Below, one piece after another: positions 1 through 64,000 of a stretch of 64,000 nt of DNA; the first letter of the stretch is position 1, and every line of letters begins with the position of its first letter. This DNA comes from Mytilus californianus (Eukaryota). The DNA lies in the NCBI RefSeq assembly GCF_021869535.1, contig NW_026262701.1, forward strand, positions 48,918,001 to 48,982,000, read 5' to 3'. Position numbers and translations under genes: made by a program. The notes beneath the pieces are model-generated. The model had not been told where the DNA came from, did not search any database, and worked only from the letters and a program-made list of their open reading frames with translations.

Positions 1-904
1 GTAGCATTGGACCATTTAATCTCCTTGTGTCGTGCCGTGCAGTAAGGAGGGTAATTTTGAAGATTTTTTTCAAAGGCTAACAAAAAGGACGTCAATAAAA
101 ACTTATTATGTATTAAAAACAAGATGTTGACGACATTTTACTTATGGGACGACCATTCGATTTTCAGGAGAGGAGGATTTTGGTCTTATTAGAACTGAAA
201 ATATATGACTTTGCACAAGACAGCGTGAAAATGAATAGTTTGCAATATAAGATACAGGACAGATGAGGATACAAATGTGTACAAAAATGAAAATCAACGT
301 TCGCGCGGCAATAAAATAAGAATGCCAAGCAACAGATAGATCAATCTGAAAACATCCTCCTGCAAGTCACTTAGCTACACTTCTCCCATTCTATCGCAAA
401 ACCTGTGCTAAATGGAAGAGACCCTTTTTCTATGCTGGATGTGTAAATGTGCAGCCACGTTAGATATAAATGGGGACGTTACATCTGTTGCCTCGTGTAG
501 AAAAAAGAGAGAAAAATAGTGACATGCTCGCCCAACTTTGAAGAATCTTCGTAACATATCTTTGTGGAGTCCGTGTTTTTATAGGTGACATGGGAAACAT
601 ATTTTTAGTAATTGTCAACAAACAACTAATCATTGCGCATATTATATATAATATTTTTTAAAAATTTCAAAATAAATAAGGAAAATTACAAATATAAATA
701 AAGGTCTTAGATAAAACGAACTATCAATACTAAAATCTATATATCATATTTATATTGATTTTAAATGAATCAAATAAATGTATGTAAAAGTAAAATATCA
801 ACACTGCATTCAAATTCCAGCTTCTATGAAGGTTCTAAATTATATGTATAACCAACAGTCGGTAATCTGTAGGATGGCGACTGCTAACGAATGCCAACCC
901 TTAG

Positions 905-1622
905 CAAATAAAATTGAGAATGGAAATGGGGAATGTGTCAAAGAGACAACAACCCGACCATAGAGCAGACAACAGCCGAAGGCCACCAATGGGTCTTCAA
1001 TGCAGCGAGAAACTCCCACACCAGGAGGCGTCCTTCAGCTGGCCCCTAAACAAATATGTATACTAGTTCAGTAATAATGGACGTCATACTAAACTCCAAA
1101 TTATACACAGGAAATAAAATTAAAAATGATACAAGACTAACAAAGGCCAGAGACTCCTGACTTGGGACAGGCGCAAAATGCGGCGGGGTTAACATGTTTT
1201 TGAGATCTCAACCCTCCCCCTATACCTCTAGCCAATGTAGAAAAAACAAACGCACAACAGTACGCACAGTAAAACTCAGTATAAGTGAAGTCCGAGTCCG
1301 ATGTCAGAATAGGAAACAAAAGAAAATAAACAAAATGACAATAATACATAAATAACAACAGACTACTAGCAGTTACTAACATGCCAGCTCCAGACCTCAA
1401 TTAAACTGATTGAAAGATTATGTCTTCATCATATGAATATCAGGCACAATCCCTCCTGTTAGGGATTTAGTACTATACCGTCATAAAATATATGAGAAGA
1501 ACATAACCCGTGTCATGCCAACAACTGGTTTTAGAATAAATGACTTTTTGTGTTTAATTCCGATGCAAAGACCCTATAAGTCAATCAATATTAAAGCCAA
1601 AATATGCAATCTTTAATGACCT
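905..1622. repeat. Interspersed repeat (abundant mytilid-type element)
   Basis: Begins AAAATTGAGAATGGAAATGGGGAATGTGTCAAAGAGACAACAACCCGACC; a second partial copy of the same start lies at ~5038-5105. No credible ORF. Confidence 0.55.
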
Positions 1623-4600
1623 GCAGTATATTTGTTTTAAAGAAATTAAACCTACTCAGAAAAATGCACAAACTTCGTGGTGTCGACTTACCAAAATAAA
1701 GATCTTATGAACGCCTGAACAATTTTGACATTGTTATTTTTTGTTATATGTTTCTACTTCTGATGTTATCACAACTTCCTGTTAAGATTTGACTAAGTAC
1801 CCATATCCCAGTATCGTCATGAAGATTCTCTAATATATGATGTGACTCATTACATTAAAATTATAAATTTGAAAGTCAGTCATCCAAGTTAATTTCATTG
1901 TATTGTTTGCACATGCATGTCTAATTGTATCGTATGGTAATGTTTAAAAATGTTCTCTTTAACTATGTTATTAGTTTTATTGAGAAAAGTAATTCAGCAT
2001 CATCATTATCAAATATTGTCGTCCTACGACGTATGAGACCAGGTAGAGACCAGGTAGAAAGTAAATTACAATCAAATCGATATATCGTAAGTTAAAACTG
2101 CGTTTCTTCCAGTTTAGAAAAAAAAGTATAATAAAAACACCGAATTCCAAGGCAAATTTAAAAAGAAGATTCCCATAAAAGCTGACTAAATCAAACGCTT
2201 TCAATTAACGGAACAAGTGAGAGAAAAAAAACTGCCATATTCCTGACTTGGTACAGGCATTTTCCGAAGAAAAGATACAAAGAAGTAGAATTCCAGATAT
2301 TCTTGGTCAAGCAAAACATAATAAAAAAAAATCAAATTAAAAATGAATCAATATCGATTCTAAGGCATCGATATGACCAGTACATGGTATCTTTATTCCC
2401 CCATGTTCAGATTTCAAGTAAACAGAAATATGTCAACCATGAAATTAAAGAGACAGGAGATTGAAAGGTTTTTTTTAATTTTTTTCATTTCTATTTTTAC
2501 ATTCATTTATTAATAATGTGATCCTAGCAGTGAGGAAACATAAATTATTGACTTAGATTTTTTTTAAAGATGTAGTATTTAACATGATTAAAAAATAATA
2601 TGTTAAAACATATTTATGATCGATAATAACATAAGAAAAGAAGAAAATCGATATATATATATATAGAGTATAAGTCTCGAAGTTAGTGTTGTATCATATT
2701 ACGAGCATGTAATTCATCAGTGTATTGATAGCATGTCTTCCTCTCCCTCTTCAATGTAGACTGTCTAGATATCAACAACGTCAGCACCAGCATTTCGATT
2801 CTTTACTTAAGCTAAATATTATTGACATTTTAATATTTTAAGACATAATACTAATCTTACAATACTGCGATTTCAGTATGCATTCTATCATAAAACGAAT
2901 ATCATTCCACTTACTTTTTTTTAAGTTCAAACTATATTTATTATAAAAAAATAGAGGTACAGCATACATTTGTTGATGTGTTTTTGACAGCAACAGCATC
3001 TTATTCTCAATGTATGAAGAAAGTGTATTATTGTTTCGTTTTAAAACAAAATGCCCAACAAAATAAACTGTGCTACTTCATAAATACAAGCTATACCACC
3101 CTGCCAAATAGTTTATAAGAACATATAGCTTTATTGCAATGTAAATTTCTTTTTTTTTCAAAAATATCAGCTAAAACTGTTGATAAAGTCGAAAAAATAT
3201 AATACATTACAGTTCAAATGTATTTGTTTATTGAATATATTGATTCTTATCGGCATAACAAGTTATGGAACTTTTCATCACGGTTATTTTCAGTGACTAA
3301 GGAATATCAAGAAAGTAAAAAAAAAGAAATCAGACCTTGTTTTTTTCATATGCGGCAGAACAAACGGGGATAGAGGACAAAGCTGTGGGTTTAAATCTTT
3401 GGTTATGACAAATATTCACTTTATTATATTTTTTTCTGTTTTCAATTTACTACTTTAAAACAGGACAGGTTATACATCGATTAAAAAACTATTGATACCA
3501 TGTACTGACCATTCAAATGCCTTAGTATCAACATTGAATAAGTTTTGTATTAATAAATCTTTATTCAGTTATGGTTGAACTTAAAACAAAACAACAAATG
3601 TTTTGTACATCCCGTTTAATAAACAAGAAAATTTCGTTCCACCAAATTAACCAACCTCCAGAATAAACCAGTATAGTCATTAAATCAGCAAATCCCTCTT
3701 TAAAAAATAGAATTATGATGAGAATAGAAAACATGTTTTAAAGAAAAAAAATATAAAAAAAAAACGCTACACCAAAATCACTGGAAAATTGAAAACAAAA
3801 TTGATAAAAGAGAGCAACTTAATTTTAATTTGAATAGTTAAACATAACATTTAAATATTTATTACTCGTCTAGCAGAAAGAAAGTTTTGATAACAATAAA
3901 TATGTTGTCAACAAACTAACCTAAATCTAAAATTTGGTAAAGGATAATAATCGCAGTATAATGTTTTGAAACTGGAACGTATGAGACAATCAGAAAACAA
4001 AACTCGCCATAGTCTCATTGTGTTACATGTTGGCCAAATGGTTATCTAGACATGCTAGAGGTGTAGAAAAATTGTTACCTGATCGTTTTTTTTTCAACTA
4101 GCTGATATTTAAAACCAATTTCAACTGATTTTTATAGATTTTTCATAATTTGTGCTGTCACACTACCGTCTCAGATAAGAGTGAGGGATGAGTGCTGACA
4201 ACAACTGGACAAACTGCAATATTCTGTATGTGCCTTTCCAAATTTAGGAACGAGTGAAAAATATAAAAAAAAATGAATATCATGGCTTTATCAATTCACA
4301 TATTTGTCACGAGTTCCACGTGATCTGTGTGGATTGTTAATCAATGTCACGATCCGGTAAATTTTGGCAACAAACTCGTTAAAAAAAGATTGGGATCAAC
4401 AATCACCGAATAAAATATTATTTGTCGACAATACGTTATGAATTTGTAATAAATATACACAAAAAAGTGCATACAGGATTTAGTACAGTATATATGCATT
4501 GGTTAAATGATTTGGATAACATTTAAACTACAAGAAACACTCATGAGTCAGGTCTAATATTTCCATAATATTTTTTACATACATTTATAACTATATCGTA

Positions 4601-4761
4601 ATCAGTTAACCAATTTAAAAAAAACAGTATCTGGCAAAAATTTCTTCTTTAAAAACATGTTCATAATTATGCAATAGGAAAGTTATAACGATTGTTGTTT
4701 TTATCATTCAAACTTACATAAGACTAAGTTGTGAGAGAAAAGGACTAAATACAACAAGAAG

Positions 4762-4967
4762 TAAAATAACAAAAATACTGAACTCCAAGGAAAATTGAAA
4801 ACGGAAAGGCCATTAACAAATGGCAAAATCAAAAGCTCAAACACTTCAAACGAGTGGAAAACAACTGTCATATTCCTGACTTGATACAGGCATTTCCTTA
4901 TGTAGAAAATGGTGAATTAAACCTGGTTTTAAAGTAGCTAAACCTCTCACTTGTATGACAGTCGCAA
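4762..4967. repeat. Interspersed repeat, second family
   Basis: Shares AACTG(T/C)CATATTCCTGACTTG(A/G)TACAGGCATTT and upstream sequence with a copy at ~2090-2265. Confidence 0.55.
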
Positions 4968-7574
4968 GGCAACTATATGTAGCCACCGGTAAAAGAAAAC
5001 AGACAACATGCCCAGAAGACAACAAACAGTCAATCAAATAAAATTGACAATGGAAATGGGGAATGTGTCAAAAAGACAACAACCCGACCATAGAGCAGAC
5101 AACAGCTTCACAGAAAACTAAATTTTAAGTTGCATGCAACTCTCACAGATCCGCTGTGAAATGAACCAATGTGTTCAGATCAGAGACACCGTTTGGTATA
5201 TGTACGAAAGAGGAAAAAACAATAGTATACATTGATGGAATAATGTATTCTTTCTCCCAACATTTCTTACATTTTTTCTTATTTTCTTAGCATTATCAAC
5301 ATTGAAATTTCCCCTTTAAATTTGAGATACCTCAATAAGAAAAAACGAGTGTACTTCCTTCAAATGTGATAGATGTTAAAATGACATATGTTTAAATCCG
5401 AACCAGCTGCATTTTATGCATATAATTATTATGTTTAACGCTGATCGATAGTATCCATGTATATTGTGTAACATGTTTTATGTTAAACAGCTTGTAATTG
5501 TTTGTGAAAATCAAACGAATAAAATCTGTTAACCTTTAGTAGCGCAAGAAAAATGTCTGAATATAACTATTATAATACATGTTATAATTGATGATAATAA
5601 CAAAGATTTTGTAGAAAAGGTCTAGATGAATCTGCATGCCACTTAGGTATTGTAAGTATTCTGTTGTCACATTTTTATCTAACTATAACAATCGAGTCGT
5701 ACATTTTTTTAGTAAGAGGGGATTAACAGGAAAGATGAAACCCAAATATATGTATTTTAGATGTATCTAATTATGTAGTGTATTGTCAAAAAAGGACAAC
5801 ACCTTAATGCTATGTGCAAAACTTCTCGGATTATGCGGTACGATTTCATCAATTTTAAATATGGGGAAAATCAATTTGTTGGTTTGACTAATATAGAATG
5901 TACACGAAAAATATAGTAAGTGTTCACATATAAATATGAATGGACGATCGATGACCACTTTCACATCAAATGTTTACCTTGTTTATACTTTTTAGGGGTG
6001 AATTTTATAAATGAAAGAGGATGTCCCATAATGGCGGGATTTTTCATTTGATCTCTGAAAAAATGCAAGGCACACAGTTGTGTTATGTTTTAAAAAATCG
6101 TCAATGACAATCATTTAAATTTTAAATCAGGGAAGAAGAGTGTCCATACGTTCTTAATTTCGAAAGGTCTCCTTAAATCTCCATTCATTGCTGCCTTCAG
6201 AAGTGTATTCATAATATTCGATGTACAATGAGCTCACGGGTCTCTGACCCTTTCAAAAAAACCTTAGGTTTTGAATGGTTAATCCTCCCTTTATTACAAA
6301 TATGCTGTTGTTCCAACAGACAAAACCTAAAAATGATATTGTTAATTATTGAAAAAAAAACACATTTGGAATGTTTTACTAAAGAACTTCGAGTTAACCA
6401 CATATACATAAACACCTAAATCATTCACGAAAGAATAGATTTTAGAGAATCACAAATCCGTCCTTCTCTACTTTGGTATTAACATAAAAAAGGACAATGA
6501 AAATCCCTCATCGTTATACTGAATACCTTAACTTCACAAAAATCCTTATAAAGACAATATGTAGCCTGGTCGTCTAAATGTACGACTAAACATCTTTCAT
6601 AAGTTCTTACCGATATTATTTCTACAATAAAAGGCTTTGTCAAATTTACTATCTACACCTTTTTTGTTTGCGTCTTTCAAAAATTAATTTGTATGTTTGT
6701 TTGAATTTTTTAGTCAGTTGTGGTGTATATCTGTTATGTCTGTTCACACAGTTTTGGCTGCTTGCTGAATCCCAATTATGGTCACATTAACCTGTTATGT
6801 CTGATTGGGTTGCTCATCAATTTTTGTCAATATAACAGAACTATAATCAACTGGCACCCTTCCATGGCAACTTATATCTTCTATTGCAGGATATGTTTAC
6901 CATTCAAGAGCAGCTTGTTTGATTACTATTCGAGGAACATTTTTTATTGAAGGTAACTAAAAATGCAAAATTTTAAACAGGCAAATTAATAAGATGTTTG
7001 ATGAACTTTGACGAACAAATCTGAGTAAATATGACCGGTTTCATGCGTCTCATATAATTCAAAGCAGTAAGGTTAATCATATAATTTGCATTTTCTCTCA
7101 TTTCTCTAAAACAAAAATATTTTTTTTGATTTTTTATTTATTTATTTTGCTTGCATGTTTTGAAAAAATTTCATTAGGACTATATCGCTATTTTTGAGAG
7201 GGATAAAAAAAGAATCGAATTGCTATTGATGTATTTTCCACAATAAAAATAAATGTGAATGACACAGCACTGTAGAAGTCATTGGGTTTAATAATGACAG
7301 AAATATCGTCTTTTGTTATCTTTAGATGACCTGCAGGCAACGCCAAATTATTTCAAGAGAACAAAGTCACTTATGTATAAACCAAGACAGTTTCGAGTTG
7401 ATTTAATATTGAGTCAAAACCTAAAGAATGAAAAATTGCGCAAGTTTCCTGCTTGAATAAAATATAATCCATTTTGGTTTTCTCTGATTAACCAACAACA
7501 CTTCTCTTTCATAGACTAATGTTCACCAAAACAATATTTATATATAATTTGATATAGATGTTGCAGATCAGTAA

Positions 7575-7850
7575 TAATAATAATAATAATATCTTTAATC
7601 AGTGACTGTTAAACGTCCAGCTGCAAATTAAAAGCATGTTCGTAATATATTGCTCTGTATTAGACCGACATGCTGAGATTTTTAACTATAGTTCACTAGG
7701 TAACTGTCTGTAGGAAGACAAGTCACTCTACCTGGACACATTTTACTGCCTCAGAGCCAACCAGTCTTTGCTCTTACTCCTAAATGTCGCTAGCAAAGAA
7801 GACAAGTAGGAAATACCAATTTCATAACGTTTTTGACCTGGTCGATGATA
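7575..7850 (-). mobile_element. SINE-like fragment
   Basis: Reverse strand reads ...CTGGACGTTTAACAG... followed by a (TTA)n tail; resembles the ...CTG(G/T)ACGTTAAGC 3' end seen at ~20872-20935. Confidence 0.4.
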
Positions 7851-8174
7851 TAAACACACGTTTTATTGTGTACCTCTGTGGTGTGTCTGAAACGGTAAAG
7901 TTAAACTAGTCTCAACAATAGGAAACTTAGATTTCTGATTGGAGTCATTCTGATCGTTTCTTTGAAGTCTAAAGATAACACAGGCAAACTTTTTTGAACT
8001 CATGATAAACCACACGAAATCATTTCTGGATAGTGAGCTTATTTTCCATTTCTTGGTCTAAGGCAGATAACTCGCGTAACTGAAGACGCACGTTTTTGTC
8101 CCGAATTCAACTAGAGGCGTACAATTACATATACTTCGCCTTTAGCAATGAACAATCCATCAATTTTAGTTTGC

Positions 8175-8505
8175 CTAACGACGACCAGTTGCAAATACTT
8201 CATGCGTGTTCATGATAAAAACATATATTTATAACCGTGTGGACAACAATGATATACCCATAACCGTGTGGACAACAATGATAGCCAATTAAGATTGGAG
8301 TCGAGCGTACCAGCTTTGTGTGGAATTCGAACTCACAACCTCAGTTGACAAGCTAGTGATACAGAAGTTCGACTACTTTTTCTCTTGATAAAATTTTATT
8401 CAAATATGAACAAGAAAAATTCACCAGACAGTACCTGGTGTCACAAACAAACAGTTACATGTATTCAATTAAAACCCAAACCAAAAGCAATTAAACTAGT
8501 TTGAC
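8175..8505 (-). mobile_element. tRNA-derived SINE, interrupted
   Basis: Minus strand has an A-box-like TGGCCGAGTGG...TCTAAG head and a B-box-like GTTCGAATTCC, then GCTCGACTCCAATCTT, also seen on + at ~10838-10900. No complete cloverleaf. Confidence 0.5.
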
Positions 8506-10929
8506 TACTTAGACCACTCGACCACTCGGCCACTGAGGCCCCGTTCTGCTAACAATACACAACATTAGAAAAGTCAATTGCTACACACAACCATGCATCC
8601 GTTCTTTTATTAGTTTAATAAATTTTGTACACCTGTTCAAGGGGTCTTCGATTCAGTCCGACAGCTCATTAATCGATCAAACGGTCATTCTTATTAGTCC
8701 AAACAAACATTTCGTAGTAAAACCTGTTAGTCTTACAGACATTAATGCATATAAAGATAAATAATAATAAGAAGATGTGGTATGATGCCAAATCAGACAA
8801 ATACCCACCAGGGACCAACAGACAGCAACTAAAGATTCCCGTACGACCTTCAACAATAAGCAAAACCAATATCGCATAGCAATTAAGCTACAAAAGGCCT
8901 TAACACGAAAAACACGAGAAAAATAACGGTCTCATTTCTGTACATAACAATAAACACAAAATTAAAATGATATACAGCGATTTGCATCTGTGATTAAAAG
9001 TTGAGTGGATGAAGAAGAACGCGAGAAAAAAAACACGGAACCCGCATGGAAACGGGCAAATGGTCCGTACTGTCGCTTTAAATTGGTCAACATACTTATT
9101 TTCTAATTGAAATTAATGACTTGGTGAATCTAAGTCCTTATCTTTGTCTTGTATTTAAGAAAATACAAAATCAAGGTTTCTTTGGACATTTTTTATAATG
9201 CAAGTCTTGGTTTTAAATTATTGGCGAGTAAGCATAAGACGTCATTAATAGAAAACAATCACTCCAAGAAAAAACAGGCATCTCCATTTACAAATCCCTA
9301 TAAGGATCTGTACAGGTTTTCATTTCGGTATCAAAAAAGTTGATATATAAGCCGCCGTCCATTATTGTGCGTGTCGAGTTTTTTTTCAAATAGATTGTTT
9401 GATTCCATAAGTATTTGGAAAGAAAAATAAATAAATTGTTTCAGAAAAAAGAAAAAAAAAATACTAATTGATTTACATTTAAAGTTTTTTTTTTATAATG
9501 AATTTTCTTTATTGTAACAAATAGACTAGCACAACATGTATGAACAAAGGTATACAGAATGACATATTCACACAAAGGAAGTATTAAATAATTAAACAAC
9601 AATTGAATATATGATGGTGCAACAATAGGTTGAAAATAAATAATTTTCTTATAACATTGGAATCTTATTTGTTCTTGCAATATCTATTAGTGGTGTTTCA
9701 ATCAAAATTCGACATTTATTATTTATTCTATAATAGGGGCCCAGGGACTCCAGTATTTGTTATATTCATCTACAGAGAGGTTTTTAAATGAAATGTATTT
9801 TTCTAAGTTCAAGTGTTCCTTTATATTCTAATTCGTCACCTCAAACGCATATAAAGTATTTATAAAATAAAAACAAACATTTGTTACATAGGAATAGCTC
9901 GCCAGCATGTGCAGCTTACTGTTAAATTTTATTAAAACAAAATATTGAGTCCCGATGTCATGATATCGGCAACACCGCTGCGTAGTACACGACAGCCTAC
10001 AAAATAGAAAAACAAAATCAGAAATCATATATACATATAAATCTTAATAATCAAACAAACAATGTCCTACTGATAGTATAAATATATATCTATCTATGCG
10101 TGAAAACATTTCAAATATACAAGCATCTTAATCCGGGTGGGGGGAGAGGGGTCTTAACCTAAACAAAGCTGCCTTACTGAACCACGGCCACCAATCCAAC
10201 TAAGTCATACACAAATAATATGAAAACAAGTGCGTTAATCCGACTTCCGAGTATGCAGTAGAAGTAATAAACAATCAAGAATTGCTATACATTCACAAGG
10301 TAAGTCACCTATTTATATCATACGCTTTATATTTTTCAAAAAACCGAGAATGCCATTCGACCCTTTATTGTGTTTTCCTTCATGTGTTATCACAACTTTG
10401 TTGTACATTGAGTTGTATTTTTACTACAGCTTTTCTCCCGGTGAACAACGATACAATCTGCACGAAATTCTTACCGACATCTTATGTTATTTGTTAATAA
10501 GACACGTTATGCATGAGTACGGGTACATTTATTGATCGGTGTGATATATAGATTAATTCTATAAAGCAAAATACTTTATAATTGTACTAATTATCAAATT
10601 ATCGCAACAAAATTAAGAATGTATGGTTAAGAAGGACCATATATGACTTAAAAGTAACGAGTATGATTAAGTGAGAGATATTTTAGTAACCAACATGATG
10701 ATGTTCTTTTACACAATGTCAATGTTAATTATGAATAAATTCATCTTTAGGTACCGTCCTTTCTTTAGGGGATACATATCTAACAGTAACAATTAGCCAG
10801 TAAGCATGAAGGTTTAAATTCAACCCTGTTAAGGCGGATGCGCTCGACTCCTATCTTAGTTGACTGGGATTGCCAGTTTTCTTACCGAAGACCGGAGTGT
10901 CTACTGGAAGCCTTCAACAATAAAAGAAA

Positions 10930-11231
10930 ACTAATAGTCGAAAACTGAGCTAGCAAAACAATCCATTTAATGAAACACGCAGATCAAAACTATTTGCCTG
11001 GAAATGCAAATAATTATTGTACGCATCTATTTGCTATTTATCGTTATAAACAAGTTAGCAACCTGCATATCATATATAAATATTCTCGTCCTAAATTCAT
11101 TGCTAACTTGTTTATAACGATAAATAGCAAATAGATGCGTACAATAATTATTTGCATTTCCAGGCAAATAGTTTTGATCTGCGTGTTTCATTAAATGGAT
11201 TGTTTTGCTAGCTCAGTTTTCGACTATTAGT
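10930..11231. repeat. Perfect 132-bp inverted repeat (foldback) with 38-nt spacer
   Basis: 10930-11061 is the exact reverse complement of 11100-11231 by eye; spacer 11062-11099; no target-site duplication seen. Confidence 0.95.
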
Positions 11232-11232
11232 A

Positions 11233-11930
11233 TTAGATTTGGTCCGGACGCAAGTCATCTTTGTGATCTTTGCTCAACATTGGAACGTAATCCATTGGAG
11301 TACATAATGTCTTATAACTTCCATAAAAATCTTTGTATCCTCCCTTTAGAATATAAAGTTCAGGAAAATACAAGGAAGGATAATTGTCAGCATTTAATTC
11401 TCTGTCATGGTTAGAAATTATACGAACGCTTCCAATTGTATCATCGTATTTACCGTTTAAAACATGATTCATGGTGGCTGGAGTTATGTATCTTAGGTCA
11501 TGGCAGTGCCCCTGAATGGTTGGTAAACAACATTCTTCCTTTCCATCACCAGTGAGTACGGCGCCTTGACCTACGACATCTTCTGTTTTAATGAAGTTGT
11601 GCTTGATGGCGTCAACGGACAAGTTTTTATTGGTACTGAGAATCTGTGCATCAAACGACAAAGATTTTTTCAGTAATAGTTTTTGAGATCTGATGTACCT
11701 TTTCTTGCTATAAGATACAGGGGTATCACAGTCAGTATGGTTGTCAAATTTGTCGGCTCTTTTTCTCTTTGAGCTAAAGTCTGATTTAAACAAATTTAGT
11801 GTTGGTGAGTCGTCAAATTCAGAAAAGTCCATACCAAGTCCGGAATCTTCGTCGAACAAGCTTTTTATAAAGTCTGGAGTTTTGGGAATTGTACGACAGT
11901 TATCTCCGGTTGAACAATCCATCTCGGTTA
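11233..11930 (-). pseudogene. cdc25: Cdc25 copy 1, main exon: in-frame loss of catalytic core, 3'-truncated
   Basis: Homologous to the intact copy. A net 186-nt in-frame deletion at 11414-11415 removes DSRY..EGGHI through HCEFSSERGP. A 5-nt deletion near 11247 shifts the frame to ...DDLRPDQI*. AG acceptor at 11931-11932. Confidence 0.93.
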
Positions 11931-12701
11931 CTGAAATAAAGAAAAACAATGAAAATATTTTTTCTGCAAAGTTTTTGTTTATTTGTAGATTGCCTGGAAA
12001 TCATTCAAATAATTGAATAATTATAAAAATTTAATGTTCGGAATATAAAAACATATTAGCACGAGATACAAATAGAATTACTAGACATGTGGACCCTTTT
12101 CCTAATGATTCTAGCCGGGTACAAATAAGGTTTCTATCCGATACTGTATATGATTATATCTTTTATATTTATATGGTAATACCTTACTATACTGTAAATA
12201 ATTTGTGTTTGGACGTAAAGTGGGTTTTTGCGCTCTCAAACTTTTAAGATATTTTTGGTTTTCTATACTCGGTAAGTTTCGAGCGTTCATGATGAATGTT
12301 TGTCCGGAAACTCGAGTATAGCGCACGAAAGTTTTGATTTTTAAAAACAATGCCGCTGAACTTACGTTATTAACGTCAATAGTGTGTAAGCATCAAAAGC
12401 TTTAAAATTGAAAAAAAAACTACTATATTAACGCAATTTTCTTACCAGGTTACAAAAGCAGTTTAAAATATAAGGAGATGTGGTGTAAGTGCCAACGAGA
12501 CAACTGACCGCCACAGTCCAGATGGCTTTGATGTAAGCAACTATTATACCAAACAGCTTTTGACAATGAGAAAAACCCATGCCGTATAGTCTGTCCATGC
12601 ATAATTGTATTATGGATCATACCCTTATTACATATAACTGAAATACATTGAAAATATTTTGAAAATGATTATTAATTTTTCATTAATACATGTATACTTA
12701 C

Positions 12702-12714
12702 TTTTTTCGAACAT
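12702..12714 (-). pseudogene. cdc25: Cdc25 copy 1, coding micro-exon (ATG TTC GAA AAA A)
   Basis: Followed by a GTAAGT donor; phase 1 joins the main exon in frame (MFEKITEMDC...). TATA-like TTATAAAA at 12789-12796 and Inr-like TCATT 31 nt downstream. Confidence 0.75.
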
Positions 12715-13167
12715 TTTAATTGTGACCAGACAGTATTAGTATTGGCAGATGTCAGACAGAAAATGACCACTGTTGTAATCGCCAACTGTTTTATAAGCGG
12801 AAAATAATCATATTCTTCATCTCAATTACATCTAAACATTTGTATTACCCTTTATTAGATATAATTATGACTAATTATATTGTATATTCCATTGTCATAC
12901 AGGTAGATTTTTGTGATACAAAGAAATTATGTTGTAAAATATTGTAAACGAACGGTAAATACCTTAGTTAACGTCTGCAGAGTGTACATTTCCAGATGTT
13001 TCACTTTAAGATTGCATTAAAGTTAATCTTTTAAATATTAGAACCATAGGGTTAGGAAATTTGTTTATTATACATGATATATCATAAAAGATAGTTATCT
13101 GCAATAATCTATTTCGTTTATAATATGTTTGATGATTGGATCTCCGAAATCTACAGACGATCTCATT

Positions 13168-13598
13168 AGGAGACGACCAGTTGATTTTTTTTAATTTTAT
13201 TTTATCGATTTATTTATTTATTTTCGATTTAATTTTGTTTTGCTTTGTTTGTTTGTTTTTGCTTGTTTTTTGGTTGTTTGGTTTGTTGGTTGTTTTTTTA
13301 ATTTTTTTAAAATTTTTATTTTTTGGGGGGGGGGGGGGTCAGGAGTATTTTGAAAACGATTATCTGGGCCTGGTCTGGTAGAGGCTGAAAATAAATAACA
13401 TTACAAAACACAGGATGCAAATATTCTGCAACACAAAATGCAGGAAACAGTTGTGCACAAAAGTAAAAATAATTATTCGCGCGGCGAAGCTGCGGAAAAA
13501 AATAAGCGTGCATAGCAACATATGAAAATAAACAGTCAATCAGCACAAAATCCTCCTGCTCTGACCACCATCCCCAGAATATTAAATGGTCGTCCCCC
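13168..13598. mobile_element. MITE, PIF/Harbinger-like (second copy at ~24080-24520)
   Basis: Imperfect terminal inverted repeats GGAGACGACCAGTT / AAATGGTCGTCCCC with an internal poly-G tract; similar termini at 37838-38099. Confidence 0.55.
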
Positions 13599-16500
13599 TT
13601 TTTTTAATGTTTTATTTATCTATTGTGTGTTTGCTGGCGTCACGAGTGTATCTCGTCAACTTAAATTAACATTTTCATCAACATTTGAACCTTTAACTGA
13701 CGAAAAAAAATCAGATTTTCATCCTCATTAAAGATGGTCACTATTCTGTTTAAGGCAGCGTTGATACATCGCATTGAGACGTAATGACTATTATAATCAA
13801 TTAAGCGTATTATTTTACTTTTCTATACATTTAAAAGAAACATTAAAAAAATAATCACCAAAAATAATCTTTTTGACGGCGCGTAGTCAAAAAATAACTG
13901 TTTGAAGAAAGTGAACGTAGGAAAAATTACTCCTTTTTCCAGCGGAGAAGTGTGCATAAGCAAAAATAATCGGCAATGTGCACGTAGTAAAATAACACTT
14001 TCAAATTTGGCGTGCATTTATTTGCACGTGACATTTAATTGCACGTGAAAGACATAACTAGTTATCGTCTGGTGAAAATGGCGGCGGCCACAAGATTTGG
14101 TTGTATTTCTGATTTAGAAAAATAAAAGACTCTATATAACTATTCATGTGAAATTATTATTTGTCTCATAATAAGATAGTACTTACGTGGTGAAAAAAAA
14201 TATTCCCTTCTTTTTTTTCCAAAAACTAGCTTTTGCGTATATCATGAATTAATTTTGTTTTAATTCAAAAAGAAAGAATGATAAAATATTAGAAAACTCT
14301 GCAATATTTATAATATTTCAAACGTCAAATTATAAAAGGTGAGAAAATAAAAGACAAGTACTTAACGAGTTTTAAGTATTTTACTTAACAAGTACTTGGT
14401 ATTGTTAAGAGCAGACACATGCAATTTCGATGTTGTTTTATTCTTGTAAATTGTTATTACAGGCGTGTTAATTACAATTAGGGAGTAAATTCTGTTATTT
14501 TCTTTTTGTCCATTATTCAATTTTATTTTTTTATTTTTTTTTTTTTTAAATCTCACATTGTTGAATTATTGAAAAAATAATTATATTAAATCTGTATAAA
14601 AATTATTATTGAAAAAATAATTATATTAAATCTGTATAAAACTAAATTTTCAATTACACAAAACTCATATAGTATTTTCAGAGGCTCTTTTGAATGAAAG
14701 TTGACATAGAAATGATGAGTGCGTGTGTTGGTGGGATGCAAGAAAAAAATGTTCAAGTCGACATGCTTAGAATTCTTGACAAAAATCAATGCAGTTATTC
14801 TAAAATATTAATAAAAAAGGGGGGAGAGTAGTTTAACAATTGTTGTGGGTGATGGGGAAATTTCCAAAATTCCGTGTTTTTTTCTAAAACTATTTGAAAA
14901 AAGATATGTTTAATTGATTATTTGAATGACAATGAAAGAATAAGCTTTATTTCTCTGAGACTTTATTACAAAAGTTACTATTCTCAGATTGCTACGACAT
15001 CTAGCGGCCTTTTATAAGACTGACAATATACAAATAAGAAGATGTGGTATTATTGCCAATGAAACAACTCTCCACCAGAGACCAAATGACGTAGAAATTA
15101 ACAACTATAGGTCACCGTACTGCCTTCAATAATGAGCAAAAGCCCATACGATATAGTAAGATACAAGACTACATTATAACTTTATGATCAAATAATACTT
15201 AAATGCCACACCATTTGAAAAAATACTGGATTTCTAGTATTTTCTTTTCGAAAATATATTTTGGAAAGAGAACAGTTGATACAGTTGTACTATAAAAAGC
15301 TATTCAAGGTGTCTTAAAGTTAAAGTTGAAGTCTTCCCTTTGAATGTTTTACGGACGATATCATGATTTGGTTTATGTAGAGTAGATCGTAACTTACACG
15401 TAATAAAGTGTCCTTTCATGTATTAGTCGAAGATGAAAATTGACAACCAAGTTTGACTGTTGCCCCTGTTCAACAAGATACACACATGTTCTATTATATC
15501 CCTAATGTCAGTCCAGATTTCCCTTCCAACAATCCGATCAATGCATCCACTATGCAGGATTTATTTGTCTATGTATAGTTTAATTGTATTCTCGTTCTGA
15601 TTATGGAAGAAATAGTTGCCACTGGACGTTAAGCATGAATAAAATCAACAATCAACTACTAAAATCTTCCCTTTTATATATAATGACAATAAAACAATTG
15701 TATAGAAAGCTTTTTTGGTTGACTTTTCCCCATTATCAAATCAACGGAGAAGTTTCGATTATTGTTTGCTTAATGTCCAGTGACAAAGACTTCATGCATA
15801 TTCAATTCACGGATAAAGACCCCAAGTAAATTAGAATACACCAAAGGGAAATAGAGCCCAGTGATAAATATGATGGGTTTTTTTTTATTATTATTGAATA
15901 CTGTACTATGAACATTATTAATTTTCATACCAAAAAAAATCCGAAACTAGTAACACAAATGTGTTGGAACTTTAAAAGACATTTTATAGATACTCATCGA
16001 AAAATTAACTATTTTGTTGTAAAGTTTAATTCCCAACTGACCCTATAATTGTCAACTTGTAGATTTAAGTCATATATATGGAGCAGACATTAAATATGAT
16101 GAGTTAATCGCTTTTCAACTGATTTTTATACTCGTTATTGGTTTTTGTATATTGTGCTGTTACCCCCACTGCTTCTGGTTAGGGGAGGGTTGCTATGCGG
16201 TATGGGTTTAATTTTGCTCTTTGTTGAAGGACGTACGGTGTCCTATCGTTGCGAACAATCTACGTCATTTGTTCTTTAGTGGAGAATTGTCTCAATGTCC
16301 AGCATACCATATCTTCTTATTTTCATATCAAATGTATATATGGTGTCGTTTATTTCAAGTCAATGGGATAGACAACAAATTTATTCACTTTACAATGAAT
16401 TATTCGATGAAATGACATCCTCATCATGTATTTAGTGGATCGTGTAGAATAAAGGTCAATGTCAGCTTCACTTAATTGTACTTGAAAAGATCCTCAATGA

Positions 16501-18557
16501 AGTGTTTCTCATAATAAGCATAAAAACACCGCTGCATGAAAAAGAGCACGCCCAGTATCGAAAAACATTTGATTGTTGAATAAGACGTTCTTCGAACGTT
16601 ACCAATATGTTGTCAATAATTATAAACGAGCATTTTGATGGTGTCTGTTTCAGAAAACTTTTTGTTTAAATCAGAATTTTATTTTTGCAAAGTATAATGT
16701 CTGCCTTGGAAAGAAAAGATATTAGTACTTGCGATTGCCATTTGTTTGTATGAAACAAAACTTAAATATTTTATCAATCTCTTCTTTCAAAGCCTAGAAT
16801 GAAGAATACTTATGTATGGGTACATAATTTAAATGTTTTCAAACTATTGGACGAGTACACTGAGGGACAATGTTACAAAATATCGCTAGTGCCTCAAAAT
16901 ACATTAATTAATACTGTATAACTAAGTAAACTGTTTTCTTTTCTCAAATACATTTCAGAGAAAAAAAAGAATCCAGGGTTTTTCAAATGATGTGGCATTT
17001 AAATATTATTCTGATCATATCATAGTTGTAATGTAGTCTGCTATAGCTCTCACGTCCCCACGGCCCCATCAAGTCCTAAGAAATACCGTCTGACGTCAGG
17101 GCTGTCTCGGACAAGCTGTAATAAAGTTGCAGATTAATGCCATTTCTTCTTTCATTGTCCCTCAAATGATCAATTAAGTATTTATTTAGAGAATTTCAGA
17201 AAAACACGGATTTTGGGAAATTCCTCCCTAACACACAAACCTTGTAAAATTTAGGGTATTATATTTAAATTTTTTTAAATCCCTCGGCAATAACACGCAA
17301 ACTCATCGTTTCCATTTAAAATAATTATGCTTTCAAAATAATTTTGTGTAAATAACGATATTGAATTATTTTTATAAAATAATTTTCACAAATGTTGAAA
17401 AAATAAACAAATTAAAATCACTTGAATAATGGGCAGAGAGTAGAAGAACTTACTCCCTAATTGTAATTAACACACATGTAGTAACAATTAACTTGACTAA
17501 AACAACATCGAAATTGCATGTGTCTGCTCTTAACAATACCAAGTACCTATTAAGTAAGAAACTTACAACTCGTTAAGTACTTGTCTTTTTTATTTTCTCA
17601 CCTTTTATAATTTGGCATTTGAAATATTATAAATATTGCAGAATTTTCTAATATTTCATCATTTGTTCTTAGAGGATTGAAATAGGAGAAATAAATTCAT
17701 ATGCGAAAAGAGCAAGTTTTTAAAAAAAAGACGGTAAATTTTATTCGTTATTATCAATTTTTCACAAAGTAAGTTTTATCATTAAATTTTCTTTTGAAAC
17801 CATTTTTCCTTTCATATTTTTCATGTCGGGGCCTTTTTAGCAGACTATACGGTATGGGATTTTCTCATTGTTGAAGACCGTACGGTTAACTAGTATTGCT
17901 AACATCCACTTCATTTGAACTTTGGTGAATAGTTGTCTCATTGGCAATCATTCTACATCTCCTTATCTTTATAATTATCGAACACGAAAAAGTATTGATA
18001 TAAATTTATGCATTTGAAAAAGGGCAAAATTTTATGAAAACTTCTAAAATAATTATATTAATCATAATTATGATTATTGTTATTTCTGTTGTTTTTTCCC
18101 ATTGTAATGTCTTTTCTCTTACATCCACTTTGTATAATGACATTTTTACATCTGCACAATTGTATGACATTACACATGTTTTTCTTCCTTCAACTTAAAT
18201 TCATCTTATATTCTTAGACTGATTGCAACTACCTCGTAAAGACAAAAGTTTTTAAGACTCGATGCAAATATCTAAGCTACAGAAACAAGTGTAATACTAT
18301 ACTCTTGTTACCTTGAAGTCAATGACTAATCTTAGGAAGATATTAATCTTAAAGTTAATGTTTAGTATTTTTTTTTTATTTCTTGAAATTTCTTTTTTAA
18401 AATAAAAGGTTTAAATGCTGACGAAAATGTCAATTATTACTGTTTATATGTGCATTTTTTTAAAATTAAGTCGAGGAGATTAACTAGAGTTGTTTCGGCT
18501 GTTATCAATGCCCGTTAAAGGTCAAATTGAATAATTAGTTAAATCAAATTAATGAAA

Positions 18558-20385
18558 GATTCAAGATTCTTTATTTCTCAAACACCATATAGCTACAATG
18601 ATACAAAGAAGTTCATCAAAAGTTATAACATAACATAAACACACATGACAAGATGAGAAGAAAAAATAAAATAAAACAAAATAACACAGTAGTGGCGAAG
18701 AGTGGTGATTAACCAGGAAGACTTGCTTGAAAAGTTATAACCCTGATAAATTTGCACAGCTTTTTTAACTTATTTTTTAATTTTAACTGAAATAGTTTTC
18801 CAAACTTGAGTATATTACTTCTGTGCAAGAAAAAAGTATCCAAATATTGCGCTCGAAAGTTTGTCAAAGAACTACACTGCAAAATGTAATGAAATTCATC
18901 CCCAATCTCGTTACAATGACATAAATCACAATATCTATAGTTACGTTCAATTTTATTCCATCTACCAGTTTCGATGGGTAACTTGTGGTTTCCCGTTCTA
19001 AATCTACAATATTTTATTATATCTTTATCACTTAAAATATTCAGATATTCTTCATATTCAAATTTTTGTTTAAACAATTTGTAGGCCAAACCTTTTGATG
19101 AATAGTCAATATCTGCTCTCCATTTCTGTTGAAACTGATCAAATAACCTTTGTTTTAAACTAATACCCAACCATTTAGGATTAAAATTTCCTTGTGACAA
19201 CCATATATTGCTGTATCCACATCTATCTAATGTATCTTTAACGTATTTCAACCAATCTGACCTAAATTAGTTGTCAGAATTCTTCAAGAACATGTATCTG
19301 TATAATATTTTAGCAATCCTGTTATCATTCCCAATTACCATTTTTGACCAAAAATTAACCATACGCAGCTGTATATATAAAGACATGGGATAAATACCAA
19401 GTTCACCATAAATCATAAAATTATGTGTCGACTTCTTAAGGTTTAGTAATAGCTTACAAAATTTTAAGTGCACTCTTTCTATAATATCAGTATTACTGAA
19501 ACCCAAAATCTCGCATCCATATAGTAGGATTGGCTTCACAATTTTGTCAAATAGATCATATTGAGATTTCACTGACAAGTTGTGCAACCTCCCCTTTTTC
19601 AATACTTCATACATTGCTATATTTGCTTTTCGAACTAAAATGTTCTTGGCACTCATAAAGCTACCTGTTCTTGAAAAATTCAACCCAAGGTATGTCAGAT
19701 CATTAACTATCTCCAATGCATTTCCATCATATATAAAATTAATATTTTTGGGTAATCTACCACTAGAAAAAATTATAATCTTAGATTTACTAGTGTTTAC
19801 TTTCAATTTCCAGGTTCTGCAATAATCATGGAATATGTCTAATTGCAACTGTAGATCAGATGCATTATCAGAAAATAACACTGTATCATCTGCGTACAAA
19901 TGTAAAAATGTATCTCAAAAGTAAAGGAAAGGAATTCATAACACAAAAAGTTTTAGGTAGATATCAAACTCATCCTCTATTTCATCAGTAATAAAATTTA
20001 AACCACATACATTTTTTTCTTCAATAAACTGCTGAAGATCGTTCAAATATAACGAAAATAAAAAAGGAGACATATTTTCACCCTGTCTTACACCAATATT
20101 GCATGTAAAGTATTCTGACATTTCACCTTTATATACAATGCGAGATTTAATACCAGTGTACATATTAAAAATTACGTTATACATTTTACCGTTAATATCA
20201 TTTATAAGTAATTTATGCCAGAGACCCTCTCTCCAAACAGTACCAAAGGCTTTAGCAAAATCAACGAATGCACAGAATAGTTTCTTTTTCTTATTTTTCA
20301 TGATACTAATAAGCATGTAAATAACAAATAAGTAATCTGTAGTTGAATAACCTTCTCTGAAACCAGCTTGATTTTGACATAATAA
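18558..20385 (-). mobile_element. 5'-truncated non-LTR retrotransposon (LINE) ORF2 remnant
   Basis: RT motifs NQAGFR, FVDFAKAF, GVRQGENMSPFLF and YADD; C-terminal CxxC..EFHYILQC zinc knuckle; 3' end AATAAA plus a GAATCTTGAATC tail. Broken by stop codons and a 39-nt insert. Confidence 0.93.
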
Positions 20386-21194
20386 ACAAAAATCATCAGA
20401 ATTTCAGCGACTGTAGATTTCGGAGATCCAATCATCAAACATAATATAAATAAAACAGATTATCTCAGATAACTGACTTTTATGATATTTGTAGATACAA
20501 ATTTCCAAACCCTATGGTTCTTATATTTAAAAGATTAACTTTAAAGACATTTTAAGGTAAAACATCTTGAAATGTACACCCTGCAGACGTCAATTATCCG
20601 ATTTACCGTTCGTTCACAATATTTTACAACATATTTTTTTGGTATCACACAAATATACTTGTATGCCATGGCATGGTGATTTTGTGTTATAAAAATTCCT
20701 TTCCTTTACTTTTGAGATACATTTATACATTTGTAAACGTATACGAGTATATGTATATGATGTCATCGCGAAGCGTAAACGACAATAAAATACCAAACTA
20801 ACGACAAAAGTAGCAAAAGGTAAATGGTTAATATCTCCTAATACTTATACTCTTATTGCAAACCAGCAGATTCGTCCTGAACATGCATGAAATATTTGTC
20901 ACTGTACGTTAAGCAACCAACAATCAATCAAACCAGCAGGTAGTCGTTGTCTTGCTGTAACATTTAGTTGTCGTATTTCGTTATTTTTAATGAAGTTATA
21001 TCCCTATTTTTCTCTTTTTCAATTGTTCCACATTTTGGGTTTTTTCAGTGCCATGTACACGTATGACATGTCTTGTGGTGTGGTTTATGCTCATTGAAGA
21101 AGGTGATACGATGACCTCCAAAGATTCACTTTCTCGTCTTTTTGTATGTTAAATACTGTGCATGTATTTTACTTGATTTTCGGTTGATGTATTA

Positions 21195-21649
21195 CGGAAG
21201 CCCATTTAGGACCTCCCAAAATGTTTTTTGGGAATTCGATATCACGAGTTAAAAACGTTATCACGAATTGTAGAATTGGTTATAACAGATTTAATTCGTA
21301 ATCACGGTTTTATGGAATTATTTATAATAGTTTTTGTAATTCGTAATAACGAATTAAAAACATGATATCACTGATTAAATTCGTTATCGCAAATGTAAAT
21401 GTGTGCCATTTGTTATCACAAATTTGTGATTACTAATTGAACTCGTTATCACAGATTTTTGTAATTCGTGATATAGGTTTAAAATCGTTATAACAACTTG
21501 TATTACTCGTGACAACGAATAAAATTCGTGATAACAAAATCCATAAATTCGTTATCACGAATTTGATCCGTTATCACAATTTGTGATATCGATTTAAATT
21601 CGTGATTTCGATCACAAATATATTTTTAGAGGTCCTAAATGGGTTTCTG
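21195..21649. mobile_element. MITE with TA target duplication and internal repeat array
   Basis: TIRs CGGAAGCCCATTTAGGACCTC / GAGGTCCTAAATGGGTTTCTG, flanked by TA on both sides. The interior is degenerate TCGTTATCACGAAT-like units in both orientations. Confidence 0.8.
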
Positions 21650-21902
21650 TAATGTAAACACGTTCAAAAAGATTGCTGACAAAAACACTCTCAAGAAAAA
21701 ATTAGGAGATACATTTGGTCTTCAATCTATTTCAAAAGATTGGCAAGAAAACTTTTATTTCACTATTACATCCGAATTTTCTATCGACTTTCTAATGATT
21801 GAATATGAACACGCACAATAATAAAATATGATATCATTTAATGTTATATACAATTGTTGCAAATAAATACTGATATAGCACTATGACATGTAATTAATTA
21901 TG

Positions 21903-22845
21903 TCAATAAAACAAACGACCGAAGGATGATTTCAGTCGTTTTTGGCCAGCATACCATGATTTTGATTTGGTCCGGAAATGACGCAAGTCATCTTTGTGAT
22001 CTTTGCTCAACATTGGAACGTAATCCATTGGAGTACATAATGTCTTATAACTTCCATAAAAATCTTTGTATCCTCCCTTTAGAATATAAAGTTCAGGAAA
22101 ATACAAGGAAGGATAATTGTCAGCATTTAATTCTCTGTCATGGTTACGAAGAAAGCGGCACATTTTTGGTCCTCTCTCAGAAGAAAACTCACAATGGAAA
22201 ATAATTATGTCACGCTTTCCATCTGAGCGGGATGTATTTGGATTTTTTAATAGTTCTAAAATATCGTCCTTGTTATGAATATTTTCAGCGCCTGGTGACC
22301 ACCTTCAAACTCATACGAGTATCTACTGTCAATTATACGAACGCTTCCAATTGTATCATCGTATTTACCGTTTAAAACATGATTCAATGTGGCTGGAGTT
22401 ATGTAACTTAGGTCATGGCAGTGCCCCTGAATGGTTGGTAAACAACATTCTCCCTTTCCATCTCCAGTGAGTACGGCGCCTTGAACTACGACGTCTTCTG
22501 TTTTAATGAAGTTGTGCTTGATGGCGTCAACGGACAAGTTTTTATTGGTACTGAGAATCTGTGCATCAAACGACAAAGATTTTTTCAGTAATAGTTTTTG
22601 AGATCTGATGTACCTTTTCTTGCTATAAGATACAGGGGTATCACAGTCAGTATTGTTGTCAAATTTGTCGGCTCTTTTTCTCTTTGAGCTAAAGTCTGAT
22701 TTAAACAAACTTAGTGTTGGTGAGTCGTCAAATTCAGAAAAGTCCATACCAAGTCCGGAATCTTCGTCGAACAAGCTTTTTATAAAGTCTGGAGTTTTGG
22801 GAATTTTACGACAGTTATCTCCGGTTGAACAATCCATCTCGGTTA
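21903..22845 (-). pseudogene. cdc25: Cdc25 copy 2, main exon, frameshifted
   Basis: Full-length homolog, but ATACG is replaced by C (net -4 nt) at ~22294 within EGGHIRGA. The downstream HCEFSSERGP and the C-terminus are intact but out of frame. Confidence 0.93.
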
Positions 22846-23614
22846 CTGAAATAAAGAAAAACAATGAAAATATTTTTTCTGCAAAGTTTTTGTTTATTTG
22901 TAGATTGCCTGGAAATCATTCAAATAATTGAATAATTATAAAAATTTAATGTTCGGAATATAAAAACATATTAGCACGAGATACAAATAGAATTACTAGA
23001 CATGTCGACCCTTTTCCTAATGATTCTAGCCGGGTACAAATAATGTTTCTATCCGATACTGTATATGATTATATCTTTTATATTTATATGGTAATACCTT
23101 ACTATACTGTAAATAATTTGTGTTTGGACGTAAAGTGGGTTTTTGCGCTCTCAAACTTTTATGATATTTTTGGTTTTCTATACTCGGTAAGTTTCGAGCG
23201 TTCATGATGAATGTTTGTCCGGAAACTCGAGTATAGCGCACGAAAGTTTTGATTTTTAAAAACAATGCCGCTGAACTTACGTTATTAACGTCAATAGTGT
23301 GTAAGCATCAAAAGCTTTAAAATTGAAAAAAAAACTACTATATTAACGCAATTTTCTTACCAGATTACAAAAGCAGTTTAAAATATAAGGAGATGTGATG
23401 TAAGTGCCAACGAGACAACTGACCGCCACAGTCCAGATGGCTTTGATGTAAGCAACTATTATACCAAACAGTTTTTGACAATGAGAAAAACCCATGCCGT
23501 ATAGTCTGCTCATGCATAATTGTATTATGGATCATACCCTTATTACATATAACTGAAATACATAAAATATTTTGAAAATAATTATTAATTTTTCATTAAT
23601 ACATGTATACTTAC

Positions 23615-23627
23615 TTTTTTCGAACAT
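23615..23627 (-). pseudogene. cdc25: Cdc25 copy 2, coding micro-exon
   Basis: ATGTTCGAAAAAA followed by GTAAGT; intron 22846-23614 ends in TTTATTTCAG. Confidence 0.75.
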
Positions 23628-26600
23628 TTTAATTGTGACCAGACAGTATTAGTATTGGCAGATGTCAGACAGAAAATGACCACTGTTGTAATCGCCAACT
23701 GTTTAATAAGCGGAAAATAATCATATTCTTCATCTCAATTACATCTAAACATTTGTATTACCCTTTATTAGATATAATTATGACTAATTATATTGTATAT
23801 TCCATTGTCATACAGGTAGATTTTTGTGATACAAAGAAATTATGTTGTAAAATATTGTAAACGAACGGTAAATACCTTAGTTAACGTCTGCAGAGTGTAC
23901 ATTTCCAGATGTTTCACTTTAAGATTGCATTAAAGTTAATCTTTTAAATATTAGAACCATAGGGTTAGGAAATTTATTTATTATACATGAAATATCATAA
24001 AAGATAGTTATCTGCAATAATCTGTTTCGTTTATAATATGTTTGATGATTGGATCTCCGAAATCTACAGACGATCTCATTAGGAGACGACCAGTTGATTT
24101 TTTAAAATTTTATTTTATCGATTTATTTATTTATTTTCGATTTAATTTTGTTTTGCTTTGTTTGTTTGTTTTTGCTTGTTTTTTGGTTGTTTGGTTTGTT
24201 GGTTGTTTTTTTATTTTTTTTTAAATTTTTATTTGTTTTAGGGGGGGGGGGGGGGGGGGTCAGGAGTATTTTGAAAACGATTATCTGGGCCTGGTCTGGT
24301 AGAGGCTGAAAATAAATAACATAACAAAACACAGGATGCAAATATTCTGCAACACAAAATGCAGGAAACAGTTGTGCACAAAAGTAAAAATAATTATTCG
24401 CGCGGCGAAGCTGCGGAAAAAATAAGCGTGCATAGCAACATATGAAAATAAACAGTCAATCAGCACAAAATCCTCCTGCTCCAACCACCATCCTCAGAAT
24501 ATTAAATGGTCGTCCCCCTTTTTTTAATGTTTTATTTATCTATTGTGTGTTTGCTGGCGTCACGAGTGTATCTCGTCAACTTAAATTAACATTTTCATCA
24601 ACATTTGAACCTTTAACTGATGAAAAAAAATCAGATTTTCATCCTCATTAAAGATGGTCACTATTCTGTTTAAGGCAGCGTTGATACATCGCATTGAGAC
24701 GTAATGACTATTATAATCAATTAAGCGTATTATTTTACTTTTCTATACATTTAAAAGAAATATTAAAAAAATAATCACCAAAAATAATCTTTTTGACGGC
24801 GCGTAGTCAAAAAATAACTGTTTGAAGAAAGTGAACGTAGGAAAAATTACTCCTTTTTCCAGCGGAAAAGTGTGCATAAGCAAAATAACCGGCAATGTGC
24901 ACGTAGTAAAATAACACTTTCAAATTTGGCGTGCATTTATTTGCACGTGACATTTATTTGCACGTGAAAGACATAACTAGTTATCGTCTGGTGAAAATGG
25001 CGGTGGCCACAAGATTTGGTTGTATTTCTGATTTAGAAAAATAAAAGACTCTATATAACTATTCATGTGAAATTATTATTTGTCTCATAATAAGATAGTA
25101 CTTACGTGGTAAAAAAAAATATTCCCTTCTTTTTTTTCCAAAAACTAGCTTTTTGCGTATATCATGAATTTATTTTGTTTTAATTCAAAGAGAAAGAATG
25201 ATAAAATATTAGAAAACTCTGCAATATTTATAATATTTCAAACGTCAAATTATAAAAGGTGAGAAAATAAAAGACAAGTACTTAACGAGTTTTAAGTATT
25301 TTACTTAACAAGTACTTGGTATTGTTAAGAGCAGACACATGCAATTTCGATGTTGTTTTATTCTTGTTAATTGTTATTACAAGCGTGTTAATTACAATTA
25401 GGGAGTAAGTTCTGTTATTTTCTTTTTGTCCATTATTCAATTTTAATTATTTTTTTTTTTTTTTTTAAATTTCACATTGTTGAATTATTGAAAAAATAAT
25501 TATATTAAATCTGTATAAAAAAAAATCTCCAATTACACAAAACTCATATAGTATTTTCAGAGGCTCTTTTGAATGAAAGTTGACATAGAAATGATGAGTG
25601 CGTGTGTTGGTGGGATGCAAGAAAAAAATGTTCAAGTCGACATGCTTAGAATTCTTGACAAAAATCAATGCAGTTATTCTAAAATATTAATAAAAAAGGG
25701 GGGAGAGTAGTTTAACAATTGTTGTTGGTGATGGGGAAATTTCCAAAATTCCGTGTTTTTTTCTAAAACTATTTGAAAAAAGATATGTTTAATTGATTAT
25801 TTGAATGACAATGAAAAAATAAGCTTTATTTCTCTGAGACTTTATTACAAAAGTTACTATTCTCAGATTGCTACGACATCTAGCGGCCTTTTATAAGACT
25901 GACAATATACAAATAAGAAGATGTGGTATTATTGCCAATGAAACAACTCTCCACCAGAGACCAAATGACGTAGAAATTAACAACTATAGGTCACCGTACT
26001 GCCTTCAATAATGAGCAAAAGCCCATACGATATAGTAAGATACAAGACTACATTACAACTTTATGATCAAATAATACTTAAATGCCACACCATTTGAAAA
26101 AATACTGGATTTCTAGTATTTTCTTTTCGAAAATATATTTGGGAAAGAGAACAGTTGATACAGTTGTACTATAAAAAGCTATTCAAGGTGTCTTAAAGTT
26201 AAAGTTGAAGTCTTCCCTTCGAATGTTTTACGGACGATATCATGATTTGGTTTATGTAGAGTAGATCGTAACTTACACGTAATAAAGTGTCCTTTCATGT
26301 ATTAGTCGAAGATGAAAATTGACAACCAAGTTTGACTGTTGCCCCTGTTCAACAAGATACACACATGTTCTATTATATCCCTAATGATGTCAGTCCAGAT
26401 TTCCCTTCCAACAATCCGATCAATGCATCCACTATGCAGGATTTATTTGTCTATGTATAGTTTAATTGTATTCTCGTTCTGATTATGGAAGAAATAGTTT
26501 CCACTGGACGTTAAGCATGAATAAAATCAACAATCAACTACTAAAATCTTCCCTTTTATGTAAAACAATTGTATAGAAAGCTTTTTTGGTTGACTTTTCC

Positions 26601-26998
26601 CCATTATCAAATCAACGGAGAAGTTTCGATTATTGTTTGCTTAAATGTCCAGTGACAAAGACTTCATGCATATTCAATTCACGGATAAAGACCCCAAGTA
26701 AATTAGAATACACCAAAGGGAAATAGAGCCCAGTGATAAATATGATGGTTTTTTTTTATTATTATTGAATACTGTACTATGAACATTATTAATTTTCATA
26801 CCAAAAAAAATCCGAAACTAGTAACACAAATGTGTTGGAACTTTAAAAGACATTTTATAGATACTCATCGAAAAATTAACTATTTTGTTGTAAAGTTTAA
26901 TTCCCAACTGACCCTATAATTGTCAACTTGTAGATTTAAGTCATATATATGGAGCAGACATTAAATATGATGAGTTAATCGCTTTTCAACTGATTTTT

Positions 26999-27780
26999 AC
27001 ATCGCGATGACCTTGAGGTCATCCCGATGTATTGCTATCGCCTAGATTTCCATTATGTAAATTAGTTTTGGGTTTGTAACCGATCTATAAACATGATAAA
27101 TACGCGCACATAAACGAGTGCAAAATAACATTCCTTATCGTTTGATATAAATACATCTCTTCAATGAATACTGATAAAAATATTTTTGTTTACAACATAA
27201 ATTAATAATATGAAAATGTTTTGTAGTTAGATATATATATATAAGTAAAAAATCATTGATAATATCAATGCACACGTACCGAAAAATTGTGTTAAAGCAT
27301 GCGGAAGAATATCTCAAAGAACGTTTTGTGAAAATACCGTCAAGGACCGGTAACTCTGTAATTGATTTTGCGGGAAAATATGAATGCCTACTCGTATCCA
27401 ATCTTAGAAAAATCGAATTTTTACAGAAAAGTGTCCACCAAGCACTTGCATTGCACTATTTTTAGAATAGTAGAATAGAATGATATACAAATGGATTCAA
27501 ATCATATATATATATGTAACTGTTATTTTAATATAATATAAACAACAACTCAGTGTATACTGATTTGTATCACTACAATATAATAGTTATTACGGTGAAG
27601 TTGAATTTCCTGTCATTTATTCATCATCCACGCACGAACTTGTCTCAGAAAAAAATATATCTCTGTACATTAACCTCAGTTTTAGGTAAAGAGATATGTT
27701 GTTTTTTTCTGAGACAAGTGCTTTTGACCATCCTCAAGAACTTGTGGTCATCCGATGTTCAGTACTTCAGTACTTTGATT
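26999..27780. mobile_element. 782-bp insertion specific to unit B (possibly a non-autonomous Helentron-like element)
   Basis: Empty site GATTTTT|ATACTC at ~16127 in unit A. Inserted in a T-run with no TSD; short hairpins and a shared TTG(A/T)GGTCATCC(C)GATGT motif near both ends. Confidence 0.6.
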
Positions 27781-30321
27781 ATACTCGTTATTGGTTTTTG
27801 TATATTGTGCTGTTACCCCACTGCCTCTGGTTAGGGGAGGGTTGCTATGCGGTATGGGTTTAATTTTGCTCTTTGTTGAAGGACGTACGGTGTCCTATCG
27901 TTGCGAACAATCTACGTCATTTGTTCTTTAGTGGAGAATTGTCTCAATGTCCAGCATACCATATCTTCTTATTTTCATATCAAATGTATATATGGTGTCG
28001 TTTATTTCAAGTCAATGGGATAGACAACAAATTTATTCACTTTACAATGAATTATTCGATGAAATGACATCATCTACATGTATTTAGCGGATCGTGTAGA
28101 ATAAAGGTCAATGTCAGCTTCACTTAATTGTACTTGAAAAGGTCCTCAATGAAGTGTTTCTCATAATAAGCATAAAAACACCGCTGCATGAAAAAGAGCA
28201 CGCCTAGTATCGAAAAACATTTGATTGTTGAATAACACGCTCTTCGAACGTTACCAATATGTTGTCCAATAATAAACGAGCATTTTGATGGTGTCTGTTT
28301 CAGAAAACATTTTATTTAAATCAGAATTTTATTTTTGCAAAGTATAATGTCTGCCTTGCTAAGAAAAGATATTAGTACTTGCGATTGCCATTTGTTTGTA
28401 TGAAACAAAACTTAAATATTTTATCAACCTCTTCTTTCAAAGCCTAGAATGAAGAATACTTATGTATGGGTACATAATTTAAATATTTTCAAACTATTGC
28501 ACGAGTACGCTGAGGGACAATGTTACAAAATATCGCTAGTGCCTCAAAATACATTAATTAATACGGTATAACTAAGTATACTGTTCTTTTTCTCAAATAC
28601 ATTTCAGAGAAAAATAAAAATCCAGAGTTTTTTTCAAATGGTGTGACACTTAAGTATTATTCTGACCATATCACAGTTGTAATGTATAGTCCGCTATTGC
28701 TCTCGCGTCCTCACGGCCCCTGCAAGTCCTAAGAAATACCGTCAGACGTCAGGGCTGTCTCGGACAAGCTGTAATAAAGTTGCAGATTAATGCCATTTCT
28801 TCTTTCATTCACGTCCCTCAAATGATCAATTAAGTATTTATTAAGAGAATTTCAGAAAAACACGAATTTTGGGAAATTCCTCCCTAACACACAAGCCTTG
28901 TAAAATTTAGGGTTTTATATTTACTTTTTTTTAAATCCCTCCGTAAACTAATCGTTTCCATTTAAAATAATTATGCTTTCAAAATGATTTTGTGTAATTA
29001 ACGATATTGAATTATTTTTATGAAATTTTCAAAAATGTTGAAAAAATAAACAAATTAAAATTACTTGAATAATGGGCAGAGAGTAGAAGAACTTACTCCC
29101 TAATCGTAATTAACACACATGTAGTAACAATTAACTTGACTAAAACAACATCGAAATTGCATGTGTCTGCTCTTAACAATACCAAGTACCTATTAAGTAA
29201 AATACTTACAACTCGTTAAGTACTTGTCTTTTTTATTTTCTCACCTTTTATAATTTGGCATTTGAAATATTATAAATATTGCAGAATTTTCTAATATTTT
29301 ATCATTTGTTCATAGAGAATTGAAATAGAAGAAATCAATTCATGTACGAGAAAAGCAAGTTTTTAAAGAAAGACGGGAAATTTTATTCGTTATTATCAAT
29401 TTTTCACAAAGTAAGTTTTATCAATAAATTTTCTTTTAAAACCATTTTTTTTCTCCATATTTTTCATGTGGGGGCCTTTTTAGCAGACTATACGGTATGG
29501 GTTTCTCTCATTGTTGAAGACCGTACGGTTAACTATAATTGCTTACATCCACTTCATTTGAACTTTGGTGAATAGTTGTCTCATTGGCAATCATACCACA
29601 TCTCCTTATTTTTATTATAATCGAACACGAAAAAGTATTGATATAAATTTATACATTTGAAAAGGGGCAGAATTTTATGATAACTGCTAAAATAATTATA
29701 TTAATCATAATTATGATTATTGTTATTCCTGTTGTTTTTTTCCATTGTAATGTCTTTTCTCTTACATCCACTTTGTATAATGACATTTTTACATCTGCAC
29801 AATTGTATGACATTACACATCTTAAATTCATCTTATATTCTTAGACTGAATGCAACTACCTCGTAAAGACAAAAGTTTTTAAGACTCGATGCAAATATAC
29901 TCTTGCTACCTTGAAGTTAATGACTAATCTTAGGTAGATATTAATCTTAAAGTTAAAGATTTCAGAGATCCAATCATTAAACACAATATAAATAAAACAG
30001 ATTATCGCAGATAACTGACTTTTATGATATTTGTAGATACAAATTTCCTAACCCTATGGTTCTAATATTTAAAAGATTAACTTTAAAGACATTTTAAGGT
30101 GAAGCATCTTGAAATGTACACCCTGCAGACGTCAATTATGTGATTTACCGTTCGTTTACAATATTTTACAACATTATTTCGGTTATTTCTTGGTATCACA
30201 CAAATCTACCTGTATGACAATGGAATATACAATATAATTAATCATAATTATATCTAATAAAAGGTATTACAAATGTTAAGATGTAATTGAGATGAAGAAT
30301 ATGATTATTTTCGGCTCAGAA

Positions 30322-30355
30322 TATAAATAGTTGGCGATTACAATTTGTAGTCATT
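30322..30355 (+). promoter_or_regulatory. Putative TATA + Inr core promoter of the intact Cdc25
   Basis: TATAAATA at 30322-30329 and TCATT with its A at 30353 (31-nt spacing). The same spacing is kept in the diverged minus-strand copies. Confidence 0.55.
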
Positions 30356-30402
30356 TTCTGTCTGACATCTGTCATTACTAATACTGTCTGGTCACAATTA
30401 AA

Positions 30403-30415
30403 ATGTTCGAAAAAA
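30403..30415 (+). CDS. cdc25: Cdc25 phosphatase, coding exon 1 (MFEK+)
   Basis: ATG TTC GAA AAA A|GTAAGT, conserved in all three copies; splices in frame (A|TA = Ile) to exon 2. Confidence 0.78.
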
Positions 30416-30690
30416 GTAAGTTTACTTATTAAACAATGATAATCAATTCAAATATTTTTAAGTTTATTTAAATATAAGGTACTATATATGTCTCTGGTAA
30501 TAATAATATTATTTATTATTAAGCATGACTTTTTTTTGTACAGTATCTGCAACGACGCAATCGAGAAACATTCATCGATGAAAAAAAGCTTCGTTGATAT
30601 AACACAACACTTTCATTTTCATATTAACGCTTTTCTACTTGCACACCGTATATTTCCATATACACAGCAACACAACTTTAACTGAACTAA

Positions 30691-30916
30691 GACGAAAACT
30701 ATAACATTGCAGGTCACCGTTTTACCATACCATCAACCACGATATAAAAAAATACCAAGACGCACCGCAAGACATGTAATACTGAAAAAAGGAAATCTGA
30801 AATAAAACTAGAAAGAGAAATCCAAAAGGCTAACTGAAGTAAATTACTTGAAACGAAAATTAAATGTAAAAAAAAGACGACGTGCATTGTTTGAGTTGCA
30901 ATATGTGTTTGAACTC
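30691..30916. repeat. Direct repeat R1 (partner R2 at 32695-32918)
   Basis: Shared blocks ATAACATTGC(A/G)GGTCACCGT, AGACGCACC(G/T)CAAGACATG and GAAAGAGAAATCCAA(A/C)AGG; roughly 75% identical. Confidence 0.8.
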
Positions 30917-31003
30917 TGGTTCTCTCCGGGCACTCCGGCTTACTCCACCAATAACAACTGACCGCCACGAAATAGCACAATAGTGTTGAAAGTGGCGTTA
31001 AAC

Positions 31004-31035
<32 letters not shown>
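30917..31035 (+). mobile_element. 5'-truncated SINE (V-domain-like) in the Cdc25 intron
   Basis: TCTCCGGGCACTCCGGCTT..CTCCACC core and (CAAT)n tail; 14-bp TSD ATGTGTTTGAACTC at 30903-30916 and 31036-31049. Confidence 0.8.
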
Positions 31036-31037
<2 letters not shown>

Positions 31038-31151
31038 GTGTTTGAACTCAACAAAAGCATTTATAATTACACTTAAAATAAAATTCAATCACAAACTGTT
31101 CCATTGAGGATCGTATGAAGAGATTTCCCCATTAAAACTACTAACTATAAA

Positions 31152-31310
31152 AACGGAGATGTGGTATGATTGCCAATGAGACAACTATCCATCAAAGTTA
31201 AAATGAAGTGGATGTAAGCAATTATAGGAAACCGTACGGCATACAACAATGAGAAAAACCCATACCGTATAGTCGGCTATAAAAGGCCCCGACATGAAAA
31301 ATATGAAACT
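31152..31310 (+). repeat. Short interspersed repeat family (AGATGTGGTATGATTGCCAATGAGACAAC...)
   Basis: At least 10 related copies in the window, e.g. ~8770, 12475, 15040, 23390, 25917 (+) and ~16300, 17950, 27960, 29590, 41900, 46430 (-). Confidence 0.75.
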
Positions 31311-31407
31311 AGTTCGTATTTTTACATTGATTGTTCAGGCCACCTACAAGTAAATAAAACCTATTCAATTGTAGAAAAAAAATATTTATTGTTTTTCTTT
31401 ATTTCAG

Positions 31408-32357
31408 TAAATGAGATGGATTGTTTAACCGGAGATAACTGTCACCACAAAGTTCCAAGAACTCCAGACTTTATAAAAAGCTTGTTCGACGAAGATTCCG
31501 GACTTGGTATGGACTTTAATGCATTTGACGATTCACCGACACTGAGTCTGTTCAATTCAGAACTTAGCTCAAAGAGAAAAAGAGCCGACAAATTAGACAC
31601 TAATACTGACTCTGATACTCCTGTATCTTACAGCAAGAAAAGATACATCAGATCTCAAAAACTTTTACTGAAAAAATCTTTGTCTTTCGATGCTCAGATT
31701 CTCAGTACCAGTAAAGACTTGTCAACTGACGCCAGCAAGCACAATGACATTAAAACAGAAGACGTCTTAGTTCAAGCCGCCGTACTCACTGGAGATGGAA
31801 AAGAAGTATGTTGTTTACAAACCGTTCAGGGGCACTGTCATGACCTAAGATACATAACTCCAGCCACCATGAATGATGTTTTAAACGGGAAATACGAGCA
31901 TACAATTGGCAGCTTTCGTATAATTGACAGTAGATACTCGTATGAGTTTGAAGGTGGTCACATACGAGGCGCTGAAAATATTCATAACAAGGACGATATT
32001 TTAGAACTATTAAAAAATCCAAATACATCCCGCTCAGATGGAAAGCGTGACATAATTATTTTCCATTGTGAGTTTTCTTCCGAGAGAGGACCAAAAATGT
32101 GCCGCTTTCTCCGTAATCATGACAGAGAATTAAATGCTGAAAATTATCCTTCCCTGTATTTTCCTGAACTTTATATTCTAAAGGGAGGATACAAAGATTT
32201 TTATGGAAGTTATAAGACATTATGTACTCCAATGGATTACGTTCCAATGTTGAGCAAAGATCACAAAGACGATTTGCGTCATTTCCGGTCCAAATCTAAA
32301 TCATGGTATGCTGGCCAAAAACGACTGAAATCTTCCTCCGGTCGATTGTTCTATTGA
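31408..32357 (+). CDS. cdc25: M-phase inducer phosphatase (Cdc25), coding exon 2; spliced protein 320 aa
   Basis: Uninterrupted ORF with IIDSRYSYEFEGGHIRGA, catalytic HCEFSSERGP (Cys at 32067-32069), YPSLYFPELYILKGGY and C-terminal FRSKSKSW. N-terminal DSG, TP/SP and basic KRKR motifs. Polypyrimidine tract and AG acceptor at 31406-31407. Confidence 0.96.
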
Positions 32358-32694
32358 CATGAAAATAATAGTGCTAAATCTGTATTTAATTGTACCAATT
32401 GTATATAAAATTAAATTATATCATAGTATAAGTTTCATGGTGCGTGTTCATGTTTTTTAGTCCATAAAACATTCTGAAACAAAAGAATGAATAATGTAGT
32501 TTTAAACTATGTCAAAAGAATATATTCGAAGAAATAGCTTGTTTTTTAAATTGACTCTAGTATCCGGCTAAGGATAACTCACTGTATCTTCTACTTGTTT
32601 CACTTGAAATTCCTTTGTGTCAGTCATCTTTACTAAGATGTATACCGCGACTGCAAATCTCGCTCACTGAAAATACATACATTGCATACCAAAG

Positions 32695-32918
32695 GACGAG
32701 AACAATAACATTGCGGGTCACCGTATTACCAACATTTCAGATAAAAAACAAAGAGACGCACCTCAAGACATGCCGTAATGAAAAATAAGAAAACAAAATG
32801 TGAAACAAAACTGGAAAGAGAAATCCAACAGGATAACCGAAGTAACCAAATGTAAAAGAAAGATATTATGAACCGTTTGGGTTGTAATAGATATATACTT
32901 ATTTTGTGGACTCAACCT
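32695..32918. repeat. Direct repeat R2 (partner of 30691-30916)
   Basis: See R1. Confidence 0.8.
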
Positions 32919-33931
32919 GTAAGTCTCAAGACTTTCTTCTTTATTCAGCTATACATATTTATATATATATATTCTCTTTGAGCGCTTTCGTGTTTTCGAA
33001 AGATTTACATCGGTATATTTTTAGAACAAGGGACACCACATATTTTGATTAATTATTCGGAAGCAGAAACTAATCACGTAATTCTACATTGCGATTAAAA
33101 ATACCATTGAATTATTCCTTCGGGTGAACGTTGTCATAACTGAGTTAAATTTAATGTTATCTCTGTCATCAAAAGGTTTACATTCACCATCATGATTGAT
33201 TGACCGACGTGGAATATTGGTGTAAAAAATATTCCATTTGTTGTGGCCACGCTACAAGATTTAACTTTCCATCGACACTCAACGGGTTCCATTATTAAAG
33301 CGGAAACTAATTGACCTTCTTGAGCACCTCAATTTAAATTTACCCACAGTTTAAGTTTAAAATCGTTGTTTTTCTGTGTGGCGTTTTATGCTCTTTATTT
33401 TTTATGATTTTAACCCACATATCCCTAATTTGGTAAAATTGCATCTCTGCTTTTGTGTGTAATATTAATAGAATATAACCATTAAGTTGGAAATCATCTT
33501 TCAATTTACCGTAGAAACACGTCACGACAATTGTAACCACACATTCAGGTCTATAACGAACTCAAACTCGATAATAATAATTGTTTTTTCCTATTAGTAA
33601 ATAAATATATTTTTCGTGTTTTTTTTCAAAGCAATTTGTGAAATGATAGGTGGGTAAAATAATAGTTGAAACTTTCTGCAAACTTCATTTTTTGAGGAAT
33701 TGAAAAAAATCATTTTTGGTACACATTGGATTTTGCCATCTCCATATGAAGGTCTCTGCATGCTGCAGTTTAAGCCGCAACACGAAAGAATACATAAAGA
33801 TGTTTCTAGAGTAAGAAAATGAATTTTTTGATGCAGTTAATTGGAGATAAGAACAGTTACTTATATACCTACTCCTGCATATGTCTTTCTTACGACCATT
33901 TATTCTGTTCACCTTAAAATCATTAATACAT

Positions 33932-34920
33932 ATTGGTCACTGAACTAAATCATTGACGTAAGTTGGTAACTGTAGTAAATCATTGACGTATGTTGGTAAC
34001 TGTACTAAATCATTGACGTATGTTGGTTACTGTACTAAATCATTGCACATGACGCATATTGGTTACTGTGCTAAATCATTGCACATGACGTATATTGGTC
34101 ACTGAACTAAATCATTGACGCATGTTGGTTATTGTACTAAATCATTGACGTATGTTGGTTACTATACTAAATCATTGCACATGGCGCATATTGGTTACTG
34201 TATTAAATCATTGACGAGTGGCTGCTAGCTTGACCCTAGCACTAAATCATTGACGCATGTTGATTACTGAACTAAATCATTAATGCAGGTTGGTTACTGT
34301 ACTAAATCATTGACGCATGTTGGTTACTGTACTAAATCATTGACGCATGTTGGTTACTGTACTAAATCATTTACGCATTTTGGTTACTGTACTAAATCAT
34401 TGACGCATGTTGATTACTGAACTAAATCATTAATGCAGGTTGGTTACTGTACTAAATCATTGACGCATGTTGGTAACTGTACTAAATCATTGACGCATGT
34501 TGGTAACTGTACTAAATCATTGACGCATGTTGGTTACTGTACTAAATCATTGACGCATGTTGGTTACTGTACTAAATCATTTACGCATTTTGGTTACTGT
34601 ACTAAATCATTGACGCATGTTGATTACTGAACTAAATCATTAATGCAGGTTGGTTACTGTACTAAATCATTGACGCATGTTGGTAACTGTACTAAATCAT
34701 TGACGCATTTTGGTTACTGTGCTAAATTGTTGATGCATGTTGGTTACTGTACTAAATCATTGACGTATGTTGGTTACACTGTACTAAATCATTGAAGCAT
34801 GTTGGTTACTGTACTAAATCATTGACGCATGCTGGTTACTGTACTGAATCATTGACGTATGTTGGTTACTGTAATTAATCATTCACGCATGCTGTTTACT
34901 GCACTTAATCATTGATACAT
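33932..34920. repeat. 30-bp minisatellite, about 32 units
   Basis: Consensus TTGGTTACTGTACTAAATCATTGACGCATG, with some 35-bp variants and recurring diagnostic units. Confidence 0.97.
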
Positions 34921-35359
34921 ATTTACCGTATCTTCTATAATTAATTATAATACATCTGAATCTTTAGTAAAAGTAGGTGTTTTGGTTTTCCCATGCAAAA
35001 AAGTTTTTCAAGCAAAGCTTTGTCCATATATTGCTAAACATACAAATACAACATTAATTCTATGCGAACTGATAATTGGGATGGGTAGTATCTGAGGATA
35101 TTTCTGACATTTATAATAGAGAGAACTTGGTTCAGTTTTGTAAAAAGTATAACATATATATATATATGTATATACTCTTAATATCTCAATAACTTGATAT
35201 ATATTTAAAACTTGCAATGTTCTTGTACCATTCATTGTCCATAAGCCGTTTAATTGAAATACGTACGAAGAAAAAAATTGACGGTAGCAACTCAAGAAGC
35301 TGGAGAAGAAAATTTTCCCTTAAAAAAAACAAAACAAAGAAAAGCGATAAATGGCATTA

Positions 35360-35660
35360 TTATACCCCTCTTTTCAAGCGGGCAATATATGCATAAAGTG
35401 ATATGGGTGTTCATCCGCTCGTTTGCCCGTCCATTTGTTCATTCGTCCATCCGTCCTAATTTTGTTTCTACCTCTTTAACCAAACATCATGATTGATTTT
35501 TGTGAAAATGTCCCAGAATTTTTACCATATAATGTAATTGTGCACCGCCTAAATTTTTTTTTATCTGAATTATTGATTGGGTTCCCCGTAGCAAATAATT
35601 TTTCTTGCATTATCAGGAGAATACTCACATTGTATCTGCAACTGCTTCTCTAAGTTAGAA
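35360..35660. mobile_element. Non-autonomous element with CCGT/CCAT microsatellite (HINE/CvA-like)
   Basis: TTATACCC start, short hairpin, then GTCCATCCGTCC-type repeats; similar layout at ~54695-55000. Confidence 0.4.
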
Positions 35661-35988
35661 TTATTGAAAACTTTTTAGAATCAGAATCTCTTTTTTAACC
35701 GTTTTTTTGTTTTTTTTTGTTGGTTGAAGCAGACGGTCCCGTTAGCAAATTATACATTACAAGGTGTCCACGCTTCCCTTACAAGGATCTGACAACACTC
35801 CGTCCTACTTTCTGTTCTGTTTAATTTGATATAATTACATTACATGTATGTTTCATTATAATACGTTATGAAAATGAAATGTAATATTCATGATGACACG
35901 AGCTTCAACAATAAAGTGCACAGGTAAATAAAAGAAAAAACTTGATAGAAATCGTGTTTTCATGATCCTAGCCAAAAAATGTAGTTAT

Positions 35989-36152
35989 AAGTATTGAATG
36001 CTTCTTTTAGTAATTTTATAGGGTTGTAAAAGCGTTGACCGTGGGCACATTTTTAGAATGAAGCGCTTTCGCTTCAGCGCTTCACACAAAAGTACTTCGG
36101 TCAACGCTTTTACAACCCAATAAATTTACAAAAATAAGCATTCAATTCTTAA
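35989..36152. mobile_element. Foldback/palindromic MITE
   Basis: About 52-bp imperfect arms (..GGGTTGTAAAAGCGTTGACCG / CGGTCAACGCTTTTACAACCC..) around an inner GAAGCGCT..AGCGCTTC hairpin. Confidence 0.75.
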
Positions 36153-36235
36153 ATCAACCAATGACATTTTTGCCTCCAAATTTTTGAAGGTTTGTAGCAT
36201 TACAATAAAACATTTGGACCCCAAAAGGTCTTTAA

Positions 36236-36625
36236 GGATGTTCGCTCCTCTGTTTAAAAATAACAAGATTTTTAAATGATTGTTATAAATTGATAGTATA
36301 TAAATAACAGAAATTAAAAAGCAGAAAAAAATGATAGGTCCGTGACCTTGTTTTCGAGATATAATCAATTGAAAATTTGGCGGGAAATGATTCTCTCTAG
36401 ATTTTTCATACATTTAACATTGGCACCTTTTTTCTTTCAAAAACTATGAAAAAATAACAAGGATTTTATAAGATTTTCATAAATGGCTTGTCAAACTACA
36501 TGTATTAAAATTATGAACAGAAAAGTAGGGGTTAGCGGGAATTTTTTTTATTGGCAATACATGGATAAAACTAGAGGATTCCGAATATCTGACAAAAAAG
36601 TCAAAAACAAGAGTAGCAAACATCC
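36236..36625. mobile_element. MITE with TTAA target duplication
   Basis: TTAA|GGATGTTCGCTCCTC ... GAGTAGCAAACATCC|TTAA. Confidence 0.75.
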
Positions 36626-37173
36626 TTAAAACAAAAAGTAGAATGGAGCGTTTTCAGATCCTTGTTAAGCGAAGCGTCGGCAGATGATCTGTATTCTAGT
36701 CAGATTACTTTAAGTTTTAATATTACAGATATTGTTATTTTCGGTCAATTTTATAATATTCACATTTCGTTACTGAGAGCTTGATAAAGACACCTGCCTT
36801 GAAGTGCTGATTTCTATATCTATTCGTTGTGTACATAAAATAGATAACACAAAACACAAACATATCCCATAATACACCAGACCACCAACACTTTACTCTT
36901 CAGAAAATTAGATATACAAATAAAGACGAACAACAACAAACAACACAATGGTCTGGATAACCTAATTTGGTACTGGTACAAAATGTAGTGGGATTCGTCC
37001 AGTTTTACGTACGCACCAACCTCTTCTAACGTCTGGTAGAAATTGGGACGTTTACTCCAAGGTAAATGCTTGGATAGTGCAATATATAGCGAAACGCACG
37101 TTTATAAAACTAACCACTACAGGTACAAAATCTAAAAGTTGTTGAACTCTACTGAAGTCTGAATATTAAAAAT

Positions 37174-38333
37174 AACTAGAACACACCCGCGAAATCGCGG
37201 GTATTTAGAGCTTGGTTGAAAGTATGTAAACTGTTGTAGGATGAATTTTTGTAAAAGATTTTATGTCTGGAGAATTTTAGAAAAGGTATCAAACTGAGTC
37301 ATAGGCACTTGGAGACAGGACAATTATTTTAAGCCCTCTCCCTTTTTTTCCAAAGTCCTTTGTTTTTTTGCTCTCTGTTAAATTCCATGATTTTGGCGTT
37401 TCTGTATACTATGAACATACATATAATATAAATAAACTGTATTAATAATTTGCTATTAACTATCAATTCCAAGTTTCTTTTCCACGGCGACCACTGCTAT
37501 ATTATATAGAGAGTCTCTATATATTATAGGATTATAATCATAGTATACATGCAGAATAACGCGAAAATAAATGTCCTGTCCCCGAGTAATTATGAAAATT
37601 ATGTTTAAAGAGGGGAGTAAAGATGGGGGGGGGGGGGGGGGTATCTGCACGGAAGAACGCGAAATGAAATTGCCACTTCACGATGAGCGAACAATTAAAA
37701 ATTTCTTGCACGTTGTTCTTTTTATCTATACAAGAAACACGGTGAATAACGAACCTTTTTCACGGCTGCACGTGAAATAAAAAGTGGCAAAACACGTTGC
37801 ACGAAAATAACCCTTTACCCCCTTTTTTAAAGTTTAAGGGAGCTACAATTTGATTTTTATGGGGGGCTAGGATAAAATTTGAAAAAAATATGCAGGACAG
37901 GAGTTTTGAGAAAAAAAAAAGGCAGGATGAGATTATTTGCAAAAAAAAGGCAGGATGACAATTTATGTAAAAACAAAAGTCAGGATAAACTAAAAAAAAA
38001 AGTCAGGACCGAATAGAGGGAAAAATAAAAAGGCAGGACAAAATTTTTCAACCTAGGCCCTCCCCCCCCCCCCCCCATAAATATCAAATGGTAGCTCCCT
38101 AAAATCGGAAGTTTTGAGTATGATTTAAAAGTCGTTCTGATGACGGAAACAATATCCGGACGCCTTTTTCTTTGTTTTTCTCCCAAAATAACTCAAACTG
38201 AATAATCATAAGAATGGATGACAAATGCGACTATGCATGGTACCTATAGGACACAGAGGCATGATGATTAATTTATTGGGAAAGGAAGAGAAGCGACACA
38301 CAAAATGAGGTCTTCTCGTTTAATAGTATAGAT
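37174..38333. mobile_element. Helentron/HINE-like non-autonomous element with nested MITEs
   Basis: AACTAGA start with a CCCGCGAAATCGCGGG hairpin; TTAATAGTATAGAT end; no TIR pair. Confidence 0.45.
37838..38099. mobile_element. PIF/Harbinger-like MITE
   Basis: About 33-bp TIRs GGGAGCTAC(A/C)ATTTGAT(T/A)TTTATGGGGGG with TAA duplicated on both sides. Confidence 0.85.
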
Positions 38334-38334
38334 T

Positions 38335-38872
38335 CAAAGACTCAAATGACCGGGTGGGGCAGACTGTTTCTTAAAACCGAGAATGCTCTTTACTGAACAT
38401 TTAAATACTTAAAAAGTGACTAAGTTCCAAGTCTTGAAAAATGAGCAACAATTCCTCTGTCAAACAATGCCATTATAGCAGGCCTAGGTGCACAACGTTA
38501 ACATATATGCATTCTATCTGCAAAGTTACAGGGATCTGGGCTGAAAACTGTAGGAGGAGTTGATTACAAAAAACTTGTACCCTCTTTCATAAATTTTGCG
38601 GAAAAAAGACTACGTTCCCAATTCTGGAAAATGAGAAAAACTTCCTCAAACAATTTCATAATAGCAGGTGCACAACTTCCTGTGCAATCTACCTGTGAAT
38701 TTTCTGGTAGATCTGGGTTGAAAACTGTAAAATGAGTTAATTACACAAATTAGGTACCCACTTTTCACCGGCCGGCTGCCCATCCACCCGCCCATTCATC
38801 CGCCCGACCATTCACCCGCCCTACATCACCAAACTATAAACCGGTTTGGGAATTCTTTCAACCCGGTCAAAA
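38335..38872. mobile_element. HINE/CvA-like element
   Basis: CACCCGCC/CATCCGCC microsatellite followed by a terminal hairpin ACCGGTT..AACCCGGT and CAAAA. Confidence 0.45.
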
Positions 38873-39084
38873 TAACTATTATAATTTACTTCTGAATATT
38901 AAAAAGTTTAATATCATTTATATTTAAAAGTTTAAACATACTTATTTCAACAGTTTCACATGAAATAAAAGCTTTATTAAGTGCTTCATGTTGCTGTTGA
39001 AAGCATTTTGATACAAAATTGTAAATTTTACTAGTGAATTGAAGGAATTAGCTAATGAAATGAAATAATGTGTGCCCAAAAGAC

Positions 39085-39495
39085 AATATTTATAGAATAA
39101 CTAATCGAAGAATTCAAATATAGAAAATTATTCCATATTGGTATAATTTAAGTAGGTTTCTCTATATGAATTGAATTTTGAATAAACAAGCATATTCACC
39201 TGGAGGAAAGTGATATTCACCGCGCTAAACGTCACGCGCTTTTACATGTAACGTTTTGGTAAACTGTTTGATGTACAATTGGGTTTGGTAAATATTTGTC
39301 ATTTATTGCATTGTTTTCTCTCGGAATATCATGGAATAAAACAATCACTGTCTTTTGTTTCGGTAAATATGTGGTTTAATTGACCTTTGAAAAACTGATA
39401 TTCACTTCGGCCGTCGGCTTCAGTGAATATCAGATTTTCAAAAGTCAATAAGACCGCATATTTACCTCATCAAAAGACAGTAATTGTATAATATT
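39085..39495. mobile_element. Foldback-ended non-autonomous element
   Basis: Long palindrome ~39340-39490 (GGTAAATATG..TGATATTCACT / AGTGAATATCAG..CATATTTACC) around a GC-rich core. Confidence 0.6.
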
Positions 39496-41940
39496 GTAAA
39501 CATCTCAAAGTTCACATATGGAGTTATGAAACTGCATATTTAATTAAAGATTGAAAAATGGTGAAAATTGACTCTACTTCTTTAACTTAACATCGAAGTT
39601 AAAAAGAGTTAATTATAAAATAACAAAATAAGAAAAGAAAGAAAGAAAAAGCAAGCAAAGTAAAAAAAAAAAAAACAGAAAAAAAAAATAGGATAATTAT
39701 ATCGGATTTTGATATACATGCATTACATTATATAACCGTAATACATTATGGTCACATGTGGATCAAAGACAGTTAAACACGAACAGGTTGCTTTGTTTCT
39801 ATTTCATAGTCAAATATTCAGGAGCAGTTTTGTTTAGATCATATATGCTAATAAGGTATGCTATAAATTTTTCACATAGTACTTATTCATATTTTTTTTA
39901 ATAATCAATTAAGAATAATGTCCAGAAATTAGAACATACAACCATAAAATTTATATCTGTACTTTCATATTCGTTTGCATAATATGTGTATTTTACCCAA
40001 AAGAAGTTGCTTTTAATTATGCATATGAAAATTCATTTATTAATACCACACTCTATGCACGCAAAGAGCGAACCTATAAATGGTTAATTGTGATGTATGT
40101 AACCGACTCAATGGTTGCTTGGTACATGTATTTCTATGCGACCCGATAAACAGCCCTTCACAAATAAACCATACAATCGGTTCTGTTCGTAATAAAAGAT
40201 ACAAATACACAGGCCAATCAACGTAGATTTATGACAGGCGATACAATATTTTTTCTGATAAAACATGCACAAAACATTTTTTTTTAATTGCTATATATGT
40301 ATACCTTTTAGAAGTATAAAAATTCTTATCGCTTTCTTTAAGGTTTTGGCATATGCTTGTCGTTTGGTGCTGTATTTAGAAATTTTTAATTGATGTTTAT
40401 ATTAGTGTTTCATGTTCTGTCCGACTCGGCTTCTGTCAAAATCCATTATTTATTTAGGTGGACAATACACATTTTATTACTAGATTTATGATGTCTGTGG
40501 TAGAGACGGCAATGTTTTCTTAACCGTCTCATGAACTTGGTGCACGTGTTAATTTTCAATATTTGTCAGGCTTATTCAGTCAGTTGCATTAATTAGTTAC
40601 AATGTAGTAGCAGTAGCAGTGCAATATTCAAATCAACCCTCCAGCCGCCCCAACACCGCCGAATTTTTACGAAGATGTTGTGCCTTTATGGTTCACGTTA
40701 TGTTACTATTATAAATGTTAAGGCCAGACATTTATGAACATTTTCTGAGTAGTTAGGGTGCCTACGTAACTTAACGAGGAATAGTCTCATCTTGATTGCT
40801 CAACAGCTCTATTTCACGTCGGTCTATGCCCACAAAGATTTACTCTTATGCGGTACCACGTGGAAAATCAAGTAAGGCTTTACCGCTCAGGAACGGCTTG
40901 CTAAAGTACTCTGAGACAAGTAGACTGGTAGACGTACACACACGTGTATGCAAATACCCCTATGGTGACGCATTTCTGTCAAATAGATGTGGCTAGCTCA
41001 GGCACAGTATTTTAGCGGCAAATTATCCTTAATTATCTGAGAACACACTATCATTTTATGTACATACTGTGTGCTTTGTGTCAACTATAGGTAGCATGTA
41101 ATTTGTTTTGTTCTTGATTTACAATATGACGGAACAGAGTGAATTACATGATACTAGAAAAAAAATATCCTCAAGCATTCACAGTGTGCCGCGCACACTG
41201 CTCGGATAGTTAAGTATAATGTTAGCGTCAGTTAGATTACATTCATCGCTTTTTATTCAATGACGCCAAGGAAGTTTTCTGTAACATAACGTGTTGCCAT
41301 TAAGCCCAAATATTTGCATAATAAAAATAATTATTTTATCATGTTTTATATCTCAGTACTTCAACAATATCAGACTGGGTATCTTGAAATACTTCCTGCT
41401 GGACGTTTACAGGCTTTATGTCAACAATAACTACTTTTGTAATTATGGTATAGTGTCTGTGATCGTTCTTATAAGAGTGGTCGTTAATAGCTATCAATTA
41501 TCTGCGGTCAAGGTTTATTTATATTTAGTTGTATATCTCTAATCATTGTTCACGCCAGTAATTCTCTTATCAATTGGTCTATTAAGGTCAACGCATTGAG
41601 GTTTTATTAGTTAATTGGCTTTGGTCTGCTGTGTCGGTATTTACTTAGATCATACGCTTGATGTGTATTTTATTATGTTTGAAACATGTTATATAAAATC
41701 TTATTTGTTTTTCGTTTATTGTTTTGTATGTACATCACGCTATTAGTTTTCTACTTTGAATTATTTTACGTTTGGCATTTCGAGGCCTTTTATGGTTTCC
41801 TGTGAGGTATAGGTTTTTCTCATTGTTGAAAGCCTTATGTGGCGACATATAGTTGCTAACTTCTACGCCACTTGGTCTTTGGCAGAGAGTTTTCTCATTG
41901 GCTACATACTACATTTTCTATTCTTTATTTTTATTTAAGA

Positions 41941-42099
41941 AATAATTCTTTCATGCCATGCTCTATGCTCATTTTAACATGGGTAGGCATTATATTTGTC
42001 AATATCTTTATACCGAGCGTTAGCCAGGTTTAAAATGTTGACAAATATAATGCCTACCCATGTTAAAATTAGCATAGAGCATGGCATGATGGAATTATT
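41941..42099. mobile_element. Foldback MITE
   Basis: About 62-bp near-perfect arms (CATGCCATGCTCTATGCT..GCATTATATTTGTCAA and its reverse complement). Confidence 0.8.
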
Positions 42100-43172
42100 T
42101 TGATTCTAATAGGAAAATTTAGGACTTTTGTACTTCGAAGCGGACCTATAATACGCGTTTAAAAGGCATTCGTTTTGATTTGATGAAGCCAAAACGTTAT
42201 AGAAAATCACCGTTTCACGATAAGCAAATGAACAGATACATTTAAACTCACTTTTCGAATGATTTTATTTAATTTCCTAGCGAGCAACACCAAAACAAAT
42301 GTCCATTTTGATTTCCGGCGTTGTTCAAAGCACAGCTGACGTTGCAATTTCAATTGTGACGTCAATCACGTGCAGCCCATTTTTATTGGAATTAGAACAT
42401 GGCTTTGTTTCTAAAGCGAAAGAAGAACATCATATCAGAATTGAAAATAAAAATGTCATTGTCTGACAATCGTACAAATTAAAACAAAAGTACTTTCAAC
42501 CGCTAAAACTTCACTAAAAGATAAATTTTATGATCCCAAACATAGGACAATTTAGAATAACATGATGTTCATATTCAGTTAAAATTCAATTTTTAAGTCT
42601 AAAATCACCCAAATGATTGGCGTGGGTATAGAAATATGGTTACATGGACTTCTCCAATCTGACAGTTATATCCCATCATGCTAAAGAAAGGCGTCCGCTT
42701 GGCTTTGCGGGACGTTAAATCCTTTTTCTGGTATTGGAAAAATAATTTAATTGGTTCTCGTCCTACGAATGCATGAAATATTTGCCACTGCAAAAAGAAA
42801 TTACTTTACCGAAGTAATTGAATTAATGCCAACCAACTATCCTTCCTAGAAGAGACAAATTTACTGTTCTGTGCCAATTTTCGGTTATTTTTTTTTTAGA
42901 TGAATTATAATTGCATATAAAGCACACTTCTTAATATTTTAATGTAAGTAATAGAAATTCAAGAATTCATTTAAAATCAATAAGAAATTTCAAAATAGTA
43001 TAATTCCATTTCATAACAGTATTAAGTATAGGTATACAACAGACCTTATTTGCCCAAATAAATATCTTTTGTCTGTTATATTATTGGTTCATGATAATCC
43101 AATTATATCTCAGCACTTTGTTACTTTAATTTGTTTTTTTTAATTATAATTGATTTTTTTTTAAATTACAGT

Positions 43173-43305
43173 ATGTTCCTCTGGGTAATTGTGTTTCTGG
43201 GTTGTATTTCTATGATCGAGTCAACAACATGTAATAGATCCAAAGAGAGAACAATGATATCTGAAATGCGGTCATTACTTGAGTCCTTAGAAAACAAGAT
43301 AAACG
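43173..43305 (+). pseudogene. C-type lectin 1 (perlucin-like), coding exon 1: signal peptide and helical neck
   Basis: TTACAG|T ATG; MFLWVIVFLGCISMIES...; GTAAAT donor, phase 1; paralogous to 62423-62546. Confidence 0.85.
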
Positions 43306-43644
43306 GTAAATATGCTTTATATCTGTGGAAACTTTACAAAATTACACATACACAAGTAAATCAAGCTTCACTTTGGTACAAAATTGGACAATCATTACAG
43401 AAAATAGTTTGATATAATGTTGTTTTATTATTTTAATTAAGGTTATTATTAATATGTTTTGGTAGGGGAAGGGTACTTGTATTTTAACTTAGTTTTCAAC
43501 GTGTTGTTGTGCGTCTAAATCACTTTAATACTTCTTGAAACTAAAACGTTATGAATTTTTTTTTAAACTATGTATAATGCATATGTTCATTTCAATATTG
43601 AGCTACAGTTCTTGGTATGGTACTTATTATATTTTTTCTAACAG

Positions 43645-43755
43645 ACAATTCTTGTGAGTGCAATGCCAATGAAAACAATTGTCTAGACGGTTGGAAGAAA
43701 TACAAAGATCACTCTACTTTTTTCACCTGATAGTAAAACATGGCATAATGCTGCA
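43645..43755 (+). pseudogene. C-type lectin 1, exon 2 (frameshifted)
   Basis: CLDGWKKYKDH then a net -2 nt relative to the paralog (TGC>TC and T7>T6), giving TGA at ~43728; splice sites intact. Confidence 0.85.
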
Positions 43756-43791
43756 GTAGGTCATTTTTTTATTTAAACTTATATAATTTAA

Positions 43792-44084
43792 TTTTGGATG
43801 TAACGCGTCTTCTGATTGGCGGACGTTGTTTTGTTTATAAGCTCATAGACATAATTTTGTCATGTGACCGTGACGTCATCAACGTTTTTTCATGGTTTAC
43901 TCCGGTTTAAAATGGAATTTAGAATTAAATTATAAGAAATAACTGTAATATTTTTTCTGTCTATTCGAAATAACATAAAAAATGTGGTGCACACTTTAAA
44001 ATAACCCGTTACACGGGTTATTCAGTGTGCACCACATTTTTGATGTTATTTCTTCATAGACAGAACAAATATTACAGTTATTCC
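43792..44084. mobile_element. Foldback-ended element in a lectin 1 intron
   Basis: Flanked by TTAA; 3' palindrome ~43945-44088; absent from the homologous intron of lectin 2 (~63040). Confidence 0.75.
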
Positions 44085-44615
44085 TTAAAAAAGGAAATTA
44101 TTTACAAGTTTCCTTGCAACTGGTCAATTCATTTGAATCAAGAGCTATTCGATCATTTATTAGATGTTGGATCAAAATTTCTCTATTGAAACTACTGGAT
44201 TCAGGTGCCACTACCTAGTCCCACGTGCATAATGTGTGTTCTAAAATTTGACATATTTTAATAAAAAGATAAAAAGAAATGAACCCTTGCAATACTATTG
44301 GCTAAATAATGATTGTTTTCGGTAATATATAGGAGCATTTATATATATATATATATATACGAATCACTCTAATTTTGTTACTACAATAACTACTAGAGGT
44401 TTTTCTTGTGCAATGGTAGGCATTTTGTTTCAAGGCTTTTTTTCATCTTTCTTTTTTCTGTCAATTATGCCTTGTAATATAATAAATATTTCATAAATTG
44501 TATGCAAGTACATGAGATTTTCTCGTTTAGTGAAAAGTCAGAAGTAGAATTTAATACTAATAATGTCGATTTTTGTTATTGTCTTGGGTATAACGTTCTA
44601 TTTCTGTCATTCCAG

Positions 44616-44697
44616 AATCAATGCAAAAGTATGGGAGGCTACCTTGTGAAGATTACAGACTCAGCAGAAAACTCGTGGGTTCGTGACATGCTTACTA
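44616..44697 (+). pseudogene. C-type lectin 1, exon 3
   Basis: CCAG|NQCKSMGGYLVKITDSAENSWVRDMLT|GTAAGT, the typical CTLD helix region. Confidence 0.88.
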
Positions 44698-45288
44698 GTA
44701 AGTATATTTTATACGTATGATAAGATACTACGACACGATTACATTTTTGCAAAACAGCTGTTACAGTATTAGAAAAATGATAAAAAAGACAAAAAGTGTG
44801 TGTACATTGTTTTTTTCAAAAATAAAACCAAAATTGATGGAAAGAGTGATCGTATCTTGTTATTTGGATAAAGGTAATATGCGGTATCAGCAAATACATT
44901 GCCACTTCTTACAGTGTGTTTCATATAAATTTCTTTAAGTTCGAAAATATACCAACCAATACATACTGATTTTGTTATCAGTAAATTAAAACCATACTAA
45001 ACATTATTGTTATAAACATATGTGCTTTCACGGTACTACAATCTCTCGATACCTATATTTTGGCATTGCACATGGTTATTTTTTTCTCTGACTGATAATG
45101 ACGTCTTTACACTAAATCCATTGAACGTTGGATGTGTACTGATTGATATTTTTGTCTAAGATACATGATTTTTTTAATTAGTTGTTATTGGCTTTGAACT
45201 AGCTGTCATGATCAGTAACTGCGAATAATCTCAGATCTGTACTCAGTGTCTTTTTTGTTGTTTGGGATGGGGGATGGATAATATATTA

Positions 45289-45337
<49 letters not shown>
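45289..45337. repeat. (TAT)n microsatellite
   Basis: Direct reading. Confidence 0.95.
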
Positions 45338-45674
45338 TTATCCACATAAATGTAGAAATGAATTAAAAAGTTTTGTCTGTTAAGCCGAGTTATTGAGTTC
45401 AGAAATCAATGTTGTAATAATTCCAAAACTCAATTACGAAAAACAATTCTGAAATTCAACGGAATTCATAATTCCTAATTTTGTGGTTAATGTAACCTTA
45501 CGAAAACGTTTGTATAATTTCAAAATATTGTTATGCAGACAATAAATGAAAATGTCGTGTTATTGATGTCTCTCATTATATTGTGAGTTCATTTTGATTT
45601 GCATGAATAATTACCCCTTTATAAACTAGGACTTTTAATATGTGATTATTCATGGTTATTATTGGTGAAAACAG

Positions 45675-45910
45675 AATCGGTAAAGCACCATCATGGCTCT
45701 TGGATTGGAGCGTCAGACTTAAAGAAAGAAGGAGACTGCAGATGGATTCATGACTCGTCTAAGGTTTGTTATTCTAAGTGGCATCCAGGCCAACCGAGCA
45801 ATTATGGAAACAATGAAGACTGTGGTCATTTTGCGTCAGGTTATGAGTATGAATGGAATGATGCACCATGCAACATAGAAAGAATGGGATATATCTGTGA
45901 GTGTTCACAT
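45675..45910 (+). pseudogene. C-type lectin 1, exon 4 (carbohydrate-recognition core)
   Basis: WIGASD..EG..RW...W..GQPSN..EDC...WNDAPC...YICE; GTAAGT donor at 45911. Confidence 0.9.
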
Positions 45911-46779
45911 GTAAGTTTTCAATCAAACAAGACCATTCTCATTTTCATATCTATATTTGTTTACTGCTTTACTTATGGCCAAAATGTTTGGTCCTCTGGT
46001 AGGTTTGCTATCACTCCTCATTTATACTTACTTAAGCGTTATAAACGACAGTTTTATTTCAATATTAAAATCTCTTACTTGTAAGTTATGGCATAATTTA
46101 GACAATAAATCGCTGATATATTTCAACCCGCCTTCTCTTCGCTCTTCTAGCAAGCTCGCTTTGGAAAGGTGTTAATAGTGGATCATCGTTTTATATTTCC
46201 TGAGATAAAATTTGCTTACGGTTTGTCAAAATGTAGATTTGATCATGCTTTTAAATCAGGCCGTAAGTTTTATCGTTTGAATTGTTCTACATTTGTCATT
46301 TTGTGGCCTTTTAAAGCTGACTAAGTGGTGTGGGTTTTGTTCATTGTTCAAGACCGTACGGTGATCTATAGCTGTTAACTTCTATGTCATTTGGTTTCTG
46401 GTGGAAGGTTGTCTCATTGGCAATTATACCACATCTTCTTATTTTTTTTTTCCTTTTTACAAAACTATTACAAAAAATAAGAGTGACCGTGCTTTATATT
46501 TCATGATTCATGAAAAAAAACTTGTGTGAATAAAAAGAAATCTATGAGATATAATTTTGAAATAAAATATGAGGAGGTAGGTTTTATAATATGCTTTGAG
46601 AAAATAAAAAGTAAAAATGGTGTCACCGAAGAAATGAAAATTTCATTAACATCGTTTTATAATTTTGGATAAGTTGAAAAATTGAATCGAAAAAAAGCAG
46701 TTTTTATAATGCAAAAAATCACTTATTTTTCTTTACTTTAATAAACAGTCTTTTAGCAAAAAACTAGGCCGATTGTGTA

Positions 46780-49140
46780 CAGCTATTTTACACACAATCA
46801 AAGATGGCGATGGCTTGCATTCTAATGTAGCAGGATATGTTTACAGCTATCATTTTGGATATTGCAAGTCAGAATTTTCAAACCAGTTCGCATTGAAAAA
46901 GATGAAAAAGAGAAATGATCCTTTCTTAAACTTTCCTTTGCCAACAAAGGTCTCGATGCCATCAACTTGGGCAATATCCTTCATCATAAATTAGTTCACT
47001 CGAAAATACCTCCCTATTTTAAAGATCAGTCTGTACCTTTCATTTCTTATACATATACCAAACCAATTGCAACTAAAATTTTCAATTACAAACACGTGTT
47101 GCAGTATCTCAATATTGATGACTTCAAGTCTAAAATTCCTGATTGCACCTGTGCTAGTTCCCCATTCATAAATATTCCGGCTGGCCACGTTATTACTGGT
47201 GACCTAAACATTGTCAAAAGCACTTCTCTGCGAAATGTGTTATCCAAAGGCCCGAAATATCGTGAGCCTAAATCCATCAATTGGAAACACAACTTCAAAA
47301 TACTGATGGATGCAGTCGGGGATTATGTCAGGCAATGGGCCAATCGCGAGAAAGAAGACGTAGATACCCTGTCCGAATGAATTGAGGCTGTGAGGTCGTT
47401 AATACAAATCAGAATTAAGAAACTGAATGGGTCTATTTATACCCATACTACATCAATATTTATCGACCCAAATGTTGCTTAACACTTGTCCTACCTCTAT
47501 GACAAATATGTTGTTGTCCCTGCAGATAAAGCCCCCAAACAACATCATTTTTGTGTGTAAATCACATAACATAAACGGCTTGATAAATAAATTAGTTATT
47601 GAAAATTCACTTGGAAACTCAACGTATACCACCACGACACTTGCTAAAGAGGAAATCCTGGATAATCATAGGTCTGTTCTATGTTCCTTTGGAATTTTAA
47701 CAAAAGATGAAGAACTGGATCTTCCATGACTGTATTGGATACCTAAACTACATACGTGCCCTTACAAACAACGGTATATTGCTGGGTCTTCCAAATGCTC
47801 CGCGTAACCTCTTTCTAAATTATTAACATCAATTTTATCAGCAATCTAAGCCGGGCTTCAAAGTTATTGTGAAACTACCTATTCTAGAGGTGGCGTGAAT
47901 CAGATGTGGATACTAAAAAATTAATCTTTTAGAGTACATACAAAATCTAAGACTCTTTTATCTTGCAACAGTTTTAAAACATTTGACTTGTCTACAGTTT
48001 ACACAAGTATTCCTCATTCTAAACTGAAAGACAAATCGAAAGAGTTGGTCCTGCTTTGTTTCATAAAAAGGATGGCCAACGTAGATACAAGTATCTTGTC
48101 TTAGGGAGGGATACATCCTACTTTGTAAAAAATATCACTCTGATTCTAACAAAAAATTCTCTGAAACTGACATTATCAAGATGCTTGATTTCTTGATTGA
48201 CAACATATTTGTTACGTTAATTTGGAGGACGTATTTTTCAACAAACAATCGGCAGTCCTCATGGGAACCAACTGTGGCCCTCTTCTTGCAGACTTTTTCC
48301 TTTATTCATATAAGGCTGACGTCATACATGAAGAAAGAAAAGAAGTTAGTAGTATCCTTTAACTTTACTTTCCGCTAATAGAGTTATTCTCTCACTAAAT
48401 AATTCAAAATTTGGTGACTATGTTGAACGCATCTTTCCCATCGAACTTAAGATAAAAGATACAACAGATACAGTTAGGCCTGCCTCATATCTTGACTTAC
48501 ATCTAGATATCGACAATGAGGGTCGGTTAAAAGTAAAACTTTATGAAAAAAGAGATGATGTCAGTTTCCCAATTGTGAACTATCCATTTTATGTAGCAAA
48601 ATTCCAACAGCGCCTGCATACGGAGTATATATCTCCCAGTTGATACGATAATCCAGGGCTTGTATTTCCTATCATGATTTCCTTGATAGAGGGTTGCTGC
48701 TCACAAGGAAGCAATTAAAGCAAGAGTTCCAAGTGGTGAAGTTCAAATCATCCCTTCGTAAATTTTACGGACGCAATCACGAGTTGGTTTACCGTTACGG
48801 AATATCCGTTTAACAGATGATAGCGGTAAAGTTGCTAATATCGTAACTACAATCCCGTCCCCTTTTCCCGAATGTGACCTACCTAGTTAGACTTATTACC
48901 GGCACGACGGATGCCACATGTGGAGCAGGATCTGCTTACCCTTCCGGAGCATCTGAGATCACCCCCAGTTTTTGGTGGGGTTCGTGTTGATTGGTTTTTA
49001 GTTTTCAATGTTGTGTTTTATGTACTATTGTTTGTCTGTTGGTCTTTTTTCTTTTTTAGCCATGGCGTTGTCAGTTTATTTTCGACTTATGAGTTTGAAT
49101 GTCCCTTTGGTATCTTTCGCCTCTCTTTTTTAACAGCTCG
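46780..49140 (+). mobile_element. Penelope-like retroelement, degenerate reverse transcriptase
   Basis: Fragments across frames: KGPKYREP, PADKAPNNIIFVCK, YWIPKLH, YTSIPH, MGTNC, SYLDLHL, YGVYISQLIR. Multiple stop codons and frameshifts; ends in a T-rich tail. Confidence 0.85.
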
Positions 49141-49325
49141 GAGCATATGAGATCACCATCGGTTTTCTGTTGGTTCGTGTTGCCCAGTCTGAATGTTTTT
49201 GTTTAGTGGTTTGTAGACGGGCGTTTGGCTTTTCGTAGTTTTTTTTCCTTTTTTGCCATGGCATTTTTTGTAAATCTTCAACTTATTGTTTTTGATTGTC
49301 CCTGACTCTTTTTATGCTGTCATTT

Positions 49326-49985
49326 GTCATGGTGCTGATGACAGGTAATGCAATTCAACGCAGTCCCTTTTCATATTGGTGATGCAAGTGCTTGTAATTT
49401 TATGCTGTCAGTTTTCATGGTTTTAATACATTGTAACAGGGACAGTTCCTTTGCATGGTGCTGATGACAGGGAATGTTATTTTATGCAGTCCTTTTTCAT
49501 GTTGCTAAATATGTACCGGGGAATTTAATATTACACAGTCCCTTGTCATTGTGCTGATGAGGTTGAATGTAATTTTATACAGTCCTTTTTCATGGGGTGA
49601 TCACAGGGCATGTTATTTTATGCAATACATTTTCGTTGTCTTGATAATAGGGATGGAATGTTATGCAGTACCTTTTCATGGTACTGATGCCAAGGAATGT
49701 AATTTTACGCAATCCCTTTTCATGGAGTCGGTAACAGGAAATATAATTTTATGCTTTAACTTTTCATGATATTGATACATTGTAGCAGGGAATGTAATTT
49801 GATACAGTCCCCCTTTAAATGGTGTTGACAACAGGGCATGTAATTTAATATGTTGTCTCATTTCATGGTGATAATAACAATTCATACAGTAACTTTTTAT
49901 GGTGGTAATTACATTTTACGTGTTACTTTCCATGGTGTTGACACATGCACAGGGAATGTAATGTAGTATGTCAATTTACATGATA
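49326..49985. repeat. Degenerate ~44-bp minisatellite, about 15 units
   Basis: Recurring CATGGTG(C/T)TGA..ACAGGGAATGTAATTTTAT.CAGTCC(C/T)TTT. Confidence 0.8.
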
Positions 49986-49994
49986 TTGCACAGT

Positions 49995-51992
49995 CAGGGC
50001 CGTAACTATCCTCTTTTAAAAGTGAGGCAAAATTTATTCGCCGAGCGCCGCTTAAGGCCCTTAGAAGCTCTGGAAAAATTGTTCATCCTGAGCGTTTCCC
50101 GGACCCTTTCTGAATCTGAAACGCAAATTTTGTTTTAATTATTTTTTCGACAATATTCTGGTTTCAAAGCTAAATATATAGATTCAGTGTAAGACTTTTA
50201 GTTTTTAGGGACATCAAAAAACCGATATGTATGATAAAGCAAAAAGCGTAATTCACAAAGTTTAGTGTGTGGCTGCTGGTATTTTTTCAGTTTTTATAAC
50301 ACATTTCAATTACAACTTGATGTAGTTCCTAACTGGGATAAAAGGGTGCACTCAGGGTATACTCGGGAAAACTGTTCTTAGACCTCATTGCTACATTTTT
50401 GTGCTGTTTTAATATTATACCGGCTGATTAATGTCGGATCTGTCTGTTCTTGTCTTGTATTGTATTTAGACTTTGGTGTAATTTTTTTGTGACTTTGAAA
50501 TTTATTCACAGTACAATACTTTAAGTACCGCTTAAGTCGACGCTATGGGCCGTCTTGACCTTGTTGTAGGATATGAATGATTCGTTCATTGTTAAAGACC
50601 CTCCAGCGAATGTCAAGATGAAGAACAGGAATAAAAGCCCTGTTCATTGATAATTTGTATTTTTTTTCTATGTATTGTGTGCGATTTTATCCCTTGCACA
50701 TTTACTCCATATCCCTTTATTTTCTATACAGGGGCCTGAACACGGCTTAATGCAAGTTTAGCCCTTCAATGTGAAAGGTCATATGGCAATACATTATTTT
50801 TCTTTTTAAATGATTTGATTCCGGGAGATTGGTTGTCTCACTTTAATTTAACCCATGCCAGCTTTTTAGTTTTATTTATAGAAAAGAGAGCCAGTTTTGT
50901 ATTCTTTAATATAACGTTTAATTTTCCATGAAAAAAAAAAACAATCTTTCTATGTCCGGTAGCATCTTATTTTCTCAAAAAAATTTTTCGAACAATATCT
51001 GGACATCGGTGGCCATGTAACATTGCCAAACCACACAACCGTTCACCTGTCATCGTAAATCTTTCCCAAGTCTTACGTCTACGCAAAGCAAAGAATGAAC
51101 GTTCACAACATACGGATGTTACGGGAGGAACCATGAACCAGTCTTTAAACAATTCTCCAATGACATATTGGCTGCGTTCCTACCGTTCAAACCGTCAAAA
51201 CTAAGTCACTACTTTGCATTTGTACATTTTTAATTAATTTATGTTTGTTAATTTATTTGTTTATGTCTCCATTGTACTTTAGTTTACGAGAATAGATATA
51301 TATATATGAGATGAAATAAATTATAATCGGGATCTGTGCAAGCCCCGATAATCGTTAGCTTATCTACATCGCAAATAGGCTTGGGGCTTGACTGTGTAAA
51401 TATGGACAAAGTTAGACATACATTGCAACAAACTATTATTAAAAATCAATATAATCAACACTATAATCTGTCATATACAATTATCAAAGGAATATTAGAC
51501 AACTGAAGCGTTAGTCATAAAGATTTATTGATTGATTTGTGTTCGCTTAACGCCGCCTCAGAACAAAAAGTTGAGAGCTAATTTCAAATATTTTTACAAT
51601 TATTTAAAGTAGTTTTTTTAATTAGACAAAAGGTCCTTAAATATAATAAAACTCAAGTTTAAAACAAAATGACTAATTTACAAATGAAATTCAACACCAC
51701 GAGAATAGTCATAAAGAAGGGCAATCAATGAAGAAGAGACAAACCCGGGAACAGATAAGACACATAACGACACACAATACACAATCAACACTGAAAACAA
51801 AAAATAAATGAGAAACATGGATCCCGAGAAACATGGTGCGACGTCAAAGGGTGAACAGAACTTGCTTCTTGCAAACACTCACCTTGAAAACAATTTGATA
51901 TGAAGACAAGCTTTTGTTTAAACTTATTATTTTTTTTTTCAATTTCCATCACGAGTCGTTTGCCTCATTGCCTTAATGTAGTTACGGCCCTG
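49995..51992 (-). mobile_element. Internally deleted hAT-family DNA transposon
   Basis: 14-bp TIRs CAGGGCCGTAACTA. Remnant of the hAT dimerisation domain at 50967-51152 (PVTSVCCERSF..LRR.KTW.R.TM..ERL.GLA.LH). Flanked by ACAGT on both sides. Confidence 0.85.
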
Positions 51993-52340
51993 ACAGTGAA
52001 TATAGCGCAGAACCTTTTCGTGCCAATTGTAACAAGGAGTTTGCGTTAGGTCATTTTCATTCTGTTAACACTCTTTGTCAAGGTCAACTGCAAAAAGTTG
52101 TCTGCTTTGAAGTTTTATTCAATTGTTAAAGATACAACCTGAATCGTTGCATCATTTTGAAATGCATATGAACTATATATTTATATTGTTGTTAAATGAC
52201 TGGTTGGATGTGCTGAAGTAAACTCTAAACACGTGATCATGAAGTCAAATATTAAAAAGAAATATTAATCACGATACAACTGCCCTCAATTTAGTATAAA
52301 AATTGTAAATACTAATTAATTTGTTCTTCTTTTTCTACAG

Positions 52341-52370
52341 GGATCGAGCTGCCGTCCGTTCAATGGATGA
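52341..52370 (+). pseudogene. C-type lectin 1, probable terminal coding exon (GSSCRPFNG*)
   Basis: Strong pyrimidine tract TTCTTCTTTTTCTACAG; phase 0 matches exon 4; AATAAA at ~52460. No direct homology support in the window. Confidence 0.5.
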
Positions 52371-53629
52371 GAGAAACAAGCAGCAAGAGGAATATTGATA
52401 TATTGTTTGTTTCATTAAAACAATCCAAACAGAAGGAATTTTTCACTTTATCTCATAATAATAAACAGTGTATAAACAATCATAAAATGAAAAATTGTTT
52501 AACCACTACAGTGCCATTTTTACAAATCAGCATGATGATAATATTAAATATTAAATGAAAATACTTGTGAAATAAGTACGCGGAAAGTTTCGGTAAGGTT
52601 GTAGGCTATACAAATATCCTGATGCCGTACTGAAAGTCTAACAATGACATGTATTCTAATGAAATATTGAAGAGCGTCTTCACATAACGAAATATGTATC
52701 TCAACTACATATGATCGTAATATCGTCCCTAAGTTGCGACTTCGAATATACTGTTACGTAATTGTCGCGCTAAACGACGTTTAAACTTTACGTTTATAAA
52801 TTATAAAAAAAAATGTATATCTAAGAAAGTGCTTTACAACACTGACCTTCCACCGGTCAATATTTGTAAATACAAACAAACACCAGAGAGAAAAAAAAAA
52901 ACAAATGGAAAAGTACGACTATTGACACTTAAGTCGACATTTTATGGATGAATGATTTTTTTAATTAACTGCCGCAGATACATTAACAATATGTGAATTT
53001 ATTATGAAAAGTTTGTTAATATCTAGCCATTATTGAAATCAAATTGGACGAGTACTTCACAGAAGACTGTATTTACCCGTATCTAGCAGTACACTTTAGC
53101 CAGATACTTCTAGTATTAACCGTAACAAAATGATATATTCATGTTTATTACGTGTACATAATTCATGATGTAACAATAACTAAATATCCACAAAAACTCC
53201 GTATTATTGAAAAAATACAATCAAAATAAAGAACATTTGTTGGTTACTAGACATTTTGTTTATCTTGGATATCGAAATATCCAGGATCGTGCCATTGTTA
53301 TACCGGTAGTATATTAAGTAGTTTAGACAAAAGTCGCAAATTTGTCAATTATGCACCAAGTCTTGACCATGAAAGCATGAGATGTGACTAGACTACAGTT
53401 ACTAGAACAGATGGATGTTAACAGACGGGCTTGCTTGAATGAATTTTCAAACAAATTATACTATGTTGTTTACTGTTGGAAAATAAGGACTTTACTTAGC
53501 CAGAAGTTCGTTGAAAAAAATGTATGCAAATAAAACATATTAAGTGTATCAATACATATAAACTTTGAACAAAGGTTTTATACTCTAGCATCTTAAAAAC
53601 GGACAATTTGTCTAACCGACTATGATAAA

Positions 53630-54690
53630 ATTCAAATTCAAATGTTTATTATCATATACACTTTAAACAATAAGTTTGTAACAAATACAAAGAAAGTATC
53701 CAATATAACTGATATTCACACATATATATATATATATACACAATCATTTAATTACTGTAAATAGTCCAAGGTCCCTTGTCCTCAGTTCTAATGACTTTTT
53801 AATGTAGGACCCCAATTTATTTACTTGTGGTGATGTTCATGGATTTAGCATAAAAATCGCTTTTTCTTCATCAGACAAATCTTGAACAGAAAAGTTTATT
53901 TAAATTATCAAAAAAGTTGTTTTTCAATTCCCTATTTTATTCACAATCTAATAAAAAATGTTTTTCATCTTCTAATATGTTACATTTAAGACATAATCTC
54001 TGCTATCTATGAATATTACTTATAAGTATAGGATCATCATAATATCTATAATGCAAAATTTTGTTTAAATGTTGGAGATTGCTTCTGAAAAAAACCTATA
54101 TATATGTGTATGCATTTCACAAACGGTTCTATGATAAATTTTGTTCCTCGGTGTCAGTTCTGTTTTGTTTGTTTAGGATTGAAACAAAGACCTCAAAATC
54201 CCAGTTCAATATGCTAAGCGTTTTCTATAAAATCTTTGCAATATTAGGGTAACTGGCCATAATTTGAATTCGTTTGTGACAAAATTGCATGGAGAACATT
54301 CAATATAGAATCGTCCTTTAGTTTCATTAGATGTAGAACGCAAAGGAGGTTGTGGTGAAAATATTCAGCACAAATTAAACCTAGTAGCACCAGTAGTCAA
54401 CCCACATGAACAAATCCTTGGCAAAAACATATTTTGATTACTTACATTCGTGATACGCCCCTCTTTTTGACACTTGATCATGTATTGAACAGACTTCCAC
54501 CTCTCAATGGTAAACAGCTGAAAAAACACAGTTAGAGGTTGTCTCACCATCTCACTGGTTTGTTTTCTTTTTTCGAGAGTTGGAAGTTGACAGCATATAT
54601 TTGATTGCTTTTGTTTGACGTACAATTTCTTATAACTAGACACCTGTCTAGATTTGGACTGTCTTGTTCTTGTATTAGATAGTGAATGGG
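53630..54690 (-). mobile_element. Highly decayed LINE 3' remnant
   Basis: Minus strand reads QRLCLKCNILEDEKHFLLDC (the same zinc knuckle type as the 18.6-20.4 kb LINE) and ends AATAAA CATTTGAATTTGAATTT. Confidence 0.6.
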
Positions 54691-56886
54691 GAGTCTGTAT
54701 ATCTGTCCGTTCATTCGTCCTCCTTTTGTCCCACTTTTGTATCCGCAACTGTTCTTGAACCGCTTGTCAGAATTGTATGATACTCAAGGAATATTACTCC
54801 ATTATTCCGGTGTTTTCTTACCAAAGCATGGACTTAGCCATTGCTTTATTGGGGGTAACATTTATCCGCAATTTCTCCTAAACCCCTTGTTTCAAATACT
54901 TCAAACTTTCTCACAATCCTAACCATATATAAATCTATTATAACATAGTGTTATCTCAGAGTGTTACATGTATATGGATGCAAGCAAAGTTTCATCACAT
55001 CTACCCCAACATTTATATATGCTCATACTTTGAGCAGTTGAATACACAACAATAGTTTTCCTGTGATAAAAATATGGGGATAAGTTTTAAATTTGCCAAA
55101 AGTGTTGGTTCGAATCACCTGTACGATAAACAGAAAAATTCTAAGTATTTCGAAATATTTAAAGTTTTATCATCAGTTATATTATAATTATGACCGTTTC
55201 AATAATAATTCATGTCAACACAAAAGTGCTCTCTACCCACGGGGAGAAAAAAGAGATAGGACTAATCCTGTAAGTAATTCACTACTATAACCATGATGGT
55301 TTAAATCAAAACGTTTTCTTTTCCTTCTAAAATTGAATATTAAGAATTTACACTATATACTTAAACTTTTTCGACAACTTTTTCATATATATTCATAAAA
55401 TCAAAATTTTATTATAACAATGCTAGCTATGGCTGTTAAATACAGAACGAATTCTTTTATCTAACATGCTAAAATGAATTGAATTTAACCCCCAAAGTCA
55501 ATATGTAGGTTTTCGTCAAACAAATTTTGGTTAAGAATGTTATTCGAATAAATAAATCTATAAAATTTTACAAAATCTGTCAATATTGCGGTTTTGAGCA
55601 TTTTCTTTGGGTCATCCCATTAAAAGTAAAACATACGTCTGTTTGAACTCCAAAGTATACGTGAAAGTGTCATTCTAATTTCAGTAAAGATTAGAAGATT
55701 TTTTTTTTCAATGCCCCTGTTTGATATAAATTCACTAGGAGAAATTGACCCAACCCCTTTGTAAGCTCAATTTAGACCCAATAAAGGTGTCGGTTCGATA
55801 AGGCCCAAATATGACCCCATTTCTTTCTGAAATTAAAAAACATTATGTAATGACTATTACACAGAAGTCATATTTAACTTGAAAATTATGTTTGTCGAAC
55901 ACTGTAATGAAAATGAATATGGACGAAATCCAAGAGATTTTGTCAAATTTTCACAAAAGTTTCATTGTTTTCTTTTTCTTTTTTGTTGTGTATGAATTTC
56001 AATATTGAAGTAGAAAAAGTTCTCTAAAATTTTTCAATTTTCTTTCAACTTGAAACACTTTTCATCTTGAAGTCATTGCTTTGATATTGAGACCTTATAA
56101 CGCCCTTAACATGATTAACGATAAAAATAATTTTCAATTTTGTACACAATTAGTTCGCAAAAAAATACACATAAGCTCGAACCTCATATAGAATTTACTG
56201 ACCCCATATATATCGTATTGGGTTACTAGCACACTGTGTAACGAATTTATCTTACTGACTATCTTAACATATGGCATTTAGACTAGTGGCCTATCAAAGT
56301 GATCAAGTATTCGATATAAAGAACATACTTCCATTGGTCTATGCAAAAACAAAAGCCAACAATAACAACTTTTTAGCTTTTCATATGGTTTCTGCATTTA
56401 TTTCAATCGTTCATTATCAATTTCTTAATCTGTTGTCCCGGTGAAACGTTTCAATTTCTTCCTCGTGTTGTTTTTATAAAGGACGTAACACTACTAACCG
56501 TGTATTAAAATAAACCATACATACTAACCCCATATACAGGGTCTCCACGCGATCGCTTTTTACCAATGATATTCCTAGAAATGTATAGGAGGTAAGATAA
56601 ATGTATATGCTTGATGGGATATTCCTTTTTATCCTGCTTTAGGGAATATATTTATTATTAAACTCACAACAGCTTAGATATAACCATACATTGAACCACA
56701 GTGGACAGCCGTTGGCCGGGTCAGATCAGGTAAACGTTCGTCCGTTATGCCCACTTAGTACGTTTTATTTACAATGAACATTTAAACGCACTGGCCGCCA
56801 AAGGTTTTCTCAACGATGTAAACAAATAACAATGATTTCACACAATTACAGTCCGAGGCATCTACATGGAGATTTACAAAAAAACA

Positions 56887-56888
<2 letters not shown>

Positions 56889-56923
<35 letters not shown>
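56889..56923. repeat. (AT)n microsatellite
   Basis: Direct reading. Confidence 0.95.
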
Positions 56924-56928
<5 letters not shown>

Positions 56929-57304
56929 TTGCATTCATAAAATAATGTTTTACATTCAAATTTATAGGTATTTATTTCAAATATGATTTGTATTATCGCT
57001 GAAAAAAGTTTCCATTAAAGAATAATGAATGAAGTATCATTAAATAATAGAAAAAAATACAATATAGTTGTTTCTATGTTTAAAACTTAAGTTCTGTGTC
57101 TAAAGAATACACGAGAAAATAAAAGTCCTACGATATAAAGAGTTTCGAGAAACCGAGTACGACTGATTTTCATCTTAAGATCTTTTTGTTAAAACTACCA
57201 AAAACTTAGTTTTAAAACATATTACTTGGCATTCTGATTTAATTTTTAACGTTTTTTGTTGCTAGTTTCATTTGTGGGCTTTTTTGGGACCATACACAAT
57301 AAGT

Positions 57305-57905
57305 ATAGATTATTACATGGCATTTTTCATATCAGACCCTTTATCGGCCCTAGGTCATGATATCAGCCCAAGAGCCGGAGGCTCGAGGGATGATATCATG
57401 AACGAGGGCCGATAAAGGGTCTGATATGAAAAATGACATGTAATGATCTTTTTATCATATACTTCAGCAGAAGAAATACAGACAAGAACTATTAAAATTT
57501 TGTCTTCCTTTGAAATTCTAGATAATAATTTACAGACAACCAAATACAAATTTATTAACTTTAATTTTTTGACTGATATAACAAGCATTTCATTTATCAT
57601 GTGACATATCACAACAATTATTATGTTCTTAGTTTGAAAAATTTATTGTCAACGTCTGCCATGTTTACAAACAAATTTCCGGAAATGCACGAAGTTGCAT
57701 GTGATAAACCCCACGGACAATTACGGAAAGGCATGTGATAATATACCGGAAGCAGTCAATAAAAGTTCGTTTATCAGCCCGCCGAGGAAATTCTTAGGAA
57801 TCTGGTTGATAAACATTGTAACCCTTTCATAGCCTTTTAATTATTTTTAAATGTTATGGAACTGTAAAATTTAAGTAATATTTTATACAAGTATATGATA
57901 AAAGA
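57305..57905. mobile_element. Foldback-ended non-autonomous element
   Basis: Palindrome ~57308-57447 (CATATCAGACCCTTTATCGGCCCT / AGGGCCGATAAAGGGTCTGATATG), plus TTTATCATATACTT and AAGTATATGATAAA inverted motifs at ~57450 and ~57890. Confidence 0.65.
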
Positions 57906-60900
57906 AAATATCGCCCCCACGTCATATGTCATAGGATAATACCCGGACCTTGATTAATAAAAGTAATTTTAATCTTCTGAACATTATACTTTGCACAAAA
58001 AAGTCTTATCGAACACTCCAACGACCAGATTTTGCATGAGCATTCAAATATAATTATAATAACATTTTTCTCCCGGAAATACCATTCTAATACATCATAT
58101 GAATCCGGTGCAAAATTAACGTTGATGCTTTGTGTGATCGCAAAACGCGGCTCGAATTTTGTAATGAGTTTCGTGGTAGAATTTTTTTTACAGTGAATTG
58201 AATGTAACCAAGGTTTTGATTTATGTACAATTAATAAAGGAGATGCCTGATATATGTCAATGTGACACCATTCAAGCTACACAAATAATCAAGAGACATC
58301 TAATCATAATTTTAATTTTTATTATTGAGTCGAGCGTCACTGATGAGTCTTTGTAAAAGAAACGAGTGTCTGGCGTAGAAAGTGTTTTTTTTTAATTTAA
58401 AGACAATATATATTGAAAAACTAGAAGCAAATGCAGTAAAACATATTCATGCAAAAAAAAAATAATTGAAAGTTAAGGAATAATCAACATTAAATTTTGA
58501 CAAAGACACATTTTACTCTTTCTGTATGTTTTGCTGACCTTGCTATATGATTTTGATGTGTGATTTGTTTTGTGTCGCTGTAATGCTGTCTCATTGGCAA
58601 ATACTAGACATCTCCTTTATTTATAGTTAACAGAATGTTAACATTAGTTACATTCCATAAATTGTCTTCTTATCGCTTGAATATTCTATGTGACTTCAAA
58701 TTATGTTCCATGCGAAAAAATTATTGAGTCCAGAAGAAGCATACTGATTTTGTTTTACATGATCCACAAAATTTAGGTTTGTGCAAGGAAAAAATCTAGA
58801 TGTGAATGTATTTTTTCTCTTAAATGGAACATTTTTTGATAGGGTGTATGTTAAACAAATTCCTATAAATTGTATGCAAAAAACTTTCATTTTATTAATG
58901 GAATGGAAATGTGTATGTAGTGACCATGTATATTCCAACTGAAAGGCCCCTGACAGGCTGTCGTTGCGTAAAATCATAGTCATTGGCAAACACAATAAAG
59001 ATAAGCCGTCCTGTAATATCAACAACATACTGAAAAACGCATATCCAAGCTGTTATTAATCATATTCTTATACCATTGTCCACCGCCTATATTGCTTTTA
59101 ATCTGATTTGTTTTATTGATATCCTTTAGCAAATTTTTTATCTTAGCTTTATCTGGAGTAAATATGCAATTTCTTCTAAGCCCCTTATTTGAATCAATAT
59201 TTACTTATATATTTTAACCATATACATTGTGCACCTCTTTATTTTGTTTCTCTATTTTAATTATATTTTGGGTTTCCCTCAACAATTCATAGACTGCAAG
59301 TGACGGGATATATGTGAAGTATGTTGGTCGTATCACTATTTAGTACTGTTTTGCCATGAAAGCCTTTGTTTTAGTCGTATGTGATACGGACATTATGAGT
59401 TTTACTATTTATTCTAATTTTATTTCCTTGGTAATTTTTAGTATATACTTTATCATCAAACTGAAAAAACAAATAAGGGAGATAATCGAATATTCAAAAA
59501 GATAGTTAACTTCCTGTTACGTGTAAATATATCTGTCGGATATCAGGATTCTCATCAATGTTTGTTTCCTGTTATCTATAAGTTGATGACAGATCTTTGT
59601 TATTTTTTTTAATATTAACATTTCATGTAGACACACAACGACTAAGAGCTTGATAAAGACACCTGTCTTGTTCGAGTCTGTATATTGTTTTTCACTTGTC
59701 TTTTCTTGTCGTGTCTTTCTTATGTTGATGTTTGTGTGTGTGGAGATTTTGTTTTTGAGTTGCTGATTATTTAAGAATATTCTAAATATACTATAAACAA
59801 AAATAGACCCTTGGTTTTCCGTTACAGTTTTAAAATAAGCTTCAATACGTAATTTCATGATTTGAGTCTTTCACATTCACGAAGCAAAGACCAACCAATT
59901 AGAATATGAGGCCTATGTTTGGAAAGCGCTATGCTCTAAACATGTTAAAAATCCTTGCAACAACACTTTGACACTTACTTTGTCCCTTTATTCCAGTCAA
60001 ACCACTTTTTTTTCCAATCTGCTTACTGAATTACTGTTTAATTTGTTCTTCTTCTGAGTATTCTCGAAACATATTCGTTCGACTGGGAGTTGAGCAAAGA
60101 TTAAATCAATCAAACTAATGTGATTTGATGTGTACGCCTAATTATTTGGTTCGATTTATAATGAAAAACCACAAAAAGTAAGCATAACTTTAGTTAATAT
60201 TTTAAGGTTTAGAAACATAATTCTAAAAAAAACTCTATTTTCAGTGCTGAAACAGTTTTATTTACCCATATAACTGATTCATTGATGCTTAATTTACGTC
60301 AAGTGTTCTGAAATAACGTGATCGAGATTGAGGGCTTAAAATTTGAATTTCCAAACCAAAGACAGTTTCCCAGTAAACGAATCATAACATTCGGGAAGAA
60401 TATTTGAAATAAAATGACAATTATTGTTTAAATCAAAATCAGGATATAGTGTAGGTTACAAAGTTTAAAAATACGATTTCCAGGAAAACATCGGTTGCAG
60501 AAATTTTACACTGTACTACCGTAATACCATATAGTGACAGGTGGACCAAAGAAAGTTAAACACGACAAGGTCATGAAAGTTACATTGTTCCTATATCATA
60601 AACCAATATCAATATTCAGTAGCAGCTTTATAATTTTACATCAAAAAGCAAAAAGGTTTGTTGTGATTTTTTATATACTAATCTATATTTATGGTTTCGT
60701 AAAAATTTTATTCAATTTCATCTGATTCAAATTAAAAAAAAATATATACAAAAATAAGAACATACACGTAACTAACAATAACCAAAATTAATATTTGTAC
60801 AGGTGTTTTTTTTCAAATCTGCTTGCTTAGTAAGTGTATGTTATCTAAAAGAATTTGCCTTTGAGTGATGCATCTGCACTTTAATTTTATTATTACCACA

Positions 60901-61048
60901 TCCTATATTTGCTCGGAAAGAGAACACTGAGAAATGGTAAATATTAATGTAAACCGATTCAATTATTGCTTTCTATTGTTTTGCAATTTAATAAAACAAT
61001 GAAACACCCGTTCACAAATAAACCATATCTTCGGTTCGTAAAGATCAC

Positions 61049-61051
<3 letters not shown>

Positions 61052-61098
<47 letters not shown>

Positions 61099-61201
61099 TG
61101 AAATGTTCAGGTGCTTAACGCTATCTTAAAAATATTTATATTTAAATTGAAATGTGCACAAAAACTTCATTTGAAAATAAAATATTATTGACTGGCAATC
61201 T

Positions 61202-61246
<45 letters not shown>

Positions 61247-61365
61247 TGAGAGAGAGATAATGTTCAGGTGCTCAACGCATTCTTGAAAATATTCATCTTT
61301 AAATTTAAATGTTGTGCACAAGAACTTTATTTGAATATAAAATAGTATTGACTGGCAATCTTTCA
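61052..61365. repeat. Tandem duplicate of (GA)n plus ~110-bp unique sequence
   Basis: (GA)n at 61052-61095 and 61205-61258, each followed by ATGTTCAGGTGCT..TTGACTGGCAATCTTTCA. Confidence 0.85.
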
Positions 61366-61959
61366 AATTAAAACAAAAAAAAAAATACTTTCAACTGTTC
61401 AAACTTCAAAGTTGTTTTTAGATCACAACAGTTTTCAATGAAATGCAATCGGTATTTAGTAAAATTAAAGCAATGAAATCAGCGTCTTTCATCCAGTCTT
61501 CCTGCACCCAAATGATTGGCTGGGGTATACAATTATGCTAACTTGGACTTTTTCTATCTGGCAACAAAATCAATGCTCTAGTGGTTGTCCAAACTTATCG
61601 TCCTTTATCCGGATTGATCAAATCTTTTGTAAAACCTACCTTCGTGTACTTGTTTTATTGTTGATGTGCTCTCATCTTGAGAATGTATTCAATATTTGCA
61701 ACAGAGAAAAAAACGATCAATTAATTCAGTTTAATGTTTTTCATATGCCAGTTTCTAAGATAATTGGAGCCAACCCACATCTAAATTTGGAAAAAACACA
61801 GCGGGCACTATAAGACATTACAAACTAACAAAATTACAATATTTTCAACACAATATTCGGGTTTAAAACACTTATATAATCGTAATTTATATTTGCTTAC
61901 TTCCTGACGTAGAAGACGCAACTCATTCTACACAAAAAAAAGGTGACTGAGGAATAGAA

Positions 61960-62207
61960 ATATGATCACCATTGGTATTCCTCCGACCGGCTATAAAACC
62001 CTCGCCAAAGTGGGGCGTCCGTTTGGCTGTGCGGGATGTACAAGCTCGCAGTCACGTCCGGTCAAAATGGAAACGTTAACTCCGATGCCTGTTGTAAAGA
62101 GAGTGCCACGCTCTTTGCAAGTTAAGAACCCTTATGACAACTCTCTGAGGGGTCCGTAGTGACCTGTTGCAAGGCTAAATTTCTATCAAGCAACCAACAA
62201 TCAATCA
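61960..62207 (+). mobile_element. SINE-like element with (CAAT)n tail
   Basis: GC-rich body ending AAGCAACCAACAATCAATCAATC, the same tail as at ~20915-20930. Confidence 0.55.
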
Positions 62208-62422
62208 ATCTACACAAAACAAAAAATTCAAAATAGAGCACTTTTATTTATATTTTGATTTATATAACAGAAACCCCCAAATTCTGAAACGTTGAGAAGT
62301 TTACGAAAAATATAATTCCGTTTTATCACAATATAAAGTTGGCGACTGAAATTATTTGCCCCATCAAAAAAAGTTTCTGTCTGTTAAAATATAAAAAATC
62401 TTAAATGCTTAGTTTTTACAGG

Positions 62423-62546
62423 ATGTTCCTTTCTGTAATTCTGGTTCTGTGTTGCATTTCTATGATCGAGTCAAACTCATGTGATATATCCAAAGAGAAA
62501 TCAACGATATATAGCATGCTTCAGTCCATAGAAAAAAAGATGAAAG
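62423..62546 (+). CDS. C-type lectin 2 (perlucin-like, secreted), coding exon 1
   Basis: TTACAG|G ATG; MFLSVILVLCCISMIES signal-like peptide; GTAAAT donor, phase 1. Confidence 0.85.
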
Positions 62547-62919
62547 GTAAATTAACACTTTTCATTGTGGGAACTTGGCAAAGCTTGATAGAATCAAGCC
62601 ATGGTTCAATTTACACCAATTTGACAATTCTTATAGATAATATCTGAATCCAAGGTTCTTTTACTTTTGTTAGAGTTGATTATTTTTTTTTTTGTGCAGG
62701 GATACGTTTTTAACGTAGATTTCAACGAAAAGGTTTTAAAGTGTTTAAAGTTCGTTAAAATCACATTAATATACTCCTGAATAACCGAGATTAAAACAGA
62801 CGACTAAACAAATGATTTGACAATAGTATTTTTAATACTTATGCATTGTTCATTTTGAGATTATGCTACATGTACATTATTGGAATAATACTTATAAAAA
62901 ATATTGCATATTTTAACAG

Positions 62920-63023
62920 AAAAGTGTTCTGCCAACTCAGGGAATTGTCCAGCCGGTTGGAAAAAATACAAGGATCACTGCTACTTTTTTTCACCGGACA
63001 CAAAAATATGGCATTATGCTGCA
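62920..63023 (+). CDS. C-type lectin 2, exon 2
   Basis: EKCSANSGNCPAGWKKYKDHCYFFSPDTKIWHYAA, open; AG/GT sites and phases consistent. Confidence 0.9.
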
Positions 63024-63553
63024 GTAGGTCACTTCTTTACTTATACTAATATAGGAAATTATTCACAAAATTCAATGCAACTGGTCAATTCAATTGTATC
63101 AAGAGCTATTCGATCATTTATTAGGTGGGTGTTGGGTTAATATGTCTCTATTGCAAATACTAGATTTAGTTGACACTACTCAACATCCACAAGCCTAGAT
63201 GGAATGTTTTGATAGCTTTTGATTAAAAGAAATGATCCCGTGCAAGAATATTAGCTAAATGATAAGTGTTTCCGGTAATATCTAGGAGTATTATACAAAT
63301 CACTGTAATTTCACTACTACAATAATTACTAGAAATTTTTAGTGCAATGGCAATGGCATTTTTTTTAAATCTATTCATTCATCTTTCATATCTTCTGTCA
63401 ATTATACCTTTTAATGTAATAAATATTTCATAAATTGTATGCAAATATATCAGATTGTAACGTTTACTGAAAGGTCAGAAGAAGTCATTTAAAAGTAACG
63501 ATTTCAATCTTTGTTAATATCCAGAGTATAACGTTCTATTTCTGTTATTCCAG

Positions 63554-63635
63554 AAACAATGTAACAATATGGGAGGCTACCTTGTAAAGATTGAAGACTC
63601 AGCAGAAAACTCGTGGGTTGTTAGCAAGCTTTATG
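63554..63635 (+). CDS. C-type lectin 2, exon 3 (gene continues past the window end)
   Basis: KQCNNMGGYLVKIEDSAENSWVVSKLY|GTAAGT. Confidence 0.9.
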
Positions 63636-64000
63636 GTAAGTATATTTATACGTATGATAAGACACACCGACACTGTTACATTTTCGCAACACAGCTGTAG
63701 TAGAAAAATAACAAAATAGAGAAATCACAGTTGAGACAAAAAGTGTGTGAAAATAAATTTTAAAATTTTCAATATAGAACCGAAATTTAGGGAAACAGTG
63801 TGATTCTATATTATAATATCAATTAGGGTAATATATGGTAGCAACAAATACGTGCATAATTTACAGTGTATTTTATATCAAATTCTTTAAGTTCGGAAAT
63901 ATACCAAACAAAACATGGTAACGTCACCCAGGATTGTTTTCACACTACTTTGTCAAATGTATATGGATTAAATAAAGGGAAAGCTCATTATGTGACAACA

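What the first reader, a model, noticed from the sequence alone, without database searches (positions are those of the whole stretch)
21790..32460. Head-to-head ~10.7-kb palindrome carrying two retrogene-like Cdc25 copies
Seen in the sequence: Cdc25 copy 2 (-) and the intact copy (+) point away from each other. Inverted homology runs inward in blocks: 21790-22880 vs 31365-32460, 23540-24065 vs 29957-30480, 25170-25440 vs 29050-29320, and 25720-25860 vs 28780-28890, at roughly 80-90% identity. The same inner inverted blocks recur in unit A (e.g. 14260-14520 vs 17410-17670). Established: Cdc25 activates Cdk1 for mitotic and meiotic entry, and palindromic amplicons with arm-to-arm conversion are known for germline genes on mammalian sex chromosomes. 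Inference: this is an amplified, rapidly turning-over family of Cdc25 paralogs, possibly specific to the germline or early embryo, separate from the canonical multi-exon gene.
Basis: partly seen in the sequence, partly recalled or inferred. Interest (0 to 1): 0.8.

Follow-up and report, generated by a model that had tools for sequence, protein, structure and literature searches.

The report
Old decayed Cdc25 inverted duplication, mussel
Two single-exon copies of a short Cdc25 cell-cycle phosphatase gene in the California mussel do lie head-to-head in a real but old and decayed inverted duplication that was later copied as a unit, so it is a fairly ordinary gene-family expansion and not a palindrome kept uniform by arm-to-arm conversion.

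Summary
Window 21802-26169 and 28566-32454 are colinear inverted arms (gene 89%, inner blocks 87, 82, 77 and 69% identical) around a ~2.4-kb spacer. The inner blocks occur genome-wide only in these Cdc25 modules, so they are arm remnants, not dispersed repeats.

The analogy with sex-chromosome palindromes fails. Synonymous divergence between arms is about 0.20. Left and right arms form separate clades, each containing the matching arm of the orthologous Mytilus galloprovincialis module. AU tests reject trees that join the two arms. The higher identity of the catalytic half reflects purifying selection (dN/dS 0.04-0.1).

The module exists four times on this chromosome, plus three solo copies. 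Window 11233-20668 is a partial direct tandem copy of the left arm, spacer and inner right arm. Right-arm genes are intact in 4 of 4 modules. Left-arm copies are broken in 3 of 5, including both in this window.

The coding sequence is one exon, whereas oyster and scallop relatives have 7-8 coding exons, so "retrogene-like" is supported. No poly(A) tail or target-site duplication survives.

Expression is untested: one RNA run gave no reads on the gene. The scan has already described sister arrays of intronless Cdc25 elsewhere in this genome.

The parts
31416..32357 (+). Right-arm (R) gene: intact single-exon coding sequence of a compact Cdc25-like phosphatase, 313 aa plus stop. Catalytic rhodanese domain with HCEFSSERGP. 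Short N-terminal region with invariant DSGLGMD, KRKR and several S/T-P sites.
   Evidence: It is 99.0% identical in coding sequence to the R copy at C121:52.747 Mb and 94-95% to the R copies at 41.39 and 48.65 Mb. dN/dS is 0.3 overall and about 0.1 in the catalytic half.
31390..31407 (+). Polypyrimidine tract plus CAG, a predicted splice acceptor 8 nt upstream of the ATG. This implies a 5'-UTR intron and an upstream non-coding exon.
   Evidence: Sequence. A public contig (L046) matches a solo-type copy at 95% only from this point on and carries unrelated sequence upstream. The M. galloprovincialis gene model starts about 590 nt upstream of its ATG. This is an inference, not shown by reads here.
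21903..22837 (-). Left-arm (L) gene copy 2: a pseudogene. A 4-nt deletion at coding nt 545 shifts the frame and gives a stop at codon 194. It also carries the 3-nt deletion typical of the L and solo clades.
   Evidence: It is 98.5% identical to the intact L copy at C121:52.756 Mb and 92.5% to the R gene of its own module.
21802..26169 (-). Left arm of the decayed palindrome. It holds the gene plus about 100 nt of 3' flank (21802-22918), block a (23554/23605-24065), block b (25113-25501), a weak block (25711-25849) and block c (26049-26169). These are separated by arm-specific sequence that includes dispersed elements (23381-23510, 25905-26036).
26170..28565 (.). Central spacer. About 1.6 kb is module-specific sequence. 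It also holds a young high-copy transposon at 26994-27780, which is absent from the empty site in unit A at about 16128.
   Evidence: (at least 2873 candidate copies, the best at 99%), and (empty site vs filled site). The centre is the part that differs most from the sister module (7-16% vs 1-2% elsewhere).
28566..32454 (+). Right arm of the decayed palindrome. It holds block c (28566-28686), the weak block (28770-28905), block b (29010-29387), block a (29957-30469) and the gene plus flanks (31328-32454). Two copies of a dispersed ~160-nt element (29456-29616, 31146-31305) and a (CAAT)8 run (31006-31037) are arm-specific.
11233..20668 (-). Unit A: a partial direct tandem copy of 21961-30219, that is the L arm, spacer and inner R arm without the R gene. 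It contains gene copy 1 (11233-11922), which lacks 184 nt including the catalytic loop and is cut off at its 3' end at 11233.
   Evidence: Unit A is absent from the sister duplication at 52.74-52.77 Mb. Its R-type blocks group with R arms in the trees.
18359..20407 (-). A 5'-truncated LINE fragment (reverse-transcriptase ORFs) inserted into unit A after the tandem duplication. A poly(T) run lies at its left junction.
   Evidence: (RVT_1 hits), and (junctions compared with the uninterrupted site at 29956/29957).
20674..21801 (.). Ancestral 3' flank of the L gene, outside the palindrome. The tandem-duplication junction lies at 20668/20674.
   Evidence: (colinear with the 52.75-Mb, 48.66-Mb and solo loci).
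33917..34915 (.). Satellite of a 30-bp unit repeated about 32 times (consensus contains TGACG), 1.56 kb downstream of the R gene. It sits at the same position in all four modules and in M. galloprovincialis.
   Evidence: It has no miR-2 K-box motifs.

Best explanation
The region is a fossil inverted duplication.

Origin of the gene. An intronless compact Cdc25 gene, probably made by retroposition of a short multi-exon Cdc25 early in the mussel family, is the starting point. This origin is inferred.

The inverted duplication. The gene was copied at the DNA level together with about 3.3 kb of upstream sequence into a head-to-head pair around a ~1.6-kb centre. This happened before M. californianus and M. 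galloprovincialis split (shown). Since then the arms have diverged independently at roughly the neutral rate and collected separate transposon insertions. There has been no arm-to-arm homogenisation (shown).

Copying of the module. The whole ~14-kb module was later copied as a unit by segmental duplication on the same chromosome. There are four modules in alternating orientation. The youngest pair differs by only 1-2% and lies inside an inverted duplication of at least 40 kb. In this window, part of the module was also duplicated in tandem as unit A (shown).

Fate of the copies. The right-arm gene is intact and under purifying selection in all four modules. Left-arm copies are decaying: 3 of 5 are broken, including both in this window. 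The functional output of 21.8-32.5 kb is therefore one gene, at 31416-32357.

Likely function. Its product most likely dephosphorylates Cdk1 on Thr14/Tyr15 to trigger M phase, as other Cdc25s do. It has only a minimal regulatory N-terminus. Function is inferred from homology. Tissue and stage of expression are unknown.
For: Structure:
- Colinear inverted blocks.
- The blocks occur only in Cdc25 modules genome-wide.

Age and independence of the arms:
- dS between L and R is 0.20-0.24.
- Non-coding blocks are 77-87% identical, with the weak innermost block at 69%.
- L and R clades are separate. The R clade includes the M. galloprovincialis R arm (100/99 for the N-terminal half of the coding sequence; 100/100 for block b). 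The L clade includes the M. galloprovincialis L arm (91/88).
- AU tests reject joining the arms: window module p=6e-58 (block b), 1e-4 (N half) and 0.02 (catalytic half); M. galloprovincialis module p=2e-4 and 0.008.
- The orthologous module in M. galloprovincialis is colinear through the spacer and the downstream satellite, and its arms are only 82-87% identical.

Copying of the module:
- Colinear modules lie at C121 41.38, 48.65 and 52.75 Mb.
- They pair as ((window, 52.75), (41.38, 48.65)) for both arms.
- Window-to-52.75 divergence is a uniform 1-2% in coding and non-coding sequence.
- The duplication extends over window 1-9483 and 20674-43786.

Gene fates.

Selection: dN/dS is 0.04-0.14 in the catalytic half and 0.3-0.5 in the N half.

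Cdc25 identity.

Intron loss:
- The coding sequence is contiguous in four Mytilus species, while oyster has 7 and scallop 8 coding exons.
- A single-ORF genomic contig from a hydrothermal-vent metagenome at 69% identity suggests the intronless form is older than the genus.
Against: - No poly(A) remnant or target-site duplication was found at the 3' end, and the family tree does not resolve a parent gene. Retroposition therefore rests on wholesale intron loss alone.
- In the catalytic half the L/R split is unresolved and dS is somewhat lower (0.16-0.17 vs 0.22). An old exchange there, before the window/52.75 split, cannot be excluded.
- Unit A's two parts differ from unit B by 1.2% and 4.2%, so the tandem copy may not have arisen in one simple step.
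- The 52.75-Mb sister differs by less than the reported 2.73% heterozygosity of this species (PMC9710001). I could not check read depth to rule out a misplaced allelic copy.
- No transcript evidence for the window's own gene.
Confidence: 0.8

Rival explanations
1. An active palindromic amplicon of the mammalian sex-chromosome type: the arms are kept alike by ongoing arm-to-arm gene conversion, which protects a germline gene family.
For: Head-to-head colinear arms around a spacer. The catalytic half of the two genes is 96.6% identical vs 89.6% in the N half. At the 48.65-Mb module the two arms are the closest pair in the catalytic half (97.4%), and a clade joining them is not rejected there (p=0.28).
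Against: - Arm identity is 69-89%, not above 99%.
- dS is 0.20.
- The identity contrast between gene halves comes from dN (0.007-0.010 vs 0.077-0.094), which indicates selection.
- Arms group by position across modules and species.
- AU tests reject joining the arms.
- Three of five left-arm copies are broken, and conversion from the intact arm would tend to repair them.
Confidence: 0.03
2. Not a palindrome at all: two Cdc25 copies happen to lie in opposite orientation, and the inner inverted matches are copies of dispersed transposable elements.
For: The region is full of repeats. It has a ~130-160-nt element with enormous depth in all runs, a 787-bp transposon with thousands of copies and a LINE fragment. 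One inverted match near the centre is such an element and is not colinear.
Against: Blocks a, b and c are found only in the Cdc25 modules of C121, in both orientations at colinear positions, in all four modules and in M. galloprovincialis. Their arm-to-arm divergence matches the genes' dS.
Confidence: 0.04
3. Part of the apparent amplification is an assembly artefact. The 52.74-52.77-Mb sister, and possibly unit A, would be allelic haplotypes wrongly kept in the primary assembly of a highly heterozygous animal.
For: Sister-to-window divergence of 1-2% and unit A-to-B divergence of 1.2% are below the reported heterozygosity of 2.73%. Unit A is present in one copy and absent from the other, as in a presence/absence polymorphism.
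Against: - The assembly used HiFi reads, purge_dups, contig N50 16 Mb and has 0.9% duplicated BUSCOs.
- There are no gaps in the fetched loci.
- The similarity stops after about 40 kb and the next window segment matches a different place, 52.27 Mb.
- Unit A and unit B lie within the span of single long reads.
- In a DNA run, gene-body contigs have 2-3.5 times the depth of the unique flanks.
- The palindrome itself is independently present in M. galloprovincialis.
Confidence: 0.08
4. The inverted arrangement has a function. Read-through transcription across a broken left copy and the right gene would give hairpin or antisense RNA, processed into small RNAs that dampen the Cdc25 family, like Drosophila hairpin-RNA loci.
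For: 299 of 1107 21-mers of the right gene arm have a perfect complement in the left arm, the longest being 115 nt. The left copy is a pseudogene yet is retained in the module.
Against: - There is no RNA over either the gene or the spacer in the RNA run examined.
- The arms diverge at the neutral rate with no sign of selection for complementarity.
- The genes are divergent with an 8.6-kb separation between their ATGs, so a single transcript through both arms needs an unobserved promoter.
- Left copies are intact in other modules and in M. galloprovincialis.
Confidence: 0.04

Closest known systems
Human CDC25A/B/C, Drosophila string and twine (M-phase inducer phosphatases)
   Same: The catalytic domain aligns end to end with human CDC25A, B and C structures at E about 1e-55. 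The HCEFSSERGP active-site loop and the flanking RY(S/P)YE(F/Y)xGGHI and YPE(L/M)YILKGGYK(D/E)F motifs are conserved. As in flies and worms, several paralogues exist (my own knowledge).
   Different: It is only 313 aa. The Pfam N-terminal regulatory domain PF06617 is not detected. The coding sequence is one exon. It belongs to a family of at least 30 single-exon-type loci plus about 9 multi-exon loci in one genome, against 1-4 genes in well-studied animals (my own knowledge).
Palindromes of mammalian and avian sex chromosomes (e.g. human Y P1-P8)
   Same: Inverted arms carry a gene copy each around a unique spacer. The module occurs in a region of repeated segmental duplication.
   Different: Those arms are above 99.9% identical through gene conversion (my own knowledge). 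Here the arms are 69-89% identical, older than a species split, and not homogenised. The arms are about 4 kb, not tens to thousands of kb. No link to a sex chromosome is known, and germline expression is untested.
Other intronless compact Cdc25 arrays in this mussel genome (C87 1.18-1.21 Mb, C99 19.13-19.24 Mb, C1), noted earlier by this scan (s1-287922, s1-330629)
   Same: Single-exon short Cdc25 genes amplified locally by DNA-level duplication.
   Different: Those are direct tandem arrays of 257-291-aa genes, only 54-59% identical to this subfamily and in a separate clade. This subfamily is organised as head-to-head modules and solo copies. It lacks the miR-2 (K-box) motif arrays reported downstream of those genes.
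Retrogenes that acquired a 5'-UTR intron and an upstream promoter
   Same: All coding introns of relatives are absent. A splice acceptor sits 8 nt before the ATG.
   Different: No poly(A) tract, target-site duplication or identified parent gene. The copies seen here arose by DNA duplication of gene plus flanks, not by repeated retroposition.

Membership tests
Cdc25 (M-phase inducer) phosphatases | Rhodanese-fold catalytic domain homologous to CDC25A/B/C | tested here: met
   Pfam PF00581 at E 1e-11. phmmer against PDB gives CDC25C, B and A chains at E 8e-56 to 5e-49 over residues 123-305.
Cdc25 (M-phase inducer) phosphatases | Active-site HCX5R loop (HCEFSSERGP) | tested here: met
   Present and invariant in the R gene and in orthologues of five Mytilus species. 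It is deleted in copy 1 and lies downstream of the frameshift in copy 2.
Cdc25 (M-phase inducer) phosphatases | Long N-terminal regulatory domain (Pfam PF06617, M-inducer_phosp) | tested here: not met
   No hit. Only about 120 residues precede the catalytic domain. Short motifs (DSGLGMD, KRKR, S/T-P sites) are invariant among orthologues, but their roles are inferred.
Cdc25 (M-phase inducer) phosphatases | Dephosphorylates Cdk1 pThr14/pTyr15 and drives M-phase entry | not testable with these tools
   Needs an enzyme assay or oocyte injection.
Retrogene (processed gene copy) | Loss of all introns that interrupt the coding sequence in relatives | tested here: met
   The coding sequence is contiguous in M. 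californianus, M. galloprovincialis, M. trossulus and M. edulis. Oyster P0049 has 7 coding exons and scallop P0028 has 8. Multi-exon Cdc25 loci exist in the same genome.
Retrogene (processed gene copy) | Poly(A) tract and target-site duplications at the insertion | tested here: not met
   The 3' ends of nine copies aligned show only an ATTAAA signal and AT-rich sequence, with no poly(A) run and no flanking direct repeats. This is expected to be eroded given the age.
Retrogene (processed gene copy) | Identifiable intron-bearing parent gene | tested here: inconclusive
   In a quick tree of 65 proteins this subfamily sits on a long branch with weakly supported deep nodes.
Conversion-maintained palindromic amplicon (sex-chromosome type) | Colinear inverted arms around a unique spacer | tested here: met
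Conversion-maintained palindromic amplicon (sex-chromosome type) | Near-identical arms | tested here: not met
   Arm identity is 69-89% and dS is 0.20.
Conversion-maintained palindromic amplicon (sex-chromosome type) | Arms of one palindrome group together in trees (concerted evolution) | tested here: not met
   Arms group by side across modules and species. AU tests reject joining the arms.
Conversion-maintained palindromic amplicon (sex-chromosome type) | Germline-restricted expression of the arm genes | tested here: inconclusive
   There is zero depth on the gene in a 6% sample of one RNA run of unknown tissue. Contig-based RNA runs show only traces at depth 2.

The most novel reading that the evidence does not exclude
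The compact, intronless, amplified Cdc25 paralogues could be maternal or germline drivers of the rapid meiotic and cleavage divisions of mussels. The retained inverted left-arm pseudogenes would then supply hairpin or antisense small RNAs that tune their dosage. This would be an independently evolved analogue of Drosophila hairpin-RNA control of young testis gene families.
Probability: 0.04. Interest if true: 0.65.

Novelty: new member of a known kind. Interest (0 to 1): 0.3.

Why it matters
It documents how a cell-cycle regulator family expands in a bivalve. An old head-to-head gene pair behaves as a duplication unit: one side is kept functional everywhere and the other decays. Some copies are younger than allelic variation in the species. 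That is useful for annotation, because two of the three copies in this window are pseudogenes. It is also useful for studies of presence/absence variation in mussels, and as a pointer to an unusually large Cdc25 repertoire whose expression in oocytes and embryos deserves a look. It does not reveal a new mechanism. The attractive parallel with conversion-maintained palindromes is refuted.

Tried and rejected
- Arm-to-arm conversion in the catalytic half (sibling note s1-320724). dN/dS partitioning shows the extra identity comes from low dN; dS is only slightly lower. The window's arms pair with their counterparts at 52.75 Mb, not with each other.\n- Gene conversion between modules to explain 99% coding identity between the window R gene and the 52.747-Mb R gene. 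Rejected: substitution-only divergence is 1-2% in the flanks too. BLAST's 95% figure came from gaps and divergent ends.\n- Poly(A) tract or target-site duplication at the 3' ends: none found. One row of that alignment (the 52.75-Mb L copy) used wrong coordinates and was ignored.\n- miR-2 K-box arrays like those reported for sister arrays: none in 32358-34915.\n- Rfam families and tRNAs in 9000-36500: none.\n- Expression: the RNA run gave reads only on dispersed elements. The other 'RNA?' runs look like low-coverage DNA.\n- Family tree to find the parent gene: only the quick search finished and the deep nodes are weak.\n- Literature: no paper in the held library describes a Cdc25 expansion or retrogene in mussels. 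One clam oocyte study notes several CDC25 probes more abundant in spawned oocytes and seven CDC25 genes in the Pacific oyster.\n- The search of window 44001-64000 against the genome was swamped by transposons and says little about absence.
Full report
**Source.** The window is C121:48,918,001-48,982,000 of a 1.65-Gb, 175-sequence assembly. Its best protein matches are Mytilus californianus "M-phase inducer phosphatase-like" models on a record of the same length, 122,239,455 bp. Size and species agree with the published reference genome (PMC9710001).

**Observation.**
- ORF listing shows three Cdc25-like reading frames. An intact one lies at 31389-32357 (+); the real ATG is at 31416, giving 313 aa. 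Two interrupted ones lie at 22256-22864 (-) and 11233-11949 (-).

| Left arm | Right arm | Identity |
|---|---|---|
| 21802-22918 | 32454-31328 | 89.4% |
| 23605-24065 | 30425-29957 | 87% |
| 25113-25501 | 29387-29010 | 82% |
| 25711-25849 | 28905-28770 | 69% |

- All five are colinear for an inverted repeat.
- One more central match (25905-26020 vs 27980-27864) is out of order. It belongs to a ~130-160-nt element scattered through the window and present at huge depth in every sequencing run.
It fails. Block a has 13 places in the genome and block b has 11 plus one 55-nt stray. Every one lies inside a Cdc25 module on C121. Block c behaves the same way.
- The arms are therefore 21802-26169 and 28566-32454, around a 2.4-kb centre. 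Of that centre, 787 bp (26994-27780) is a young transposon with thousands of 99% copies and an empty site in unit A.

**What else is in 11-33 kb.**
- The strongest similarity is direct, not inverted. 11416-16128 matches 22331-26999 with 1.2% substitutions. 16126-18358 matches 27779-29956 with 4.2%. 20408-20668 matches 29957-30219.
- Unit A (11233-20668) is thus a partial tandem copy of the left arm, the spacer and the inner right arm. It is interrupted by a 5'-truncated LINE (18359-20407; RVT_1 hits), and the junction is at 20668/20674.
- Gene copy 1 lacks 184 nt that include the catalytic loop, and it is cut at 11233.
- Copy 2 has a 4-nt deletion at coding nt 545 and stops at codon 194.
- Only the right-arm gene of this window is intact.

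**The module is a repeated unit.**
- A protein search of the whole genome gives 62 matches. Twelve loci of this subfamily lie on C121, at 81-100% amino-acid identity to the query. About 18 further single-exon-type loci lie in clusters on C1, C87, C99 and C132, at 52-61% identity. About 9 multi-exon loci lie on C99 and C2.
- On C121, (-)/(+) pairs recur at 41.378/41.391, 48.652/48.663 and 52.747/52.756 Mb.
- I fetched these loci. All three are colinear with window 21.7-34.9 kb through both arms, the spacer and the 30-bp satellite downstream of the right gene.
- ATG-to-ATG distances are 8.6-11.6 kb.
- Three solo copies (48.875, 52.815 and 52.894 Mb) carry a single arm.
- The window (1-9483 and 20674-43786, without unit A) lies in an inverted duplication of at least 40 kb with 52,735,759-52,774,823.
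- Substitution-only divergence along that pair is a uniform 1-2% in genes and flanks alike, rising to 7-16% only at the palindrome centre. No conversion between modules is needed to explain the 99.0% coding identity.

**Are the arms homogenised? No.**
- In coding sequence the left copies are 95-98.5% alike. The right copies are 94-99% alike. Left against right is 89-92.5%.
- Nei-Gojobori estimates give dS of 0.20-0.24 between left and right.
- The catalytic half is more alike than the N-terminal half (96.6% vs 89.6% for the window's pair). The reason is that dN falls from 0.08-0.09 to 0.007-0.010. dS changes little, 0.22 to 0.16-0.17. That is purifying selection (dN/dS 0.04-0.14), not a conversion tract.
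- Maximum-likelihood trees of the N-terminal half and of non-coding block b put left and right arms in separate clades.
- M. galloprovincialis has the orthologous module (OZ263150.1 at 56.34 Mb): a (-) and a (+) rhodanese gene, colinear spacer and the same satellite. Its arms are only 82-87% identical.
- The M. galloprovincialis right arm falls in the right clade (100/99 and 100/100). Its left arm falls with the left clade in block b (91/88).
- AU tests reject trees that join the two arms:

| Module | Data set | p (AU) |
|---|---|---|
| Window | Block b | 6e-58 |
| Window | N-terminal half | 1e-4 |
| Window | Catalytic half | 0.02 |
| M. galloprovincialis | Block b | 2e-4 |
| M. galloprovincialis | N-terminal half | 0.008 |

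- The inverted duplication therefore predates the split of these species, and the arms have evolved independently since.
- In the catalytic half the deeper left/right structure is unresolved, so an old exchange there cannot be excluded. At the 48.65-Mb module a recent one is not rejected (p=0.28).

**Fate of the copies.**
- Right-arm genes are intact in 4 of 4 modules.
- Left-arm copies: the 52.756-Mb copy is intact. The 41.378-Mb copy is intact but loses its last residue. The 48.663-Mb copy has a 1-nt deletion. Both window copies are broken.
- Solo copies are intact in 2 of 3.

**The gene.**
- The 313-aa product has a rhodanese domain.
- It aligns with human CDC25C, B and A catalytic-domain structures at E about 1e-55, with HCEFSSERGP and the neighbouring motifs conserved.
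- The Pfam N-terminal regulatory domain is not detected.
- Among orthologues of five Mytilus species, the motifs DSGLGMD and KRKR and several S/T-P sites in the short N-terminus are invariant. Reading them as a degron, a nuclear-localisation signal and CDK sites is my inference.

**Retrogene-like?**
- The coding sequence is contiguous in four Mytilus species.
- The related short Cdc25 of Crassostrea angulata (317 aa) has 7 coding exons, and that of Pecten maximus (348 aa) has 8. Multi-exon loci also exist in this genome.
- A 2.3-kb genomic contig from a hydrothermal-vent metagenome, presumably host DNA of a vent mussel, carries a single 299-aa ORF at 69% identity. This suggests the intronless form is older than the genus.
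- No poly(A) tract or target-site duplication remains.
- A quick 65-protein tree leaves the parent unresolved. This subfamily sits on a long branch, apart from the 257-291-aa intronless mussel clade.
- A polypyrimidine tract and CAG lie 8 nt before the ATG. A public contig (L046) switches to unrelated sequence exactly there. The M. galloprovincialis gene model starts about 590 nt upstream of its ATG. Together these point to a 5'-UTR intron.
- The copies studied here arose by DNA duplication of gene plus flanks, not by repeated retroposition.

**Expression.**
- I had one run search and one read-laying run.
- Raw RNA reads (X21, about 6% of the run, tissue not given) cover only the dispersed elements and give zero depth on 31410-32481.
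- Two RNA contig sets show traces at depth 2.
- A DNA run shows flanks at depth about 19-21 and gene contigs at 41-68, as expected for collapsed near-identical copies.
- The germline or embryo idea therefore remains untested.
- A clam study reports several CDC25 probes more abundant in spawned oocytes and cites seven CDC25 genes in the Pacific oyster (PMC4254928). I found no paper on a mussel Cdc25 expansion.

**Caveat.** The species' heterozygosity is reported as 2.73%. That exceeds the 1-2% divergence between the window and the 52.75-Mb sister, and between parts of units A and B. The assembly's quality (HiFi, purge_dups, 0.9% duplicated BUSCOs), the absence of gaps in the fetched loci and the limited, mosaic extent of the similarity make a misplaced haplotype unlikely. 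I could not test read depth.

**Earlier notes.** The scan has already described direct tandem arrays of other intronless compact Cdc25 genes in this genome and called them an old mussel retrogene family. My oyster and scallop exon check agrees. The miR-2 motif arrays reported for those arrays are absent here. None of those notes covers the head-to-head module.

**Verdict.** The region is a decayed, pre-speciation inverted duplication of a retrogene-like compact Cdc25. It was later propagated as a module and partly duplicated in tandem, and one functional gene survives in this interval. It is a new member of a known kind and of modest interest.

Noticed in passing
window 33917-34915: Satellite of a 30-bp unit repeated about 32 times, with a TGACG core (22 copies of the motif). 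It lies 1.56 kb downstream of the right-arm gene and is kept at the same position in all four modules and in M. galloprovincialis. Its function, if any, is unknown.
   Followed up: partly
window 10927-11234: A near-perfect hairpin (two 135-nt arms, 99% complementary, 38-nt loop) lies exactly where gene copy 1 is truncated. It may be a foldback element or a rearrangement scar.
   Followed up: no
window 26994-27780: A very young 787-bp non-coding transposon with at least 2873 candidate copies genome-wide, the best at 99% identity. It inserted into unit B after the tandem duplication. A second copy sits at a different position in the 48.66-Mb module.
   Followed up: yes
window 29456-29616, 31146-31305, 25905-26036, 15026-15157 and others: A dispersed ~130-160-nt element at extreme depth in both DNA and RNA runs, SINE- or MITE-like. 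Rfam and ARAGORN find nothing in it. One copy lies about 110 nt upstream of the intact gene's ATG.
   Followed up: partly
L046 (Logan contig of SRR13891816), 1-1910: The contig joins 950 nt of unrelated sequence to a solo-type Cdc25 coding sequence exactly at the predicted acceptor. It carries a 408-aa ORF that runs from the upstream part into the N-terminal half. This could be a spliced or chimeric transcript of another Mytilus. The upstream part matches C121:53.26 Mb at only 75%.
   Followed up: partly
G000 C99:120,800,713-120,802,939 (-) and 120,816,928-120,817,443 (+): Two multi-exon Cdc25 loci also lie in divergent orientation about 14 kb apart. There are at least 9 multi-exon Cdc25 loci in all, itself a large number for an animal genome.
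   Followed up: no
window 16126-18358 vs 27779-29956: The right part of unit A differs from unit B by 4.2%, against 1.2% for the left part. The tandem copy may be a mosaic, or the left part was later homogenised.
   Followed up: partly
window 58666-64000: This stretch matches C121:52,274,880-52,281,483 in direct orientation at 86-96%. That is a different place from the 52.74-Mb sister of the palindrome, so the neighbourhood is a patchwork of segmental duplications.
   Followed up: no
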